A stretch of DNA of 60,053 nucleotides, the filler included. It is 3 parts of 3 records of this genome, joined end to end, with 100 filler letters (N's around TTAATTAATTAA, not from the genome) between each part and the next. Parts side by side here need not be neighbours in the genome. Positions count along the whole stretch, not along the records: positions 29,322 to 51,119 come from SRR31156797_32699; 2 more parts are not named here. The stretch is one strand, 5' to 3'. Below the pieces are notes generated by a model that did not search any database, was not told the origin of the DNA, and saw only the letters and a list, made by a program, of their open reading frames with translations. Shown piece by piece: positions 1 to 60,053 of this stretch. The position numbers were made by a program, and so were the translations under genes. Position 1 is the first letter of the stretch; the number at the start of each line of letters is the position of its first letter.

Positions 1-40
1 AAATATCCCTTATTCTATTTAATGCATTATTAAGTTGATC

Positions 41-763
41 TTATTCCACAATGATTGCGGCAACAGCTTCAATGTCTGATGCACAATATAGCAAGTCTTC
101 CAGGCGATGCTTATTCCCCATAATTGTTGCAGTTGTTGATGTATACAAATCAGCCTTCGCGATGATTTTAGGGATCAACTCCGCGACCGTGATCCCGCGA
201 GCTGTGGCCAGGGTAGCAATAAAAGGGATTCCCACTGTGTCGTCCTCAATATAAGCCCTGGCTTCACGTTCTTGGATCATGAAAGTATCTACTTCATCGG
301 GTGTCGTGCCCCCTTTCAGCTCGGCCATTTGGGTTTTAAACAAGGTGTCTATTTCGGTTTGTTTTTCGGCCCGGACATCATTAAGTTTCTGGGCCCAAAA
401 ACCAGATTCCTGCTCCGCCTTGGTCTGACCACCAGGGATATCCGAAAATTTATCCTCCTCGCCCCATACCGGACAGAGTTTCCCATTTTCATCCCGGGTC
501 GTGCCGGTCATAACAACAACTTTCAAATCGTTTGACGGCGCAGGTTTTTCGGCAGTCTGAATATCATAGTAATCAACAATTTCCTGGATCTGATCGAGAG
601 TCAGGTCCTTATTCCAATGACCGTAATCATGCGATTCAACATATTGTCCAAAACCGTCCCCAACTTTAAACCAAGCGTAATCAAAGGAGAGATCCGGTTT
701 TTCTGTGATGATAACACCGTCTATTTGCCCACGTCCTTTTCTATCTTCCCAGGTTATGTTCAT
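41..763 (-). CDS. Phage tail fibre assembly/accessory protein (C-terminal DUF4376-like helical region)
   Basis: C-terminal 'EVDTF..QEREARAY...PFIATLATARGIT..EL..KIIAKA' pattern typical of tail assembly proteins; last gene of the tail module; ATGA overlap with upstream gene. Confidence 0.6.
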   Translation of the reverse strand: MNITWEDRKGRGQIDGVIITEKPDLSFDYAWFKVGDGFGQYVESHDYGHWNKDLTLDQIQEIVDYYDIQTAEKPAPSNDLKVVVMTGTTRDENGKLCPVWGEEDKFSDIPGGQTKAEQESGFWAQKLNDVRAEKQTEIDTLFKTQMAELKGGTTPDEVDTFMIQEREARAYIEDDTVGIPFIATLATARGITVAELIPKIIAKADLYTSTTATIMGNKHRLEDLLYCASDIEAVAAIIVE

Positions 764-1332
764 ATTGCGACCCTCCTTATTGGCACAACTTCAAATTCAT
801 TGTATTTAACTAATGAGTTTACAGCCCCGTCGCTAAATCTAACAAAATACGCTGCATCTGCACTGTATTGTGACGATGACCAATAATGGTCATCCTGGAA
901 TGCAGATCCCATAGCACTCTCAAGTGCAGTCCGGTTGTTGTAAATTAAGTTAAGTTCATCTTTTGCAGGTAAACACCAATCTGTGAACCCAATCGCGGTG
1001 AGATTCCAACATAATGCGCCTGCTGGGTGATCACTTGCACCAGCGGTAATCATAGCTGATGTGTTGGAATAACCATTTGTATTACTATTTGTATTAGGTG
1101 TATCAGTTCCTGTGAGTTTCCATTTTAAATTAACCCCGTGATAACTTGTCGCTGCACACATAAGGTAGTATCCACCAAGAGTTCCAAAATAATACCCACC
1201 CTTCCAGAATTCTCCTATTGCCTGCGGGGCGGCTGAAAAGACTTCCGTGCCGTTGAGATAAGCCGTGTCTATCTCTACGCCATTCAACCTCAACTCAGCT
1301 ATCTCGGTTCCGTTAAGGTAGAGTTGTGTCAT
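760..1332 (-). CDS. Receptor-binding/tail tip protein with C-terminal Lcl/DUF1566 (C-type lectin-like) domain
   Basis: Motifs 'GFTDWCLPAKDEL', 'YWSSSQYSADAAYFVRFSDG', 'VVPIRR'; three N-terminal LNGxE repeats. Confidence 0.7.
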   Translation of the reverse strand: MTQLYLNGTEIAELRLNGVEIDTAYLNGTEVFSAAPQAIGEFWKGGYYFGTLGGYYLMCAATSYHGVNLKWKLTGTDTPNTNSNTNGYSNTSAMITAGASDHPAGALCWNLTAIGFTDWCLPAKDELNLIYNNRTALESAMGSAFQDDHYWSSSQYSADAAYFVRFSDGAVNSLVKYNEFEVVPIRRVAI

Positions 1333-2012
1333 CAGGCATTGTTCCCATTCGTTGTGAAATACGCCGTGGTTCCGTTGAGCCGGACCTTCAACGTGCCGCC
1401 AGTCGTGGGGGTTGCGTAATCAGAATCTGCTATGAAATTTTCATCATGGAGTTCATTGCCATGCACTTCGCACGTTCCGATGGGCCCCCGGCTCCCGGAT
1501 AAACTAATACCCCAATCAGAATAAGTTCCTGAACCACCCACATTGGAGACGTCTGCAGTCAAAGTCGTGCCAGAATAGCTTGACACTACCCCATGCATAT
1601 AATTATCTGTGTCTGCTGCACTAACGATTGAGACAAAAGGGTTCGATGAAAATTGCTTACCGGCTTGGACAGTAAAGGTTTTTAACCCTGTGCCTATCAA
1701 CACGCTGGAAGAACTCGTTGCGATAATAGAATCCGCAAAACCGGCAGCAATCGCAGCATTTCCAGCTGCGCTGTCGGCACTGCCTGACGCCTCCGAGGCT
1801 TTTGTTGTAGCTATCCCTGCTCTTTCTCCAGCTAACACTGCATTATTATTGACCTCCCCGGCAACCGTGTTTATTTGTCCCGTAATCACATTTAACGCTG
1901 TAGCATTTGCCGCCATTTCATTCATCCGGACCTGGACATCAGGATTAAATGTATCCGACCCGCGAACAGGCGTGGTCGTGTACCCCGGCATTCGTTCTGT
2001 AATTTCTGTCAT
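1332..2012 (-). CDS. Short tail fibre protein
   Basis: Ala/Ser-rich coiled segment followed by a Gly/Ser/Thr-rich beta region; position in the tail module. Confidence 0.6.
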   Translation of the reverse strand: MTEITERMPGYTTTPVRGSDTFNPDVQVRMNEMAANATALNVITGQINTVAGEVNNNAVLAGERAGIATTKASEASGSADSAAGNAAIAAGFADSIIATSSSSVLIGTGLKTFTVQAGKQFSSNPFVSIVSAADTDNYMHGVVSSYSGTTLTADVSNVGGSGTYSDWGISLSGSRGPIGTCEVHGNELHDENFIADSDYATPTTGGTLKVRLNGTTAYFTTNGNNA

Positions 2013-2013
2013 A

Positions 2014-2925
2014 TTAAATCATGCCCCTCATCGTAAATGTTGCCCGGCTGGTTATCGGTCCGGGTATTGATATTCGGAATTTTGATGGGAACCCATAATA
2101 AACTAACGCCTCATACGCGATGTCCGTATGGTTAAAATCATATATTGCGGATTTCCCTCTATTTTCCACGAGACGCCTTTTAGCTGAATCAATCATTGTG
2201 TTATACATCCAGATTTTTAGGCTGCCGACATCTGAAAAATTCCCGGGGATCAGTTTAATAGCGCCGGTTGTCTCATTTTCACCTTTATACGAATAATCAT
2301 TAAAACCAACCTCTGGATCATATAACGTCCCCCCGAGCTCATATGCCTTCCCTATAGCTAACACACCACAGGCGGCATCGCCGGCAGGCACCGTAAATGT
2401 TACCAACAATTGCGTTGTCGCAGATGAATAATATGGAAACTCCCACACAGCTCTCTGCTTGTACTCAACAGGCCAAAAAAAACACTCATCATAATCAGTA
2501 GGCGTAGAGACCTCCATGCTGATGGTTTCAGATTTTATTACTGTGCCGCCATCACTCATCTCAAAATATATACTTGCAGCATTGCAATTAAAAACGCCGA
2601 CATAGTTGCAATCTGCAGCATCAACCACAGGCGTTAACGATAAAGCCGCGGATGATTGAGTGTTCATATATTCATCGAGCATCAACCACCTATCCGTCGC
2701 ACCTAAATCTGTCCATTTGGTTGGGTCTGTGCCAGGCGTGGCTGTGTTTGATGCCGAGATTGATCTGTAAACTTTATGGGGTGTCTCACCGGTGTAATAT
2801 ACGATATCACCGTCGTTGTAAGTTCCAGCTGTCCACTCCCCATTGGGGGTCGGGGCCCCCTCATATTGATCTTCAGGGATTGTGGATGAAACAAGCGTAA
2901 TATCTTTTAGAGTAACTATTTTCAT
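2014..2925 (-). CDS. Distal tail/tail tip structural protein with N-terminal CBM5/12-like motif
   Basis: Directly follows the tape measure; 'WTAGTYNDGDIVYY...VYRS...TPGTDPTKW' motif. Confidence 0.6.
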   Translation of the reverse strand: MKIVTLKDITLVSSTIPEDQYEGAPTPNGEWTAGTYNDGDIVYYTGETPHKVYRSISASNTATPGTDPTKWTDLGATDRWLMLDEYMNTQSSAALSLTPVVDAADCNYVGVFNCNAASIYFEMSDGGTVIKSETISMEVSTPTDYDECFFWPVEYKQRAVWEFPYYSSATTQLLVTFTVPAGDAACGVLAIGKAYELGGTLYDPEVGFNDYSYKGENETTGAIKLIPGNFSDVGSLKIWMYNTMIDSAKRRLVENRGKSAIYDFNHTDIAYEALVYYGFPSKFRISIPGPITSRATFTMRGMI

Positions 2926-5900
2926 GCGGCGGCCTCTGTCTTAAGAGGGAGAGAGCCTTGCGTGTTACGTTCGAAAATATCCAACAGGTCTTCCAAAGAT
3001 TCTTTCTTGTCGCCGGATAAATTCAACAGAGTCCACAACACTTCATGAATTTTATCCAGCCTGTCCTTGACCCCCTGCATTGCGCTATCCCTTGTAACAT
3101 GTTCGACTTCCCCCCGCTCTCCGAGTAACGCGAATGTCGGACCATAAACAGTACCACCATCTCCAAACGCCGGGATCTCTCCACTTTCAACCGCCGCAGC
3201 AAGGAAAGCATCCCTGAAATTGCCCACATCCACAGAGTCATTAGGATTGATCAATGCCTCCACCCAATAATCAATACCTGGCTGTTTCCCTGCGCGCCCC
3301 AATACATCCCAATACATCGACTTTACTATTGACTCGTAATCAGTTAGAGATCCACCCTGAATCTCGCCCTTTTCGATAGCAGCGGCACGGAATGCCTCAC
3401 GGAAGTTGGTCAAATCCACAGAGTTGGTAGTATCAAGCAGAGTGTTAACCCAGTAGTCAATCCCCTCCTGCTTTCCGGACCTGCCCAGCTCTGACCAATA
3501 CATCTGCTTGACGAACGTTTCATAAGATTCCCGGACCTTATCATCAAGAGTCTCCGTGGAATCAGTAGGCGATGTAGAATCACTATTAGTGTCGTTGTTG
3601 TAATTCGTCGTAGCTTCATTAACCTTTGACACTGCGTCATTGTAATTTTTCTCTGTCTGTTCAAGGCTCAATCCGAGCAAGTCGTTTGTGCCGGATATTT
3701 CCGCCTTTATCGCCTCAAGCGCCGTGATCTGGCCCTGATAATAAGCCTGATTCCCCAACAATATTGTGTTCTGTGCATTCAGGCCGTAAATGGTATCTTC
3801 TGTCTTGTCGACCTGCACGCTTGCAATGCTTTGGGATGTATTTAAAATTTCCTGAACATACCCGAGCGCCTTGACCTGGTCCCGTTCGTTAACGTGCATT
3901 TTTTTGGACAGATCAAGATAATCCTGACTCACCGTCGGCAGATCGGCAAGTGCTTCCTGGACTTCGCCCTGGTCGGTAGAATAAAGCTTTCGCACTGTTG
4001 CATCCAACTGCCCCTTGGCGTATGAGAGTTGATATTCAGGATCAACTGAGCTGTCAGATATTACAAGATCGGACTGGAAATCGGCTATCCCATCCCTAAG
4101 CGATTCAAACGATTCCAAGAGGTCTTCATTCTCGCTGATCAGATCTTTTTTTAAATCAATCTCATCCTGAATTTGATCAAATATTGTTTGATTTCTATCA
4201 ATTTCCTGATTAATAGCGCTAATATACTGACTTTTGGCTGTGGCCAAACCACTCTCTGCATCATCTACAGACTCGGCAAGCCTTGTTTTATTGAGAGCGT
4301 CTAATTGATACCCATACGCCTCGTTGATCTTTTCAAGCGAGATCCCAAGGTCCCTGGCGGTTGACACCTGCTCTTCATACCATCTATTTAAAGCTAAAAG
4401 CTCCTGGCCATAGTCCGACATCGTGCTGTCAAAAATAATGTCGTTAATGGAATCGTTGAAACTTTCTATCTCTTCAAGGTATTTATAAAACTCATTGGCA
4501 CCATCGGCCAAAGATATTAGTGTTGTGTATAGCCTCATGCCACTATCTGACGTAATGTCTATACTTGATACAAGTTCCTTAAAAACCTTCTTTGTCTCAG
4601 GGAACTGGATATCACCATCAAGTGCTTTGAGTGACGATTCAGCAAGTTCTTTGAAATTAGCCTGCACATCGGCTGTTGAATAGAACGACTCGTAGAATGT
4701 CTTGAAATTTTGCTGGAAATCCCCTAAATCCCCAGCCATATTTACAATATCTTGACTTACAGAAACAGCTTCAGCAGATGTAAGATCAAAAGCGATACCT
4801 ATTTGTCCAAACGACTCCGTCACTACGTTCTTGACCGTTACTAATCTGATGGCAGTTTCAAAAAGCCCCTCATTGACTTCTTGGTATTTCTTGATAGAGT
4901 CAGAGAACAAATCCTCTATCATTGTATCACCAACTTCAGAGAACACGCCCTCTATTGCATCCGTGATTTCATCACCCTCAAGATCCTGCAAATTGATACG
5001 ACCAATTTCAAAAGTATAGCCAGCTATCTCTTCTTGTGATGATACCCCCAGTTCCTCTGAAAAACCTTGTGCAAGGTCAACAAAAGAGCCTAATACTTTT
5101 TCAAAATAAGTGACTGTGTCTTTATTTGCTTCTTCAAAATCTGTGTCGTAAACAGTATGATCTGAACGACCCCACCCGCCATCTTTTTCGATTTTTGTAG
5201 TGTCATAAATTTTTACATAGACACCATCAATTCTTTCATCTGATTCGTACTCAGAAAAATCAGGATTTTTGCCTTTTATGTTCCAATCTTTCCAGTAGGT
5301 TGGTGAGCCTTCTGCTTGAGACCAAGGTGCAACATAAATACCCGCTCCTGCTAATTTCTCTGTTTTGCCGCCGCCAAATATACCTCCGACCAAATCACCA
5401 AGCACACCGCTGATAGAATCACCCAAAAGTTCATCGAGCATTTTCCCCCCGATGTCCAAAAGACTTAATGCAAAATAATCTTGTGCATCAGCGTAAAAAG
5501 ATTCTTGGAAACTTTGGGCACTTCCCATTTGCCAATTTTCATCTACACCCAATGTATCAGCAGAAAATTCCCCATAATCTCGAACAATACTTGTTGCTAA
5601 CCCAGTAATATTAGAATTCAGGTCCTGCATCTCATAAAAGATATCGACTAATGTGGAGTATTGATCGGCTTCGACATCCTCAAGGAATTCCATGGAGTTG
5701 TTGATTGATTCACTGATGGCGGTGTTATCACCAAGAACCGTTCCAGACCCAGAAACCAACCCTATTCTTTGTTCTGTGCCTAAATCACCACTACCGCCGC
5801 CACCAGAACTAAAATCAATATTGGCGATGGACAATATGCCGGACATGACAGCGGTCATTGCAGCGATCCGGGCAAAGGCTGTGTACGGATCTCCTCCCGT

Positions 5901-7892
5901 CCCTTGTTGCGCAACCGCACCGACAGCAAGCATAAGATTTTTTTGTACCAGCATCGCCATTTCTGCTGCATAAGCTACTTTTGAGGCGGCTGAAGCGGCT
6001 TCTTGTTCTTTTGACCCCTCTTTGTAGAGCGATGCAATAGATGATAGGTTTGCTGAGATTTCAGAAAAGGAATCTTTTCTGTTCTCAATGTCCTTCAGCG
6101 CTGTTTCGGCGTTTAGTTTTTGTATTTCGTTGTTCTTCCACGCTTCGGCGGTAACGATGTCACCAGTTAAATCAATATACGCCTGCGCGTAGTCCTCAAT
6201 GGCCTTTATTTGTTCGTCATAATATGAGGTCCCGCCAAGGTCTTGGAGCATATTATAACGCATTGCCTGAGCTTCTTTCTCTATCCGCTGCGCCTCGTTG
6301 GCCCGGTCTTCTTGTTTTTTTTCTTCAATATCTTTTTGTTTGTCGAGAAGGTCAAAATATTCCGCGATATACCAATCATCAAGCGCGGCCTTGTCTTTGA
6401 CAAACTTGTCATAATAGGCGAATTGCTCGTCGAGCTTTTCGACTTGATAATCAAAATCAGACTGGGTGGCTTTGGCGTGGACTGCATAGAAGTCTGCGAT
6501 GGCACGTTCAGATTCTTTGAGGCGCGCTGCTTCAGCTTGCTCTCTTTCGGATTGATCTTTTGCCCAAGCAGCCCGATTTTTTTGAAGGAGACCTTCTTTG
6601 ACCTCAAGGGTTTTAATTTCCGAGTCTAAACTTTTGTCTGTGGCAGCAGACGACTCTTTTTCGATTTTTATAAGGGCTTTGTGATCCGCTATTTGTTTAG
6701 CTACCGCTTCGCGCTGAGACTCAAGGTTCTTGAGCCCTGCTGACGTGAGGACATCAAGGTCAGTGCCTCTTTGAATTTGAGTGCCTAACCGTGCATATTT
6801 TTCAGTCAGATCATCAAGCGTACTTTGCCACTCGGCGAAATTGACCCCGGCATTATAAGCCGCATCAAACTGCCTTACCATTTTTTCAAGCTCATTAGTG
6901 CTCGAAGTGATAAAATCAATCCAGGAGATTTGGCCTTCTTTTGCAAGCGCGAAAGCTTGTGAATTGATAGCAACATTTTTGGTTACGCCTGCCAATGCGC
7001 TGGACACTGCTTTGGCCGACGTCGCTATATCTTTTAAAAATTTAGGGATATCATTCCTGATAAATTCTTGGTTCTCTTTGACCCACTCACTCATATTATC
7101 AGCCGCGGCCTTAATATCAGGAGCTAAGTCCGCCACAACAATACGGAACTGGCTGCCCAGGATGTCTGTCAGCCGGTTCACCTCCTGTTGCGCCTCAATG
7201 GATTTGCGGATCATGCCTTCATCCATGACAACACCCAAATCCTTGGCTTCCTGCTTAAAATTTTCAAGAGCCTGGGCACCGCCGTTGATGACGGCAACGA
7301 ACTGTTCGCCGCCCTGGCCCCCGAAAATTTCATCAGCCAGCCGCATTTTTGAGGCAGTTTCCATGCCCTCCATGCGCTGGATGATTTCCGTCAGCAAGGC
7401 CGGTGTATCTTTCAATTTTGCATTGAGTTCGTCCTGGGAATACCCAAGCCGCTTAAATGCTTCCTGGCCCGGGCCTGCACCTGTCACAACAAACTCTTCA
7501 GCCCTTAAATTCAACTCTTTCAAGCCGTCTGTAAGGGCATCGGTTGATACATGATACTTTTTTACCGCATACTCAAGCTCTTGATAGGCCCGGGTGGTCA
7601 CGCCAGCCATCTGGCTGTTTTTTTCAATTTCAACCGCAGACTCCATTGCCCGTTGGGCTAAGACCACGGTCGCGGCAGTTAACGCCGCAACCCCGATCCC
7701 CATCTTTGCAATGGTGGCCGCGGTCATGCCGGCCGTGGCCTTAAAGGCAATGGCGGCCCGGTCCATCTTCCTAAAAGACCGCTCACCCTTGTCGCCTGCG
7801 GTTTCCGATTCCTTGCCGATTTGCCGGAATTCTTTAACCACACCCTGGTCATCGACCTTAAGGGCTATCTTAACAGTGCCGGTGTTAGACAT
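2922..7892 (-). CDS. Tape measure protein (1656 aa)
   Basis: Very long helical Ala/Gln/Glu-rich ORF after the tail chaperones; C-terminal 'PAFGDGG.V.GPT.AL.GERG.E' motif common in tape measure proteins. Confidence 0.92.
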   Translation of the reverse strand: MSNTGTVKIALKVDDQGVVKEFRQIGKESETAGDKGERSFRKMDRAAIAFKATAGMTAATIAKMGIGVAALTAATVVLAQRAMESAVEIEKNSQMAGVTTRAYQELEYAVKKYHVSTDALTDGLKELNLRAEEFVVTGAGPGQEAFKRLGYSQDELNAKLKDTPALLTEIIQRMEGMETASKMRLADEIFGGQGGEQFVAVINGGAQALENFKQEAKDLGVVMDEGMIRKSIEAQQEVNRLTDILGSQFRIVVADLAPDIKAAADNMSEWVKENQEFIRNDIPKFLKDIATSAKAVSSALAGVTKNVAINSQAFALAKEGQISWIDFITSSTNELEKMVRQFDAAYNAGVNFAEWQSTLDDLTEKYARLGTQIQRGTDLDVLTSAGLKNLESQREAVAKQIADHKALIKIEKESSAATDKSLDSEIKTLEVKEGLLQKNRAAWAKDQSEREQAEAARLKESERAIADFYAVHAKATQSDFDYQVEKLDEQFAYYDKFVKDKAALDDWYIAEYFDLLDKQKDIEEKKQEDRANEAQRIEKEAQAMRYNMLQDLGGTSYYDEQIKAIEDYAQAYIDLTGDIVTAEAWKNNEIQKLNAETALKDIENRKDSFSEISANLSSIASLYKEGSKEQEAASAASKVAYAAEMAMLVQKNLMLAVGAVAQQGTGGDPYTAFARIAAMTAVMSGILSIANIDFSSGGGGSGDLGTEQRIGLVSGSGTVLGDNTAISESINNSMEFLEDVEADQYSTLVDIFYEMQDLNSNITGLATSIVRDYGEFSADTLGVDENWQMGSAQSFQESFYADAQDYFALSLLDIGGKMLDELLGDSISGVLGDLVGGIFGGGKTEKLAGAGIYVAPWSQAEGSPTYWKDWNIKGKNPDFSEYESDERIDGVYVKIYDTTKIEKDGGWGRSDHTVYDTDFEEANKDTVTYFEKVLGSFVDLAQGFSEELGVSSQEEIAGYTFEIGRINLQDLEGDEITDAIEGVFSEVGDTMIEDLFSDSIKKYQEVNEGLFETAIRLVTVKNVVTESFGQIGIAFDLTSAEAVSVSQDIVNMAGDLGDFQQNFKTFYESFYSTADVQANFKELAESSLKALDGDIQFPETKKVFKELVSSIDITSDSGMRLYTTLISLADGANEFYKYLEEIESFNDSINDIIFDSTMSDYGQELLALNRWYEEQVSTARDLGISLEKINEAYGYQLDALNKTRLAESVDDAESGLATAKSQYISAINQEIDRNQTIFDQIQDEIDLKKDLISENEDLLESFESLRDGIADFQSDLVISDSSVDPEYQLSYAKGQLDATVRKLYSTDQGEVQEALADLPTVSQDYLDLSKKMHVNERDQVKALGYVQEILNTSQSIASVQVDKTEDTIYGLNAQNTILLGNQAYYQGQITALEAIKAEISGTNDLLGLSLEQTEKNYNDAVSKVNEATTNYNNDTNSDSTSPTDSTETLDDKVRESYETFVKQMYWSELGRSGKQEGIDYWVNTLLDTTNSVDLTNFREAFRAAAIEKGEIQGGSLTDYESIVKSMYWDVLGRAGKQPGIDYWVEALINPNDSVDVGNFRDAFLAAAVESGEIPAFGDGGTVYGPTFALLGERGEVEHVTRDSAMQGVKDRLDKIHEVLWTLLNLSGDKKESLEDLLDIFERNTQGSLPLKTEAAA

Positions 7893-8568
7893 TGGTTAAC
7901 CCTCCCCAAATCAAGCCACTCTTCATAGGTGAGCATATCGGAATCCAGGGGAAACCCTGCAGCAACCAGACACCGGATATCCAGCAACTTGCGGGTATAA
8001 GGGTGAATAGATTCGGCAGGCACCTTGGGGCAGTTCGCACACGCCCAGGCCAGGCCGGATTCATCATATTCCTCCTTGCATTTCTCATAATCTTTATCAC
8101 TGCACAGTTTCCCCTTTGATATGGCGGTCAGATCCCGGTCCAGAATTAGTTTGGGTTGGTATCTTCCTGGGTACCGTCGTCCAGATCCTTGTCGTCATCC
8201 CTGTCCGATGTGTTCTCAAAGGCATGGATGGCCAGGGTGTCCACCAGGTCGGCATTATTCTTACAAAACCACTCTTTCCAGTCTTCCCGGTACCCAGCGG
8301 CACCAGGATTGGACGATACCACCACCGCCTGGCCGTCCACCTCTTCCCCGAAATCACCGTCCCGGAACCCCTTAAGGATTTCCTTGCCCCAGATCTGCCT
8401 GTTCTCTCCGGTGCGGGTCACCACCTTGTTGCGCACCCGCTTATGCATCCCGTTGATGTACTTGGCCTGCTCGGCCGGGGACGGGGTGCGGTAATACAGC
8501 TCAAGGTTGGAGCCGGAAATATTGTCATACAAACGCAGGGTGTTGGGTTTATTGGATACAAGTCTCAT
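7865..8568 (-). CDS. Frameshifted tail assembly chaperone (G-T type, ~234 aa) made by -1 frameshift at C_CCA_AAC
   Basis: The -1 frame from 8149 stays open for 94 codons (LILDRDLTAISKGKLC...CANCPK...EEWLDLG...ALLR*) to TAG at 7865-7867, overlapping the tape measure start. Confidence 0.8.
8146..8568 (-). CDS. Tail assembly chaperone (G-like)
   Basis: Lies between tail tube and tape measure; AGGAG RBS; acidic C-terminus ending in a slippery heptamer before TAA. Confidence 0.8.
   Translation of the reverse strand: MRLVSNKPNTLRLYDNISGSNLELYYRTPSPAEQAKYINGMHKRVRNKVVTRTGENRQIWGKEILKGFRDGDFGEEVDGQAVVVSSNPGAAGYREDWKEWFCKNNADLVDTLAIHAFENTSDRDDDKDLDDGTQEDTNPN
8149..8155 (-). other. -1 ribosomal slippery site C CCA AAC
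   Basis: X_XXY_YYZ heptamer in the correct phase immediately before the chaperone stop codon. Confidence 0.8.
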
Positions 8569-8593
8569 TAATATATTCTCCTTAAATTATGGA

Positions 8594-9871
8594 TTAATTG
8601 GCGTAATACTGGGCTAAATTTTTGACTTTCACGATGACCGATCCGTAGGTATCATCCTCCAGAACCGCCATATCCCCTTTTTCAGCCAGCCGCTTGCCGT
8701 TGGCGCTCACGGGAGCCTTAAGCACACCAAGCCTGGGGAAGATGATCTGAACACCATACTTGTGCCCGGTATCGAATTCCGCGCCCTCCGCCAGGATAGA
8801 TGCGGCAAACTGCTCTTCGGTGTTCATATAATTACGGATCATGTAGTCCCGGAACTCCCGGTCCAGGGCCAACGTCTGTTCCCTTCCATCCCGGAAGAAC
8901 CGACTGGCATATGCGCCACCCGCCCCGGGGACAAACTCCACCTGGCCGTTGTTGCTCAGCCGGTGCTCAATGGAGTTGATTTCAGCGCCCAATGACTTGC
9001 CCCCCTGGATGACTGATCCGTCGTATTTACCGCCCAGGCTGAACACCAACTCGGACACCCGTAACGGCGTCTCCGTCACCCGGGCAGGGAAGGTCATCCA
9101 GGCCTCTTCCGTGGGCGCATAAAGAATTTTGAAATTCCTGACATCCGTGCCAACGCCGGGGGCTGTGATGGTGATTTCCGCAGGTGTTGCAGATGAGACC
9201 GCAGAAAATTCCACCTCGGTCCATACGTCCGTAGTCAGCTCAACCCGTACCCTGTGGATACTGTCCAACCGTTCCTGGGCCGTGGCCCCTTCCACACCAT
9301 TGGCGGCCAGGGTCAACGTCGTGACATTCTCGGCTGCAGAGACCGTCTCTTCGGTAATGGAGACATCCTGCTTGCCCGTGCCCACGATGTCCCCGGTCAC
9401 CTTGCACCAGTCATCTTTTGCAAACGTTGCCGTAACCGCGTTAACAAACATGGAGGCAAAGCGCTCCTTGGCCACCACCTTGCCCATTCGTTGGCCCGAC
9501 GTGAATGACGGCAGGGATCTGCCAAGATCCAGATCCCCGTCCATGGGAGTGAAGGTTTTTACATATCCGGCACCTGCGGCCGTGGATGCCGCAACGCCTA
9601 GGGCATACGCATACAAAAACCCAAAATGCTGGGGCTGGGCCTTGGGGAAATTCAGGCTCAATGCAGCCGTGCCGCCCAGGTTGTATATGGTGTCCGCCTC
9701 TTCCTTGCCGTTTAATTCGTCCTTGTTGGTTTCCCGCCTGGGGTCCAGGGAGATGATATCCCCGACCTGGGCCAGCAGGGATAGATCCAGGGTCTGCTCC
9801 GTGTTGATTGCCGTCTCCCTGGCATAAGCCGACACGGCAATCAGATTGTGATTGGCTCTGATGGATCGCAT
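8594..9871 (-). CDS. Major tail tube protein (425 aa)
   Basis: Position after tail terminator and before the chaperone; beta-rich composition; no sheath gene nearby. Confidence 0.75.
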   Translation of the reverse strand: MRSIRANHNLIAVSAYARETAINTEQTLDLSLLAQVGDIISLDPRRETNKDELNGKEEADTIYNLGGTAALSLNFPKAQPQHFGFLYAYALGVAASTAAGAGYVKTFTPMDGDLDLGRSLPSFTSGQRMGKVVAKERFASMFVNAVTATFAKDDWCKVTGDIVGTGKQDVSITEETVSAAENVTTLTLAANGVEGATAQERLDSIHRVRVELTTDVWTEVEFSAVSSATPAEITITAPGVGTDVRNFKILYAPTEEAWMTFPARVTETPLRVSELVFSLGGKYDGSVIQGGKSLGAEINSIEHRLSNNGQVEFVPGAGGAYASRFFRDGREQTLALDREFRDYMIRNYMNTEEQFAASILAEGAEFDTGHKYGVQIIFPRLGVLKAPVSANGKRLAEKGDMAVLEDDTYGSVIVKVKNLAQYYAN

Positions 9872-10101
9872 TATTCAGTATCCTCCTTCTTTGCCGGTGT
9901 TTGCGCCATGGTGGAACTTTTGGTTGTTGGCCCCGGGGATTTGGTTACTTTTTTTGTGTCTTTCCCGGTGCTGATTTTCTCAAACCGGTTTTCATACCCT
10001 GCCGGGGCCTTGGGATAGGATTTGCCCCGCTGATATGCCTTACCGGCATCCGAGCCGTCCACCACCTCAAATCCTTCCTGGCCGTTTTTCAATTGATACA
10101 T
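9871..10101 (-). CDS. Small phage hypothetical protein
   Basis: GGAGG RBS; TAATG coupling to the tail tube gene. Confidence 0.65.
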   Translation of the reverse strand: MYQLKNGQEGFEVVDGSDAGKAYQRGKSYPKAPAGYENRFEKISTGKDTKKVTKSPGPTTKSSTMAQTPAKKEDTE

Positions 10102-10102
10102 G

Positions 10103-10513
10103 TTAATCCTCCCTGCAATATTGATATGGGATTGTTTTGCGCAGAACCAGCGCCTTTTCGCGATACATCAGGCGGATGGGATCTTCATTGCCCGGGTCAA
10201 CCTCTTTGACATAACCATCCAGCAGGTAATCATCCAGTTTTCCATGCACCTGCCGGGTCAATCCCAGCACATTGCGCACGCAATTTTCATCCCGGAACAC
10301 TTTGTCATACACGACAATGTCCACATGCATGGTCAATTCAGTCACCCCGCCGGATAGATCATGGCGAAGCACTTTTCCGTCCTTGATGCCGATGCATGGG
10401 AAGCCTGCGCTTACCGGGATGACATCCGTATCCAGGGCAAAGAACACATCCTTATCCCGAACGTCTTCTATATTTTGGAGTCTTGTCTGAATGGCTGTCA
10501 TCAGATCTTCCAT
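10103..10513 (-). CDS. Tail terminator/completion-like protein
   Basis: Size, position and 'FPCIGI.DG' motif. Confidence 0.55.
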   Translation of the reverse strand: MEDLMTAIQTRLQNIEDVRDKDVFFALDTDVIPVSAGFPCIGIKDGKVLRHDLSGGVTELTMHVDIVVYDKVFRDENCVRNVLGLTRQVHGKLDDYLLDGYVKEVDPGNEDPIRLMYREKALVLRKTIPYQYCRED

Positions 10514-10974
10514 TAGGCTCTCCCTAAGATTATGAAATCCGCCACCGTCTCCTGGAACTCCCGGATATCCTCTGCGTTAAAGCCCAAAAACTCGCGTTTT
10601 GGTATTTTTACCGTTTTGCCGGGACCGGCCATGCCGCCCCGGTTATGGATGGCCGTATAAACCCGGTTGGAATAAACGCCGGCACTCTCCTTGTCCGCAT
10701 GGGGATGAACCATTCTCAGATACCCATCCTGCTGCAGAATCTTGTCAATTTTGCGTTGCCTTGCCTTCCTTTTCACGGTTACCGGGGACAGCGGCTCCCA
10801 GTCGGTTCCGTCCGGGGCCTCTTCGGCCTTGAACCGGTCATCGGTCCGGGTGGCCATGTACTCGGAAAAAGATTTCATCACGGGCGTGAGATTCTCCACC
10901 CGGCCGATGGATTCCTTCACAAGCGCCTGCAGCTCTTCGTCATTCCATTTATAGGCAACCCCATCCCCGGCCAT
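10513..10974 (-). CDS. Virion morphogenesis protein (Mu gpG/phage tail S family)
   Basis: 'RF..E..PDG..W.PLS..T', 'Y.AIHN.GG', 'IPKREFLG' motifs. Confidence 0.88.
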   Translation of the reverse strand: MAGDGVAYKWNDEELQALVKESIGRVENLTPVMKSFSEYMATRTDDRFKAEEAPDGTDWEPLSPVTVKRKARQRKIDKILQQDGYLRMVHPHADKESAGVYSNRVYTAIHNRGGMAGPGKTVKIPKREFLGFNAEDIREFQETVADFIILGRA

Positions 10975-10975
10975 G

Positions 10976-11398
10976 TCAGAACCCCCTCATACTATTCCGG
11001 GAAAAAACCCGGCTGTCAGATGTCATCCGGACGCTATCCGTGCCCCCGGCCGTGGATTCAGTCGCCCCCGGCAAAACGGCCTTGCCCGCAGCCATCTTTT
11101 CCAGAAACTTCACCGCATCCTCAAATTTCTTCCGGACATCCTCCGGGGCAATGCCCCGCCGGGAAGAGATCTTGTACACGGCGATATCACAGGTGGCCCC
11201 GTTGATCACATCCGGCACCGGGTCCAGGGGCACGGTATACCGGGCAGCCAGATAGGCATCCACCAGCGCCCCGGCATCGGCAATGGCCTTATCCACCACC
11301 TGCGTATTCACCACCCCGAAATCATCGTCATCCGTGAACCGGATCACGTCATCTTCGTCCATGGCATATTGGATATCTGCCAATGTGCAGTAGGCCAT
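10976..11398 (-). CDS. Mu gp36-like head-tail adaptor (DUF1320)
   Basis: 'MAYCT..D', 'DAYLAARY..PL..VP', 'CDIA.Y' motifs. Confidence 0.9.
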   Translation of the reverse strand: MAYCTLADIQYAMDEDDVIRFTDDDDFGVVNTQVVDKAIADAGALVDAYLAARYTVPLDPVPDVINGATCDIAVYKISSRRGIAPEDVRKKFEDAVKFLEKMAAGKAVLPGATESTAGGTDSVRMTSDSRVFSRNSMRGF

Positions 11399-11400
11399 GG

Positions 11401-11814
11401 CTATTTATCCCCGGCATTCCAGGCTGCCCAAGCCGCATCCCGCTGATCAGCTGTGATGCCGTACCCCAGGATAGTCTCCATGGCTTCCACCGTCGGTGCC
11501 CCGTTGTAGATTGTGTTCCCGTCTTCAGCGGCCTTTCCGGCAGCGGCTGCCAGGTCTGACATATTCAGCGCCTCCGACAAAGGTTCTACAAATACGGAAC
11601 CCTTACCATCATCCTGGAGTTGGTCACATTGGGTTTGACCGACCTTGGGTTCAGCATCTGCAACCCCGGCCACCATGACGATCGCTGGATCTTCATCAAG
11701 CTGCTTGAGCTGCTCATCGCTGAAAAAATCGCCCGGGAACTCCCGGCCTTCCCGGGTGTGAGCCACGCCACACCTGCGGAACCCGTCTCTGTGTGATTGC
11801 ACGAAAATTTTCAT
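11401..11814 (-). CDS. Mu gp35/HI1506-like protein
   Basis: 'GFRRCG..H....EFP..F...QL..L..DP' motif; ATG at 11814 follows an AAGGGG RBS (ORF-track start at 11871 lies in a hairpin). Confidence 0.75.
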   Translation of the reverse strand: MKIFVQSHRDGFRRCGVAHTREGREFPGDFFSDEQLKQLDEDPAIVMVAGVADAEPKVGQTQCDQLQDDGKGSVFVEPLSEALNMSDLAAAAGKAAEDGNTIYNGAPTVEAMETILGYGITADQRDAAWAAWNAGDK

Positions 11815-11842
11815 GTTACCCCTTTCAAAAGTTAACCCTCGG

Positions 11843-11870
11843 TGCCCGGGAGGAATAATTCCCCCGGGCA
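11843..11870 (-). terminator. GC-rich hairpin after the major capsid gene (partial terminator or mRNA stabiliser)
   Basis: TGCCCGGG-A-GGAAT-A-ATTCC-CCCGGGCA; U-tract is weak and distant. Confidence 0.45.
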
Positions 11871-11886
11871 AGGTTCAAAACCCCGC

Positions 11887-12804
11887 CTATACCGTGCCTG
11901 TGGACCCATAGCAAAGCTGCCAGAAGCCAAACCCTGCCTCGGCTTCGGCTTCGCAGCCGAATTTATATTCACCGCGCATGAACACATCATCCGCGTCCGG
12001 GTTCACCTGGGAAACAAAGTGAGGCTTTTTGGTCTCCTGATAGATAAACGGCTTCACCGGCCGGGTGGTGTCCAACAAGAACCAGGCGGTGCGTGAACTT
12101 AATCGGCCGTCCATCACCACCTCAAACATGCCCCTGTAAGGATTTGGGGTGTCGTCAGCCAACTTTTCATCATTGGCAAGGCATTTGGCCGTAATATGCA
12201 GCGCCGGTGGAACCAGCAGGACATTGGGCCGAATATTTAAATTCCGGCCTTCATCATCTTTGAACTCATGCATAGCGGTCAGCGCCACACCAATGGATGC
12301 GTCAGCCAACTCCCGGGTCGCATTGGACAGCACCATTGTGCCCTTATTGCTCACAGACGACACATCCCCTTCCGGACCTACCGGGTGGTCCGTGTCGCAG
12401 TAGTATTGCCCGTCATAGCATTGCTTGGTGAAGGCACCGTTCACGGCCTCATACACCAGTTCATCCGGGAACTCCCGGGCCGCCATGCCGGCATTCTGGG
12501 CCTGGGGCTGGTAAATGCCCAGCTGGTCGCGTTCAATGTGCTTGCGCTTAACCGACACCGTGGCTTCAAAATCCCGGGCCTTGATCGTGTAACCAAAGGC
12601 CTCCAATGCCTTGATGGTCTTATCCCCGATCCATTCCTTCATCTTGGGGAAATCGCTCAGCCATGCGTAATCCACCTCACCGGATGGTGCCGGCACTTTC
12701 ATGGCAATTTTTTGCCAGGTGCTGGGCGCTTCGGCGAACGCTTTGTTAAATATGGCCTTTAGCGATACAAAGACCGAGTGAATGCTTGCTTGATTGATCA
12801 GCAT
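11887..12804 (-). CDS. Mu-like major capsid protein (gpT family)
   Basis: 'Y.WL..FP.M.EWIGD', 'CYDGQY..DTDHPV', 'KPFIYQ', 'GFGFWQ..YGS.G' motifs. Confidence 0.95.
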   Translation of the reverse strand: MLINQASIHSVFVSLKAIFNKAFAEAPSTWQKIAMKVPAPSGEVDYAWLSDFPKMKEWIGDKTIKALEAFGYTIKARDFEATVSVKRKHIERDQLGIYQPQAQNAGMAAREFPDELVYEAVNGAFTKQCYDGQYYCDTDHPVGPEGDVSSVSNKGTMVLSNATRELADASIGVALTAMHEFKDDEGRNLNIRPNVLLVPPALHITAKCLANDEKLADDTPNPYRGMFEVVMDGRLSSRTAWFLLDTTRPVKPFIYQETKKPHFVSQVNPDADDVFMRGEYKFGCEAEAEAGFGFWQLCYGSTGTV

Positions 12805-12832
12805 GATATTCTCCCTTGCTGTTTAGTTTTTT

Positions 12833-13231
12833 TTAAGCGATGTCTACCCAGACCCCGTCTGATTCCACCGCGATAACAGTCCCGGCCGATACGTCGTTGG
12901 TGGCTCCGGCCACCGTGGTCAACGTGACGGAATCCTCCACATATGCACTGCCCCCCACATTAGTCTGGGCCAACGCTGCCGTGGATGAATTTGCCAGTTT
13001 GAATGCGTTTTTACGCCGGACAAGCACTGTCAAATCCCCGGCAGCTCCGCCAGAGTTATCCACAGTCTCCTGGGCAACGCCCAAGACAACATGTCCGGCA
13101 GTATCATCCGCCGGGACCGCATACCCGGAGCCGGTCACAGCCACCAGGTGCCCGGCCTCAATCTTTGTAGACGCGGCTACAGGCAGCCCGATTTCAATCC
13201 CGTCTCTCCTCGGCGTGTTGCGATCAGCCAT
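12833..13231 (-). CDS. Capsid cement/decoration protein
   Basis: Small Gly/Ala/Val-rich protein between protease and capsid, ending 'DGVWV'. Confidence 0.75.
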   Translation of the reverse strand: MADRNTPRRDGIEIGLPVAASTKIEAGHLVAVTGSGYAVPADDTAGHVVLGVAQETVDNSGGAAGDLTVLVRRKNAFKLANSSTAALAQTNVGGSAYVEDSVTLTTVAGATNDVSAGTVIAVESDGVWVDIA

Positions 13232-14237
13232 TTTTCACCTCCAGTCCGTATTTTTTAAGATCTTCGGGGTCCAGGTCCATCTGGCCGGCTACAGCCATAT
13301 CGCTCTCGGTCAAAGTCCCCGGGGTTGGTGTTTCCGTTTTGCCAGGCAGCTTGTCCACAGGCACGGCCTGGGGCGCTTTGGCAACATACTGTGTAAACCC
13401 GTCGGGGTCTTTGGCGGCATAATCCAGCGCCCACTCTTTTTGGGCCGGTATCACCTTGCCTTTGGCAATGGCGGCATCAACCGCGTCCCGGGCATCCCTG
13501 GCCGCCAGATCATCTTTGAGCGCCTGGAAATCAACAGCCGATACCGAGACCTGTTTTTCCTGTTTCAGCACATTGATGGAAGCCACCACCGTGGATTCAT
13601 TGGCATCATCGCCCAGGTCCAGGGCGGACAGCACCGCCTTGGAAACAATTTCCAGCTCTTTTTCTTCGGGTATCGCAATGCCCAGCTTGGCGATTGCCGC
13701 CATAATCTGCGCGTCCGTGGCATCCGCTTTGAGCCCCAGGGCCGCGATCAGTTTTTTCCGATCCATAGGTTTTTCCTTTGATTGGTCCGACCCGGCTTCA
13801 AGCTTTGCCAGAATAGGGGTCAGGTGTTTGGTTTTTGGTGTATTGGTCAGGGCTGAGCTGTGCAGCCCGCATACGCGTTTGTCTGATTTGCGGACAAAGA
13901 ACACAGGAGAAAAGTACCGGTACTCATTTTTTGCAAGATATTGGGCCGCCTTTTCGTTCCACTCCACCCGGGCCTTGATGCCCACGCCCTCCTCCCAGAC
14001 CAGTTCTTTTATCCATCCGGCTGCCGGGGCTTCCACATCCTTGAGGGTCTGGTGTTCATAATCAAACACCACCTCGTTGCCCATGCCCGCCACATGGCTC
14101 TGGACCAGGTCAAAGGCTGCTTTATCCACAAGGAATTTTACGCCGTCGGCAAGCTCTCCCCAGCCGGCTTTAAACAACAGCATCCATTCGGCCCCGTCCC
14201 GGCTGACTTTGGCGATGAACGTTAAGATATTGTGCAT
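13224..14237 (-). CDS. Mu gpI-like prohead protease/scaffold
   Basis: 'DYEHQ', 'APAAGWI', 'EYRYFSPVF', 'ALTNTP' motifs; helical scaffold C-terminus starting 'MDRKKLIAALGL'. Confidence 0.93.
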   Translation of the reverse strand: MHNILTFIAKVSRDGAEWMLLFKAGWGELADGVKFLVDKAAFDLVQSHVAGMGNEVVFDYEHQTLKDVEAPAAGWIKELVWEEGVGIKARVEWNEKAAQYLAKNEYRYFSPVFFVRKSDKRVCGLHSSALTNTPKTKHLTPILAKLEAGSDQSKEKPMDRKKLIAALGLKADATDAQIMAAIAKLGIAIPEEKELEIVSKAVLSALDLGDDANESTVVASINVLKQEKQVSVSAVDFQALKDDLAARDARDAVDAAIAKGKVIPAQKEWALDYAAKDPDGFTQYVAKAPQAVPVDKLPGKTETPTPGTLTESDMAVAGQMDLDPEDLKKYGLEVKNG

Positions 14238-14250
14238 TGAATCCTCCTCG

Positions 14251-14949
14251 TTATGCGGTTCGCATCAAGTTGCTGCCCTGGCCCACGTTGTAATCCCAGC
14301 CCGGGTCAATCCCCAGGGGCACCTGGTGTATCTTGCCTTTCCGGTCTGTCCATTCCCGGTACTCAGTGGCCGGGGCCGTGTCCGGACCTTTTTTGTCCAG
14401 CCGGACCAGATCCCGTTCAGACAGCGTCACCACCCGGCACTTGCACCCCCACCCGTTGGGCGGGTAATGGGTGTCCCACCAGGGATCGTCGAAACGCAGG
14501 ATCAGGCCGTCCCAGGCCAGGTGCTGATCCCTGGGGTTCACGGAATCCCCGTGCCGGTATTGCCAGTAAGGCCGCAGGGCCGTAACATCGGGGTCGGACA
14601 TTTGCCGGTACCGGCCTGCCTGGTAGGCACAGCGCAGGTTGGTGTCATAAATCACCTTGGACCGCCAATTCCGGCCGCCCTTATAGACCCAGCCGAACGC
14701 CTTCACCGCTTCATCAAAGTCCTTCCGGAAATCCGCCAGGGTAGTGCCTTCGGCAATGGCCCGGTCCACGGCCGTCCGAAGATCTTCCAGCAGTTCTTCC
14801 TCCATGGCACCGGCAACGGTGAATGCCTTGGTGTGCATCTGCTTCCACAGATCGTCCCAGTGTTCCGACGGCATGGACAGCTTGTCCCGGAAATAGGCAA
14901 TGGCCTGGTCAAAGGGCATGCCCCCATATTTTTTCATGATTTCAGGCAT
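14251..14949 (-). CDS. Mu gpF-like head morphogenesis protein
   Basis: 'AFTVAG', 'IYDTN...AY.AGR', 'DDPWW.THYPPNGWGCKC.V' motifs. Confidence 0.93.
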   Translation of the reverse strand: MPEIMKKYGGMPFDQAIAYFRDKLSMPSEHWDDLWKQMHTKAFTVAGAMEEELLEDLRTAVDRAIAEGTTLADFRKDFDEAVKAFGWVYKGGRNWRSKVIYDTNLRCAYQAGRYRQMSDPDVTALRPYWQYRHGDSVNPRDQHLAWDGLILRFDDPWWDTHYPPNGWGCKCRVVTLSERDLVRLDKKGPDTAPATEYREWTDRKGKIHQVPLGIDPGWDYNVGQGSNLMRTA

Positions 14950-16510
14950 CGTCCATCACCTCATACCGGCCCATGAGTTCGGCAGCTGCCATGGCCTTGG
15001 CAATCAACTCTCCCAGATCGGTCGGTTCCAGATCGGAAAACGCCTGGGAAAGCATGGATTTCATCTCCTGGAGATCCCGGGCTGAGGCCATTACTTCCTT
15101 GACCCGATCCAGGGTCGCCTGGACATGGTCGTCCGCTTGGGTGCCAAGATTGTCAGAAACAACGTCCAGGAGTTCGAAATTATCGTTTCCTGCGTCATTC
15201 CCCGTTTTTGCGACCACACGCATCTTGGAAGGCATAAAACCGCTTGTATGGCTATTTTTTGGCCTCAAGCACTCTTCCCCCTTCTGGGGCTCCGGAATGC
15301 TGTATTTTTCCCTGACGTGGGAGACCGGGATATCCATCCGGTCTGCAAACTTGTCCAGCAGGTCCGCATATGCGGCCAGATCCTCTTTTCTGAATTTGCC
15401 CGTGTACTTGGGCACCGGGGTGTCCCACCCCCAGTTAAAGCCCACATAGGGCCGGATAAACTGGGTGCGGATCGTTGCCGCAATGGCCCTGGCATCAGCG
15501 TTGATCAGGTCATGGCGCACGTCGTTATGGGTCTGGGCTGCGGCATAGGAGCCTTTGCCGTCCACCTCGGATGTCAGGGTGCCGCCCAAAATCGCCTTGG
15601 ACATCTCCTTGTTGCCGAAGCCGGCTAAATCCTTGTACAGGTCCGTGGACACAGACCCCTTTGACCCGGTAACAAATTCGATCTCCGTGGATTTTGAGAT
15701 AATCCCGGCCGCATCATGGCCCAAGGTCCGGACCGCAACTTCCAGGGCATCCTTGTCCGCCTCACTGGCTCCCGGGTTATATTTGCCCAGGCGCAGCGGC
15801 ATGCCGTACACGTCACAAAAGATCACCCAGTCTTTGACCGCATAGTTCTTGAACAGGTACCACCAGGTGCAGACCCTGAATATCCCGGACCGGGTGGGAT
15901 GGCCGGACCGGCCGCCGTACCGGTGCATCATCATGCGCCACGCCGGGATATCAACGCCCATGGGGTCGTCATCCGTAATCAGCAGCGGCACATCCGACAG
16001 CACCCCGGACCGGTCCGTAAACCGGAACCGTTTATGCTTGATGTAATCGAATTTTTGCACCCCGGCCTGGCCCTCCGACGCGTCCCAGTCCATCTCCATG
16101 GCACAGAATCCCCGGCCCATGGCATCCTGCATGCTGATCAGGATATCAGGCCAATCCGTGATGCCGTCAATCATGGCCTGGACATCTTCACACACCTTGA
16201 CGTCCCGGGCATCTTCCGATGCCGGGGCCAGGATGAAGTCCGCGTCCAGGATTACGTTTTTGCGTTTTGACGTCTCACCGATGATGTGGCCGTCCCGCTC
16301 TTCCATCTGCTCAAACAACTCTGCCTGCCGTCCGACATCCCCGGCATCCGCCTCCCGGAACAACCCGGCCAGGCGTTCCGGGGTCAAGCCGTCCGCCACA
16401 TAATCTCTGTATGCATCCGCCAAAGGGGCCGCAGCCAGGGGCCGCCTGTCCGGCTTTTTCTCCGGCCGGGGATATGGCCGTCCAAATTGATCGTAGATCG
16501 TCACCATCAC
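14942..16510 (-). CDS. Portal protein (Mu gp29/DUF935)
   Basis: 'YG.P.R.GKY', 'SKAILGGTLT', 'GS.A...H..VR' motifs. Confidence 0.93.
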   Translation of the reverse strand: MMVTIYDQFGRPYPRPEKKPDRRPLAAAPLADAYRDYVADGLTPERLAGLFREADAGDVGRQAELFEQMEERDGHIIGETSKRKNVILDADFILAPASEDARDVKVCEDVQAMIDGITDWPDILISMQDAMGRGFCAMEMDWDASEGQAGVQKFDYIKHKRFRFTDRSGVLSDVPLLITDDDPMGVDIPAWRMMMHRYGGRSGHPTRSGIFRVCTWWYLFKNYAVKDWVIFCDVYGMPLRLGKYNPGASEADKDALEVAVRTLGHDAAGIISKSTEIEFVTGSKGSVSTDLYKDLAGFGNKEMSKAILGGTLTSEVDGKGSYAAAQTHNDVRHDLINADARAIAATIRTQFIRPYVGFNWGWDTPVPKYTGKFRKEDLAAYADLLDKFADRMDIPVSHVREKYSIPEPQKGEECLRPKNSHTSGFMPSKMRVVAKTGNDAGNDNFELLDVVSDNLGTQADDHVQATLDRVKEVMASARDLQEMKSMLSQAFSDLEPTDLGELIAKAMAAAELMGRYEVMDDA

Positions 16511-18003
16511 CAGGCTCCTTTTGATGCAAACCGCCGTTTAGTAGTTGTTTTGTATTCGACTTCCCCCGCGCCCTGAAGTTCCCGCCGGGCAAAGTCAGCC
16601 AATGCGTGGGCAATACCGGAATCGCCATGGCGCATATTGCCGTCCCGTCCCCGGGTCCGTCCTGTGTCCGGCACCTTGGCAATGCCCTTGACCATCTTGA
16701 TGGCCCGGTGATCGTCCAGGGTATCCCCGTCTTTGGGGATGAACGTGTCTTTGTCTTCAATGGCCGCCTTGAACTTGGGCATGTTCTCCCGGTACCACTC
16801 CTGGGAGAGATGAACCTCAAGTATCCTGGTGGCCCCGTATCTTTGCCGGGCCACCTCAGCCAGGTATTGGCCGTTACCCTTGGCATCAAAGGCTCCGCCC
16901 CGGAACCTGGGAAACAGGTCACACTGATAAAAAAGGATTTGCTTTTGCTGCTCAAAAGGCACATTGCGAAGCTCAAGGACATAGGGTGGCCGGTGTTTTA
17001 ATCCCACTTCCTCCTGGAGAGGCCACTGCACCGACAAGTCCCCATTCCTTGCAAAATCCTCCCCCATATAAACGGGATAGTTCTCCGGCATTTCTTTGAT
17101 CAGGGGCAAAAGGTTCTCTTCACACCACTGCCTGATCTCCGCCTCCCGGATATGCTTGGGCTCATCCACGAACCCCGGTCGACAGGTCAAATTTACCACC
17201 GGGATATCTTCATCCTGGATGGCTTCCAGCATACTCAATGGCAAAAAGGCCCCGCCGCCCTGGGAGGGAATGCAGAACAACTCTTCGTCCGCGCCGTCCC
17301 CGTAAAAATCAATGGTCTGCTGCCGCCATTGGTCTTGTGCTTGCTGGCTCCACTTTTTGCCAAGGCGCATGCAGATCCGTTTGTAAAGACCGGCTTTTAA
17401 TGCATCATCAAAGGTGACACGGTGCAGGCTGTAGGGCTTTTTACCGGCCCGGATATCCTTGATGATCTCGTTGAAATAATTTTCGTCCCCGTCGTGGGTG
17501 GAGATGATCACCACCTGACCGCCCCACATGAGCAGAGCCAGGGCCGCCTTGATTAATTCTTTGAGGTCGTCGTGGAATGCGGCCTCATCAATCACCACCT
17601 TGCCCTGCATCCCCCTCAGATTGGATGGCCGGGAGGAAAGGGCCACGATCTTATGGCCCGATGCAAACTTGATCCGAAAGGTGATGATATCCTTGTCCAC
17701 ATCCTGGAAAATATCTTCCTCAATTTCAGAGGCGGCCTTGTTGTATTGCTTGGCCCAGTCCGCACAATCACCGATAAACTCCTGGGCCATATCCTTGTTG
17801 TACCCCACGTAAAAGACATCCATCCCGCTTCGTGTCGCAGAAAGCAACGCATCCTCGCTTGCTTCTCCCCAGGACAGGCCGATCCGACGTGATTTTTCTA
17901 TCACTTTTACCGGTGATGTATCTGCCTGCCATGTCACCTGGTAAGGCAGCAGCACCATGGGGGTCCGCTGGGAACGGTCTTCTTTAACGTGGGTCAGGGT
18001 CAT
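16507..18003 (-). CDS. Terminase large subunit (Mu gp28-like)
   Basis: 'LLPYQ', 'EKSRRIGLSW', 'VVIDEAAFH', 'G.DFAR.GD', 'RHGD' motifs. Confidence 0.95.
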   Translation of the reverse strand: MTLTHVKEDRSQRTPMVLLPYQVTWQADTSPVKVIEKSRRIGLSWGEASEDALLSATRSGMDVFYVGYNKDMAQEFIGDCADWAKQYNKAASEIEEDIFQDVDKDIITFRIKFASGHKIVALSSRPSNLRGMQGKVVIDEAAFHDDLKELIKAALALLMWGGQVVIISTHDGDENYFNEIIKDIRAGKKPYSLHRVTFDDALKAGLYKRICMRLGKKWSQQAQDQWRQQTIDFYGDGADEELFCIPSQGGGAFLPLSMLEAIQDEDIPVVNLTCRPGFVDEPKHIREAEIRQWCEENLLPLIKEMPENYPVYMGEDFARNGDLSVQWPLQEEVGLKHRPPYVLELRNVPFEQQKQILFYQCDLFPRFRGGAFDAKGNGQYLAEVARQRYGATRILEVHLSQEWYRENMPKFKAAIEDKDTFIPKDGDTLDDHRAIKMVKGIAKVPDTGRTRGRDGNMRHGDSGIAHALADFARRELQGAGEVEYKTTTKRRFASKGAW

Positions 18004-18560
18004 GATTTCACCCCAAGGATCTGACGCCGGATCATGTCCGCAGCCTCATCAGACAACCCGCCTTCTGACGCCGTTTCGTCAACCGCATTTGCCGCAGCCT
18101 CAAGTGTCTGTTGCCTGACCTGGGACTCACGGTCCAGGGTGATCTTGCTGGCCCGCTCAATGCGCTGGGAGATCAAGGCCACCTTGTTCAGGGTGTCCAC
18201 ATCCACCTCACCTTCATTGAGCACCAGGTTAAAAGACAAGGTCTTGACCAGCTCGGTAACCGCCCGGCCAAGGTCTGTGCCCTTATGTTCCCCCAAGCCG
18301 CCCACAAGGGCGTCGGCTGCCTGGCGGGCCTCGCGCATCATGGCACCTTTCTCTTCCACGGCCATGGCGTACCTGCCCAGGGCTGACTTGGATATGGGCT
18401 TTTCCCCGCGTACCTCAAGCACCGGATTGACAGCATCCAGGATCTTTGTCTGGGTCAGCCGCCTGTCCCGCAAGGCGGCATTAATCTCCACCCGCAAATC
18501 TTCTGGAAGCTGGTCAATGGATGACGGGCGGCCACGGCCCTTGCGTCTTTTTTCCGGCAT
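18000..18560 (-). CDS. Terminase small subunit (Mu gp27/DUF3486)
   Basis: 'R.SSID.LP', 'ISKSALGRY', 'GLS......IR..ILG' motifs. Confidence 0.9.
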   Translation of the reverse strand: MPEKRRKGRGRPSSIDQLPEDLRVEINAALRDRRLTQTKILDAVNPVLEVRGEKPISKSALGRYAMAVEEKGAMMREARQAADALVGGLGEHKGTDLGRAVTELVKTLSFNLVLNEGEVDVDTLNKVALISQRIERASKITLDRESQVRQQTLEAAANAVDETASEGGLSDEAADMIRRQILGVKS

Positions 18561-18563
18561 GGC

Positions 18564-18869
18564 TTACCGCCTCGTCATCCTGGGGGTCGGGCGCTTGACG
18601 CCGGGCACCACCACACGGCTGTTGACCACATCCAGGCCCCGTTCGGTCAAGCAGGCCACAATAACCCCCGGATCATCATCCAGGGTTACCAGCCCCTGTT
18701 CCTGGAGCCAGGACAGTTCCGTGCGCACCCGATCCCGGCTGGGCGTAAATCCATAAGGCTCTGTGCCGTCCGTTAGAATGGACTCGTTCAGGGTGTAGTT
18801 CGCATCTTCAGCCAGCAGCCGTAAAAGCGTGATGCGCAAATGCTGTGATACCGTGTCGCTGAAACTCAT
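18564..18869 (-). CDS. Mu gp26-like winged-helix protein
   Basis: 'RI..LR.L', 'SRD.V...L.WL.EQGLV', 'LT.RG.DV......VPGV.RP' motifs. Confidence 0.88.
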   Translation of the reverse strand: MSFSDTVSQHLRITLLRLLAEDANYTLNESILTDGTEPYGFTPSRDRVRTELSWLQEQGLVTLDDDPGVIVACLTERGLDVVNSRVVVPGVKRPTPRMTRR

Positions 18870-19207
18870 TATTTGCTCCCCTCTTTCTTGAGCAGGTGTT
18901 CAAGGATCATATCCACAGACCCGCCGATGCTGCCGAATCCCCCTTTGATCTCGCCCTTCATCGCTGACACCTGGTCTGATACCGCGTTGATTCGATCATA
19001 TACCTTGCCAAGGTCTTTATGCCCGACCTGGTTCTCTTCGAGTTTTGTCACCCGTTTGTCCACGCCCCGGATCTCATCTTTCACTTCGCACAGATCCACG
19101 GCCCGGGCCTTGTCCTTATTGCCTATCCAGACACCCACCCAGACAATGACACTTACCAGGCCGGAGCCCACCGCAAACCAAAACTGCCATGCCGAATAAT
19201 CAATCAC
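18869..19207 (-). CDS. Mu gp25/DUF2730-like membrane-anchored coiled-coil protein
   Basis: One N-terminal TM helix plus coiled coil; conserved position before gp26. Confidence 0.7.
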   Translation of the reverse strand: MIDYSAWQFWFAVGSGLVSVIVWVGVWIGNKDKARAVDLCEVKDEIRGVDKRVTKLEENQVGHKDLGKVYDRINAVSDQVSAMKGEIKGGFGSIGGSVDMILEHLLKKEGSK

Positions 19208-19266
19208 CGTGCCACCTCATTAGCTTCCTGGCAGTCCACATGCCTGCCCTGATCACAAGCGTCCAT
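19204..19266 (-). pseudogene. 20-aa remnant of a TraR/DksA C4 zinc-finger gene
   Basis: MDACDQGRHVDCQEANEVAR*, coupled by TAATG and GTGA overlaps; keeps 'MD..D' start and 'V.CQ...E' end. Confidence 0.55.
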
Positions 19267-19733
19267 TATGCAATCAGCCCCGGCTGATATACGCGGTTGC
19301 TGTATGTCATCACCCGGTGGCGGTTAGCCCCGGCTTTGTAGCTGACATGGACCCAGCCGGATGCCGGGATGCCGGGCGTGTAGCACTCCAGGATTACCTG
19401 GTCGAAAGCCAGTTGATGCTGGATCCATGCGGCCAGGTCATAATTGCTGACCCCGGGGATTTCGAAATCAACGGCCTCTCCCTTGCAGTGCTGGGACCTG
19501 TGCGCTCCGCCGATGGCCTTATTTAACGCCGGACTGCGGTACCCGGAACTGGGCCGGATCGGTACGCCGAAATGCACCCGAACCGGCTCCAGGACCTGTA
19601 CGCACAGATCGCGCAGTGTCGCCAGCATGTTTGCCGGTGGTCTGTTGTCAATGCCCTTGCGGACCGCGGTCTCTGACCGGATCATTTCGTTCAGGGTAAA
19701 ATGCTTGGTAAGCTGTATGTCGTTTGTATCCAT
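19266..19733 (-). CDS. Endolysin, peptidase M15 family
   Basis: 'HFTL.EM..S.TA', 'SSGYRS..LN..IGG...SQH..G.A.D', 'WVHVS' motifs; alternative in-frame start at 19805. Confidence 0.92.
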   Translation of the reverse strand: MDTNDIQLTKHFTLNEMIRSETAVRKGIDNRPPANMLATLRDLCVQVLEPVRVHFGVPIRPSSGYRSPALNKAIGGAHRSQHCKGEAVDFEIPGVSNYDLAAWIQHQLAFDQVILECYTPGIPASGWVHVSYKAGANRHRVMTYSNRVYQPGLIA

Positions 19734-20043
19734 GTTCTTAGCTCCTGGGGAGTTCGGCCATTGCCACCTGCACGTCAAAAGTGCCAACCGGTATCCGGCA
19801 TCCATGGTTTAGGCTCCTGGTGGGGGTTCCATCCGAAAAATTTATGGTAATGGATACTTTTTAGATTAGATGTCGGTTGAATAAAAATAATGGGGATTAG
19901 GAAAACGCAGTAAAACGGACCGGGAGAAACAGCAGGAAAACCGGGCGGCCCGGAACAGGCCACCCGTTAAATTATAAGGCTCTCAGGCAGGCATCCGCCG
20001 TCCTGATCTCATTGTAAATATGATTACAAGCACGGGCACGGAA

Positions 20044-20355
20044 TTAAAACAACTCTCTCTGGATCTCGACCACCGACTTCCGGCGCCGGCGTTCAACCTT
20101 GATAATATGCCGGGTCCGGGACTCGGACAGCCCGTATTTAACCGCCACTCGCTTATAACTGCCCAGGTCCCGGTAATCATCATACATCCGCCGGTAGGTC
20201 AGCTTCCTGGCCAACGTATCCAGCTTGGGCACATACAGCTGACACCCGGCAAACCCGGCCACCAGATCCATGGCCGACTTAAGCCCAATCCGGGCGGCCA
20301 CCTCCCGGAACTCTTCGGGCAGGTCTTCAATCTGTATCTCTTCAGGGTTGATCAT
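20044..20355 (-). CDS. mor: Mor/C-family transcription activator
   Basis: 'DLP......A..IG......LV..F.G..LYVPK' plus C-terminal HTH 'AVKYGLSE....II'. Confidence 0.88.
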   Translation of the reverse strand: MINPEEIQIEDLPEEFREVAARIGLKSAMDLVAGFAGCQLYVPKLDTLARKLTYRRMYDDYRDLGSYKRVAVKYGLSESRTRHIIKVERRRRKSVVEIQRELF

Positions 20356-20552
20356 AAATCGGTTTCAAACTGGACTTCGCCGGTATTGGGGTCATAAAGC
20401 TGAATATCTTTAATCTCAACGCCTGTCAGCTCGACAAACTCCCGGATTTGGGCTTGGATATTCGTCTCAAGCCGCTGGAGCCGGAGAATTTTATCCCGCC
20501 ATTTCAGCATTGACTGGTCTTTTACTTGCTCAACAATGCGTTTTTTATCCAT
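20352..20552 (-). CDS. Phage hypothetical protein
   Basis: AAGGTGA RBS; ATGA overlap with mor. Confidence 0.6.
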   Translation of the reverse strand: MDKKRIVEQVKDQSMLKWRDKILRLQRLETNIQAQIREFVELTGVEIKDIQLYDPNTGEVQFETDL

Positions 20553-20580
20553 GTCATCACCTTTTCAGGAGTTATATATA

Positions 20581-20889
20581 TTATATAGTTTCTTTTCGGA
20601 TGCCTTCATGCCGGTGCCAGTTGTGTGATATCATTTCAAGCAATTCACCCCTTCTCATTGGACGGAATCCACAGGTGGGATTGTTGAGATGTTCCAACAG
20701 TTTTTCACGATTTTTAAATTGGATGACAAGCCCGTCACCCATAGCAATCAAGGCTGGACCGTCGGTACCACCCCCAATTTTGAAAACATGAGTGAGTCCT
20801 TTGTAATCGTCTTTAAATTCGGCAGCATTGGTCATTACATACCTGCCCCAATGATCCTCAATATCTTCTTTTTCCCACACATATTTCAT
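20581..20889 (-). CDS. Phage hypothetical protein (AT-richer accessory gene)
   Basis: GGAG RBS; AT-rich flanks. Confidence 0.6.
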   Translation of the reverse strand: MKYVWEKEDIEDHWGRYVMTNAAEFKDDYKGLTHVFKIGGGTDGPALIAMGDGLVIQFKNREKLLEHLNNPTCGFRPMRRGELLEMISHNWHRHEGIRKETI

Positions 20890-20968
20890 ATATTTGCTCC
20901 GTTCTAAAACTCTTATTTTGTCACTTGATAATATCAGAAGCCGAAGCCGACCCCTGAAGTCAAATCAA

Positions 20969-21400
20969 TCAAACAGCCTGCCCTGGGCCTCCACCCGCTT
21001 CGACAAAACCGGGCGCACAGCTTTTTGCATCCGCAGCCAGACCCCTTTGGGTTTGTTGTGATGCAGAGTCTCCTGGTTTCAATTCAGGCCATTCAGCTTC
21101 GATAGCCCGAATTTTTTCCACCTTATCATCGCCGGATTTCTTCAATCGGTTGTATTTATCCATCATCCTGTTGTACGCCCGGGTCTTCTTTTTAGAGGAC
21201 CTTATCGTCAGCTTTGCACCTTGAGCCTTAATTTTAGGACCTAAGGACTCCAGCTCTTTTATAATCGCATGCACCCGTCTGCCCAGATCCAGACGCAGCA
21301 GCCTGGCAAGTAACTTTTCCGGGAAAATGCCTTTTTCCTCGGCGGCCCAGACGATATCCACAAGTCCCTGCTTGGAAAAATCATTGATATTGAGTTTCAT
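20969..21400 (-). CDS. Phage hypothetical basic coiled-coil protein
   Basis: Start reassigned to MKLNIND after GGGGAG RBS; follows the gam-like gene. Confidence 0.6.
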   Translation of the reverse strand: MKLNINDFSKQGLVDIVWAAEEKGIFPEKLLARLLRLDLGRRVHAIIKELESLGPKIKAQGAKLTIRSSKKKTRAYNRMMDKYNRLKKSGDDKVEKIRAIEAEWPELKPGDSASQQTQRGLAADAKSCAPGFVEAGGGPGQAV

Positions 21401-21411
21401 TCCCATCTCCC

Positions 21412-22023
21412 CTAAACCGCAGCAAAATCGAGGGGTATCAACCGGGCAGCACCATCCTGCCCATCCCGCTGGTAAAGCCGCATATACCGTTTTGATCCGG
21501 TAACCTGGATACTGTCCGCAATCGCCTTCATGGCCCGTTGCCACAGCTCGTTTTCAATCTTATGCCGCCGCAGATCCAATACCTTCCCGGTATTGATCTT
21601 CCCTTCCTTATCCACCTGAAACGCATCGGTAATAATGATTTTCAGTTCCTTGGGAATATCCTCGGACCACTCGTTGAAACACTCATCAATCAATGCCTTT
21701 GCCGCATGGAGCCGTTCATCAAACACAAGGAACTCATGGATCTGAACTTTTATCTCAAGGGAATGATCATAGCTACGCAGGGTTAAATTCCCCTTTTTGC
21801 CACCCACCGGGGCATCATACTCCATGACCGAAAGAGCAACAAAAGAGTCAATTTCCGACATGGCCATTTCCCGGAATGCCTTTAATGCCTCATGGAGCTC
21901 AAGCCCCTGCTTTACGACTTTCTTGACCAGATCGTCCCGCAGCTTGTCCACCTCTTTGATATTCTCCAAGGGAACCAGCCGCCCCTTATGGTCCTTCTTA
22001 TAATTTTCAGGATTGATACTCAT
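21412..22023 (-). CDS. DUF3164 / Gam-like protein
   Basis: 'D.KG.LVP...IK..D..RD', 'GG.KGN.TL.S.D', 'FDERL..AK.LIDEC..EW', 'W..AM.AI.DS' motifs. Confidence 0.88.
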   Translation of the reverse strand: MSINPENYKKDHKGRLVPLENIKEVDKLRDDLVKKVVKQGLELHEALKAFREMAMSEIDSFVALSVMEYDAPVGGKKGNLTLRSYDHSLEIKVQIHEFLVFDERLHAAKALIDECFNEWSEDIPKELKIIITDAFQVDKEGKINTGKVLDLRRHKIENELWQRAMKAIADSIQVTGSKRYMRLYQRDGQDGAARLIPLDFAAV

Positions 22024-22026
22024 GGG

Positions 22027-22437
22027 TTACGCCTCCTTTCTCTTCCGATTCTGGTGATAAATTATCATCTTGAGCACGGCATGCAGATCCTCGGCATCCA
22101 GCCATTGAACGGTATCAACGTTAAAGCGCTTCTGTGCAATGCTGTCCACATACGCCCAGGGCAAATCCATATCCAGCAAAATCGCCTCCAGCTTTGACAT
22201 GATCGCACCCTTGCTCAGAGGAAGCCCGGCCACCTTCCGTGCCCGTTTGCGCGGTTTGGAAGTGGTCCGGAACCCCAACGCCTCAAACCGGCTCATCACC
22301 TTGTCAAACGTGCCGTTTGTCAAATCTTTGGACGATGACACGCCCACGGAAGACAACAAATCCCGGTACTCCTCCTCAGTCATGCCGACCTGAGACTTGG
22401 CAATATGGATAACCGCCTTCTTTGCATTGCTGATCAT
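22027..22437 (-). CDS. gemA: GemA / Mu gp16 (DUF1018)
   Basis: 'IHIAK...G.....YR..L......SSKDL' motif. Confidence 0.88.
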   Translation of the reverse strand: MISNAKKAVIHIAKSQVGMTEEEYRDLLSSVGVSSSKDLTNGTFDKVMSRFEALGFRTTSKPRKRARKVAGLPLSKGAIMSKLEAILLDMDLPWAYVDSIAQKRFNVDTVQWLDAEDLHAVLKMIIYHQNRKRKEA

Positions 22438-22766
22438 GATCCGGCCTCCTTCTCTTGAGACAGGTCCTCCTGCGCCAGGTGAAAAGGCTCCTCACTAAGG
22501 GCCAGGCGTTCAACCGCGGCATGCATCTCCTCCTGCGCATTAAGCATACCTATCAGCTCCCCAATGGTGATGTCATGCAGCCGTTTCCCGGTATTATGGA
22601 CCCGGTCAGCCATGCCTGCCGAAGCCCAGTGCGCCATGTCGCAGATCCCGCCGATTTCAACCGACGCAAGCAAAAGCTCATTGTGCAGATCATTTACAGC
22701 CAACCGCTTCACATCGTCCTCTCCTTTGAGCGAATCATCCCACGGCTCCCATCTGCTTTTATTCAT
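22434..22766 (-). CDS. Phage hypothetical protein
   Basis: ATGA overlaps on both sides within the early operon. Confidence 0.65.
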   Translation of the reverse strand: MNKSRWEPWDDSLKGEDDVKRLAVNDLHNELLLASVEIGGICDMAHWASAGMADRVHNTGKRLHDITIGELIGMLNAQEEMHAAVERLALSEEPFHLAQEDLSQEKEAGS

Positions 22767-22981
22767 GACGACACCTTCCCAAGCTTCAAGCAGCCCTTGC
22801 TGCCAAAATCCCAGTTATTTGCCGGTACGACGGAAATTGACCCGCATCTCGGGCAAGGATCACTGATACGCCGTGCATCCCACAAATGCCCGCAATTGGT
22901 TTCCAAACAAATCATGGTAGTTAAATTTTTAGGCCGCTTTTTGCTTGTCTTGAACCACTCAGTTATCTTTCTTGCTTTCAT
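22763..22981 (-). CDS. Small zinc-ribbon protein
   Basis: CLETNC...CPRCG; AAGGAG RBS before ATG at 22981. Confidence 0.6.
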   Translation of the reverse strand: MKARKITEWFKTSKKRPKNLTTMICLETNCGHLWDARRISDPCPRCGSISVVPANNWDFGSKGCLKLGKVSS

Positions 22982-23062
22982 ACCGATCTCCTTTCTTGAC
23001 AAGGGGAGCCCATATGGCTACCCTTAATTTGCAACCGGTCTCAGTTGCTGTTAAGGCCTGGA

Positions 23063-23668
23063 TCACGATGCTGTAACATCGCCAGGCCGTTTCTTTTCTT
23101 CAAACTGCTCCATGGGCGTGGAAAAATACGCCCGGCTGTTCGGATCAAACAGATAAAAGCACCGGCCCATTAACGGGGCCAGTTCCCCCGCATCTTCGGC
23201 CACTGTGTAAACCAACGGCGCCCCGAATTTACTTTTCGGGTTTGCAACCCTTGCCCCGATGAGCAGCCCGGCCCGCCGAAGCAAGGCCACATACTGCCGG
23301 GTGGTGGTGCCGTTTGCCAGGTTCAGCTCAAGCAGATCATCAATGGCAAACCGTTTCAGCTCACGAATGGCAATCCACAGCCGCTTTTCAGGCCCATGAT
23401 CAGCCATGCTGGGCCTTGACCCGGCAACATCCGTCAGCACAGGGGCCTTGGACGCATGGGGATCAAACTGCCGCCGTCCCTCCTGGGTCAGCCGCCACAG
23501 CTTCTTTTGATGGTCCATACCTGCCCGGACAATGAATCCGGCGGTTTCATACGCCTTGACCTTGTTAAACACAAAAGAGGTGCTCAGGCCGGTAAGCCGC
23601 TCCAGCAAGGCATAGGAAAAGGTCCGGTTCACGATCATGGCCCGCTGCAGCTTCACTGCCTTGTGCAT
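23063..23668 (-). CDS. Tandem winged-helix DNA-binding protein
   Basis: Two wHTH-like units ('AYETAGFI' and 'LLRRAGLL'); TAATG-coupled to B. Confidence 0.6.
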   Translation of the reverse strand: MHKAVKLQRAMIVNRTFSYALLERLTGLSTSFVFNKVKAYETAGFIVRAGMDHQKKLWRLTQEGRRQFDPHASKAPVLTDVAGSRPSMADHGPEKRLWIAIRELKRFAIDDLLELNLANGTTTRQYVALLRRAGLLIGARVANPKSKFGAPLVYTVAEDAGELAPLMGRCFYLFDPNSRAYFSTPMEQFEEKKRPGDVTAS

Positions 23669-24378
23669 TATTTACTCCTCCCCGGGGCCAGCCGCCGGTC
23701 AGGCAACATCTCGACCAGCTCCAGGGTCACCTCACTGGTCTCATTGGCCCGGGCCACACGCTCCAGCTCCACCATATCGTTGTACAGCAGCCGGAAACTG
23801 CCCTGGCACCGTTTTAAAAGTGCATTGGCAGCCTGGGCATCCACCTTGATGCCACACGCCTTCAGCCCGAACAGCACCACATCATCCACAATCACCGGCC
23901 CGAAATTCACCACCCGGGTCACACGCTGCCAGATCCGGGACCGGGCCTTGAGCTGGGCATACAAGGTGGGCTCGCCGATCAACACCACTGGGCATCCGGT
24001 CTCGTCGTGGATATCCCGAAGATGCTCAACTAAACGAATGTTCAGCCGGTCAGCCTCATCAATCAACAACGCCCTGGGCCGCTGGTCCAGCTCTTCAATA
24101 ATGATGCGTTTGGCCCGGTCCACCATGCCCGGATTCATGCCGTTAAGATTCCGGCACAAGGCCGCCAGCATGGCCCGGGGGGTCCAGTCCTCATACACAC
24201 GGATATAGGTTACATCTTCTTGATTAACGGCATATTCCTTGGCACATTCGGATTTGCCCCGGCCGGCTTCCCCCCAGGCCACCATGAACCCGGGCTGCCC
24301 CTTTTCCGTATCCCGGACCACGCCCAGGGCTTCACGGAATGCAATGACACGGGATGTGACGATAAATACGTTTTTCAT
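23668..24378 (-). CDS. MuB-like AAA+ transposition ATPase
   Basis: Walker A GEAGRGKS, Walker B LLIDEAD, 'LRDIHD'; follows transposase. Confidence 0.92.
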   Translation of the reverse strand: MKNVFIVTSRVIAFREALGVVRDTEKGQPGFMVAWGEAGRGKSECAKEYAVNQEDVTYIRVYEDWTPRAMLAALCRNLNGMNPGMVDRAKRIIIEELDQRPRALLIDEADRLNIRLVEHLRDIHDETGCPVVLIGEPTLYAQLKARSRIWQRVTRVVNFGPVIVDDVVLFGLKACGIKVDAQAANALLKRCQGSFRLLYNDMVELERVARANETSEVTLELVEMLPDRRLAPGRSK

Positions 24379-24394
24379 TCAGCCTCCTCTACAA

Positions 24395-26554
24395 TTACAA
24401 AATCAACTTCAAGTCATCGAACCGTTCCCGGTAGTTTTCCCACCCGGGTGCCGCCTCAAATGTATCCATAAACAATTTATCTTCAGTCTCTATCTCCCGG
24501 CCATGCTCATGCACCAGCCGAAAACACCATTCATACCGGTCAAGTTCAGACGCCCAGAACTTGGGCCGGGGGATTTCAGGTTCAACAGCCATATCCGTCT
24601 CGGTCTTTTCCACCAGCTTGGCGATCCGTTTGATCTCTTTTTCAGCCACAGGTGCCGGCGCTGATTCTTCCCCCGGGTGCGCAGGCGTCCCGCCTGCATC
24701 TAATGCCGGAGTGTAACCCCGAACCGGTGCCTTCTCTTTGGGAATGGACACATCAATGGCGTCAAGGTACGTGTTGCCGGCGTCCCCGCGAAGCCCGGCC
24801 AGGGCGGTAAGCTGCGTTTTGGCATTTTTAACCACCCGGCGCTGGCGCTTGATTTCGTTTTCCACCTGTTCAATGGCCACCTGATCCCCGAACAGATTGG
24901 CAATGGGGTGACACGCCCGCACCGGATACGCCTCTCCCATGTAAATCCCGTCATCCGTCCAGCACCATATCCGGCTCAAGTCCGCCGTATCCACCCGGGC
25001 GGTGACTTCAAAATTGGGGACCAAATTGTCAAACACATCAGATTCATAATCAATGCCCCACAATACAGCCCGGCCCCGCCGGATACGGACCTTCACGGGA
25101 ATCAGAAAATCAAGATGAAGCTGTGCCGGATCAATGCCCGGACCACGCCCGGATTCCAAACGGTCCATTGGGGAAAACTTCAGGTCTGTATGAAGCTGCA
25201 CCGCATACCATTGAATATACCGCTCAACAATCATTGCGGCCTCCCGGATGTTTGGTACCCATCCCCCGGTCTGAAGCTGGTGAATCTTCTGATGATATTT
25301 TTCGTTGCGATGCAGCCGTGCAGGCTTGGTCTGGATGGAGTCCCCGGTAAAAGAATCCAGCTGGGATTCAAGTTGTTCCTGGAAGGTAAGGAAAAACCGT
25401 TCAACAACCTTTGCCCGGCCGTTGTACGGTTTTGCATGAAAAACCGCCGTGCCCAGCCGGGCATAAAGGCCGTTCATCTCTTCAAAATCCAGATCCAATC
25501 CCGCACCTTTAAACAGCTTGGCTTTAAACGCTTTACCATTGTCCAGGTATACACTGTCCGGATACCGCCCCAATGCCATACACGCATTACGGAAAGCCGC
25601 CAGGATCACCCACTTGTTTTCCGTGGGTGCAATTTGCCACCCCAGGGGATACCGGGACTTCCAGTCAAAAAACACGATCAGGGTCATACGACAGGGCAGC
25701 CCGGTCCTGGGGTGTAGAATCTGAAAATTCAAGGTCTTGCCGTCAGCCACAAGGCACTGGCCCACCTCAAGCAGCTCAGGATCACGGGTGATATACCTTG
25801 CAAATTTATCCTTGTAAGCCTTCTCACCCTCCCGGGCCAGACAGATTACCCCGGCGTTATAGGTCTCATAATCCTTAAGCCACCGCCGAAACGTGCTTTC
25901 CCCCGGCTTTTCATCCAGCCCGGCCTTCTCCAGGGCATGCCAGGCTCCTCGGATGGACATGATCACGCTGGGCCGCTCCTGGCGCAGATAACACCGCAGG
26001 AAAACCGCTTTGGCCGCTTCCGATAGCTTCCGTCCCTTGTAACGGGTGGTCCCGTGTTTCTTCCATCCGCCCCGGCCGTCACACAGGCAAAGGTAATTGT
26101 CATCATGCTTGACAAGCTTTTTGTCCAGGGCTTCAAGGGTTTTAAGCCGGATTTCGCCAACCACCTCAAACACATTCGGCATCAGCACACCGGCATTGTA
26201 TGCCAGCAGGAAGTCCGCCGCAGCCTGGCCTTTTTGCCCCCAACCCGCCCGTTCCTTGGCTACCCGGAAGGCATGCACAAGGTTGTACTTGGCAAGGCCA
26301 ACCTGCTTTGACCGCCTGGGCACATCCGTATCATGCATCAGCGCCGGCAGGTTGTTCTGGCTCACTGTCCGGCTGTCAATCAGGGCCTGCTTTTCCTTCG
26401 GCGGCAGCAAATCCTCAAAATAAAACCGTTCAGTCCCACCCTGTTTTCTCTTTTGCTTCACAGGCCAGTCATTTTTAACGGCCCGCAACTGCACCGCCTT
26501 GGTGGTAACACCCAGGGCGTCAGCTATCTGTGATTCAGCGATCAAGGCACCCAT
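24395..26554 (-). CDS. MuA-like DDE transposase
   Basis: N-terminal Mu-type HTH; catalytic 'VADG', 'YLDNGKAF', 'K.VERFF'; Mu transposase C-terminal region. Confidence 0.93.
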   Translation of the reverse strand: MGALIAESQIADALGVTTKAVQLRAVKNDWPVKQKRKQGGTERFYFEDLLPPKEKQALIDSRTVSQNNLPALMHDTDVPRRSKQVGLAKYNLVHAFRVAKERAGWGQKGQAAADFLLAYNAGVLMPNVFEVVGEIRLKTLEALDKKLVKHDDNYLCLCDGRGGWKKHGTTRYKGRKLSEAAKAVFLRCYLRQERPSVIMSIRGAWHALEKAGLDEKPGESTFRRWLKDYETYNAGVICLAREGEKAYKDKFARYITRDPELLEVGQCLVADGKTLNFQILHPRTGLPCRMTLIVFFDWKSRYPLGWQIAPTENKWVILAAFRNACMALGRYPDSVYLDNGKAFKAKLFKGAGLDLDFEEMNGLYARLGTAVFHAKPYNGRAKVVERFFLTFQEQLESQLDSFTGDSIQTKPARLHRNEKYHQKIHQLQTGGWVPNIREAAMIVERYIQWYAVQLHTDLKFSPMDRLESGRGPGIDPAQLHLDFLIPVKVRIRRGRAVLWGIDYESDVFDNLVPNFEVTARVDTADLSRIWCWTDDGIYMGEAYPVRACHPIANLFGDQVAIEQVENEIKRQRRVVKNAKTQLTALAGLRGDAGNTYLDAIDVSIPKEKAPVRGYTPALDAGGTPAHPGEESAPAPVAEKEIKRIAKLVEKTETDMAVEPEIPRPKFWASELDRYEWCFRLVHEHGREIETEDKLFMDTFEAAPGWENYRERFDDLKLIL

Positions 26555-26557
26555 GGA

Positions 26558-27220
26558 TTAATCCTCCTCCTCAACCATCTTGACCAAATTCTTCAGATAT
26601 TTAACCACCTCTTTTTTAGACGAATTTTTCCATTTGTTGTCCTGCTCTTCGGATATGATATCCACCAACACCTTCCACTGGTTCTTAAAAAGCTTGCTCA
26701 CCAGTTCGGATTGATCCGCCTTTTTTTTGGCCTCTTGGATTTTGCGCTTGGTGGTTTCGCCTTTGACTTCTTTGACGGCTTTGTTTACAAGCGCTCCGGT
26801 AAGCTTGGTTTTAGGGTCCTGATCCAGCGCTTCTTTTACAATTCCGGCTGCCTTAAGCCGATCGTCTTCTTCTTTTAGGCGGGTTAATGGCCGGAGTTGG
26901 TATTCGTTTGAAAAAGTGTCCGCAATTGCGGACATTTTATTTTCTAAAAGGTTTACAACTCGATAGCCTTCTATCTTTTGATGGGCCGTGCTTTTCCCAA
27001 GACCCCAAACGTCTTTGCAATACCGCTTGAAATCATTATGAGTCTCTTTATACAGCCGATTATCATGGATTTCAGCCAAGGCCCGACCAACCTCCAGGAA
27101 CGTGCCCAATCCTTTTTTAATAACGTTTTCACATTCCGCCAGCCGCGTCCGTTCGGGTTCTGTCAGGGTCTCAGTGATATCCTTGCCCTGGGCAATCAAC
27201 TCCGCAGTCGTTTCAGCCAT
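26558..27220 (-). CDS. Phage early protein (DUF3102-like)
   Basis: 'F.EVG.AL.EI.D..LY..TH..F..YC...WG' motif. Confidence 0.6.
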   Translation of the reverse strand: MAETTAELIAQGKDITETLTEPERTRLAECENVIKKGLGTFLEVGRALAEIHDNRLYKETHNDFKRYCKDVWGLGKSTAHQKIEGYRVVNLLENKMSAIADTFSNEYQLRPLTRLKEEDDRLKAAGIVKEALDQDPKTKLTGALVNKAVKEVKGETTKRKIQEAKKKADQSELVSKLFKNQWKVLVDIISEEQDNKWKNSSKKEVVKYLKNLVKMVEEED

Positions 27221-27235
27221 ATTTTTCCAAGCCTC

Positions 27236-27442
27236 CTAAACAGCCACCCGGCCATTCTTAAAATATTCTCTGGGGCATCCTTTATTAATAAAGTACTCGG
27301 CCAGGCCTTTTGATGTCCGTTCGCCCCGGACAAAATGACTGACAACCATGTCCGCGCACCCATACCCCTTGGCGATGTCACGTTGTTTTAAAGCCTGCTT
27401 CATCATCCAGATTTTGATATCAAGCCCCTTGATCTCTTTCAT
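27236..27442 (-). CDS. Ner/Cro-like HTH repressor
   Basis: 68-aa HTH ('QRDIAK..G.....VS..V.G.R.S') early in the leftward operon. Confidence 0.7.
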   Translation of the reverse strand: MKEIKGLDIKIWMMKQALKQRDIAKGYGCADMVVSHFVRGERTSKGLAEYFINKGCPREYFKNGRVAV

Positions 27443-27894
27443 ATCCCTAACTCCTCCATAACCCTGCGTTTCTTCTTGCTGCGCTGCCGTTCCTCGGCAA
27501 CAATCTTGCCCAACTCGTAGAACGCATATTCCCTGTCATCCATGATCCCGATGCCGGACCCAGCCAGTGCAGCCTTAACCACACCAGCGTCCCCCGTGAC
27601 CATAAAAAATGCCGCTGCATACTCCAGCGGCATACGCCAGCCGTTCTTGCTCTCGGCCGTCCAGTTCGCGATATGGTTCACTGTGATTTTTTCACTCACA
27701 AGCCGGGTCATCTCCTCGGCAATCTCCTCCCGGCTGAGTTGGCAGTTGCGCAGCGTGTGTCTCAACGCTTCCTGAACAGCGGATTTGCGGCTGTAACTAC
27801 CCGCCGCCTCATCGAATGACCGCAAATTTGTCAAAGGAAGGTTGAGCTGGCGTTCTCTTCTGGCTGGATATGGTTTGTTTTTTGACATTGCCAA
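27439..27894 (-). CDS. CII-like phage regulatory protein
   Basis: 'SREEIA..M..L....IT...I..W.AESK' motif; start uncertain (TTG 27894 or ATG 27888). Confidence 0.65.
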   Translation of the reverse strand: MAMSKNKPYPARRERQLNLPLTNLRSFDEAAGSYSRKSAVQEALRHTLRNCQLSREEIAEEMTRLVSEKITVNHIANWTAESKNGWRMPLEYAAAFFMVTGDAGVVKAALAGSGIGIMDDREYAFYELGKIVAEERQRSKKKRRVMEELGI

Positions 27895-27945
27895 AACCCC
27901 GTAAAGAAAGTACCTTTGTGAAAGCTTACGTTTAACCTTTGTAAA

Positions 27946-27975
27946 TTAATAATCCATAAAAGCTGGATGTGTCAA
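27946..27975 (-). promoter_or_regulatory. Early (Pe-like) sigma70 promoter with overlapping ATCCA-N7-TGGAT inverted repeat (candidate operator)
   Basis: TTGACA at 27975-27970 and TATTAA 18 nt downstream; dyad at 27952-27968. Confidence 0.55.
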
Positions 27976-27992
27976 TATAAAATTTGGAAAAT

Positions 27993-28511
27993 ATGGATAA
28001 TCAGTTAGAAAAATTTGGATTAATAGCGGAGCGCCTTAAGAAAAAGCTTGGATTGCGTACAGACAAGGACCTTGCGGAAAAGTTGGGGCTTAAACCAACA
28101 ACTTTTAATGCCAGAAAGAAAGCAGGTTCTATCCCGTATTCAGAAATAATGGATTTGGCGAATTGCTATAAATTGGATCTGAATTGGGTTTTTAATGGAG
28201 ATCTTTGCCTTGAAAGTGACAAGCCCATAGAGACCTTTACCCCTCAAACAACGTCAAAAAAAGAGAATGTCATTGTCGTTAAACACCAGGATCTGGTGTC
28301 TCAGTTTAAAGATCCTGAAAAAGGCATGGAAAACAATACACACCTACTTACAATAGAAGCCGCAAGCGAGAAACTCTATAATAAGGTTAGTGACTATTTA
28401 AAAACCACCAGCGAAACCGCTAAGATTCTTAAATCAGAAATGGAAGATCAAAAAAAAAGAAGGGGGACTGGCTGGAAGGACTCAGACGGGGAAGACGCCA
28501 ACATCGCATAG
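27993..28511 (+). CDS. Prophage repressor with CI-type N-terminal HTH; no S24 peptidase domain
   Basis: 'ERLK......D..LA..LG....T.......GSIP.........LNW...G'; divergent from early operon; start 27993 (ATG) or 27984 (TTG). Confidence 0.85.
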   Translation: MDNQLEKFGLIAERLKKKLGLRTDKDLAEKLGLKPTTFNARKKAGSIPYSEIMDLANCYKLDLNWVFNGDLCLESDKPIETFTPQTTSKKENVIVVKHQDLVSQFKDPEKGMENNTHLLTIEAASEKLYNKVSDYLKTTSETAKILKSEMEDQKKRRGTGWKDSDGEDANIA

Positions 28512-28819
28512 TAGAAGACGCACCGGATGATTTTGTTCTCACGGATATTGATGGCAGGATCATAGCGGACGGAACCACCGGATTCCTCAAAGACCGGCCC
28601 CATATTTTCAGCTTCTTGGTATCCGACACGGACCGGGAAGCATTAAAAAGGGAAATGCGCCTGGCAGAAATATCAACCCCCAGACCCATACATCTGTCAT
28701 TCAGCTACATGGACAGGGTTATAAATTACATCTGCCACGTATTCAAAAGCGAACACCGCTATTTCATTGCCGGCTGGAAGCTGCCCCAAAACGTACACTG
28801 CTTCCCAAAAGCCGTCTGA
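28433..28819 (+). CDS. Open frame lacking a canonical start in its first ~60 codons, encoding a PAS-like domain; -1 relative to the repressor (possible fusion via A9 run 28450-28458)
   Basis: Open from TAA 28430-32 to TGA 28817-19: ...HRIVEDAPDDFVLTDIDGRII...IFSFLVSDTDREALKREM...; first ATG/GTG/TTG in frame is TTG 28616, after the PAS-like motif. Confidence 0.55.
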   Translation: MRNGRSKKKKGDWLEGLRRGRRQHRIVEDAPDDFVLTDIDGRIIADGTTGFLKDRPHIFSFLVSDTDREALKREMRLAEISTPRPIHLSFSYMDRVINYICHVFKSEHRYFIAGWKLPQNVHCFPKAV

Positions 28820-28928
28820 AAATAAACAAAAGTTTGACATTGCCCCTAAGTCAATTGCCGGATAACATCCGAAGAGCCCTGGCCGGCGTTTTGGAATAGT
28901 TCATCAAATTATAATTTTGGAGGTTTTT

Positions 28929-29192
28929 ATGAAAAAAAGATTTCTTTTGTTTTCTATGCTTTATTTAATAGCTTTGTTCCCGGGGTGCTTTGCAATGACA
29001 AAGCCAGCACCAACCGTTTCCCCTGAAGAGCTAACCCTTCAAAGAATCCAAGATACTGATTTAACAAAAGACGAAGCTTTTGACAGGTCGATTGAATGGA
29101 TGGCGCGCACCTTCACAGACCAAGCACAAGTGATTGAAGTAAAAGATAGGGCGGCAGGCAGAATCATAGGAAAGGGTTCAACTGAATTTTAG
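28929..29192 (+). CDS. Lipoprotein (DUF4468-like), apparently 3'-truncated
   Basis: GGAGG RBS; signal peptide with lipobox FPGC; 'W.A..F.....VI...D...G.II.KG' motif then abrupt stop 29 nt before contig end. Confidence 0.6.
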   Translation: MKKRFLLFSMLYLIALFPGCFAMTKPAPTVSPEELTLQRIQDTDLTKDEAFDRSIEWMARTFTDQAQVIEVKDRAAGRIIGKGSTEF

Positions 29193-29221
29193 GCCTTGGT
29201 CATAATTTAGGCCATGCGAAT

Positions 29222-29321
29222 NNNNNNNNNNNNNNNNNNNNNNNNNNNNNNNNNNNNNNNNNNNNTTAATTAATTAANNNNNNNNNNNNNNNNNNNNNNN
29301 NNNNNNNNNNNNNNNNNNNNN
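29222..29321. other. Artificial contig spacer
   Basis: N44-TTAATTAATTAA-N44 (stops in all six frames). Confidence 0.99.
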
Positions 29322-29322
29322 G

Positions 29323-29547
29323 CATCCCATTCAGGAAGCATGGCTTGAAGAATACGGCGCACAGTGCGGTTTCTGCTCTCCCGGAATGATCATGACCACC
29401 AAGTATCTGCTGAGCAAAAATTCTGATCCCACTGACGACGAAATCAAGGAAGCCCTCGGCGGCAACCTCTGTATCTGCAACAACTATGAGCACATCATCA
29501 ACGCCGTACGCAGTGCGGCCAAGAAGATGGCAAAGGAGCAGGTCTAA
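29323..29547 (+). CDS. [2Fe-2S] small subunit of a xanthine-dehydrogenase-family enzyme (5'-truncated; not in ORF track)
   Basis: HPIQEAW...AQCGFCSPGMIM...GNLCICNNY...; TAATG-coupled to the large subunit. Confidence 0.92.
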   Translation, partial: HPIQEAWLEEYGAQCGFCSPGMIMTTKYLLSKNSDPTDDEIKEALGGNLCICNNYEHIINAVRSAAKKMAKEQV

Positions 29548-31916
29548 TGGCTGAACTGACATCCATCGGCAAATCTGTCCGCCAAAAGGACGGTCGCGCC
29601 CGCGTCACAGGCGAAGCCAAGTATTATGCCGACTTCATCCTGCCGGGCATGTTGCAGACCCGCATTCTGCGCAGCCCTTATCCGGCAGCCGACATCATTT
29701 CCATCGACACCACCGAGGCCAAAGCTGTTCCGGGCGTCCGTCTCGTCATGACCCATGAGAACTATCCCAAGGCATTCCGTAACACCCTTTATTACGTCGG
29801 AGATCTCGTAGCCGCCGTGGTAGCTGACGATGAGACCATCGCCGAAGAAGCCATGGGACTCATCAAGGTCGAATACGAAAAGAAAAAGTTCGTCGTCAGC
29901 CTTGAAGAGGCAATGAAAAAAGACTCTCCGCAAGTTTTCGAAGGTGTTGACAACTGTCAGGACTGGGCCTTCCATGCTCTGCTCAGTGACCGCGACCCGG
30001 AAACAGGTCTATTCAAGACCAAGACCCCGGCCGAATACAATGGCTTCGGCGACATTGAAAAGGGATTCGAAGAAGCGGACTACATTATCGATCAAAAAGC
30101 GCTTAAATACGCTTACTGCAAGGGACCTGCAATGGAACCTCGCGGCTGCACCGCCGACTTTGATGGCACCAAACTTCACATGTACACCCACTCTCAGGGC
30201 ATGCACGACGAAAAGCTGTGTCTGGCTCAGGCACTCGGCATTCCGTCCAGCATGGTGAACTACGTGGCACCTTTTACCGGCTCCAGCTTCGGTGGCAAAA
30301 ATGCCTTCCCTCTGGACCGCAATATTGCTTCTCACTACCTTTTGGTAGCAAGCCTTGCTTGTCTCGATTTGAAAAAGCCAGTCCATTGCCCATATTCTCG
30401 TGAAGAGGAAATGGTCAGCGGTTGGTCTCGCGGCAGTCAGACCGATGTCAAAATCGGTTTCAAAAAAGACGGCACCCTGACCACCATGGATTTGGAACAC
30501 TGGCAGGAAACAGGTTCCGGCGGCGACAAGTACCCCGCCAAGAACGCCATGCTCGCCACTGGTTCTGTTCTGTACTCTCACAACTGCCAGAACCAACGCG
30601 GCAAAATTCACTACGTGAACACCAACCGTCAGCCTGCTGCGGGTTGGCAGGGTTATGGCGCTCCCGAAGGCACCTTTGCCGTTGAAACCACCATGGACAT
30701 CGCCTCTTACGAATTAGGCATCGATCCCGTGGAACTGCGCAAAATGAACTGCATGCGTGCAGGCGACATCGACTCCGGTTGGGACCCGCTGGTCTACAAA
30801 TCAGCTCTCATTTCCTCCTCCGGTATCCGCGACTGCCTCGACGCTGGCGCAGAAGCTCTGGACTGGAAAAACACATGGCAGCACCCGGATGAAAAAACAG
30901 GTCGTATCCGTCATGGCATGGGCGTGGCCATTTTCGCCATGGGCGCAGGTCGCCCCGGCCCGGGCAACTCGTCCGAAGCTATGGTCAAGATCTACCCTGA
31001 CGGCTCTGCCGCTCTGGTCTGCGCCGTGGCCGATATAGGTCAGGGACAGCACACTGTCCAATGCCAGATCGTAGCTGAAGTGCTCGGCCTGCCTTACAAA
31101 AAAATCGGTCTTGTCTGTCACGACACCGACTCCACCCCCTTCGCCACATTGGTCGCCAACAGCTGCGGCACATGGATTCAGGGTTGGGCCACATACGAAG
31201 CGGCCATTGATGCCAAGCATCAGGTTCTCAAACTCGCAGCAGGCGTCATGGGCGTCTCCGAGACAGAACTGGATATCAACGAAGACGGTATCTTCATGAC
31301 CAATGATCCGAGCAAGGGAGTAACCTTTGCCGAAGCATTCGGTACACGCGGCCATTACGGCGGTATCCATGAAATTACCGGTTATTACGTGAACAACTCT
31401 CCCCATCCCAACGGTCTCAAGGATGGCAAGAAAGATCAGGTCTACATCCCCAAGGAGAAGGGCGCACAGTTCATCTCTCTGGATATCGACACTGAAACCG
31501 GCATGATCGAGAACGCTCGCGTAACCATGGCGCAAAATGTAGGCAAAGCCCTCAACCCGAAAATCGTTGAAGGCCAGCTCTGCACCTCCCGCCACGGCGT
31601 TGATAACGCAATGCTCGGCAACGATTGCATTATCGACAAACGCAACGGCTGGCTGATGACTCCCAACTGGGTTGATTACCGTCACACCACCACCATGGAT
31701 TGCGACGTTGACCCCATTGTCATTGAAAAGCCCGGTGATCCGACCCATCCGTTCGGAGCCACGGCCTGTGGTGAAGGCGCAGCCTGCCCCACTCTGGCCG
31801 CATTCTCCAACGCCATTTACAACGCTATCGGCGTTCGCTTGACCGAAACGCCATACACCCCTGAAAGCATCCTCATTGGCCTGGGCAAAATCAAGGCCAG
31901 AGGGAGGAAGAAATAA
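29547..31916 (+). CDS. Molybdopterin-binding large subunit, xanthine/aldehyde oxidoreductase family
   Basis: 'IGKS....DG...VTG.A.Y', 'LRSP', 'MEPRG', 'SFGGK', 'IGQG', 'NAI.NA.G' motifs. Confidence 0.95.
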   Translation: MAELTSIGKSVRQKDGRARVTGEAKYYADFILPGMLQTRILRSPYPAADIISIDTTEAKAVPGVRLVMTHENYPKAFRNTLYYVGDLVAAVVADDETIAEEAMGLIKVEYEKKKFVVSLEEAMKKDSPQVFEGVDNCQDWAFHALLSDRDPETGLFKTKTPAEYNGFGDIEKGFEEADYIIDQKALKYAYCKGPAMEPRGCTADFDGTKLHMYTHSQGMHDEKLCLAQALGIPSSMVNYVAPFTGSSFGGKNAFPLDRNIASHYLLVASLACLDLKKPVHCPYSREEEMVSGWSRGSQTDVKIGFKKDGTLTTMDLEHWQETGSGGDKYPAKNAMLATGSVLYSHNCQNQRGKIHYVNTNRQPAAGWQGYGAPEGTFAVETTMDIASYELGIDPVELRKMNCMRAGDIDSGWDPLVYKSALISSSGIRDCLDAGAEALDWKNTWQHPDEKTGRIRHGMGVAIFAMGAGRPGPGNSSEAMVKIYPDGSAALVCAVADIGQGQHTVQCQIVAEVLGLPYKKIGLVCHDTDSTPFATLVANSCGTWIQGWATYEAAIDAKHQVLKLAAGVMGVSETELDINEDGIFMTNDPSKGVTFAEAFGTRGHYGGIHEITGYYVNNSPHPNGLKDGKKDQVYIPKEKGAQFISLDIDTETGMIENARVTMAQNVGKALNPKIVEGQLCTSRHGVDNAMLGNDCIIDKRNGWLMTPNWVDYRHTTTMDCDVDPIVIEKPGDPTHPFGATACGEGAACPTLAAFSNAIYNAIGVRLTETPYTPESILIGLGKIKARGRKK

Positions 31917-32899
31917 TGAAACGGTTTAATCATTTTGACGCCACCTCTATTGAAGAGGCGGTCGCTCTCCTGAACGGCAGCGAAGGCCCAGCCTATGTCA
32001 TGGGCGGAGGCAGCGACCTCATGGGTTGTCTCAAGGACAATCTCTGGATGGAGGCCCCCGAGCGGATCGTCAACCTCAAGACCATCCCCGGTCTCAAGGA
32101 AATCCGTGTAGAAAATGACGGTCTGCACATCGGTGCACTTGCTACCCTGACTGAAGTCGCTGAATCCGACTCGGTAAAAGAGCAATGGCCCGGACTGGCC
32201 GAAGCAGCCCGCCGCACAGCATCTCCGCTGTTGCGCAACATGGGCACCATCGCCGGTAACATCTGCCAGGAAAACCGTTGTTGGTACTATCGTTACCCCG
32301 ACAAGATCGGCGGTCGCATTGACTGCGTACGCAAAGGTGGCAAACGTTGTCTGGCCGTTCCCGGCGACCACCGTTTCCACTCCATCTTCGGTGCAGTCAA
32401 CAAATGCATCGCTGTAAACCCAAGCGACACGGCCCCTGCCTTCATCGCTCTGAACGCTATAGTCAAGACAACCAAACGCGAAATCGCCATTGACGACTTC
32501 TTCTCCGCCGAAATGGGCGCACAGTCCACAATTCTGGATCGGGATGAAATAGTCACTGAAATCGTGGTTCCGTTGCCGGAAGCCGGTCCGACCAGTGCTT
32601 TCCGCAAAATTGCCTACCGTAAATCCATCGACTTCGCTCTGGTCAACTGCGCTGCATCTGTCAGCGTGGTCGACGGCAAAATCACCAGTGCACGCATCTG
32701 CCTCAACGGAGTGCATAATAACCCGCGTCGCTGCGAAGCTTCAGAAGAATTGCTCATCGGCAAGGAACTGACTGAAGAACTGGCTCAGGAAGCTGGTAAG
32801 GCCGCTGTTGCCGAAGCCAAACCCCTGCTCCAGAACGGATTTAAGGTACAAATGGCGCAGACCATCGTGGGTGACACCCTGATGGACTGCCTCAAGTAA
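31916..32899 (+). CDS. FAD-binding medium subunit with a [4Fe-4S]-type Cys insert (PaoB/HcrB-like)
   Basis: 'GGSDL', 'RNMGTIAGNICQENRCWYYR...C..KGG..C', 'PSD.APA' motifs. Confidence 0.93.
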   Translation: MKRFNHFDATSIEEAVALLNGSEGPAYVMGGGSDLMGCLKDNLWMEAPERIVNLKTIPGLKEIRVENDGLHIGALATLTEVAESDSVKEQWPGLAEAARRTASPLLRNMGTIAGNICQENRCWYYRYPDKIGGRIDCVRKGGKRCLAVPGDHRFHSIFGAVNKCIAVNPSDTAPAFIALNAIVKTTKREIAIDDFFSAEMGAQSTILDRDEIVTEIVVPLPEAGPTSAFRKIAYRKSIDFALVNCAASVSVVDGKITSARICLNGVHNNPRRCEASEELLIGKELTEELAQEAGKAAVAEAKPLLQNGFKVQMAQTIVGDTLMDCLK

Positions 32900-32913
32900 C
32901 CATTAATACAAGG

Positions 32914-33537
32914 ATGTTTGGCATGCCCCACCAACTCGCCAACGTCTCCGGCGTCATTCTGGCCGCCGGCCAAGCCTCCCGAATGGGTAGGGACAAGTTG
33001 TCCCTGCCCTTCCGGGGACTTCCCATATTACAACATGTGGTGAACGCCGCACGCAACTCCACCCTGCGCGACGTGACCGTGGTTCTGCCCAAGGGATCTG
33101 AGCTACGACGCACAGTGGACCTCTCTGGTTGCAACGTCGTCACCAGTGTTCATCGTGACATGGGCCAGGCCGAGTCTCTCAAGACCGGTCTGCGCTCAGT
33201 CATAGACACTGCCGACGGATGTATGGCCCTGCTGGGAGACCAACCACTGATCACAGCCTCGGCCATCGACATGCTCGTGGGTGCATTCACCCAACAACCC
33301 GAGTGTTGGGTCGCTCCGGTGCAGGAAGGCATGCGCGGTAACCCCATTACCATACCCTCTACATGGTTCCCCAAAGTCTTCGAACTGGAAGGCGACACCG
33401 GTGCACGTCCACTACTCGGCTCTCCGGGACTGGCTCTTCGTCTGGTTCGCATTCACGAAGTCGGACCTTTCATTGATGTGGATACCGAAGAACAATATCA
33501 ACGACTTCTCACCAACTACGGCCAAAAGACCGCTTAG
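32914..33537 (+). CDS. Molybdenum cofactor cytidylyltransferase (MocA-like)
   Basis: 'ILAAG..SRMG..K', 'LGDQP', 'GD.GAR', 'DVDT' motifs. Confidence 0.88.
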   Translation: MFGMPHQLANVSGVILAAGQASRMGRDKLSLPFRGLPILQHVVNAARNSTLRDVTVVLPKGSELRRTVDLSGCNVVTSVHRDMGQAESLKTGLRSVIDTADGCMALLGDQPLITASAIDMLVGAFTQQPECWVAPVQEGMRGNPITIPSTWFPKVFELEGDTGARPLLGSPGLALRLVRIHEVGPFIDVDTEEQYQRLLTNYGQKTA

Positions 33538-33546
33538 GAGCACATT

Positions 33547-34353
33547 ATGAGTGCCATTCAAACCCCAACAATCACCATTCGCGGCGCAGGCGACCTCGCT
33601 ACAGGCGTTGCCCTTCGACTCTATCAGGCCGGGCTGACCCGACTCCTGCTCTTGGAAACGGCCAACCCCCTTGCCGTCCGTCGAACCGTGGCTTTTTCCG
33701 AAGCCATATACCACGGTGAAATGACCGTTGAAGGGATCAAAGCCACACGTATTTCTTCGCCTGATTTCATTGAAAAAGCATGGGACAACGGCACGATTCC
33801 TGTTCTCGTTGACCCGGAAGCCTCCTCTTTGAATCAGGTAAAACCTGACGTACTGGTGGATGCCATCCTTGCCAAACGCAACATCGGGACAACCATGGAT
33901 CAAGCTCCGCTGGTCATCGGCCTCGGACCGGGATTCACAGCAGGACAAGATGTCCACAGAGTCGTTGAGACCAAACGCGGTCATCACCTCGGACGCGTCA
34001 TCACCGAAGGGCCTGCGGCTGCGAACACGGGTGTCCCCGGCGTAATTGACGGATTTTCCATAGAACGCGTTTATTGGGCCGAGCATGAAGGCACTTTCAC
34101 AACCCCTTACGACATCGGCCAACTGATAAAAAAAGGCGATATCATCGGTTCTGTCGACGACACCCCGGTTGTTGCAGCCCTGTCCGGCGTTATTCGAGGT
34201 CTGCTCAGAAACAACACTCCGGTCGTCAAACGCACAAAACTCGGAGATGTGGACCCCAGAGGAACCATTTCATACTGCGGAGAAACTTCGGACAAGGCTT
34301 TGTCCATCGGCGGCGGCGTTCTCGAAACCATTTGCGCACAACTTTTCATCTGA
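33547..34353 (+). CDS. yqeB: Selenium-dependent molybdenum cofactor biosynthesis protein YqeB
   Basis: 'RGAGDLATG', 'AVRRTVAF', 'DAILAKRN.GT', 'IGLGPGF.AG', 'ET.RGH.LGR', 'SDKA..IGGGVLE' motifs. Confidence 0.93.
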   Translation: MSAIQTPTITIRGAGDLATGVALRLYQAGLTRLLLLETANPLAVRRTVAFSEAIYHGEMTVEGIKATRISSPDFIEKAWDNGTIPVLVDPEASSLNQVKPDVLVDAILAKRNIGTTMDQAPLVIGLGPGFTAGQDVHRVVETKRGHHLGRVITEGPAAANTGVPGVIDGFSIERVYWAEHEGTFTTPYDIGQLIKKGDIIGSVDDTPVVAALSGVIRGLLRNNTPVVKRTKLGDVDPRGTISYCGETSDKALSIGGGVLETICAQLFI

Positions 34354-34360
34354 GGCACGC

Positions 34361-35191
34361 ATGAACGGGACCGTAACCCTTAGCGCTTGTGCCGCACTCA
34401 CCTCGCCGGAACACCGGCTTATCACCGTCATCGGAGCGGGAGGGAAGACCTCTCTCCTTCATTGGATAGCCAAAAGCAGAATTTCTGCAGGGCAACGGGT
34501 GGTCATTACAACGACCACCAAGATCTTCCCGCTCCATGACGTAGATACCATTCTAATGACAGATGGCCCGGATTTTTTGAATAGGCTACGCCAGGCATTG
34601 ACGAAAAGTTCCTGTGTTATCGCTGCTCAAAGATTTGATACAAAAACCGGAAAACTCATTGGATTAGACGCTGAAAGTGTTGACGCTCTTCACTACTCTG
34701 AGATTGGAGACGCCATTTTGGTTGAAGCCGATGGTGCAGCTCGAAAACCACTCAAGGCACCAGCAAATCACGAACCGGTCATCCCGGTTACATCTGATAT
34801 CTGTGTCGGTGTCATGGGACTCGATGCTGTAAATCAGCCCTTTTCCGAAGACATTGTTCACCGATCCAATATTTTCGCTGAAATCACCGACATTTCTTTT
34901 GGAGAAGCAATAACCCCAGACCACTTGATAAAGATTGCCACCTCCAATGATGGGCTGTTCAAAGGCTGTCCCCAAAACTGTGAACAAATCGTACTGCTCA
35001 ACAAAATGGATATTCCCGGCGGAAAGGCACAGGTTGCAGAATTTACTGCCAAATTGAACGGAAGTGCCACAACGTCGACTCTTTCATGGTTTGCAGGCAG
35101 TTGTCGCCAACATTGCTTGCACCGCATCAATTATCAAAGCGTGATGTCCTGCGCTAAAAATAACCGTCTTGAACATTCATCTCAGTTCTGA
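34361..35191 (+). CDS. yqeC: Selenium cofactor biosynthesis protein YqeC
   Basis: 'GAGGKTS', 'TTTTKI', 'VEADGA..KPLKAP..HEPVIP' motifs; start reassigned to ATG 34361. Confidence 0.92.
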   Translation: MNGTVTLSACAALTSPEHRLITVIGAGGKTSLLHWIAKSRISAGQRVVITTTTKIFPLHDVDTILMTDGPDFLNRLRQALTKSSCVIAAQRFDTKTGKLIGLDAESVDALHYSEIGDAILVEADGAARKPLKAPANHEPVIPVTSDICVGVMGLDAVNQPFSEDIVHRSNIFAEITDISFGEAITPDHLIKIATSNDGLFKGCPQNCEQIVLLNKMDIPGGKAQVAEFTAKLNGSATTSTLSWFAGSCRQHCLHRINYQSVMSCAKNNRLEHSSQF

Positions 35192-35207
35192 AAGGTTGGA
35201 GGGAACC

Positions 35208-36788
35208 ATGTCCAAACAAAAGAGTCCGCATACCCCGCTTCCAATGTGTCCGCCTGACAAAGGCGGCGTCTGTACCATATGTTTCTTCGGCGCACTCTCC
35301 ATTATTCTGGCCGCGTGCATCCCTCTCCTGATGTACCCTGAAGCCGGAGAAAGAATCATCAACTCGATGTTCCAATTCGTCACCGTAAAAATGGGGTGGC
35401 TCTACATGCTGTTCGGAGCCGGTACTTTTACCCTGCTCATGTGGTTCGCCTTTGGCCCCTTCAGTCACAAACGCCTTGGTGATAAGGTTGAGTACTCTAC
35501 CTTTTCCTGGATAGGCATGCTCTTCTGTGCGGGCGTAGGCGCTGGCATCATGTTCGGCGGGTCCATTGATTGGGCCTATTATGCAGCCTACCCAATGCAC
35601 GGCGAACCTGCCGGTTCACTCGAAGCCTACGAATGGGGCAGTGCGTACGGCATGTTCCACTGGGGACCAATCTGCTGGTCCATCTACGCGGTGTTGGCCG
35701 TGCCCATTGGCTATAGTTACTACGTCAAACGAGTTCCCATCCTGAACATTTCCCAAGCCTGTACAGGACTGCTCGGCGACAAGGTCAACGGCTGGCAAGG
35801 CAAAGTTATCGACATCCTTTTCATGACCGGACTTGTGGCCGGCTCAGCCACAGCACTTGGACTGGGTATTCCCATCGTGGCCGCAGCCATTGCCTCCGTT
35901 GCCGGCATTGAACATTCATTCTGGTTGGAATTCGGCACATTGCTTCTTGTCACCTCCATCTTCTGTGTATCAGCCAGCCTCGGCCTGAAAAAAGGACTGA
36001 GTAAACTTTCAGACTTCAACGTCATGATAGCCATGGCGCTCCTTCTGTTCGTTTTCATCGTCGGGCCCACGGTCTTTTTGACCGACATGGCCATCACGTC
36101 GTTAGGCCTCATGTATTCAAAACTCATTACCATGGCCACGTCGATGGACCCCATGGATTCCGTAGGATTCACCAAGGACTGGACTGTTTTCTATTACGCA
36201 TGGTTCGTGGCATACGCCCCATTCATGTCCCTGTTCATCGCCAAAATATCTCGTGGTCGCACAGTCCGCGAGGTCGTGCTTGGCCCGGTCCTCATCGCTT
36301 CACTGGGATGTGGCTGTTTCTATCTCGTCTTCGGCAACTTCGGCCTGTACCTCCAACTCACCGGCCAACTGGACGTGGTGAGCATGGTCAAAACCGTCAA
36401 AGGCGCTACAGCCATTATGGCCATTGCGGACTTCATCCCCATGGCCTCGCTCTATAAAGTTGTCTTTGCCGGTGTCACCGCCATCTCCATGGCAACGACC
36501 TTTGACGCAGTTTCATTCGCTCTGGCCGCCACCACCACACTCAAGCTCACTCCTGATGAAGAGCCTGCACGCTGGAACCGCCTGTTTTGGGCTTTGTCTC
36601 TTGGCTTGGTCCCCACAGGGATCATGCTCATCGACGGACCGCTATCCGTTCTGCAAACCGCTTCAATTGTAGTGGGGCTGCCCGTACTTGGCGTCGTCAC
36701 CATCGGAGTTGCCGCATTCCTCAAGGAGTACCGGCAAACCGGCTGGGTGGAATACGACGACGCAGCATGCGCTCCGCGCGACATATAA
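35208..36788 (+). CDS. BCCT-family transporter
   Basis: 'EYSTFSW..MLFCAG.G', 'FHWG...W..Y', 'WTVFY.AW', 'F.A.IS.GRT.RE' motifs; GGAGG RBS before ATG 35208. Confidence 0.93.
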   Translation: MSKQKSPHTPLPMCPPDKGGVCTICFFGALSIILAACIPLLMYPEAGERIINSMFQFVTVKMGWLYMLFGAGTFTLLMWFAFGPFSHKRLGDKVEYSTFSWIGMLFCAGVGAGIMFGGSIDWAYYAAYPMHGEPAGSLEAYEWGSAYGMFHWGPICWSIYAVLAVPIGYSYYVKRVPILNISQACTGLLGDKVNGWQGKVIDILFMTGLVAGSATALGLGIPIVAAAIASVAGIEHSFWLEFGTLLLVTSIFCVSASLGLKKGLSKLSDFNVMIAMALLLFVFIVGPTVFLTDMAITSLGLMYSKLITMATSMDPMDSVGFTKDWTVFYYAWFVAYAPFMSLFIAKISRGRTVREVVLGPVLIASLGCGCFYLVFGNFGLYLQLTGQLDVVSMVKTVKGATAIMAIADFIPMASLYKVVFAGVTAISMATTFDAVSFALAATTTLKLTPDEEPARWNRLFWALSLGLVPTGIMLIDGPLSVLQTASIVVGLPVLGVVTIGVAAFLKEYRQTGWVEYDDAACAPRDI

Positions 36789-36817
36789 TCAATTATTCGC
36801 ATCATATCGAGGTTATC

Positions 36818-37843
36818 ATGAAAACCATGCACGTTGAAAAAGCCGTGGGTACCGTCTTGTGTCAAGATATCACCCGCATCATACCCGGCGGAGAAAAAGG
36901 CCCTGCATTCCGCCGCGGCCATGTGGTTACCGAAGCTGACATCCCAACACTGTTGGATATCGGCAAAGAGCACCTCTATGTATTTGATCCTCAGGACGGG
37001 TATGTCCATGAGGATTATGCCGCACGACGCATAGCCGAAGCCGCCGCCGGTCCGGGCATTGAGCTGAGCACTCCGGTGGAAGGCAAAATCACTTTGCGCG
37101 CCACCCATGACGGCCTGCTCGACATCAACACTGACACCCTGTTCAAACTGAACTCGGTCAAAGATGTCATCTTCGGCACCATCCATACCAATCAACTGGT
37201 CCGCAAAGGACGCGCCATGGCCGGTACCCGTGTCATTCCATTGGTCGTCCCCGAAGATATCGTTGCCGAGGCTGAAGCAGTACTTCGCGAAAACGCACCA
37301 CTTATTCAGGTCCGCCCGCTCAAGCCGTGTCGTATCGGCATCGTCACCACGGGCAGTGAGGTTTACAATGGCCGCATTGAGGACAAGTTTGGTCCGGTTA
37401 TCCGCAAAAAATTCAAAGGATATGGTTCAACCACGATCGGACAGAAGCTCGTTTCCGATGACCCGGAGATGACCAAGGGAGCCATTCTGGATTTCATAGA
37501 AAACGGGGCCGACTTTGTGGTTGTCACAGGAGGCATGTCCGTGGACCCGGACGACCAAACGCCCACTTCCATCCGCATGACCGGGGCCGAAGTCGTGACT
37601 TACGGCGCGCCCACCTTTCCCGGAGCCATGTTCATGCTCGCCCGCCTCGGAGACGTCCCTGTCGTCGGTCTTCCCGGTTGCGTCATGTACTATCGCGCCA
37701 GCATTTTCGACCTGATCATACCGCGCATTCTGGCAGGAAAGGACGTGACACGCGAAGACATCATTAACCTCGGCCACGGTGGATTCTGTGAAGGGTGTGA
37801 GACCTGCCGCTACCCCGTGTGCAGCTTCGGTAAAGGGGCATAA
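36818..37843 (+). CDS. MoeA-like molybdopterin-binding protein
   Basis: 'TTGSEVY.GRIED.FGP', 'TGGMSVDPDD.TP', 'GLPGCVMY', C-terminal CxxCxxCxxPxC. Confidence 0.88.
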   Translation: MKTMHVEKAVGTVLCQDITRIIPGGEKGPAFRRGHVVTEADIPTLLDIGKEHLYVFDPQDGYVHEDYAARRIAEAAAGPGIELSTPVEGKITLRATHDGLLDINTDTLFKLNSVKDVIFGTIHTNQLVRKGRAMAGTRVIPLVVPEDIVAEAEAVLRENAPLIQVRPLKPCRIGIVTTGSEVYNGRIEDKFGPVIRKKFKGYGSTTIGQKLVSDDPEMTKGAILDFIENGADFVVVTGGMSVDPDDQTPTSIRMTGAEVVTYGAPTFPGAMFMLARLGDVPVVGLPGCVMYYRASIFDLIIPRILAGKDVTREDIINLGHGGFCEGCETCRYPVCSFGKGA

Positions 37844-37845
37844 AA

Positions 37846-38823
37846 ATGCAGAACGTCTTTGCATCCATCATGGAGGCCTTGGGAAAAGGCCAATCCGTTG
37901 TCAGGGTTTCTGTCATGAAAAGCAACGAGTCTACTCCGCGCTCTGCCGGGGCGGTTATGGCTGTCTTCGAAGATGGTTCCACCGCCGGCACCATTGGCGG
38001 TGGGTCTGTTGAAAATGCAAGCCACATGGCCGCAAAAAAAATGCAGCCCGGAACTTCAACTGTTCGTGAATTCGATCTCACCAACGCAGATGCCGCCAAC
38101 CTTGGCATGGTCTGCGGCGGCAACATGACCGTCCTGTTGGACTCACTGTTGCCTAATGACGCGAATATTACGCTTATCAAAAAAATGCTCGCCCATTGGC
38201 AAGCAGGCGAACATCGTCTGCTCGTGACCTCGTTGTCCACATCAGGCACAGTGACCAATCGTGAAATCTTCCCCTTGGGCGGGACTTTTCCCGATACAGT
38301 TCGCACACCGATGACCACGGAAACACCTGACTCAATCCAGTTCGTAGAGCCAATTCACATCCCGGAAACAGTCCATTTCATCGGCGCAGGCCACGTGGCC
38401 AATGCCACAGCAAAACTGGCTGCTTTTGTCGGTTTTCGCGTTGTAGTGGTGGATGACCGTGAAGAATTCGCCAATGCCATTCGATATCCCGAGGCCAGTG
38501 AAATTCGAGTCGAAAAGTCCCTGACAAAGTGCCTGCCGGAATCATTGGACAAAAGTGATTTTATCGTCATTATGACACGCGGTCATATGCATGATCGCGA
38601 TGTTCTGGCCCAAGCCTTGAGAACAAAAGCGGGCTATATCGGCATGATTGGCAGCAAAAAGAAAAAAGCGGCAGTGTATAAATCACTTCTCGAAAGCGGA
38701 TACACGCAAACCGCTCTCGACGCGGTTCACTGCCCTATCGGTTTGACCATCGACGCAGACACACCGGAAGAAATAGCCATCAGCATCATGGGCGAACTCA
38801 TTCAAAGCAGAAAACAAAGCTAA
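37846..38823 (+). CDS. XdhC/CoxI-family maturation factor
   Basis: 'STPR..GA.M', 'GTIGGG..E', 'GMVCGG', 'GAGHV', 'YIGMIGS', 'PIGL.I.A.TPEEIA.SI' motifs. Confidence 0.92.
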   Translation: MQNVFASIMEALGKGQSVVRVSVMKSNESTPRSAGAVMAVFEDGSTAGTIGGGSVENASHMAAKKMQPGTSTVREFDLTNADAANLGMVCGGNMTVLLDSLLPNDANITLIKKMLAHWQAGEHRLLVTSLSTSGTVTNREIFPLGGTFPDTVRTPMTTETPDSIQFVEPIHIPETVHFIGAGHVANATAKLAAFVGFRVVVVDDREEFANAIRYPEASEIRVEKSLTKCLPESLDKSDFIVIMTRGHMHDRDVLAQALRTKAGYIGMIGSKKKKAAVYKSLLESGYTQTALDAVHCPIGLTIDADTPEEIAISIMGELIQSRKQS

Positions 38824-38963
38824 TCACACATCACGCTTCCCAACTTCTTTTCCACGAATATTCCTGTCAAAAACCTCTATGGAATTTGGCGGGGAAATCC
38901 AGTACGCTCACATCTCTTTTTAGTGAACGTATGACGATGGATATTCGTGGAAAAGGAGTAAAC

Positions 38964-39350
38964 GTGACCTCTCGAAAAATCATTTGTATTGCAGCAGCCT
39001 TCATGCTGGCCGCAACCACCTTGTTCGGCGCGTGCACAAACTACACCCGCGAACGCGGTGTAGAAAACACATGGCGCAGCATCGACCTGTCACAAATCAT
39101 TCCCGGCACGACTACACAGATGGAAATCGTCAAGCAACTCGGCCCACCATCACAGATCATCGACCTCAAAGCCGGTCCGGCGTTCTATTATCTTGCTGAA
39201 CAGACGCAAGGCGGTGGCGTGATCCTGATCCTCTTCAATCACATGGATGAAAAAATCACCTACGATCGAGCCGTTTTCTTTTTTGATGCGCAGGGAGTAC
39301 TTCTCGACTATTCCTTGAGCAAGGAATCCATCTCACATGAGAAGAAATAA
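38964..39350 (+). CDS. SmpA/BamE-like lipoprotein
   Basis: AAGGAG RBS then GTG; lipobox FGAC; 'G.TT..EI...LGPP' motif. Confidence 0.7.
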   Translation: MTSRKIICIAAAFMLAATTLFGACTNYTRERGVENTWRSIDLSQIIPGTTTQMEIVKQLGPPSQIIDLKAGPAFYYLAEQTQGGGVILILFNHMDEKITYDRAVFFFDAQGVLLDYSLSKESISHEKK

Positions 39351-39942
39351 AGGTTTCAAAACTCTTGCCGCCGCAGTAGTGATCTTTGCCGCCCTTTCCG
39401 GCTGTACCATCATACGTTCCGAACCAGCCTATATTGAGAAGTTTGACACAACCCGATATGACTCCGGCACGCACTACAGCGAAATCTTGCATGACATAGG
39501 TCCTCCGACCAAAATGTCACAACTCGGCACTGGTATGGCGTGGCTCTATGAAGATGTTGTACTCAAGGAAAAACAAATCGGCTTTGGTCCGGTCAGCGGC
39601 CCGCTCTCAATTTTCAAATTAAATTTTGCCACAGGCGACGGGGAATATCAGGGGACCGTCCTCACCTTTGATCAGGATGGCCAACTGACCAGCGCAGGAG
39701 CCATGAATGAGGAGCTCAACCTCGGCGAAGGCATGGCCTTTCAATTCGTCTTTGCAGTTTCAAGTCTGGTGGACATCGGAGATATTCGCCAAACCCCAAA
39801 CCAGCATACATGGGGAAAATCCCTGTTGCAGGATGTCCCTGCAGGGTTGAATCGCCAACAAGACCTCGATACAGGTGCTCATGGAGTAGAACTCATGACC
39901 ACACCACAATTCACAGGCCAGCAGTCACTGGCAAACCCATAA
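39337..39942 (+). CDS. Hypothetical lipoprotein
   Basis: Lipobox LSGC; overlaps upstream lipoprotein. Confidence 0.7.
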   Translation: MRRNKGFKTLAAAVVIFAALSGCTIIRSEPAYIEKFDTTRYDSGTHYSEILHDIGPPTKMSQLGTGMAWLYEDVVLKEKQIGFGPVSGPLSIFKLNFATGDGEYQGTVLTFDQDGQLTSAGAMNEELNLGEGMAFQFVFAVSSLVDIGDIRQTPNQHTWGKSLLQDVPAGLNRQQDLDTGAHGVELMTTPQFTGQQSLANP

Positions 39943-39962
39943 CCAAACAAGAAAATATCCGC

Positions 39963-40580
39963 ATGCTTGAACTCATTACCGGCACAATATTCATGCTCCT
40001 TGCCGCCATGGCACCGGGTGCCGACTTCGCACTGGTGGTCCGCAACTCGTTGCTTTATTCCCGACGTTCAGCCTGCTTCACCGCTCTTGGCGTCGGAGCC
40101 GGACAGTCTATCCACACGACATACAGCGTTCTCGGACTGACGGTACTCATATCCAAATCCCTGTTGCTCTTCACCATCGTCAAATATGTTGGGGCCGCTT
40201 ATCTTTGTTATCTTGGAATCCGCAGTCTCATGGCCGGAGGTGGCCCACACGCGACAGAAATCAAACCAGCCGAAAAGGATATTTCCGCCTTTGCGGCCTT
40301 CAAACAGGGACTCATCTGCAACACTCTAAACCCCAAGGCACCGCTCATTTATATCGCATTTTACAGCGCGGTTCTGCCACCAGACATTTCTCAACTTGGC
40401 AAGATTCTCTACGGCCTCGAATTCATATTTATCGTTGGAGGGTGGTTCGTCTTTCTGGCCTGCATCATCACTCATCCCACAGTGAAAAGGGTGCTCGGAC
40501 GTGTGCAGCGAGTACTCACCAAGGCCCTTGGCGGCATGATGCTCTACTTTGGTATTCGACTGGCTTTCATCGAACAATAA
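39963..40580 (+). CDS. LysE/RhtB-family exporter
   Basis: 'PGADF', 'GAAYL..LG', 'F.QG...N.LNPKA' motifs. Confidence 0.92.
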   Translation: MLELITGTIFMLLAAMAPGADFALVVRNSLLYSRRSACFTALGVGAGQSIHTTYSVLGLTVLISKSLLLFTIVKYVGAAYLCYLGIRSLMAGGGPHATEIKPAEKDISAFAAFKQGLICNTLNPKAPLIYIAFYSAVLPPDISQLGKILYGLEFIFIVGGWFVFLACIITHPTVKRVLGRVQRVLTKALGGMMLYFGIRLAFIEQ

Positions 40581-40582
40581 TC

Positions 40583-40614
40583 AAAAAAAGGGTATTCGCA
40601 GACGCGAATACCCT
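40583..40614 (-). terminator. Intrinsic terminator between convergent genes
   Basis: 11-bp stem AGGGTATTCGC/GCGAATACCCT, 4-nt loop; U-tract on the minus strand. Confidence 0.8.
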
Positions 40615-40642
40615 AAAAAAACATCGCTCAATCTCACGTTTC

Positions 40643-41704
40643 TCAGGACGTAATTTCCTTATTTTCACCAGCCTCATGTTCCTTGATAACCTTGATCACA
40701 TATTCACCGAGGTGTTGAGCTGAACTGATAAAACCAAGCACCTGAAAGAGACGTTGTGCGCCGAAACGACTGGTTACGCCCTGACGACGCAATTCAATAA
40801 ACCGTATTTCGATATTGCTCACGGCATCCTCCAAACGTTTCGTATCATGAGGAACCCCCATTCCGATGGCACGTAATGCGGTCGTCGTTGATCGCGTCAA
40901 TTCTGTCAGTTCCGGGGCAAGGATGATATCAAAGCCCACGCCTTCCACCTGGTTCAACAAGGTGAGCATGGCCTGCAACCGTTCCAGCACAGAACGAAAA
41001 ACACTAACCTGTGTCGAAAGCAGGTTGACGTCATCCCTGAAAAATCGTCGTTCCATGGAAAAAACCTTGTGGAACATCTCCTTATTCTTCTCGGTCGTGC
41101 CCGCAAAATCATCAAACAAATCAGGATCAGTCTTTTGTTGCAGAGAAAGAAAATTATTCATGAGCAACGTATACCGGACTGCCAATTGCCCGTATTGATG
41201 TTCCAGCCGCTCACGCAATGCGGCCCCGGCCCTTCTAGGCCATAAGACCACGGAAACAAGAAAGGCACAGGCTACGCCAACGCCGATCTCAGCCACTCTG
41301 GACAGGGTAAACAGAATACGATGTTCGTCTGTAAGACTCGTCAGATATACGATGGCCACAGTAATGGCCGCCATTCGAAAACGCACATTATACCGCGTAA
41401 GGTAGGCACACACCCCGGTACCGACAAAGATACCCAATAGAGTATACATGGGCGTTGCCGGGAAAATAAGGATAAGCAAAATGCCCATCCCCGCACCAAT
41501 AGCGGTTCCGGTAAAACGATACAGACACATGTGAATGGAGTCCGCCACATGGACCTGCATGACAATAACCGTGGTAATCACAGCCCAGTAAGCATATGGC
41601 ACCCCCACAAGACCGGATACGACATATGCGAGCACGCTCGCCACGCCGACCTTGATACCATGCCGGATGTGACTACTTGCAATAATTCTTTTGATGTAGG
41701 ACAT
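40643..41704 (-). CDS. FUSC/aromatic acid exporter family membrane protein
   Basis: 'YWAVIT..IVMQ', 'R..GT.IGA', 'R..EI..G' motifs. Confidence 0.88.
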   Translation of the reverse strand: MSYIKRIIASSHIRHGIKVGVASVLAYVVSGLVGVPYAYWAVITTVIVMQVHVADSIHMCLYRFTGTAIGAGMGILLILIFPATPMYTLLGIFVGTGVCAYLTRYNVRFRMAAITVAIVYLTSLTDEHRILFTLSRVAEIGVGVACAFLVSVVLWPRRAGAALRERLEHQYGQLAVRYTLLMNNFLSLQQKTDPDLFDDFAGTTEKNKEMFHKVFSMERRFFRDDVNLLSTQVSVFRSVLERLQAMLTLLNQVEGVGFDIILAPELTELTRSTTTALRAIGMGVPHDTKRLEDAVSNIEIRFIELRRQGVTSRFGAQRLFQVLGFISSAQHLGEYVIKVIKEHEAGENKEITS

Positions 41705-41865
41705 TTTTTTCGTCGGATTCGGGAATTATGGGCAGCGAAAATCGCCAACCGTTGCAAACAACCGACGCACGGCTCTCTCACATTGCGGCCAGAGGGTCAA
41801 CCATTAAAGATTCTACAATATATGTTTTCCGCACGATTGACACACAGAAAAAAAAGAACTTCGGA

Positions 41866-43260
41866 CTACTTAAAACTCCCGGCATCCACATCCAACCGCT
41901 TGAGAATTTTTTGCAAAGCGACTCTGGACAAACCGCTTTGGCGTGCTGCTTTTGAAACATTGCCACGTGTACCAAAGAGCAATTCCTCGACATACGTACG
42001 GGTAAAATCGTCCACAACTTTTTCCTTGGCATCCTTGTATGGCGTTAAGCCCTGCGATTCTTCGCCGGGAAGCCCATCAAGCCCCTCCACGAGACGAAGA
42101 TGGACCAATTCCAAAGACTCACTGGAAGAAAACACTGCCAGACGACGAATGAAATTCTGCAATTCACGTACATTTCCGGGCCAACTTTTTGTAGTCAAAT
42201 AGGCCACGGCGTCTGGTGCCATGGTCTTTGGATTGACCTTCATTTCCTCGCAGGAAATAGTCAAAAAATGACGGGCGAGAATAGCAATATCATCACTGCG
42301 GTCCCGCAGAGCCGGCACATTCAGGTTCAAAACATTGAGACGATAATACAGGTCTTCCCGAAAACTACCGTCCTTGATCTTCTCCTCAAGGGGTTGGTTG
42401 GTGGAAGCAAGGATACGTACATCCACCGGAATAGTCTTGCTGGAACCGACAGGACGAATTTCTCCTTCCTGCAACGCTCGCAGCAACTTGGTCTGGATTC
42501 CCGGAGAAATGTCACCGATTTCATCGAGAAGCAGCGTACCGCCGTCCGCTGAAACAAAAATCCCCTTGCGATCCCGGTCTGCGCCAGTGAACGCCCCCTT
42601 GACGTGACCGAACAATTCGCTTTCCAGCAATTGATCAGGAATGGCCGGACAATTGACCGTCAGCAAAGGCTTTCTGCTCCGTCCGCTCAACTGATGGATG
42701 GTTCTGGCCACCAACTCTTTGCCAGTCCCGGATTCTCCTCGAATCAAAACGGTATATTCAGACTCGGCCACGGCTGCCACGCCGTCCTTAAGTCGACGTA
42801 TGGCTAGGCTGTCACCCACAAATTCATTGGGACCGATCTGCTTGGCAAGCAACTCCTGAAGGCGTGCATTCTCCCCGAGAAGGCGACTGCGTTCAAGTCC
42901 TCGCTCTACAACCTGAAACAGGTCTTTTGGCTCCACCGGTTTTGTCAGGAAATCATAGGCCCCGATTTTCAACGCATCCACTGCGGTCTCCACGGTCCCA
43001 TATGCCGTCAACATGACCACACTCATGTCCGGGTGCATTTCTCTGGCTCGACGAAGCAATTCAACCCCATCCATGCTCGGCATGTTCAGATCGGTCAACA
43101 TCAGGCCAAAGGCATCGTTTTCCAATGCAGCAATAGCCTCTGGCCCGGAAAGCACGGCCATAATATGTTCATCAGGATACTGTCGCCCCAACAAACGTGC
43201 GAGTCCTGTGGCAAAATCCTTTTCATCATCAACGATGAGTATACCTATGGCGTTTGTCAT
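41866..43260 (-). CDS. NtrC-family sigma54-dependent response regulator
   Basis: Receiver domain; GESGTGKE, ESELFGH.KGAFTGA, WPGNVREL; Fis-type HTH. Confidence 0.96.
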   Translation of the reverse strand: MTNAIGILIVDDEKDFATGLARLLGRQYPDEHIMAVLSGPEAIAALENDAFGLMLTDLNMPSMDGVELLRRAREMHPDMSVVMLTAYGTVETAVDALKIGAYDFLTKPVEPKDLFQVVERGLERSRLLGENARLQELLAKQIGPNEFVGDSLAIRRLKDGVAAVAESEYTVLIRGESGTGKELVARTIHQLSGRSRKPLLTVNCPAIPDQLLESELFGHVKGAFTGADRDRKGIFVSADGGTLLLDEIGDISPGIQTKLLRALQEGEIRPVGSSKTIPVDVRILASTNQPLEEKIKDGSFREDLYYRLNVLNLNVPALRDRSDDIAILARHFLTISCEEMKVNPKTMAPDAVAYLTTKSWPGNVRELQNFIRRLAVFSSSESLELVHLRLVEGLDGLPGEESQGLTPYKDAKEKVVDDFTRTYVEELLFGTRGNVSKAARQSGLSRVALQKILKRLDVDAGSFK

Positions 43261-45686
43261 TGTTCGCCCCGTGTCGAATCGCTAGTGACCGGAAGATGCA
43301 CTGTAAACACCGCACCGTTGTCGTTCTCCATCTCAATGGTTCCTCCGATTTCCTGAGCCAGCCCATAGACAACGGCTAATCCAAGACCAGTCCCTTTACC
43401 GACTTCCTTGGTGGAGAAAAACGGATCGAACACCTTCAACATATCCCCTTCCGGGATACCCGGCCCATTATCAGCCACCCGAATATCAATGGTCTCGGAG
43501 TCAGATTTATAATGAGCTGAAACGGTAATATACCCAACCTTTTTCACCACTGCATCCAATGCGTTTTTGAGCAAATTGGTAAGAATCTGCTCCACAGCCT
43601 GTTCATTGGTAACGATGGAGGGCAGGCCATCCTCAACCTTCGGCACAACCTCAACGCCCTTCTTCTCTGCCTGCACCCGGAAAATATTAATGGCATCGGC
43701 GACAACCCTGCCCACATCCAGATCAACCAACTCCGACTTCTTGGGTCGAGCAAAGTTGAGTAAATCCTGCAAAACATTCTCGGCCTGCGAAGCGTGCTTG
43801 ATAATAACCTCGGCATCAGAGGATATTTCCTGTCGAGACTCAGCTCCTCGCAACAACTCGGCATAACACTTGATAACGCCCAACGGATTATTGATTTCGT
43901 GGGCCAATCCTGCGGCCAACTGCCCAACTGTTGCCATCTTTTCACTCTGCTGCATGGAAACAAGCATCCGCTTTTCCTGCGTCACATCACGCACGTAAAC
44001 AACACCATTGGCTTCTTGAGCAACCCCTTCCGCCACAGGAAAAACACTGATTGAAAAAGACCTGCCATCTGCGGTTTGCACCTCGCGGGCCATGGTCTCC
44101 CCGTGTTCCAATGAAGACTTCAACGGACAATTTTCGAACACCCCCCCTTGTCTGAACAAAGTGGAACAGGCAGTATCATTCACGGCTCCGCCAAAGGACA
44201 CACACAAGGAACGAGCGGCTTCGTTAGCCAAAACAACACCGCAAGCACCATCCATAAGCAAAAGAGGATCACTGATGCCTTCAACAATCGCCTGAAGCAT
44301 ATCTTTTTGACGAAGAAGGTTATGCAGGGCCGCCAAATTCTCCATGGCAATGCCAAGCTGTTGACCCAACGCCCGCAAAACGTTCCGATCCTGATTCGTA
44401 ATGATGGTTCCTTCATCCCAGATCAAACACAAAAGGCCTTCGGACGAGGCATCACTGGCCCACACCGGAATGTACGCCTTGCCCGGTTCGTAATATGGTT
44501 CAACCTCGGTAATAATCTCTTTCCAGTTAGAGGGGAGATCGGGCTTTGGAGTCCCTTCTGGCCACGTATAATATGTCTGAGAGGCGAGCATACAGATAAA
44601 ACCACCGAGACTGGCTCTGAATCGCTGCACGATAAGAGGCAGAGAATGCTGCCACATCTGCCGTCGAGTGTGACTTCTGTTCAAACCATCAAGAAGCTGA
44701 ACAAACAAACCGACATCCGAACGCCGTTCCTCGGCCTCCAGTTTCAATTCACCGGTACGGACCTCGACCATCTGCTCGAGATTCTCCGAGTGCTGACGGA
44801 GTTGATAGTTCATCTCATGAACATGGTCGCCAAGTTCTTCAAGCCCTTGGACCACCTCTTCAATTTCATCGACATTTTCTAATTTTTCCATGAAGCCGAG
44901 TTCTTCATCTTCTTGAAAAAGCTTGCGGAACTTATCCGTCAGTCTGTGCAAGTTGGTCATGATAAGGCGGTTGAAAAACATCTGAACCAACGCAAAGAAA
45001 AGTAGCATGCCACCGCCATAAAGTGCGGCATACCCGATGGTGGCTTCACGAATCTTCCCGACAGCCCCATCAATGGGAACGCCCACAACGACCAAACCGG
45101 CAATATCACCCAGTGTATGACCGAACCCTCGCTCCGTTCCATACCGTTCGAGCAGGACCGGGGGAGAATCTTCCGGCACGCCATGGCATGTCATGCACGA
45201 CTTCTTGAATTCCACAGGACGCGCCTTAACAAAAAACTCCTTATTCTCAATCTTGCGGTATCCTTCCCAATATTCCTTACCGGGATTTTTCCTGAAATAT
45301 GTCAAAAGATCACGTTCGCTATCCTTGATTTCAAAAAGTGGATTACGCGCATTATCCGCCACTCGACGATAGTAATACTCCGAATGACGCAGATTCAGTC
45401 GATCCATGATGGCTCGAGAAATATACGATGAAGACATGGCCTCGATAACAAACTCCCCTTCCGGCAAAGTCTGATACATTTTCGGCCTGAGTATTTCCCG
45501 CACATAGCCTTGCACACTCGACACCTGATTCAGGACAAGATCGGCCTTATCCTTGACCTGAGTGTCCAGAAGTGAGCTGAGATGGAAATACAAACTCGAA
45601 GCGAAAAACAAACCCAGCAAAAAGACAATGGTTCCCAATCCGAGAAGAAACTTGGCCTGAAGATTTTTTGGTCCGAAATTACCCAT
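43257..45686 (-). CDS. Sensor histidine kinase with periplasmic c-type heme (DUF3365-like) domain, GAF-like and PAS regions
   Basis: Two TM helices flank a domain with CMTCH; H-box [10 protein letters not shown]1, F and G2 boxes. Confidence 0.92.
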
Positions 45687-45814
45687 ATATTTCTCCGGGC
45701 GTCATGCCCATTTCATACAAAATACCCTTCCCCGCAGTAGCGGCACGCCCCTGAATCGTAGCGCATTTTTCATTTTTTTAACAACCGGCCTTCCCTACTC
45801 TCGAAAAGTGCAAA

Positions 45815-45847
45815 CTTCACGTGAAGAACTGCTAACTCAAGTTATCA
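45815..45847. promoter_or_regulatory. Candidate upstream activator (enhancer) sites
   Basis: Perfect palindrome CTTCACGTGAAG (45815-45826) and near-perfect TGCTAACT-CA-AGTTATCA (45830-45847), 50-85 bp upstream of the sigma54 promoter. Confidence 0.5.
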
Positions 45848-45899
45848 CATCAGACTGCACTCTAAAAAATAAATCAAGTAAAATCAGGAACTTTACATT

Positions 45900-45914
45900 T
45901 GGCACGCACCTTGC
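45900..45914 (+). promoter_or_regulatory. Sigma54 (-24/-12) promoter
   Basis: TGGCAC-GCACC-TTGC matches TGGCAC-N5-TTGC; adjacent to a sigma54 activator gene pair. Confidence 0.9.
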
Positions 45915-45962
45915 CTTAAAGACTGCCAGACCACACACAAAAAACCAAAGGAGAGGTTTGGT

Positions 45963-47603
45963 ATGGCTCAAGCAACTGTCGGACGTCCCGACAACACACC
46001 CGTATGGATCATCAGTGGTATTCTGCTGGCATACGGCGTTCTCGTTTCCTCGGGAGCACTGACCGGTCTTCTGACCACATTCAAAGTCCATAAAGCAATG
46101 GACCTGATGCAAACCATGGCTTTCGTAGGCGGCGGACTCGGTGTCGCCACTGCGATGCTCAGGCAAGCACGTTGGAATAAACCCCTCAACAACTTCGACA
46201 CCTTTGTCCTGGAAACCATTCCGGGCATTCTGTTCATTGTGGCCTTGGCCATGGGCATCCGCTGGTTTGCAGAGCCGATGGTCAAACTCGCAAGTTCAGC
46301 CATGGTTCCGGTCCTCGGATTCAAGCTCTACAAGGTACTGAACCTGAACTACGTTGTCCTCGGAATTCTCGTAGGTATCATCATCACCAACAGCTGGGGT
46401 ATCCCCAAGTTTGCAGCGGCAGGCGTCAAAACCGCCCGTTTCGTGTTGAAGATGGGTGTTATCCTGCTGGGTGCCCGTTACTCCTTTGCCGAACTGGCAA
46501 AGCTGGGCATGGTCTCCGTCTGGATGATCGGCTTCTTCGTTCTGGGTACTGTTTTCTTCGTCCTGTTCCTGGGTAAGGTTTTCAAACAGCCCAAAACCAT
46601 GACCGGTGTCCTGTCTGCAGGCATGGGTGTTTGCGGCGTATCCGCAACAGTTGCCTGCGCCCCGGTCGTCAAAGCCAAATGCTCCGAAATGGCTTACACC
46701 ATCGGTACCATCCTCGGTTTTGGTATCCTGTGCATGTTCGCCTTCCCGACCATTGGTAAGATCGCGGGCATGAACGCCACCCAGTTCGGCGCATGGGCCG
46801 GTACCGGTATCCTGAACTCCGCTCAGGTTGCCGCCGCCTGTCTCGCATTTAACGCCGTTGACATTAAAACCCTGAAAGTCGGTGAGATCTTCAACATCAC
46901 CCGCGTACTGTTCCTGCCCGTCATCGTGCTGGTGCTCGCCACCTGGTTTGGCAAACAGTCCGGTCAGAAGTTGAGCTTCAAGGAAGTTGTCATCGACAAA
47001 TTCCCCATCTTCATCATCGGCTTCCTTATCCTGTTCTTCATGTCTTCTTTGGGTCTGTTCTCACCGGCAGATCACTACAAGGGCAAATACCTCGACTTCA
47101 GCTACAACGAACGCACCGAAGTCACTCCTGAGGAGCTGACCATACTGAAAGCTGCGGCTGTCGCGGGTATTCAGGGACTTAACAAGCAGGAATCCGCATC
47201 GTTGAACGATCTTGTTAAACAGCATCAGATCGCCGGTAACTTCGATGATCGTGCCGACAAGACCAAGTTCGACACCGTGGCCCGTGAGCGCATGGCCGGT
47301 CTGGAATCCATGATTGCTCGTGCAAAGGGTGGCGAAGTGACGATTTCCACAGATGTCAAATCCGCACTCGCACACGCAATCAAACAGGTTCACAAGAAAT
47401 CCAAAACTATCGTTACCCTGACTAACGCGATGATCTGGTTCTTTGCCTACGGCCTCATCGGTCTCGGCATGCAGATCACAGGCAAATCCCTTGCTCAGGC
47501 AGGCGGCTGGCCGCTGGTCATGGGTGGTATCTCCGGCGTTGCCAAGGCGACCCTGTCCTTCATCGTCGTCATGTACTTCGTCAAGGACGTCGTCCTTCAC
47601 TAA
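45963..47603 (+). CDS. YeiH / putative sulfate exporter family transporter with a large hydrophilic insert
   Basis: 'K.G.ILLGA', 'G..VCGVSA..A', 'FGAWAG.....S..V.AA', 'FP.FI.GF' motifs; AAGGAG RBS. Confidence 0.88.
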   Translation: MAQATVGRPDNTPVWIISGILLAYGVLVSSGALTGLLTTFKVHKAMDLMQTMAFVGGGLGVATAMLRQARWNKPLNNFDTFVLETIPGILFIVALAMGIRWFAEPMVKLASSAMVPVLGFKLYKVLNLNYVVLGILVGIIITNSWGIPKFAAAGVKTARFVLKMGVILLGARYSFAELAKLGMVSVWMIGFFVLGTVFFVLFLGKVFKQPKTMTGVLSAGMGVCGVSATVACAPVVKAKCSEMAYTIGTILGFGILCMFAFPTIGKIAGMNATQFGAWAGTGILNSAQVAAACLAFNAVDIKTLKVGEIFNITRVLFLPVIVLVLATWFGKQSGQKLSFKEVVIDKFPIFIIGFLILFFMSSLGLFSPADHYKGKYLDFSYNERTEVTPEELTILKAAAVAGIQGLNKQESASLNDLVKQHQIAGNFDDRADKTKFDTVARERMAGLESMIARAKGGEVTISTDVKSALAHAIKQVHKKSKTIVTLTNAMIWFFAYGLIGLGMQITGKSLAQAGGWPLVMGGISGVAKATLSFIVVMYFVKDVVLH

Positions 47604-47618
47604 AAGGAGAATTAGAAA

Positions 47619-47783
47619 ATGGCTGAAGATATCAAATGCAATGTCAACACTGATGATCAGGCGGAAAACGAAGAGCGCGCACTGTCCGTTTTCGCTTCCG
47701 AAAAAAGTGAAGATCTGACTGCCCTCGTGCTTGTCATGGTCGTGACCTTCCTGGTCCTGCTGTTCACAAAGTGGATGGCGTAA
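47619..47783 (+). CDS. 54-aa single-TM small protein (below ORF-track cutoff)
   Basis: AAGGAG RBS; MAEDIKCNVNTDDQAENEERALSVFASEKSEDLTALVLVMVVTFLVLLFTKWMA*. Confidence 0.8.
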   Translation: MAEDIKCNVNTDDQAENEERALSVFASEKSEDLTALVLVMVVTFLVLLFTKWMA

Positions 47784-47820
47784 GCGATACGTAAACCTCG
47801 CCGTATACGGAGGGGGACGC

Positions 47821-48306
47821 ATGTCCCTCTCCCATACGGAGATCAAAAAAACGAAGACTGTCATGAAGCATATACTTCTCGCAACACACGGCACCCCCGG
47901 CGCACGCAAAGCTGAAAAGCTGGCCCGCCAATGGGCAGACCAGTACGGCGCAAAAGTCACCGTCCTTTCAATCATCAATGAAGCATGGGGCGACATGACC
48001 TGTGATGACTGGTTGAATACCTCCACCACGCGTAACGTGTTCGGCTCCTATGTAGCGAGTGAAATCGCCAAGGAAATCGATACGGTCTGGGACCGTCTGC
48101 GCACGGATTTCGACGGAGTGGAACTCGATTTTCTCAGCAAAGGCGGCAAGCTCGATAACGTGCTGGCCGAAGCCGCTGTCAAGGTTGATGCCGATGTAGC
48201 AATCATGGGTGCCTGGCAAAAAGAACAGGCCCCCGGCTTCAGAGACCGTTTTGAAAACAAGCGTCTGCATCCGCAGATGCCATGCCCACTGGTGGTGGCA
48301 CCATGA
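47821..48306 (+). CDS. Universal stress protein (USP)
   Basis: 'KHILLATHG', 'AD..IMG', 'CPLVVAP' motifs; start may be 47863. Confidence 0.88.
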   Translation: MSLSHTEIKKTKTVMKHILLATHGTPGARKAEKLARQWADQYGAKVTVLSIINEAWGDMTCDDWLNTSTTRNVFGSYVASEIAKEIDTVWDRLRTDFDGVELDFLSKGGKLDNVLAEAAVKVDADVAIMGAWQKEQAPGFRDRFENKRLHPQMPCPLVVAP

Positions 48307-48914
48307 CATACGCATCCGAGACCATAGACCGTCGAGAACGCGCCCACGCGGACGTTGAAGAACTCCCAAGACCCGGCGTCTGGATGGAGACCAACCTCCC
48401 TTGGAACACTGCATTCTGGAACAACCTCAAAGGGAAAACCCTGATGAGGCTCAACCCTCACTGGCATGTTGAAAAGGACAAAACCAGCGAAGGCTTCCCC
48501 GTGGAAGACGTGTTGGTTGAGGCCGAATTCAGGGCGACCCCAGAACTCACCGCCACAGCGGAGACCTTTCAAGCATCCTTCCCGGAAATCGGCCTGACCC
48601 TGTCTGCCCGCAAGTGCGAAGACGGTGCTAACACGGCCCTTTCCTTCACCATGGATGAGGTGGAGAACTGCCCCTTCACAGCCGAAGATGCCGGGCGCAC
48701 CATGCAATACTGGCTTCCCAGCCTGCGTGAATACTACCGACTGCACGAGTCCAACTCACTCAAGCATCGCGCGTGGCGTTTCTTCATGGACAAGGTCATG
48801 CTGACCATGAACCCCACCCAGCGCAGAATCAGCGGCTTCATGTTCAAACTCACCGTCCTCGAATGCCTGTTCATCGTCATCCTCGGCGTGGGCTGGTTCT
48901 ACTACGGAGCCTAG
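48303..48914 (+). CDS. Hypothetical protein with C-terminal TM anchor
   Basis: ATGA overlap with USP; hydrophobic C-terminus. Confidence 0.75.
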   Translation: MTYASETIDRRERAHADVEELPRPGVWMETNLPWNTAFWNNLKGKTLMRLNPHWHVEKDKTSEGFPVEDVLVEAEFRATPELTATAETFQASFPEIGLTLSARKCEDGANTALSFTMDEVENCPFTAEDAGRTMQYWLPSLREYYRLHESNSLKHRAWRFFMDKVMLTMNPTQRRISGFMFKLTVLECLFIVILGVGWFYYGA

Positions 48915-48923
48915 GAGAAAATC

Positions 48924-49220
48924 ATGCTCAAGAACTTCTTGCACCACTTTATTGTTGGCCTCGGCGCACTCGGATACCTGCTGGCAGTCCCGGTGTTGTT
49001 GTATCAATATCTCGGTCTCATGAACGACTGGCCACACCTGTTTCTCAGCATCGTATATGATTCTGCCGGAGACTGGTGGCTGGATGTCAACTGGCAGGCT
49101 CCCGCTCTGTGGATTGCCATTGGCTTTATTGTCATGGCCGCCGCGACTCATGCCTTCATTCGACGCAATGACGCCATCGGATACCGAGAAGGTGAAGTCC
49201 CAAGCGCACACGGATTCTGA
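48924..49220 (+). CDS. Small two-TM membrane protein
   Basis: AGGAG RBS; two hydrophobic helices. Confidence 0.75.
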   Translation: MLKNFLHHFIVGLGALGYLLAVPVLLYQYLGLMNDWPHLFLSIVYDSAGDWWLDVNWQAPALWIAIGFIVMAAATHAFIRRNDAIGYREGEVPSAHGF

Positions 49221-49399
49221 TTTTTATGGTGTTTGAAAGATTGCCTCCTCCTTCTTTCCGAACGCCTAAAAACCTCATTGCCTCTCGAGGTTGGCACTCC
49301 GAGAAAGTTGCGGTATTCTTAACCCCAAAGCCGCAACTTCCCCGGAGTCCTTCTCGTCCGACCAGATGATCCAGACTCCATCCAGCCCAAGGACACCGC

Positions 49400-50680
49400 A
49401 TGTGGAGCGCACTGGAAAACGTTGCTCTTCGAGAGAGCCTTCCTTCTCCGCTCAAACCAGCGCAGTCCATTCACGACATTCTCATAGCGGGGCAGTTGGA
49501 CCGTGGCAGATACAACCTTCACCACCTCGGCAGACGCCGTTCCCAACCATACCTTCTCAAACAATTCTACAGCATCGACACAAACGCTTTCCTGCGTTGG
49601 CAAAATGAAGCCCGATTCATTCCCCTGCCTCCGACAGAAGGCTACGCATGGCCCTGTGAAGAATGGCGCGGCGGATTGATCGCCCCATTCCATGAAGGAA
49701 TCCCCCTTGATGAATGGCTTGCTCAAGGTGAACACCCCATGCAGACACGGCTTGAGGTCGCGGCCACATTGGCCGGACAATTGGCACGCCTCCATGCTTC
49801 AGGCATCGCACATAGGGACCTCTCTCCCGCATGTATCCGTATCGAGAAAAAAGGAATTGTCATTACGGATTTTGGCTCCGCCCGATGTGAACGGTGGGAT
49901 GATTTCTGGACGGATTCGAGCATGAGTCCGACCGACGCGACCTGTGCTTCACCTGAATCACTCAAGGGCGAAGAATGCGGTTATGGTGAGGATATCCATG
50001 CTTTTGGCGCGATCCTTCACCTTCTCCTCTCTGGCAAGACGGCTTTCAACTCCATTAAACTCATGTTGCGCCCGCTCTTTCCGGGACAGATCCCGCCGGA
50101 TAGACTCTCCACAACGGCCAACGTTCCTGATCCGATTCAAGCTCTTGCATCAGCCTGCATGTCACTTACCCCGTCACACAGGCCGAGCATGGATGAAATC
50201 GCTCAACAATTGATGCTCACTTGTCCTCATCTCATGCTGGATAATGAAACGATCCCTATTCCGGCAGGCAATGCTTCGACCAAAGACAAAAAGAAAGTAT
50301 TGGTCTTTGTGAGCGACGACAACCGATCCGTACCGATTTTCGATACAGCTCTGGAACTGGCTAATGCTGAACCATCCGTTTTTCTCTTTGTCGGGATGAT
50401 TCCATCCAACCTTCCCAGCGGACACACCGAACGCTTCACGGGGAATCTCTTCAAAAAAATAAGTCAAGGTTTACTCCGATGCAGGACAGCCTCTCTCGTC
50501 TGGAGTCTGCGCATACTCACAAGTGCTGACCCGGAAAAAACAGCGGTGGAATTCGTGAGACAATACAGGCCCGACCTGATCCTCCTCGGCGAAACCGGAA
50601 AAGAAAACAAGCGAACCATACGGCGCGGCTTTCATACACATCTTGCCGCAGAAAACATTCGTATTCACTCTGTTCGATAA
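49400..50680 (+). CDS. Ser/Thr protein kinase-like domain fused to a C-terminal USP-like domain
   Basis: HRDLSP, DFG, SPE, DI.AFG motifs; C-terminal 'KVLVFV......A..LA' and 'DP....VEF......DLILLG'. Confidence 0.8.
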   Translation: MWSALENVALRESLPSPLKPAQSIHDILIAGQLDRGRYNLHHLGRRRSQPYLLKQFYSIDTNAFLRWQNEARFIPLPPTEGYAWPCEEWRGGLIAPFHEGIPLDEWLAQGEHPMQTRLEVAATLAGQLARLHASGIAHRDLSPACIRIEKKGIVITDFGSARCERWDDFWTDSSMSPTDATCASPESLKGEECGYGEDIHAFGAILHLLLSGKTAFNSIKLMLRPLFPGQIPPDRLSTTANVPDPIQALASACMSLTPSHRPSMDEIAQQLMLTCPHLMLDNETIPIPAGNASTKDKKKVLVFVSDDNRSVPIFDTALELANAEPSVFLFVGMIPSNLPSGHTERFTGNLFKKISQGLLRCRTASLVWSLRILTSADPEKTAVEFVRQYRPDLILLGETGKENKRTIRRGFHTHLAAENIRIHSVR

Positions 50681-50771
50681 GCCCTTATATGCCTCACCAA
50701 AACACCACGGAAGAACAATTGACTTTCTTGGCACAACCTATTTGAATGTCCAACAAAAAAATGGAGCTGCC

Positions 50772-51068
50772 ATGTTTATTGTTTCGTTGACCTATACTTG
50801 TGACCTCACTGAAATCGACCGTTTTCTGAATGAACACGTTGCCTACCTCAAAGAAGAATACACACGCGGTCATTTCATCGCATCAGGCCGCAAGAACCCC
50901 AGAACCGGCGGCATCATTCTCGCTAAAGCCGAATCCCGTACCGAACTCGATACCATCCTTGAAAAGGACCCATTCCACCGCGAAAAACTGGCAAAATACG
51001 ACATTCAGGAGTTCATTCCAACCATGGCGACTGAAGGACTGGAAGCCCTGCTTGAACCGCAAGCTTAG
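50772..51068 (+). CDS. YciI-family protein
   Basis: 'H...L......G.F.ASG...PRTGG.I', 'DPF' motifs; GGAG RBS. Confidence 0.85.
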   Translation: MFIVSLTYTCDLTEIDRFLNEHVAYLKEEYTRGHFIASGRKNPRTGGIILAKAESRTELDTILEKDPFHREKLAKYDIQEFIPTMATEGLEALLEPQA

Positions 51069-51101
51069 TACAAGACACAACAACTACAGAAAACAAGAGC
51101 C

Positions 51102-51119
51102 TGAAAGGATATCCTTTCA
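51102..51119. terminator. Perfect 18-bp palindrome at contig end (probably a truncated terminator)
   Basis: TGAAAGGATATCCTTTCA, ~33 nt after the YciI stop. Confidence 0.45.
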
Positions 51120-51219
51120 NNNNNNNNNNNNNNNNNNNNNNNNNNNNNNNNNNNNNNNNNNNNTTAATTAATTAANNNNNNNNNNNNNNNNNNNNNNNNN
51201 NNNNNNNNNNNNNNNNNNN
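51120..51219. other. Artificial contig spacer
   Basis: N44-TTAATTAATTAA-N44. Confidence 0.99.
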
Positions 51220-51220
51220 A

Positions 51221-52384
51221 ATTATAGACAGAGCTATTGTTCTTCCTTTTTTCAAACCGAATAGCTTTACTGGTGAAGAGGTTGTGGAACTTCATGTTCA
51301 TGGCTCTGCTGCTAATGCAAATGAAATTATACAGCTTGCAGTTTCCTACGGCGCAAGTCCGGCGCTTAAAGGTGAATTTACATTTCGTGCTGTTCTAAAC
51401 GGGAAAATGGATCTTGCGAAAGCCTTTTCTTTAAACACATTGATAACAAGCTCAAACCCTGTAGGAACTGAACTTTCACGCAAAGCTTCTTTTGAGAATA
51501 AAGGCCTTTCTAAGCTTAATGATTTTGTTAAAACATGGGAAAACCTATATGCTATTTCTACTGCATTTATTGACTTTCCAGATCAGATAGATGATGACTT
51601 GCCAATCTCAGACATTCGTAATGAATGTAAAAAGTTGCTGGATTATCTTTATCAAATAGTTTCAGACACGAACAATTTTAGGCAATATTTAGATTTTAAG
51701 ATTCTTATCCTTGGAAAACCAAATGTTGGGAAGTCTTCTCTTTTTAACATCTTACTTAACCAGGATAGAGCTATTATTTCAGATGAAGAAGGTACAACAA
51801 GGGATTATTTAACTGAAACCGTGCTCATAAATAGGTTTCCTGTCAAATTAATAGATACTGCCGGCCTTAGGGATTCGGATTCAGATGTTGAAAAAGCAGG
51901 CATTGTTAAGGCTCGAAACCTTGTTGCAATTGCGGATTTTCTTCTAATTTTGTTTGATTCATCAAAAGAGCTTGATGATGAAGACATCCTTTTATTACAT
52001 GAAACCCTTATGCAACCTAGGCTTTTGATTCAAAACAAGTGCGATGTTTCTGCTTTAAAACACCCTCTTCTTAAAAATGCAAAAAAGATCAGCTGCAAAA
52101 CACGTGAAGGAATAGATGACCTTTTTAATACAATAGAAAAAATGATCGTAGAGAAAAAACCTGACATTAATGACACAATATTTTTTAATGATTGGCAACT
52201 GGATACCGCAACTGAAACAATTAACTCTGTTAAAGTTCTTTCTGATATTCTTAAAACTGATCAAATTGAACTTATAAATTATCAGATAAAATCTATTTTC
52301 TTTAACATCAGGAGTTTATCCGGAGATCTTTCCTCTATAGATATTTACGACAAGATCTTTGGATCTTTTTGCCTTGGGAAATAA
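51221..52384 (+). CDS. mnmE: tRNA modification GTPase MnmE (5'-truncated)
   Basis: 'PNSFTGE.VVE..HG', 'GEFT.RA.LNGKMDL', GKPNVGKSS, GTTRD, DTAG, C-terminal FCLGK. Confidence 0.96.
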   Translation: MIDRAIVLPFFKPNSFTGEEVVELHVHGSAANANEIIQLAVSYGASPALKGEFTFRAVLNGKMDLAKAFSLNTLITSSNPVGTELSRKASFENKGLSKLNDFVKTWENLYAISTAFIDFPDQIDDDLPISDIRNECKKLLDYLYQIVSDTNNFRQYLDFKILILGKPNVGKSSLFNILLNQDRAIISDEEGTTRDYLTETVLINRFPVKLIDTAGLRDSDSDVEKAGIVKARNLVAIADFLLILFDSSKELDDEDILLLHETLMQPRLLIQNKCDVSALKHPLLKNAKKISCKTREGIDDLFNTIEKMIVEKKPDINDTIFFNDWQLDTATETINSVKVLSDILKTDQIELINYQIKSIFFNIRSLSGDLSSIDIYDKIFGSFCLGK

Positions 52385-52429
52385 CACTTTTTTCACAAAA
52401 TCTCAAACCCCCTCTTAAAAGCCCATACT

Positions 52430-52457
52430 TTGCTTTAAATCAAAAATGTGCTATATA
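52430..52457 (+). promoter_or_regulatory. Candidate sigma70 promoter for mnmG
   Basis: TTGCTT-N16-TATATA with extended -10 TG. Confidence 0.45.
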
Positions 52458-52530
52458 AGGGTCGACACCTTGGCTTTGTCGAGTTTTTTTGTTACAGGCC
52501 AAATATGGAGCCCGTTTTTTTGAGGTATAA

Positions 52531-54405
52531 ATGACACATTATGATGTTGCAGTTATCGGTGGAGGACATGCAGGTGTAGAGGCTTGCTATGCCTCTTCAA
52601 AGCTTGGATGCAAAACGATTTTAGTTACAATGAATATTGACAGGATTGGTGAAATGTCATGCAATCCGTCAATTGGCGGGCAAGCAAAAGGCCAAATTGT
52701 TAGAGAGCTGGATGTTTTTGGTGGACTCATGCCTCTTGCTGCTGATTTTTCTGCAATTCAATATCGTGTTTTGAATAGACGAAAGGGTCCCGCAGTACAT
52801 GCATTAAGAGCTCAATGTGATAAATATTTGTATAAAAGTTTTATTATAGAGTTTTTAAAGAATCAGGAAAATCTAAATATTTTACAAACTGAAATTGTTG
52901 AATTTTCAAAAAATAAAGACGGTTTCTTTGATCTTAAATGCAATGACGGATCAAATTTAACCTGTAAAAACTTCGTTATTACAGCTGGCACTTTTCTTAA
53001 TGGAACTGTTCATATTGGAAGTGATAATTTTTCCAGTGGCAGACTATCAGAGCCTGCATGTTCCACTCTTACCTCTTTTGTTTTAAATAGCGGGCATAAA
53101 CTTATCCGTCTTAAAACTGGCACTCCAGTTCGAATTTCTGGGAAAACTATAGATTTTTCTAAAATGGCAATTCAACCTGGAGAGACCGACTATACCCCTT
53201 TTTCTTCCCTAAACAACGATATTTTATTCAATCAAAAACCTTGCTTTCTTACTCGTACAAGCCCTTCAACAAAAAAAATCATTGAAGAAAATCTACACCG
53301 GTCACCACTGTATGGCCATAATAAATCTATTTCCGGTGTTGGACCGAGATACTGTCCTTCTATAGAAGATAAAATCGTTAAGTTTTCCTCAAAGGAGTTT
53401 CATCAGATATTTGTAGAACCTGAAAGCTGGGAGTGCACAGAATTTTATCCAAATGGCATTAGCACCTCTTTACCCATTGATGTGCAAAAACAAATTCTTT
53501 GCTCTATCTCAGGCTTTGAAAATGCAGAGATATTAAGACCTGCATACGCTATTGAATATGATGCTTTTGATCCTAGAGATATTTCATCTAACATGGAAAG
53601 CAACTTCATTAATGGAATGTTTTTAGCTGGTCAGATCAATGGAACCAGTGGATACGAAGAAGCTGCCGGACAGGGTTTAGTTGCCGGAGTTAATGCTGCC
53701 AGAAAATCACTAGGGTTAGAGCCAGATTTTATTCCAGCCAGAAATGAATCTTATATTGGTGTCATGATTAGTGACATAACATCTTCCGGGATCGACGAAC
53801 CCTATAGAATGTTTACTTCAAGAGCTGAATTTAGACTTCATATCAGAGACAATAATGCACCTGAGAGGCTCATACACAAAGCCTTTAAGTTTAACCTTAT
53901 AAAACAAGACTTTTATAAACTTCATTTAGATAAGATCGAAAAGAAAACGGCCCTTTCAATTAAGCTTGAGAATACCTATATCTTCCCTGACAAGGCTACA
54001 AATGCTGCTCTTGTTGATATTGGCGAAACACCTATTAACAAAAAAACCAACCTCGCCCTTCTTCTAAAAAGACCCGGAATGAATAGAAAGAAACTGTCAT
54101 ACTTTTTCACCACAGACTGCTCTAATGACATTTGGGATCGAGCTGAAGTAGAGATTAAATATGCAGGTTTTATTGAAAGAGAAAAAAATGAGATCGATAA
54201 ATTCGTTGAACTCTCAAAAGTTCCCATCCCTCTTGATTTTTCTTTTTCTTCAATTTCAGGACTTACCAATGAAGCAATGGATAAACTCACTCGCGTTAAA
54301 CCTGTCAGCCTGTCTGAAGCATCAAGTATTCCAGGAATTACTCCTGCAACAATCTCTATCCTTTTACTTCATTTAAAGAGGCATAAAAATGACAAACAAC
54401 TCTGA
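52531..54405 (+). CDS. mnmG: tRNA uridine-5-carboxymethylaminomethyl modification enzyme MnmG (GidA)
   Basis: GGGHAG, MSCNPSIGG, GPRYCPSIEDK, GQINGTSGYEEAA, EPYRMFTSRAE motifs. Confidence 0.98.
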   Translation: MTHYDVAVIGGGHAGVEACYASSKLGCKTILVTMNIDRIGEMSCNPSIGGQAKGQIVRELDVFGGLMPLAADFSAIQYRVLNRRKGPAVHALRAQCDKYLYKSFIIEFLKNQENLNILQTEIVEFSKNKDGFFDLKCNDGSNLTCKNFVITAGTFLNGTVHIGSDNFSSGRLSEPACSTLTSFVLNSGHKLIRLKTGTPVRISGKTIDFSKMAIQPGETDYTPFSSLNNDILFNQKPCFLTRTSPSTKKIIEENLHRSPLYGHNKSISGVGPRYCPSIEDKIVKFSSKEFHQIFVEPESWECTEFYPNGISTSLPIDVQKQILCSISGFENAEILRPAYAIEYDAFDPRDISSNMESNFINGMFLAGQINGTSGYEEAAGQGLVAGVNAARKSLGLEPDFIPARNESYIGVMISDITSSGIDEPYRMFTSRAEFRLHIRDNNAPERLIHKAFKFNLIKQDFYKLHLDKIEKKTALSIKLENTYIFPDKATNAALVDIGETPINKKTNLALLLKRPGMNRKKLSYFFTTDCSNDIWDRAEVEIKYAGFIEREKNEIDKFVELSKVPIPLDFSFSSISGLTNEAMDKLTRVKPVSLSEASSIPGITPATISILLLHLKRHKNDKQL

Positions 54406-55021
54406 TGTTTCATGTGAAACATTCTCGCAATCGCTTATTACTAGGGCGTTTTTTGACCACTCTGAGGAATCACTCCCGTTTGTTCGTTCTTCTCTTAACT
54501 ACTGGGAAGAGTTTAATGCATGGAATAAAGTCCACAACCTTTCTACTATAAAAAACCTTAGCGATGCTGTTGATCTACATTTTATTGATTCTCTCTACCC
54601 TACTCTTTATAAAGATCCGTTTCTTAATGCCAAAAAAGTTTTGGATCTTGGAACAGGTGGAGGCTTTCCCGGCATTCCTCTTTCTTTTTATTTTAAAGAT
54701 ATTAATTTTTACCTTCTTGATAAATCCAGAAAAAAAATTTCATTTTTACAATATGTTTGTGCAAAATTAGGTTACAAAAACGTTTTCCCTGTTCATAAAG
54801 ACTTTTTTAAAGACACGGCAACTTACGATATTGTTGTTTCAAGAGCGGTCAGGATCGATAATGAAATTTTAAGCAAAGTAAGAACTTTAACTTCAAAAGA
54901 CGGGTGGCTTATCGTTTATCGCACGAAAAACGACATTCCTTCAATTGACCTTAAGCCAAAACATTCCATAAGCTATAGTATCCATAATAAAAAAAGGACT
55001 ATACTTTTTTATCAATTTTGA
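54389..55021 (+). CDS. rsmG: 16S rRNA G527 methyltransferase RsmG (GidB)
   Basis: 'WN...NL', 'HF.DS', 'D.GTGGGFPGIPL', 'SRA' motifs; follows mnmG. Confidence 0.95.
   Translation: MTNNSDVSCETFSQSLITRAFFDHSEESLPFVRSSLNYWEEFNAWNKVHNLSTIKNLSDAVDLHFIDSLYPTLYKDPFLNAKKVLDLGTGGGFPGIPLSFYFKDINFYLLDKSRKKISFLQYVCAKLGYKNVFPVHKDFFKDTATYDIVVSRAVRIDNEILSKVRTLTSKDGWLIVYRTKNDIPSIDLKPKHSISYSIHNKKRTILFYQF
54406..54421. promoter_or_regulatory. parS centromere-like site
   Basis: TGTTTCATGTGAAACA, one mismatch from consensus TGTTTCACGTGAAACA. Confidence 0.85.
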
Positions 55022-55046
55022 CATTTTTTGTAATATCTGCTATTAT
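55018..55046 (+). promoter_or_regulatory. Sigma70 promoter
   Basis: TTGACA-N17-TATTAT with extended -10 TG. Confidence 0.8.
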
Positions 55047-55073
55047 CCCTCGAACTTTTTTGAGGGGTCGATT

Positions 55074-55529
55074 ATGAAAAAATATGCCATATTTATCTTT
55101 ATATGTGTCTTATCTTTCTCAGCCTTTTCTTTGGATAAAAAAGAGGATTTTGTTATACCAAAGTATCAGTCTATTGCTATTGGTCAGCTTTCTCTTGCTT
55201 ATAGACTAATGACTCTTAGTACCAGCTTATCAATTGCCAAAGCCGTTGATGACAACTATATTGTATCCATCCTTGATAACATTGACTCAACTATAAAGAA
55301 CTGTTCTGGAATTGTTTCAGATAAAAATAACAAGAAGGATGATCTGACAAAGTTGATTTTGGAATCTATTGATTATTTCCTAAGCTGTTCAAAGAACGTA
55401 AAAAGTTACGCGAACCTTCATAGTTACGAAAACCTTCAAAAAGTTCGAACCTGTATCGATAAATCCGGCAAATATGTTGAAGAGCTGTCTGCTCTACATA
55501 ATAGTAAAACTAAACCTAAAAAGAAGTGA
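55074..55529 (+). CDS. Hypothetical exported helical protein
   Basis: Signal peptide MKKYAIFIFICVLSFSAFS; GAGGGG RBS. Confidence 0.7.
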   Translation: MKKYAIFIFICVLSFSAFSLDKKEDFVIPKYQSIAIGQLSLAYRLMTLSTSLSIAKAVDDNYIVSILDNIDSTIKNCSGIVSDKNNKKDDLTKLILESIDYFLSCSKNVKSYANLHSYENLQKVRTCIDKSGKYVEELSALHNSKTKPKKK

Positions 55530-55540
55530 TGGAGAAAATT

Positions 55541-56029
55541 ATGTCTAAAGTGTTAATTCTTATGGGAAGCGATTCTGACTGGCCTATTATGAAAAAATGC
55601 TGTTCTATTTTAAAAGACTTTGATGTTTCTTTCGATGTACGCGTAAGTTCTGCCCACAGAACTCCTGAAAAGACTGTTGATATCGTCTCTAACTTTGACG
55701 GAGACTGTATTGTAATAGGCGCTGGCGCTGCTGCTCATCTTGCTGGAGTTGTTGCAGCTCACACAGTTAAACCGGTTATTGCGATTCCTATTAATGCTAC
55801 TGCTTTAAGCGGAATAGATGCTCTTTATGCAACTGTTCAAATGCCTTCCGGTATACCTGTCGCTTCTATGGCAATTGACGGGTCAAAAAATGCTGCTCTT
55901 TTTGCACTTCAGATAATGGCCGTCTCAGATTCTTCCATAAACGAAAAACTAGTTAAATATAAAAAAGATATGGTTGAAACTGTAAACCATAAAGACAATA
56001 AAATTCAAGCGTTAGCTAAGGAGCTATAG
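55541..56029 (+). CDS. purE: N5-CAIR mutase / AIR carboxylase PurE
   Basis: MGSDSD, SAHRTP, GAG.AAHL.G, VQMP.G.PVA motifs; GGAG RBS before 55541. Confidence 0.95.
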   Translation: MSKVLILMGSDSDWPIMKKCCSILKDFDVSFDVRVSSAHRTPEKTVDIVSNFDGDCIVIGAGAAAHLAGVVAAHTVKPVIAIPINATALSGIDALYATVQMPSGIPVASMAIDGSKNAALFALQIMAVSDSSINEKLVKYKKDMVETVNHKDNKIQALAKEL

Positions 56030-56030
56030 T

Positions 56031-56660
56031 ATGGAAATCCTCTCTATTGAAGAAGCAGCATGGAAAGTAAGAAACGGTTCTGTAATTGCCTACCCTACCG
56101 AAACTGTGTATGGTTTGGGTTCAATTATTTTTGATAAAGAGCCTGTTATGAAACTTAAGAGCATTAAGGGAACTCCGGAAAACAAGCCCCTTTCTGTTTT
56201 AATTTCTAACAATAAAAGAGAAATGCTTTTTGAACTTATTGATTCTTTTCTTCCAGTGGCTCAGAGACTTGCAAAGTTCTTTTGGCCAGGACCACTTACA
56301 ATTGTTCATGAATGCAAAGCGGATCTGCCTGATTTTCTCACAGGTGGGACTAACTTTGTCGGTATAAGATGCTCTCCTTTTGATTTTGTTAACACCTTTA
56401 TTGATCTTGTTGGTCACCCTATCATTAGTACTAGTGCTAACCCTTCAGGTCTTGCTCCCGCAACTAACTATGTGGATGTTTTCAACTATTTTGAAAACCA
56501 GATCGACGGTGTACTTATTTGTGATGACTCTATCTCAATTGAGCAGAAATACCAAGCTCTTAACGTTCCTTCAACTATTGTTAAAGTAGATCATCACAAC
56601 TTTGAGATTCTTAGAGAGGGAGCAATAAAAAAGGATGATATCATCAGAAAAGTCCTCTGA
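56031..56660 (+). CDS. tsaC: L-threonylcarbamoyladenylate synthase (TsaC/Sua5/YrdC)
   Basis: PTETVYGLG, WPGPLT, STSAN.SG, PST, R.GAI motifs. Confidence 0.92.
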   Translation: MEILSIEEAAWKVRNGSVIAYPTETVYGLGSIIFDKEPVMKLKSIKGTPENKPLSVLISNNKREMLFELIDSFLPVAQRLAKFFWPGPLTIVHECKADLPDFLTGGTNFVGIRCSPFDFVNTFIDLVGHPIISTSANPSGLAPATNYVDVFNYFENQIDGVLICDDSISIEQKYQALNVPSTIVKVDHHNFEILREGAIKKDDIIRKVL

Positions 56661-57402
56661 GCGGAAAGAAGAAGTTACTTCTGATAAAATATTTAATGAT
56701 CTTACATTTGTCAGTCAACATAAAAACGGGTATCGTTTTAATTCTGACTCCATGATATTATCATGGTTTATTCATAAAATTTTAAAAGATAAGGAAATTA
56801 CAACTTCCATTGATGCCGGCTCCGGTTCCGGCGTAGTTCCTATTGTTCTTAGCTGTCACGGCTTTAAATCAAAAACTTACTGCATTGAAATTCAAGACGA
56901 CCTTTTTGATCTTCTTGACCACAATGTTAAAGAAAACAAGCTTTGTGACCGTCTATACCCTATTAAAGACTCATTTTTAAACCCGGATCTACCAATAAAA
57001 GATAAGTGCGACCTTGTTTTTACCAACCCGCCCTACTTTCCAGTTGACGCTGGCAGACTTAGTCCCAACAGCGAAAAAGCTGTAGCCCGCCATGAATTTA
57101 CCGGGTCTTTAAAAGATTTTTTGATCACTTCAAAAAGGCTGTTAAGAAAAAAAGGACATTTTATTTTTGTTTACCCAACCTCACGCATTCAGTTTGCTCT
57201 TTCCAGTGCTTCAAATGCAGGCTTTTCTCTAAGAGATCTTTTTCTTTATCAGGAAAACCCTACAGTCCCACCCTCTTTGTTTACAGCACACCTAATTTTA
57301 AGCCCCTCAGAGACAGTTTCAAAGACAAAATTGATAACTATGAGGAATAATGATGGACAGTACTCAAACGTTGGCAGAGAGATAATGTATGATAAGAATT
57401 AA
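56635..57402 (+). CDS. tRNA1(Val) A37 N6-methyltransferase-like SAM methyltransferase
   Basis: 'Q...GYRF..DS', 'D.GSGSG', NPPYF, 'ARHE' motifs. Confidence 0.85.
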   Translation: MISSEKSSERKEEVTSDKIFNDLTFVSQHKNGYRFNSDSMILSWFIHKILKDKEITTSIDAGSGSGVVPIVLSCHGFKSKTYCIEIQDDLFDLLDHNVKENKLCDRLYPIKDSFLNPDLPIKDKCDLVFTNPPYFPVDAGRLSPNSEKAVARHEFTGSLKDFLITSKRLLRKKGHFIFVYPTSRIQFALSSASNAGFSLRDLFLYQENPTVPPSLFTAHLILSPSETVSKTKLITMRNNDGQYSNVGREIMYDKN

Positions 57403-59317
57403 CTCCATTGTAAAAAATTTTGGAGAAAGGGTCGTTCTTGATAACATCTCAGTAACTGCCAACCCAGGTGTTACTGCGCTTGTCGGGCTTAATGGAAGTG
57501 GTAAAACAACTCTTTTTGATATTATTTCTGGTGACACATACGCGGATGATGGATCTGTCATTTTTCCGGGCAACAGCTCAATCATGTACCTTAAACAAAA
57601 TGCCGCTTATAATTTTGAATCAAGTGTTATTTCTGAAATAAAGGTGTCTAGTAAGTTAAAAAAAGAACTTAAAGAGCTTCATTCATTAGAAAAGCGTCTT
57701 TTAACAAAAATAGAAGCATCTCAAACTGATGGAGCAGAGCTTGAAGACCTGCTCACAGTTCAGGAAAAGATAAACGATATTGAGATAAGCATTAAAAAAC
57801 AGCCATCGCCTCAAAGCATATTAAAAAACCTTGGTTTTAGTGAAGAACAGTTCGAGACTCCTGCAGCTAATCTTTCGGGTGGATGGCAGATGAGACTCGC
57901 TCTTGCATCTCTAATTTCAGAAAATCCGGACATTGCCCTAATAGATGAACCCACAAACTATCTTGATCTAGACAGCATTAGATATTTCTCAAAATGGTTA
58001 AAGAACTATCAGGGTACCGCACTTGTAGTTTCGCATGATAGATATTTTTTAAACTCTGTTTCAAACGAGGTTTGGGAACTTTTTAATGGAAAACTCACAA
58101 GCTATAAAGGGAACTATGATAAGTATGTTGTTTTAAGAGATAGTAATCATGAATTACTAAGAAAAACTCGTAAAAAACAACTCGCTGAAATAAGGGAACT
58201 ACAAATATTTATAGACAAAAATAGGACTAACGCCGCAACTGCCGCAAGAGCTCAGTCAAGGATAAAACTTCTAAATAAGCTTGAAAGTGAGTTAATAACA
58301 CTTCCCCCATCTATTCCTGAAATGAAAATTGACTTTCCTATCCCCGAAAGAAGTGGTAAAATTGCTGTCACACTTGAAAATATCACACACTATTTTGGAG
58401 ACCTACAACTTTTTGATGATTTTTCCTCAATAATAGAAAGTAAAAGAAAGATTGCAGTAACGGGTCGTAATGGTTTTGGTAAATCAACACTTTTAAACAT
58501 CATTACAGAAAAGCTCATCCCTTCAAAAGGAAAGGTTTCTCATGGTGCTAACCTTGATATTTCATATTTTAAACAGGACCAGATAAAAGATCTTCCGTTT
58601 GATATGACTATCAAAGAATATATGGAAAGTATCACTCCCCTCTCTCACTTTCATAAAATAAACGCTATTCTCGCGGCTTTTATGTTCTTTCAAGACTCCT
58701 GGGATAAAACTATAAAGATCTTAAGTGGTGGAGAAAAAGTCAGACTAGCATTTATTCATCTTATTTTAAATGCCGGAAACCTTATAATTCTTGATGAACC
58801 TACTACGCATCTGGATATTAATTCCAGAGATGTTTTGATTACAGCATTAAAAAAACTGGATTCTACTCTTATCTTTGTTTCTCATGACACATATTTTACA
58901 GACTCTCTTGCCGATACTGTCCTTTATTTTTCTTCAACAAAGAAAATTGAAAAATTTGATGGAAACCTTTCAGAGTTCTTTGATCACCAACCTGAAAATG
59001 ACATAGAAAAAGATATTAAAGCTCAAACTTCAAATTCCAAGCCATTTCAAGATAGTAGTAATTTTATAGACTATGAACTTATGAAAAAAAATCGTAACAG
59101 ATTAAAACTTCTTGAAAGAAAGGTGTCAGATCTGGAAAAAGATATTGAAGAGGCAGAGATAAAAAGGGAAGAACTGATAGAAAAATTAAGCTCTGAGACA
59201 GCTGATTTCTCTAAACTTGGAATTAAACTTAAAAATATAGAGATTTTTCTTGAAAAACTAGTCAATGATTGGGACAATGCTCTAGAAGAAATTGAGGTAA
59301 TAAAAAATGTGGAATAG
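57389..59317 (+). CDS. ABC-F family ATP-binding protein with C-terminal coiled coil (YheS/Uup-like)
   Basis: Two ABC cassettes (G.NGSGKT/LSGGWQMR/DEPTNYLD and G.NG.GKST/LSGGEK/DEPT.HLD); no TM segments. Confidence 0.93.
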   Translation: MIRINSIVKNFGERVVLDNISVTANPGVTALVGLNGSGKTTLFDIISGDTYADDGSVIFPGNSSIMYLKQNAAYNFESSVISEIKVSSKLKKELKELHSLEKRLLTKIEASQTDGAELEDLLTVQEKINDIEISIKKQPSPQSILKNLGFSEEQFETPAANLSGGWQMRLALASLISENPDIALIDEPTNYLDLDSIRYFSKWLKNYQGTALVVSHDRYFLNSVSNEVWELFNGKLTSYKGNYDKYVVLRDSNHELLRKTRKKQLAEIRELQIFIDKNRTNAATAARAQSRIKLLNKLESELITLPPSIPEMKIDFPIPERSGKIAVTLENITHYFGDLQLFDDFSSIIESKRKIAVTGRNGFGKSTLLNIITEKLIPSKGKVSHGANLDISYFKQDQIKDLPFDMTIKEYMESITPLSHFHKINAILAAFMFFQDSWDKTIKILSGGEKVRLAFIHLILNAGNLIILDEPTTHLDINSRDVLITALKKLDSTLIFVSHDTYFTDSLADTVLYFSSTKKIEKFDGNLSEFFDHQPENDIEKDIKAQTSNSKPFQDSSNFIDYELMKKNRNRLKLLERKVSDLEKDIEEAEIKREELIEKLSSETADFSKLGIKLKNIEIFLEKLVNDWDNALEEIEVIKNVE

Positions 59318-60053
59318 GATCGTTGATGAACTAAAAAAGACCAACAAGGAAGGTATAATAAAGGCTTTTATTAAACCACTTTTTCCTGTCAGCGAGTCTA
59401 GAGATGAAATAATCGTCGGATGTCCCAGTGAACAAATAGTAAATATTCTCAAAAAAAATGGATGGGTTGAGAAAATTCAGGATCTGGCAACTCACCTTTT
59501 TGATGAAACGACAAAAGTTAAGTTTGAAATAAAAGTTGTAGAAACAGATGATGATATTCAATCTGAGCTTCCTTTTATGAGAGAATATGAAAAAGATGAA
59601 AAGTTGACTGATAAAAGAAAAATATCTAGAGAATATACCTTTGATAATTTTGTTTCAGGTCCTTCAAATCAGACAGTTTATGCTGCATCTCAAGGTATCG
59701 CTAAAAATCCCGGTATAAACTACAATCCTTTTTTCGTCTATGGTGATTCAGGTCTGGGAAAAACTCATATCATCCAGGCTATTGGAAACTATACAATAGA
59801 TACAAAAGGAAAGTCTGTATACTACACTTCTTCAAAAGGACTTATAACTGACTATGTTGCAGCGCTATCATCAAATTCTATTACTAAATTCAGAACAGAC
59901 ATTCTCAAACACGATGTACTTCTTGTAGATGATATTCAGTTTCTTTCTAAACGTCATGGTACTCAGGAAGAGTTCTTTTTTCTTTTTAATTCATTCTATG
60001 AAGCCGGTAAACAGATAGTTCTTACTTCTGATAGATATATATCTGAGATAAAG
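59307..60053 (+). CDS. dnaA: Chromosomal replication initiator DnaA (runs off window; not in ORF track)
   Basis: YTFDNFVSGPSN, YNPFFVYGDSGLGKTH, DVLLVDDIQFL, TQEEFF, KQIVLTSDR; ATG overlaps the ABC-F 3' end by 11 nt. Confidence 0.95.
   Translation, partial: MWNRIVDELKKTNKEGIIKAFIKPLFPVSESRDEIIVGCPSEQIVNILKKNGWVEKIQDLATHLFDETTKVKFEIKVVETDDDIQSELPFMREYEKDEKLTDKRKISREYTFDNFVSGPSNQTVYAASQGIAKNPGINYNPFFVYGDSGLGKTHIIQAIGNYTIDTKGKSVYYTSSKGLITDYVAALSSNSITKFRTDILKHDVLLVDDIQFLSKRHGTQEEFFFLFNSFYEAGKQIVLTSDRYISEIK

What the first reader, a model, noticed from the sequence alone, without database searches (positions are those of the whole stretch)
29323..38823. Selenium-linked Mo-hydroxylase operon built around a BCCT transporter: candidate uncharacterised anaerobic catabolic pathway
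Seen: closely spaced same-strand genes for 2Fe-2S, Mo and FAD subunits, MocA-like, yqeB, yqeC, BCCT, MoeA-like and XdhC, with the transporter embedded among the cofactor genes. Known: yqeB/yqeC mark labile-selenium Mo hydroxylases such as clostridial nicotinate, xanthine and purine hydroxylases, which usually sit with purine/nicotinate permeases. BCCT carriers import quaternary amines and related osmolytes. Inference: the substrate may be an N-methylated zwitterion (e.g. trigonelline, homarine, stachydrine) or a betaine-type aldehyde used by a sulfate reducer. The substrate cannot be determined from sequence.
Basis: partly seen in the sequence, partly recalled or inferred. Interest (0 to 1): 0.7.

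Follow-up and report, generated by a model that had tools for sequence, protein, structure and literature searches.

The report
Selenium-molybdenum hydroxylase operon with betaine importer
A sulfate-reducer operon pairs an uncharacterised selenium-dependent molybdenum enzyme with a betaine-type importer, and its relatives in other bacteria sit beside methyl-removing enzymes and nicotinate-breakdown genes, which points to an unknown oxygen-free route for N-methylated pyridine osmolytes such as trigonelline.

Summary
The genes are real and sit as described. Three corrections apply. The window is three contigs glued by N/TTAATTAATTAA linkers, and one linker cuts the 2Fe-2S gene. The FAD subunit carries an extra Cys-rich, [4Fe-4S]-type loop. 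The "MoeA-like" gene is only a MoCF_biosynth-domain protein.

A 98.4%-identical complete genome (G001) shows the full unit: sigma54 PAS activator, sigma54 promoter, EamA, FeS-Mo-FAD, MocA, YqeB, YqeC, BCCT, MoCF, XdhC. G001 has selD and a single yqeB.

The Mo subunit reaches no curated family cut-off and lies about equally far from nicotinate dehydrogenase and 4-hydroxybenzoyl-CoA reductase. It belongs to a distinct family of 73 clusters at 59% identity or more.

BCCT is kept in 12 of 14 evaluable close loci (Desulfovibrionaceae) and in 0 of 9 deeper ones. Five of those nine carry an MttB/corrinoid demethylase instead. In two loci the cluster lies beside a nicotinate module (Ndh-like enzyme, with an enamidase in G402).

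The BCCT is nearest the DMSP importer DddT. It keeps the onium-binding aromatic box and changes three other sites.

Best reading (0.4): one-step, selenium-dependent hydroxylation of an imported N-methylpyridinium-type betaine, with the product exported. The substrate is unproven.

The parts
29222..29321 (.). Assembly linker (44 N, TTAATTAATTAA, 44 N). It is a contig junction, so DNA to its left is not the operon's true upstream.
   Evidence: G001 continues upstream with the rest of the FeS gene, EamA and the sigma54 activator.
29323..29547 (+). 3' part (74 codons) of the [2Fe-2S] small-subunit gene, cut by the contig end. The full gene is 163 aa in G001.
   Evidence: Fer2_2 89 bits. Full gene at L008:16716-17207.
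29547..31916 (+). Molybdopterin-binding large subunit (789 aa) of an uncharacterised XDH-family clade ('family A').
   Evidence: Pfam domains. No NCBIfam equivalog cut-off reached. PDB best hits are 4-HBCR alpha at 240 bits and nicotinate DH L+M at 116+138 bits. Family signature motifs.
31916..32899 (+). FAD subunit (327 aa) with a roughly 47-residue Cys-rich insertion, the [4Fe-4S]-type loop.
   Evidence: C117, C122, C137, C145 and C164 are invariant in 22 of 22 family members, and the loop is absent from the Ndh-like FAD subunit.
32914..33537 (+). MocA-like nucleotidyl transferase, probably making the cytosine dinucleotide form of the Mo cofactor.
   Evidence: PF12804 122 bits. TIGR03310 152 bits, below the cut-off of 186.
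33547..34353 (+). YqeB, a marker of selenium-dependent Mo cofactor maturation.
   Evidence: TIGR03309 343 bits against a cut-off of 220. It is the only copy in G001.
34361..35191 (+). YqeC, a selenium cofactor biosynthesis protein.
   Evidence: PF19842 140 bits. TIGR03172 182 bits against a cut-off of 73.
35208..36788 (+). BCCT transporter of the DddT-like branch (526 aa from the ATG; a TTG at 35169 is an alternative start).
   Evidence: PF02028 431 bits. PDB hits: DddT 428 bits, CaiT 239, BetP 178. Pocket residues.
36818..37843 (+). MoCF_biosynth-domain protein (341 aa). It is a probable molybdopterin-binding maturation factor, not a full MoeA.
   Evidence: PF00994 86 bits at residues 174-304. 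The N-terminal half has no family hit.
37846..38823 (+). XdhC-family chaperone for Mo cofactor insertion.
   Evidence: NF045664 365 bits against a cut-off of 350. PF13478 and PF02625.

Best explanation
This is a self-contained, sigma54-controlled module for one redox step on an imported onium zwitterion.

Proposed sequence of events:
1. A PAS-domain enhancer-binding protein switches on a sigma54 promoter. Both lie just off the window's contig and are seen in G001.
2. The DddT-like BCCT carrier imports the substrate.
3. A heterotrimeric XDH-family enzyme acts on it. The enzyme has a 2Fe-2S subunit, a Mo subunit and an FAD subunit with an extra [4Fe-4S].
4. Its cofactor is matured by operon-encoded proteins. 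MocA makes the cytosine dinucleotide form. YqeB and YqeC, with SelD, supply a labile selenium ligand. XdhC and the MoCF protein handle insertion.
5. The enzyme hydroxylates a ring C-H next to nitrogen in an N-methylated heteroaromatic carboxylate of the trigonelline/homarine class.
6. The two electrons pass through the FeS/FAD/[4Fe-4S] chain to a ferredoxin-type carrier and feed sulfate respiration.
7. The pyridone product leaves through the EamA transporter.

What is shown: gene identities, operon conservation, the sigma54 promoter, the selenium maturation set, the onium-type pocket of the carrier, and the link of the enzyme family to MttB demethylases and nicotinate genes in relatives.

What is inferred: the substrate class, the oxidative direction, the electron acceptor, and export by EamA.
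For: - Gene identities.
- The full operon and its upstream part in G001.
- A sigma54 promoter (TGGCAY-N5-TTGCT) lies between the activator gene and the first operon gene in 15 of 15 loci. A TGAGTC-N6-GACTCA palindrome lies upstream in 8 of 15.
- BCCT is present in 12 of 14 evaluable loci at 69% identity or more, always inside the maturation genes. EamA is present in 15 of 16. Flanking genes differ from genome to genome, so the module is self-contained.
- G001 has selD and only one yqeB, the one in this operon.
- The carrier is closest to DddT. It keeps the cation-pi residues W140, W320 and Y324, with W321 changed to F. It changes A99G, W105G and S204A. This pattern holds in 11 of 12 cluster BCCTs; L038 keeps Ser204 and has other residues at two sites.
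- 5 of 9 deeper family loci, plus metagenome contig L064, carry an MttB-family methyltransferase. Several also have a corrinoid protein and a methyl-THF methyltransferase.
- In G402 and L064 this set lies next to an Ndh-like enzyme. That enzyme scores 372+255 bits on 3hrd_A and 3hrd_B. G402 also has an enamidase orthologue (2vun, 472 bits).
- The G402 family member is 95% identical to a protein that NCBI names from Desulfocicer niacini, the nicotinic-acid-degrading sulfate reducer.
- Enamidase was found in 4 of 5 MttB-type genomes, against 66 of 401 in the phylum sample.
- The C-terminal half of the Mo subunit is nearest nicotinate dehydrogenase NdhM.
- All selenium-dependent Mo hydroxylases named in the preprint 10.1101/2025.04.24.650524 (passages read) act on N-heteroaromatic rings.
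- Active-site-region motifs are shared by BCCT-linked and MttB-linked members.
- G001 and five other BCCT-type genomes show no MttB. G001 and four of these show no enamidase. The step therefore stands alone there.
Against: - No experiment or ligand-level evidence names the substrate.
- The carrier's nearest characterised relative imports DMSP, not a pyridinium betaine. The DddT paper reports two DddT homologues that do not carry DMSP, so homology does not fix the substrate either way.
- Where family A sits with nicotinate genes, a separate and better Ndh candidate is present. The role of family A there is unexplained. A pyridone product would be a poor MttB substrate (inference).
- The Liv-type binding proteins of the deeper loci are nearest amino-acid binders.
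- The [4Fe-4S] loop and the likeness to 4-HBCR also fit a reductive enzyme.
- yqeB was not found in 3 genomes of one BCCT subclade. These are MAGs of unknown completeness.
- The enrichment of enamidase follows taxonomy and rests on 5 genomes.
- The tree is a quick one. The careful search did not finish.
Confidence: 0.4

Rival explanations
1. The same module runs in reverse. The enzyme takes low-potential electrons through its [4Fe-4S]/FAD chain. It then reductively dehydroxylates, or otherwise reduces, an imported oxidised onium heteroaromatic. This would give the sulfate reducer an electron sink, as 2,8-dioxopurine dehydrogenase and 4-hydroxybenzoyl-CoA reductase do.
For: The best whole-length PDB hit is 4-HBCR alpha at 240 bits. 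The FAD subunit carries the Cys-rich loop found in 4-HBCR beta, among others. A selenium-dependent XDH-family enzyme that works reductively is described in preprint 10.1101/2025.04.24.650524 (passages). A one-step module with an importer and a second transporter fits a respiratory acceptor as well as a donor.
Against: The same loop occurs in oxidative aldehyde oxidoreductases (5y6q_B, PaoB), and its Cys pattern fits 5y6q_B better than 4-HBCR. The NCBIfam 4-HBCR model scores 362 bits against a cut-off of 995. No CoA ligase or other activating enzyme is in the cluster. No candidate oxidised betaine is indicated by any neighbour.
Confidence: 0.2
2. The enzyme acts on the unmethylated heterocycle (nicotinate, picolinate or similar) in all members. 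Under this reading the BCCT of the Desulfovibrionaceae clade is not the substrate carrier. It would be a co-regulated osmolyte importer, or it would import a precursor that is demethylated by an enzyme not recognised here. EamA or another carrier would bring in the true substrate.
For: MttB action on an N-methylpyridinium would give exactly such a heterocycle (inference). TRAP or Liv-type importers, not BCCT, serve the deeper loci. Two close loci lack BCCT yet keep the enzyme (L028, L032). G001 has three other BCCT genes, so the family is used for osmolytes there.
Against: The BCCT sits between yqeC and the MoCF gene in 12 of 14 evaluable loci across several genera. It has its own conserved pocket variant. 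MttB was not found in G001 or in five other BCCT-type genomes. A separate Ndh-like enzyme already covers nicotinate where the pathway exists.
Confidence: 0.15
3. The enzyme is an aldehyde oxidoreductase for a betaine-type aldehyde, for example betaine aldehyde to glycine betaine. In the deeper clade the product would then be demethylated by an MtgB-like MttB enzyme.
For: XdhC matches the model 'XdhC family aldehyde oxidoreductase maturation factor'. The FAD subunit's best PDB hits are aldehyde oxidase medium subunits. The corrinoid protein of L037 is nearest glycine-betaine corrinoid protein models, though below their cut-offs. In this scheme the product stays a quaternary amine, so Mo enzyme followed by MttB is chemically tidy (inference).
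Against: The selenium maturation genes are known with N-heteroaromatic hydroxylases (passages). No choline-oxidising enzyme is in any cluster. The Mo subunit is nearer nicotinate DH and 4-HBCR than aldehyde oxidoreductases. The adjacency to nicotinate genes in G402 and L064 is left unexplained. Free betaine aldehyde is not a known environmental solute (own knowledge).
Confidence: 0.1
4. The module deals with DMSP-type sulfonium compounds. One example would be reduction of dimethylsulfoxonium propionate to DMSP. In Desulfobacterales the MttB-type system would then demethylate the DMSP.
For: The BCCT's closest characterised relative by a wide margin is the DMSP importer DddT, at 428 bits against 239 for CaiT. 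The runs that hold this DNA are marine, seawater, aquaculture and sediment metagenomes.
Against: Three DddT sites needed for DMSP transport are changed: W105G, S204A and A99G. Two DddT homologues tested in that paper did not carry DMSP. The Mo=S/Se ligand serves hydride transfer from C-H, not oxygen-atom transfer from S-oxides (established mechanism of the family, own knowledge). No ddd lyase genes are nearby.
Confidence: 0.05

Closest known systems
Nicotinate dehydrogenase of Eubacterium barkeri (NdhFSLM; PDB 3hrd), a selenium-dependent Mo hydroxylase
   Same: Both belong to the XDH family with separate FeS, FAD and Mo proteins. 3hrd_B is the closest PDB hit for the C-terminal half of the Mo subunit, at 140 bits. 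Selenium maturation genes are present. Relatives sit beside nicotinate catabolic genes.
   Different: Here the Mo subunit is one 789-aa chain, not split into L and M. Similarity is only remote (116+138 bits). The FAD subunit has a [4Fe-4S]-type loop that 3hrd_C lacks. Active-site-region motifs differ from Ndh-like enzymes, for example GWQGYGAPEG against AMRGFGAPQ and ACGEGAACP against GVGEPALIP. G001 has no enamidase. The operon has a BCCT carrier instead of the nic pathway genes.
4-Hydroxybenzoyl-CoA reductase of Thauera aromatica (PDB 1rm6)
   Same: It is the best whole-length PDB hit for the Mo subunit, at 240 bits. Both have an FAD subunit with a Cys-rich insertion.
   Different: NCBIfam models for all three 4-HBCR subunits are far below cut-off (362/995, 156/405, 80/258). 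One of the Cys positions of the 4-HBCR loop is not matched. There is no aromatic CoA-ester context. Selenium genes are not a feature of 4-HBCR (own knowledge).
2,8-Dioxopurine dehydrogenase and clostridial Se-dependent XDH/purine hydroxylase systems (YqeB/YqeC/SelD trait)
   Same: They share the YqeB, YqeC and SelD maturation set and an anaerobic host.
   Different: No purine-pathway genes (ygeW, ygeY, ygfK, ssnA, hyuA) were seen in the cluster. The models Se_dep_XDH and Se_sel_red_Mo are far below cut-off. The preprint says DOPDH lacks an FAD domain. The transporter here is BCCT.
DddT, the Na+-coupled DMSP importer of Psychrobacter sp. D2 (PDB 21ff; PMC13270143)
   Same: Both lie on the same BCCT branch (428 bits). 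The aromatic box W140/W320/Y324 and the entry residues Y112, W313, F316 and Y317 are kept.
   Different: W105G, S204A, A99G and W321F are changed. Single mutants at the first three sites lost DMSP transport in the paper. There are no ddd genes nearby. The carrier is embedded among Mo cofactor maturation genes.
Non-pyrrolysine MttB-family quaternary amine:corrinoid methyltransferase systems (MtgB/MtgC type)
   Same: The deeper family-A loci carry MttB, a corrinoid protein and a methyl-THF:corrinoid methyltransferase.
   Different: None of these genes is in the window or in G001. The MttB homologues reach no curated cut-off (277-313 bits against 525 for the TMA model). Linkage to an XDH-family enzyme is in no paper found with the terms MttB + xanthine dehydrogenase + corrinoid.

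Membership tests
Xanthine dehydrogenase / Mo-hydroxylase family | Hammerhead domain plus two Moco-binding domains, a [2Fe-2S] protein and an FAD protein | tested here: met
   Pfam PF01315, PF02738, PF20256, PF01799, PF00941 and PF03450 are all above cut-off. The full FeS gene is seen in G001.
Xanthine dehydrogenase / Mo-hydroxylase family | Conserved active-site Glu in the C-terminal GE motif | tested here: met
   E743 aligns with the Glu of NdhM and of 4-HBCR. It is invariant in 17 of 17 family members aligned. Its role as catalytic base is recalled, not tested.
Selenium-dependent molybdenum hydroxylases | YqeB and YqeC encoded with the enzyme | tested here: met
   TIGR03309 343 bits against 220. 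TIGR03172 182 bits against 73. This is the only yqeB in G001. In relatives, yqeB was not found in 3 MAGs of one subclade.
Selenium-dependent molybdenum hydroxylases | Selenophosphate synthetase SelD in the genome | tested here: met
   TIGR00476 342 bits in G001, with one in-frame TGA. This was tested in G001, not in the window's own assembly, which is not held.
Selenium-dependent molybdenum hydroxylases | Labile selenium needed for activity | not testable with these tools
   Needs enzyme assays with and without selenite, or in a selD or yqeB mutant.
Nicotinate dehydrogenase (E. barkeri type) | Orthology to NdhL/NdhM and placement with enamidase and 6-hydroxynicotinate reductase | tested here: not met
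   Only 116+138 bits to 3hrd_A and 3hrd_B. A different enzyme in relatives scores 372+255 bits and sits next to enamidase. Enamidase was not found in G001.
4-Hydroxybenzoyl-CoA reductase | Scores above the curated cut-offs of the three subunit models | tested here: not met
   Alpha 362 bits against 995, beta 156 against 405, gamma 80 against 258.
XDH-family enzymes with a [4Fe-4S] in the FAD subunit (4-HBCR beta, PaoB, 5y6q_B type) | Cys-rich insertion in the FAD domain | tested here: met
   The insertion aligns with 5y6q_B and 1rm6_B. Five Cys are invariant in 22 of 22 sequences. Cluster binding itself was not tested.
BCCT transporters | BCCT domain over its full length | tested here: met
   PF02028 431 bits over positions 2-484 of 485. 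TIGR00842 scores 407.6 bits against a cut-off of 407.55.
DddT (DMSP importer) | DMSP-binding and entry residues, and linkage to ddd lyase genes | tested here: not met
   The aromatic box is kept, but W105G, S204A and A99G are changed. No ddd genes are in the cluster.
CaiT (carnitine/gamma-butyrobetaine antiporter) | Score above the NF002887 cut-off | tested here: not met
   389 bits against a cut-off of 541.
MocA (Moco cytidylyltransferase) | Score above the TIGR03310 cut-off | tested here: inconclusive
   It is the best model at 152 bits but below the cut-off of 186. PF12804 is met.
MoeA | MoeA N-terminal, linker and C-terminal domains around the MoCF domain | tested here: not met
   Only PF00994 is found, at residues 174-304. 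MoeA-type models score about 40 bits.
XdhC-family Moco insertion chaperone | XdhC_CoxI plus XdhC_C domains and a score above the curated cut-off | tested here: met
   NF045664 365 bits against 350. PF02625 and PF13478.

The most novel reading that the evidence does not exclude
Family A is the key enzyme of an undescribed anaerobic route for pyridinium betaines such as trigonelline, and perhaps homarine. In Desulfovibrionaceae, a DddT-like carrier and this selenium-dependent hydroxylase turn an abundant marine and plant osmolyte into a two-electron donor for sulfate respiration, and the pyridone is excreted. In Desulfobacterales, the same enzyme works with an MttB-type corrinoid demethylase. 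There it feeds the ring into the enamidase-type nicotinate pathway, giving complete oxidation.
Probability: 0.3. Interest if true: 0.8.

Novelty: new variant of a known kind. Interest (0 to 1): 0.6.

Why it matters
Trigonelline and homarine are abundant osmolytes. The only homarine pathway in the paper I read (PMC13236597, passages) is oxygen-dependent, and that paper never mentions anaerobes. Their fate in anoxic sediments is therefore open.

This operon offers a compact, testable candidate with one regulator, one importer, one enzyme and one second transporter. Named cultured relatives carry the enzyme: Maridesulfovibrio ferrireducens, Pseudodesulfovibrio tunisiensis, Desulfotalea psychrophila and Desulfocicer niacini.

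If confirmed, it would add a new substrate class and a new subfamily to the few known selenium-dependent Mo hydroxylases. It would link them for the first time to BCCT carriers and to MttB demethylases. It would also show sulfate reducers harvesting electrons from osmolytes by a single hydroxylation.

Even if the substrate guess is wrong, the family is a well-defined, uncharacterised enzyme with a conserved dedicated carrier.

Tried and rejected
- The window's own genome is not held. I used G001, the near-identical complete genome, instead.
- The search of earlier findings returned nothing, either by sequence or by words.
- The nicotinate dehydrogenase structure paper could not be read. I therefore could not map its substrate-binding residues.
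- PDB searches with the TRAP and Liv-type binding proteins of sister loci gave no ligand clue.
- The sigma70-promoter and terminator scan of the operon was at chance level: 7 found against 6.3 expected, and 13 against 9.8.
- A strict TGGCAC pattern found no sigma54 site in L008. Reading the intergenic DNA and using a looser pattern did.
- The metagenome scan added only 2 family members among 80 loci. The rest were paralogues at about 30% identity.
- The careful tree did not finish in 300 s, so only the quick tree is reported.
- One literature search was badly posed (min_terms 1) and gave nothing useful.
- Run habitats with small shares of the sampled words (X13-X18) are not used as habitat evidence.
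- In the sediment RNA library X18, parts of the operon had no cover. I draw nothing from that.
- I considered the reading that family A is simply the nicotinate dehydrogenase of sulfate reducers. I rejected it because a better Ndh candidate sits next to enamidase in four genomes.

Full report
**What is in the sequence**

ORF listing and family scans confirm nine same-strand genes between 29323 and 38823. They are 2 to 29 bases apart or overlapping:
- the 3' part of a [2Fe-2S] subunit gene
- a 789-aa molybdopterin subunit
- a 327-aa FAD subunit
- a MocA-like nucleotidyl transferase
- YqeB (343 bits, cut-off 220)
- YqeC (182 bits, cut-off 73)
- a BCCT carrier (431 bits)
- a 341-aa protein with only a MoCF_biosynth domain
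- an XdhC-family chaperone (365 bits, cut-off 350)

The window is not one piece of DNA. Runs of 44 N around TTAATTAATTAA at 29222-29321 and 51120-51219 join three contigs. The finding starts at the first base of the middle contig, so the FeS gene is cut by the assembly. The DNA before 29222 is not its neighbour.

**The complete unit**

The window's own assembly is not held. G001, a complete 3.7-Mb genome, carries a 100%-identical Mo subunit. It is colinear with the middle contig at 98.4% nucleotide identity.

Upstream of the Mo subunit gene, G001 has the full 163-aa FeS gene, an EamA-family transporter gene, and a sigma54-dependent activator with a PAS domain.

Between the activator gene and the EamA gene lies TGGCATATCCATTGCT. 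This has the -24/-12 spacing of sigma54 promoters. An equivalent site is present in 15 of 15 such intergenic regions examined. A TGAGTC-N6-GACTCA palindrome lies about 110 bp upstream in 8 of 15.

G001 has selD with one in-frame TGA. It has one yqeB, the one in this operon, and four BCCT genes.

**The enzyme**

No NCBIfam equivalog model reaches its cut-off for the Mo subunit. The best are 4-HBCR alpha at 362 bits against 995, and XdhA at 362 against 780.

Among solved structures, 4-HBCR alpha scores 240 bits. The two halves of E. barkeri nicotinate dehydrogenase score 116 and 138 bits. For the C-terminal half alone, NdhM is the best hit, at 140 bits against 114 for 4-HBCR.

The FAD subunit has a roughly 47-residue insertion with five Cys. 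It aligns with the medium subunits of 5y6q, 4-HBCR and PaoABC. By recall, all three of those bind a [4Fe-4S] cluster. The five Cys are invariant in 22 of 22 relatives, and the insertion is absent from the Ndh-like FAD subunit.

In the 5.8-billion-protein search there are 73 clusters at 59% identity or more, then a drop to 48% and below. Every name given is generic. I call this group family A.

Family A has its own motifs around the active site: THSQG, SSFGGK[N/I]A with a 4-residue insertion, GWSRGS, GWQGYGAPEG, SCGTW and ACGEGAACP. They are shared by all subclades and differ from Ndh-like enzymes.

**Is the BCCT neighbourhood conserved?**

A scan of one genome per species gave 26 family-A loci, all from Desulfobacterota-type records.
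- Of the 17 loci at 69-85% identity, 14 hold enough DNA downstream to judge. Twelve of those have the BCCT in the same place, and 15 of 16 evaluable have EamA in front of the FeS gene.
- L028 and L032 lack the BCCT.
- Among the nine loci at 49-66% identity, none has a BCCT in the DNA held.
- Genes flanking the close loci differ from genome to genome, so the module is self-contained.
- In a quick maximum-likelihood tree, the BCCT-linked sequences form one Desulfovibrionaceae clade. Bilophila is its sister, and the others form a basal grade. The careful search did not finish, and the grouping follows taxonomy.

**What the deeper loci carry instead**

Five of the nine have an MttB-family methyltransferase. 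The loci are L037, L041, L043 and L047, plus L042's genome 4 kb further on. L037, L041, L042 and L043 also have a corrinoid protein. L037 and L042 have a methyl-THF:corrinoid methyltransferase. L037, L041 and L047 have an HTH-cupin regulator. The importers are Liv-type ABC, TRAP or MFS.

In G402 the family-A cluster and its MttB lie in a one-strand stretch of about 40 kb. That stretch also holds a second XDH-family enzyme that scores 372+255 bits on nicotinate dehydrogenase. It further holds an enamidase orthologue (472 bits), a ferredoxin-domain protein, a second yqeB, a yqeC and a MocA-like gene.

The G402 family-A protein is 95% identical to one that NCBI names from Desulfocicer niacini. 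That species is a homotypic synonym of Desulfococcus niacini. The cited 1983 paper's title calls it a nicotinic-acid-degrading sulfate reducer (reference listing).

A metagenome contig, L064, shows the following run on one strand up to the contig end: HTH-cupin regulator, MttB, Liv ABC, family A, an MMSDH-like aldehyde dehydrogenase, AA_synth, and the Ndh-like enzyme.

The Ndh/enamidase module is conserved in four genomes that have family A with MttB. It is adjacent to family A only in G402.

Enamidase was found in 4 of 5 such genomes and in 0 of 5 BCCT-type genomes. The background is 66 of 401 in the phylum sample. MttB was not found in G001 or in five other BCCT-type genomes. These counts are small and follow phylogeny.

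**The carrier**

Its best solved relative is DddT, the DMSP importer of Psychrobacter sp. D2, at 428 bits. CaiT scores 239 and BetP 178. I read sections 7, 10 and 14 of PMC13270143.

Mapping its residue list onto the alignment by hand gives this picture:
- Kept: W140, W320, Y324, Y112, W313, F316, Y317 and G101.
- Changed: W321 to F, A99 to G, W105 to G, and S204 to A.

The same pattern holds in 11 of 12 cluster BCCTs. In the paper, A99P, W105A and S204A lost DMSP transport. Two other DddT homologues did not carry DMSP at all.

So the pocket still suits an onium group, but the substrate is probably not DMSP.

**How it most likely works**

All selenium-dependent Mo hydroxylases named in the preprint I read in passages act on N-heteroaromatic rings. 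By established mechanism, the sulfido or selenido ligand serves hydride transfer at an sp2 C-H (own knowledge).

The neighbours add three more clues:
- A carrier with a cation-pi box and an MttB-type demethylase point to an N-methyl onium group.
- TRAP importers point to a carboxylate.
- The adjacency to nicotinate genes points to a pyridine ring.

Together these point to N-methylpyridinium carboxylates of the trigonelline/homarine class.

In G001 and its kin the module has no follow-up enzymes. I therefore read it as import, one hydroxylation that yields two low-potential electrons, and export of the pyridone by EamA (confidence 0.4).

Open problems remain:
- What family A does next to a separate Ndh.
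- Whether MttB acts before or after it.
- Which direction the enzyme runs.

Three genomes of one BCCT subclade show no yqeB. They are MAGs of unknown completeness. Selenium may therefore not be universal in the family.

**Expression**

Runs that hold at least a fifth of the stretch's sampled words include aquaculture, seawater and marine metagenomes. One marine-sediment metatranscriptome (X18) has contigs about 94% identical over FeS-Mo-FAD, and pieces over most other genes. DNA carry-over cannot be excluded. This is only a weak hint that a relative's operon is transcribed in situ.

**Novelty**

No paper in the library holds yqeB, yqeC and BCCT together. In one search, 15 of the 17 two-term papers were listed, and none of those holds BCCT. 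No paper holds MttB with xanthine dehydrogenase and corrinoid. The trigonelline + MttB papers are unrelated by title and abstract. The homarine paper describes an oxygenase route and has no occurrence of 'anaerob', 'molybd' or 'BCCT'.

I rate this a new variant of a known kind: a new subfamily and a new context for selenium-dependent Mo hydroxylases.

Noticed in passing
window 29222-29321 and 51120-51219: N44-TTAATTAATTAA-N44 linkers show that the window is three contigs concatenated. Gene neighbourhoods across these points are artificial.
   Followed up: yes
window 51220-60053: The third contig has 33-37% G+C against about 55% for the rest of the window. It may be an island, a mobile element or foreign DNA.
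   Followed up: no
L053 (G402:C1:2717000-2736990), L060, L061, L062, L064: A conserved nicotinate module appears in sulfate-reducer genomes. It runs TRAP, Ndh-like FeS/FAD/Mo, enamidase, a 540-aa ferredoxin-domain protein, a PRK04334-like protein, AA_synth (PF06684) and an MMSDH-like CoA-acylating aldehyde dehydrogenase. The last enzyme could turn 2-formylglutarate into glutaryl-CoA, which would be a variant of the E. barkeri pathway (inference). Enamidase orthologues occur in 66 of 401 genomes of the phylum sample.
   Followed up: partly
window 31164-31166 (Cys540) and 31767-31769 (Cys741) of the Mo subunit: Two Cys sit in Moco-region motifs (SCGTW, ACGEGAACP). Cys741 is invariant in the 17 family-A sequences aligned, and Cys540 is present in 15 of them. 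Ndh-like enzymes have Arg and Val at these positions. Their role is unknown.
   Followed up: partly
window 30300-30302 (Asn252 of the Mo subunit): The residue after the FGGK motif is Asn in the BCCT clade and Bilophila, Ile in the MttB-linked members and Val in the outlier L046. By recall, this position matches a substrate-binding Glu of bovine XDH. The difference may mark a substrate difference between subclades.
   Followed up: partly
L026:18580-20724 and L045:18264-20408: A dCache_1 methyl-accepting chemotaxis protein lies directly after the cluster in two Maridesulfovibrio genomes. It may be a chemoreceptor for the same solute.
   Followed up: no
L036:4680-5910 and L030:15646-17263: In L036 the Mo gene match is split by about 1.2 kb. 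In L030 the BCCT match is in two overlapping pieces. These could be an insertion, a masked stretch or a frameshift. I did not examine them.
   Followed up: no
G001:C1:3423424-3424353 (L050): selD has one in-frame TGA, as expected for a selenocysteine-containing SelD.
   Followed up: no
window 40643-45686, minus strand: Downstream on the same contig lie a FUSC/ArAE-family membrane protein, a sigma54 response regulator, and a histidine kinase with a Tll0287-like domain. They are not conserved next to the operon in other genomes.
   Followed up: partly
L028:13589-14824: The close locus that lacks BCCT has a GltD-like Fe-S flavoprotein (Fer4_20 + Pyr_redox_2) right after the FAD subunit gene, followed by EamA and a TRAP system. 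It may be an NAD(P)H link for the enzyme.
   Followed up: no
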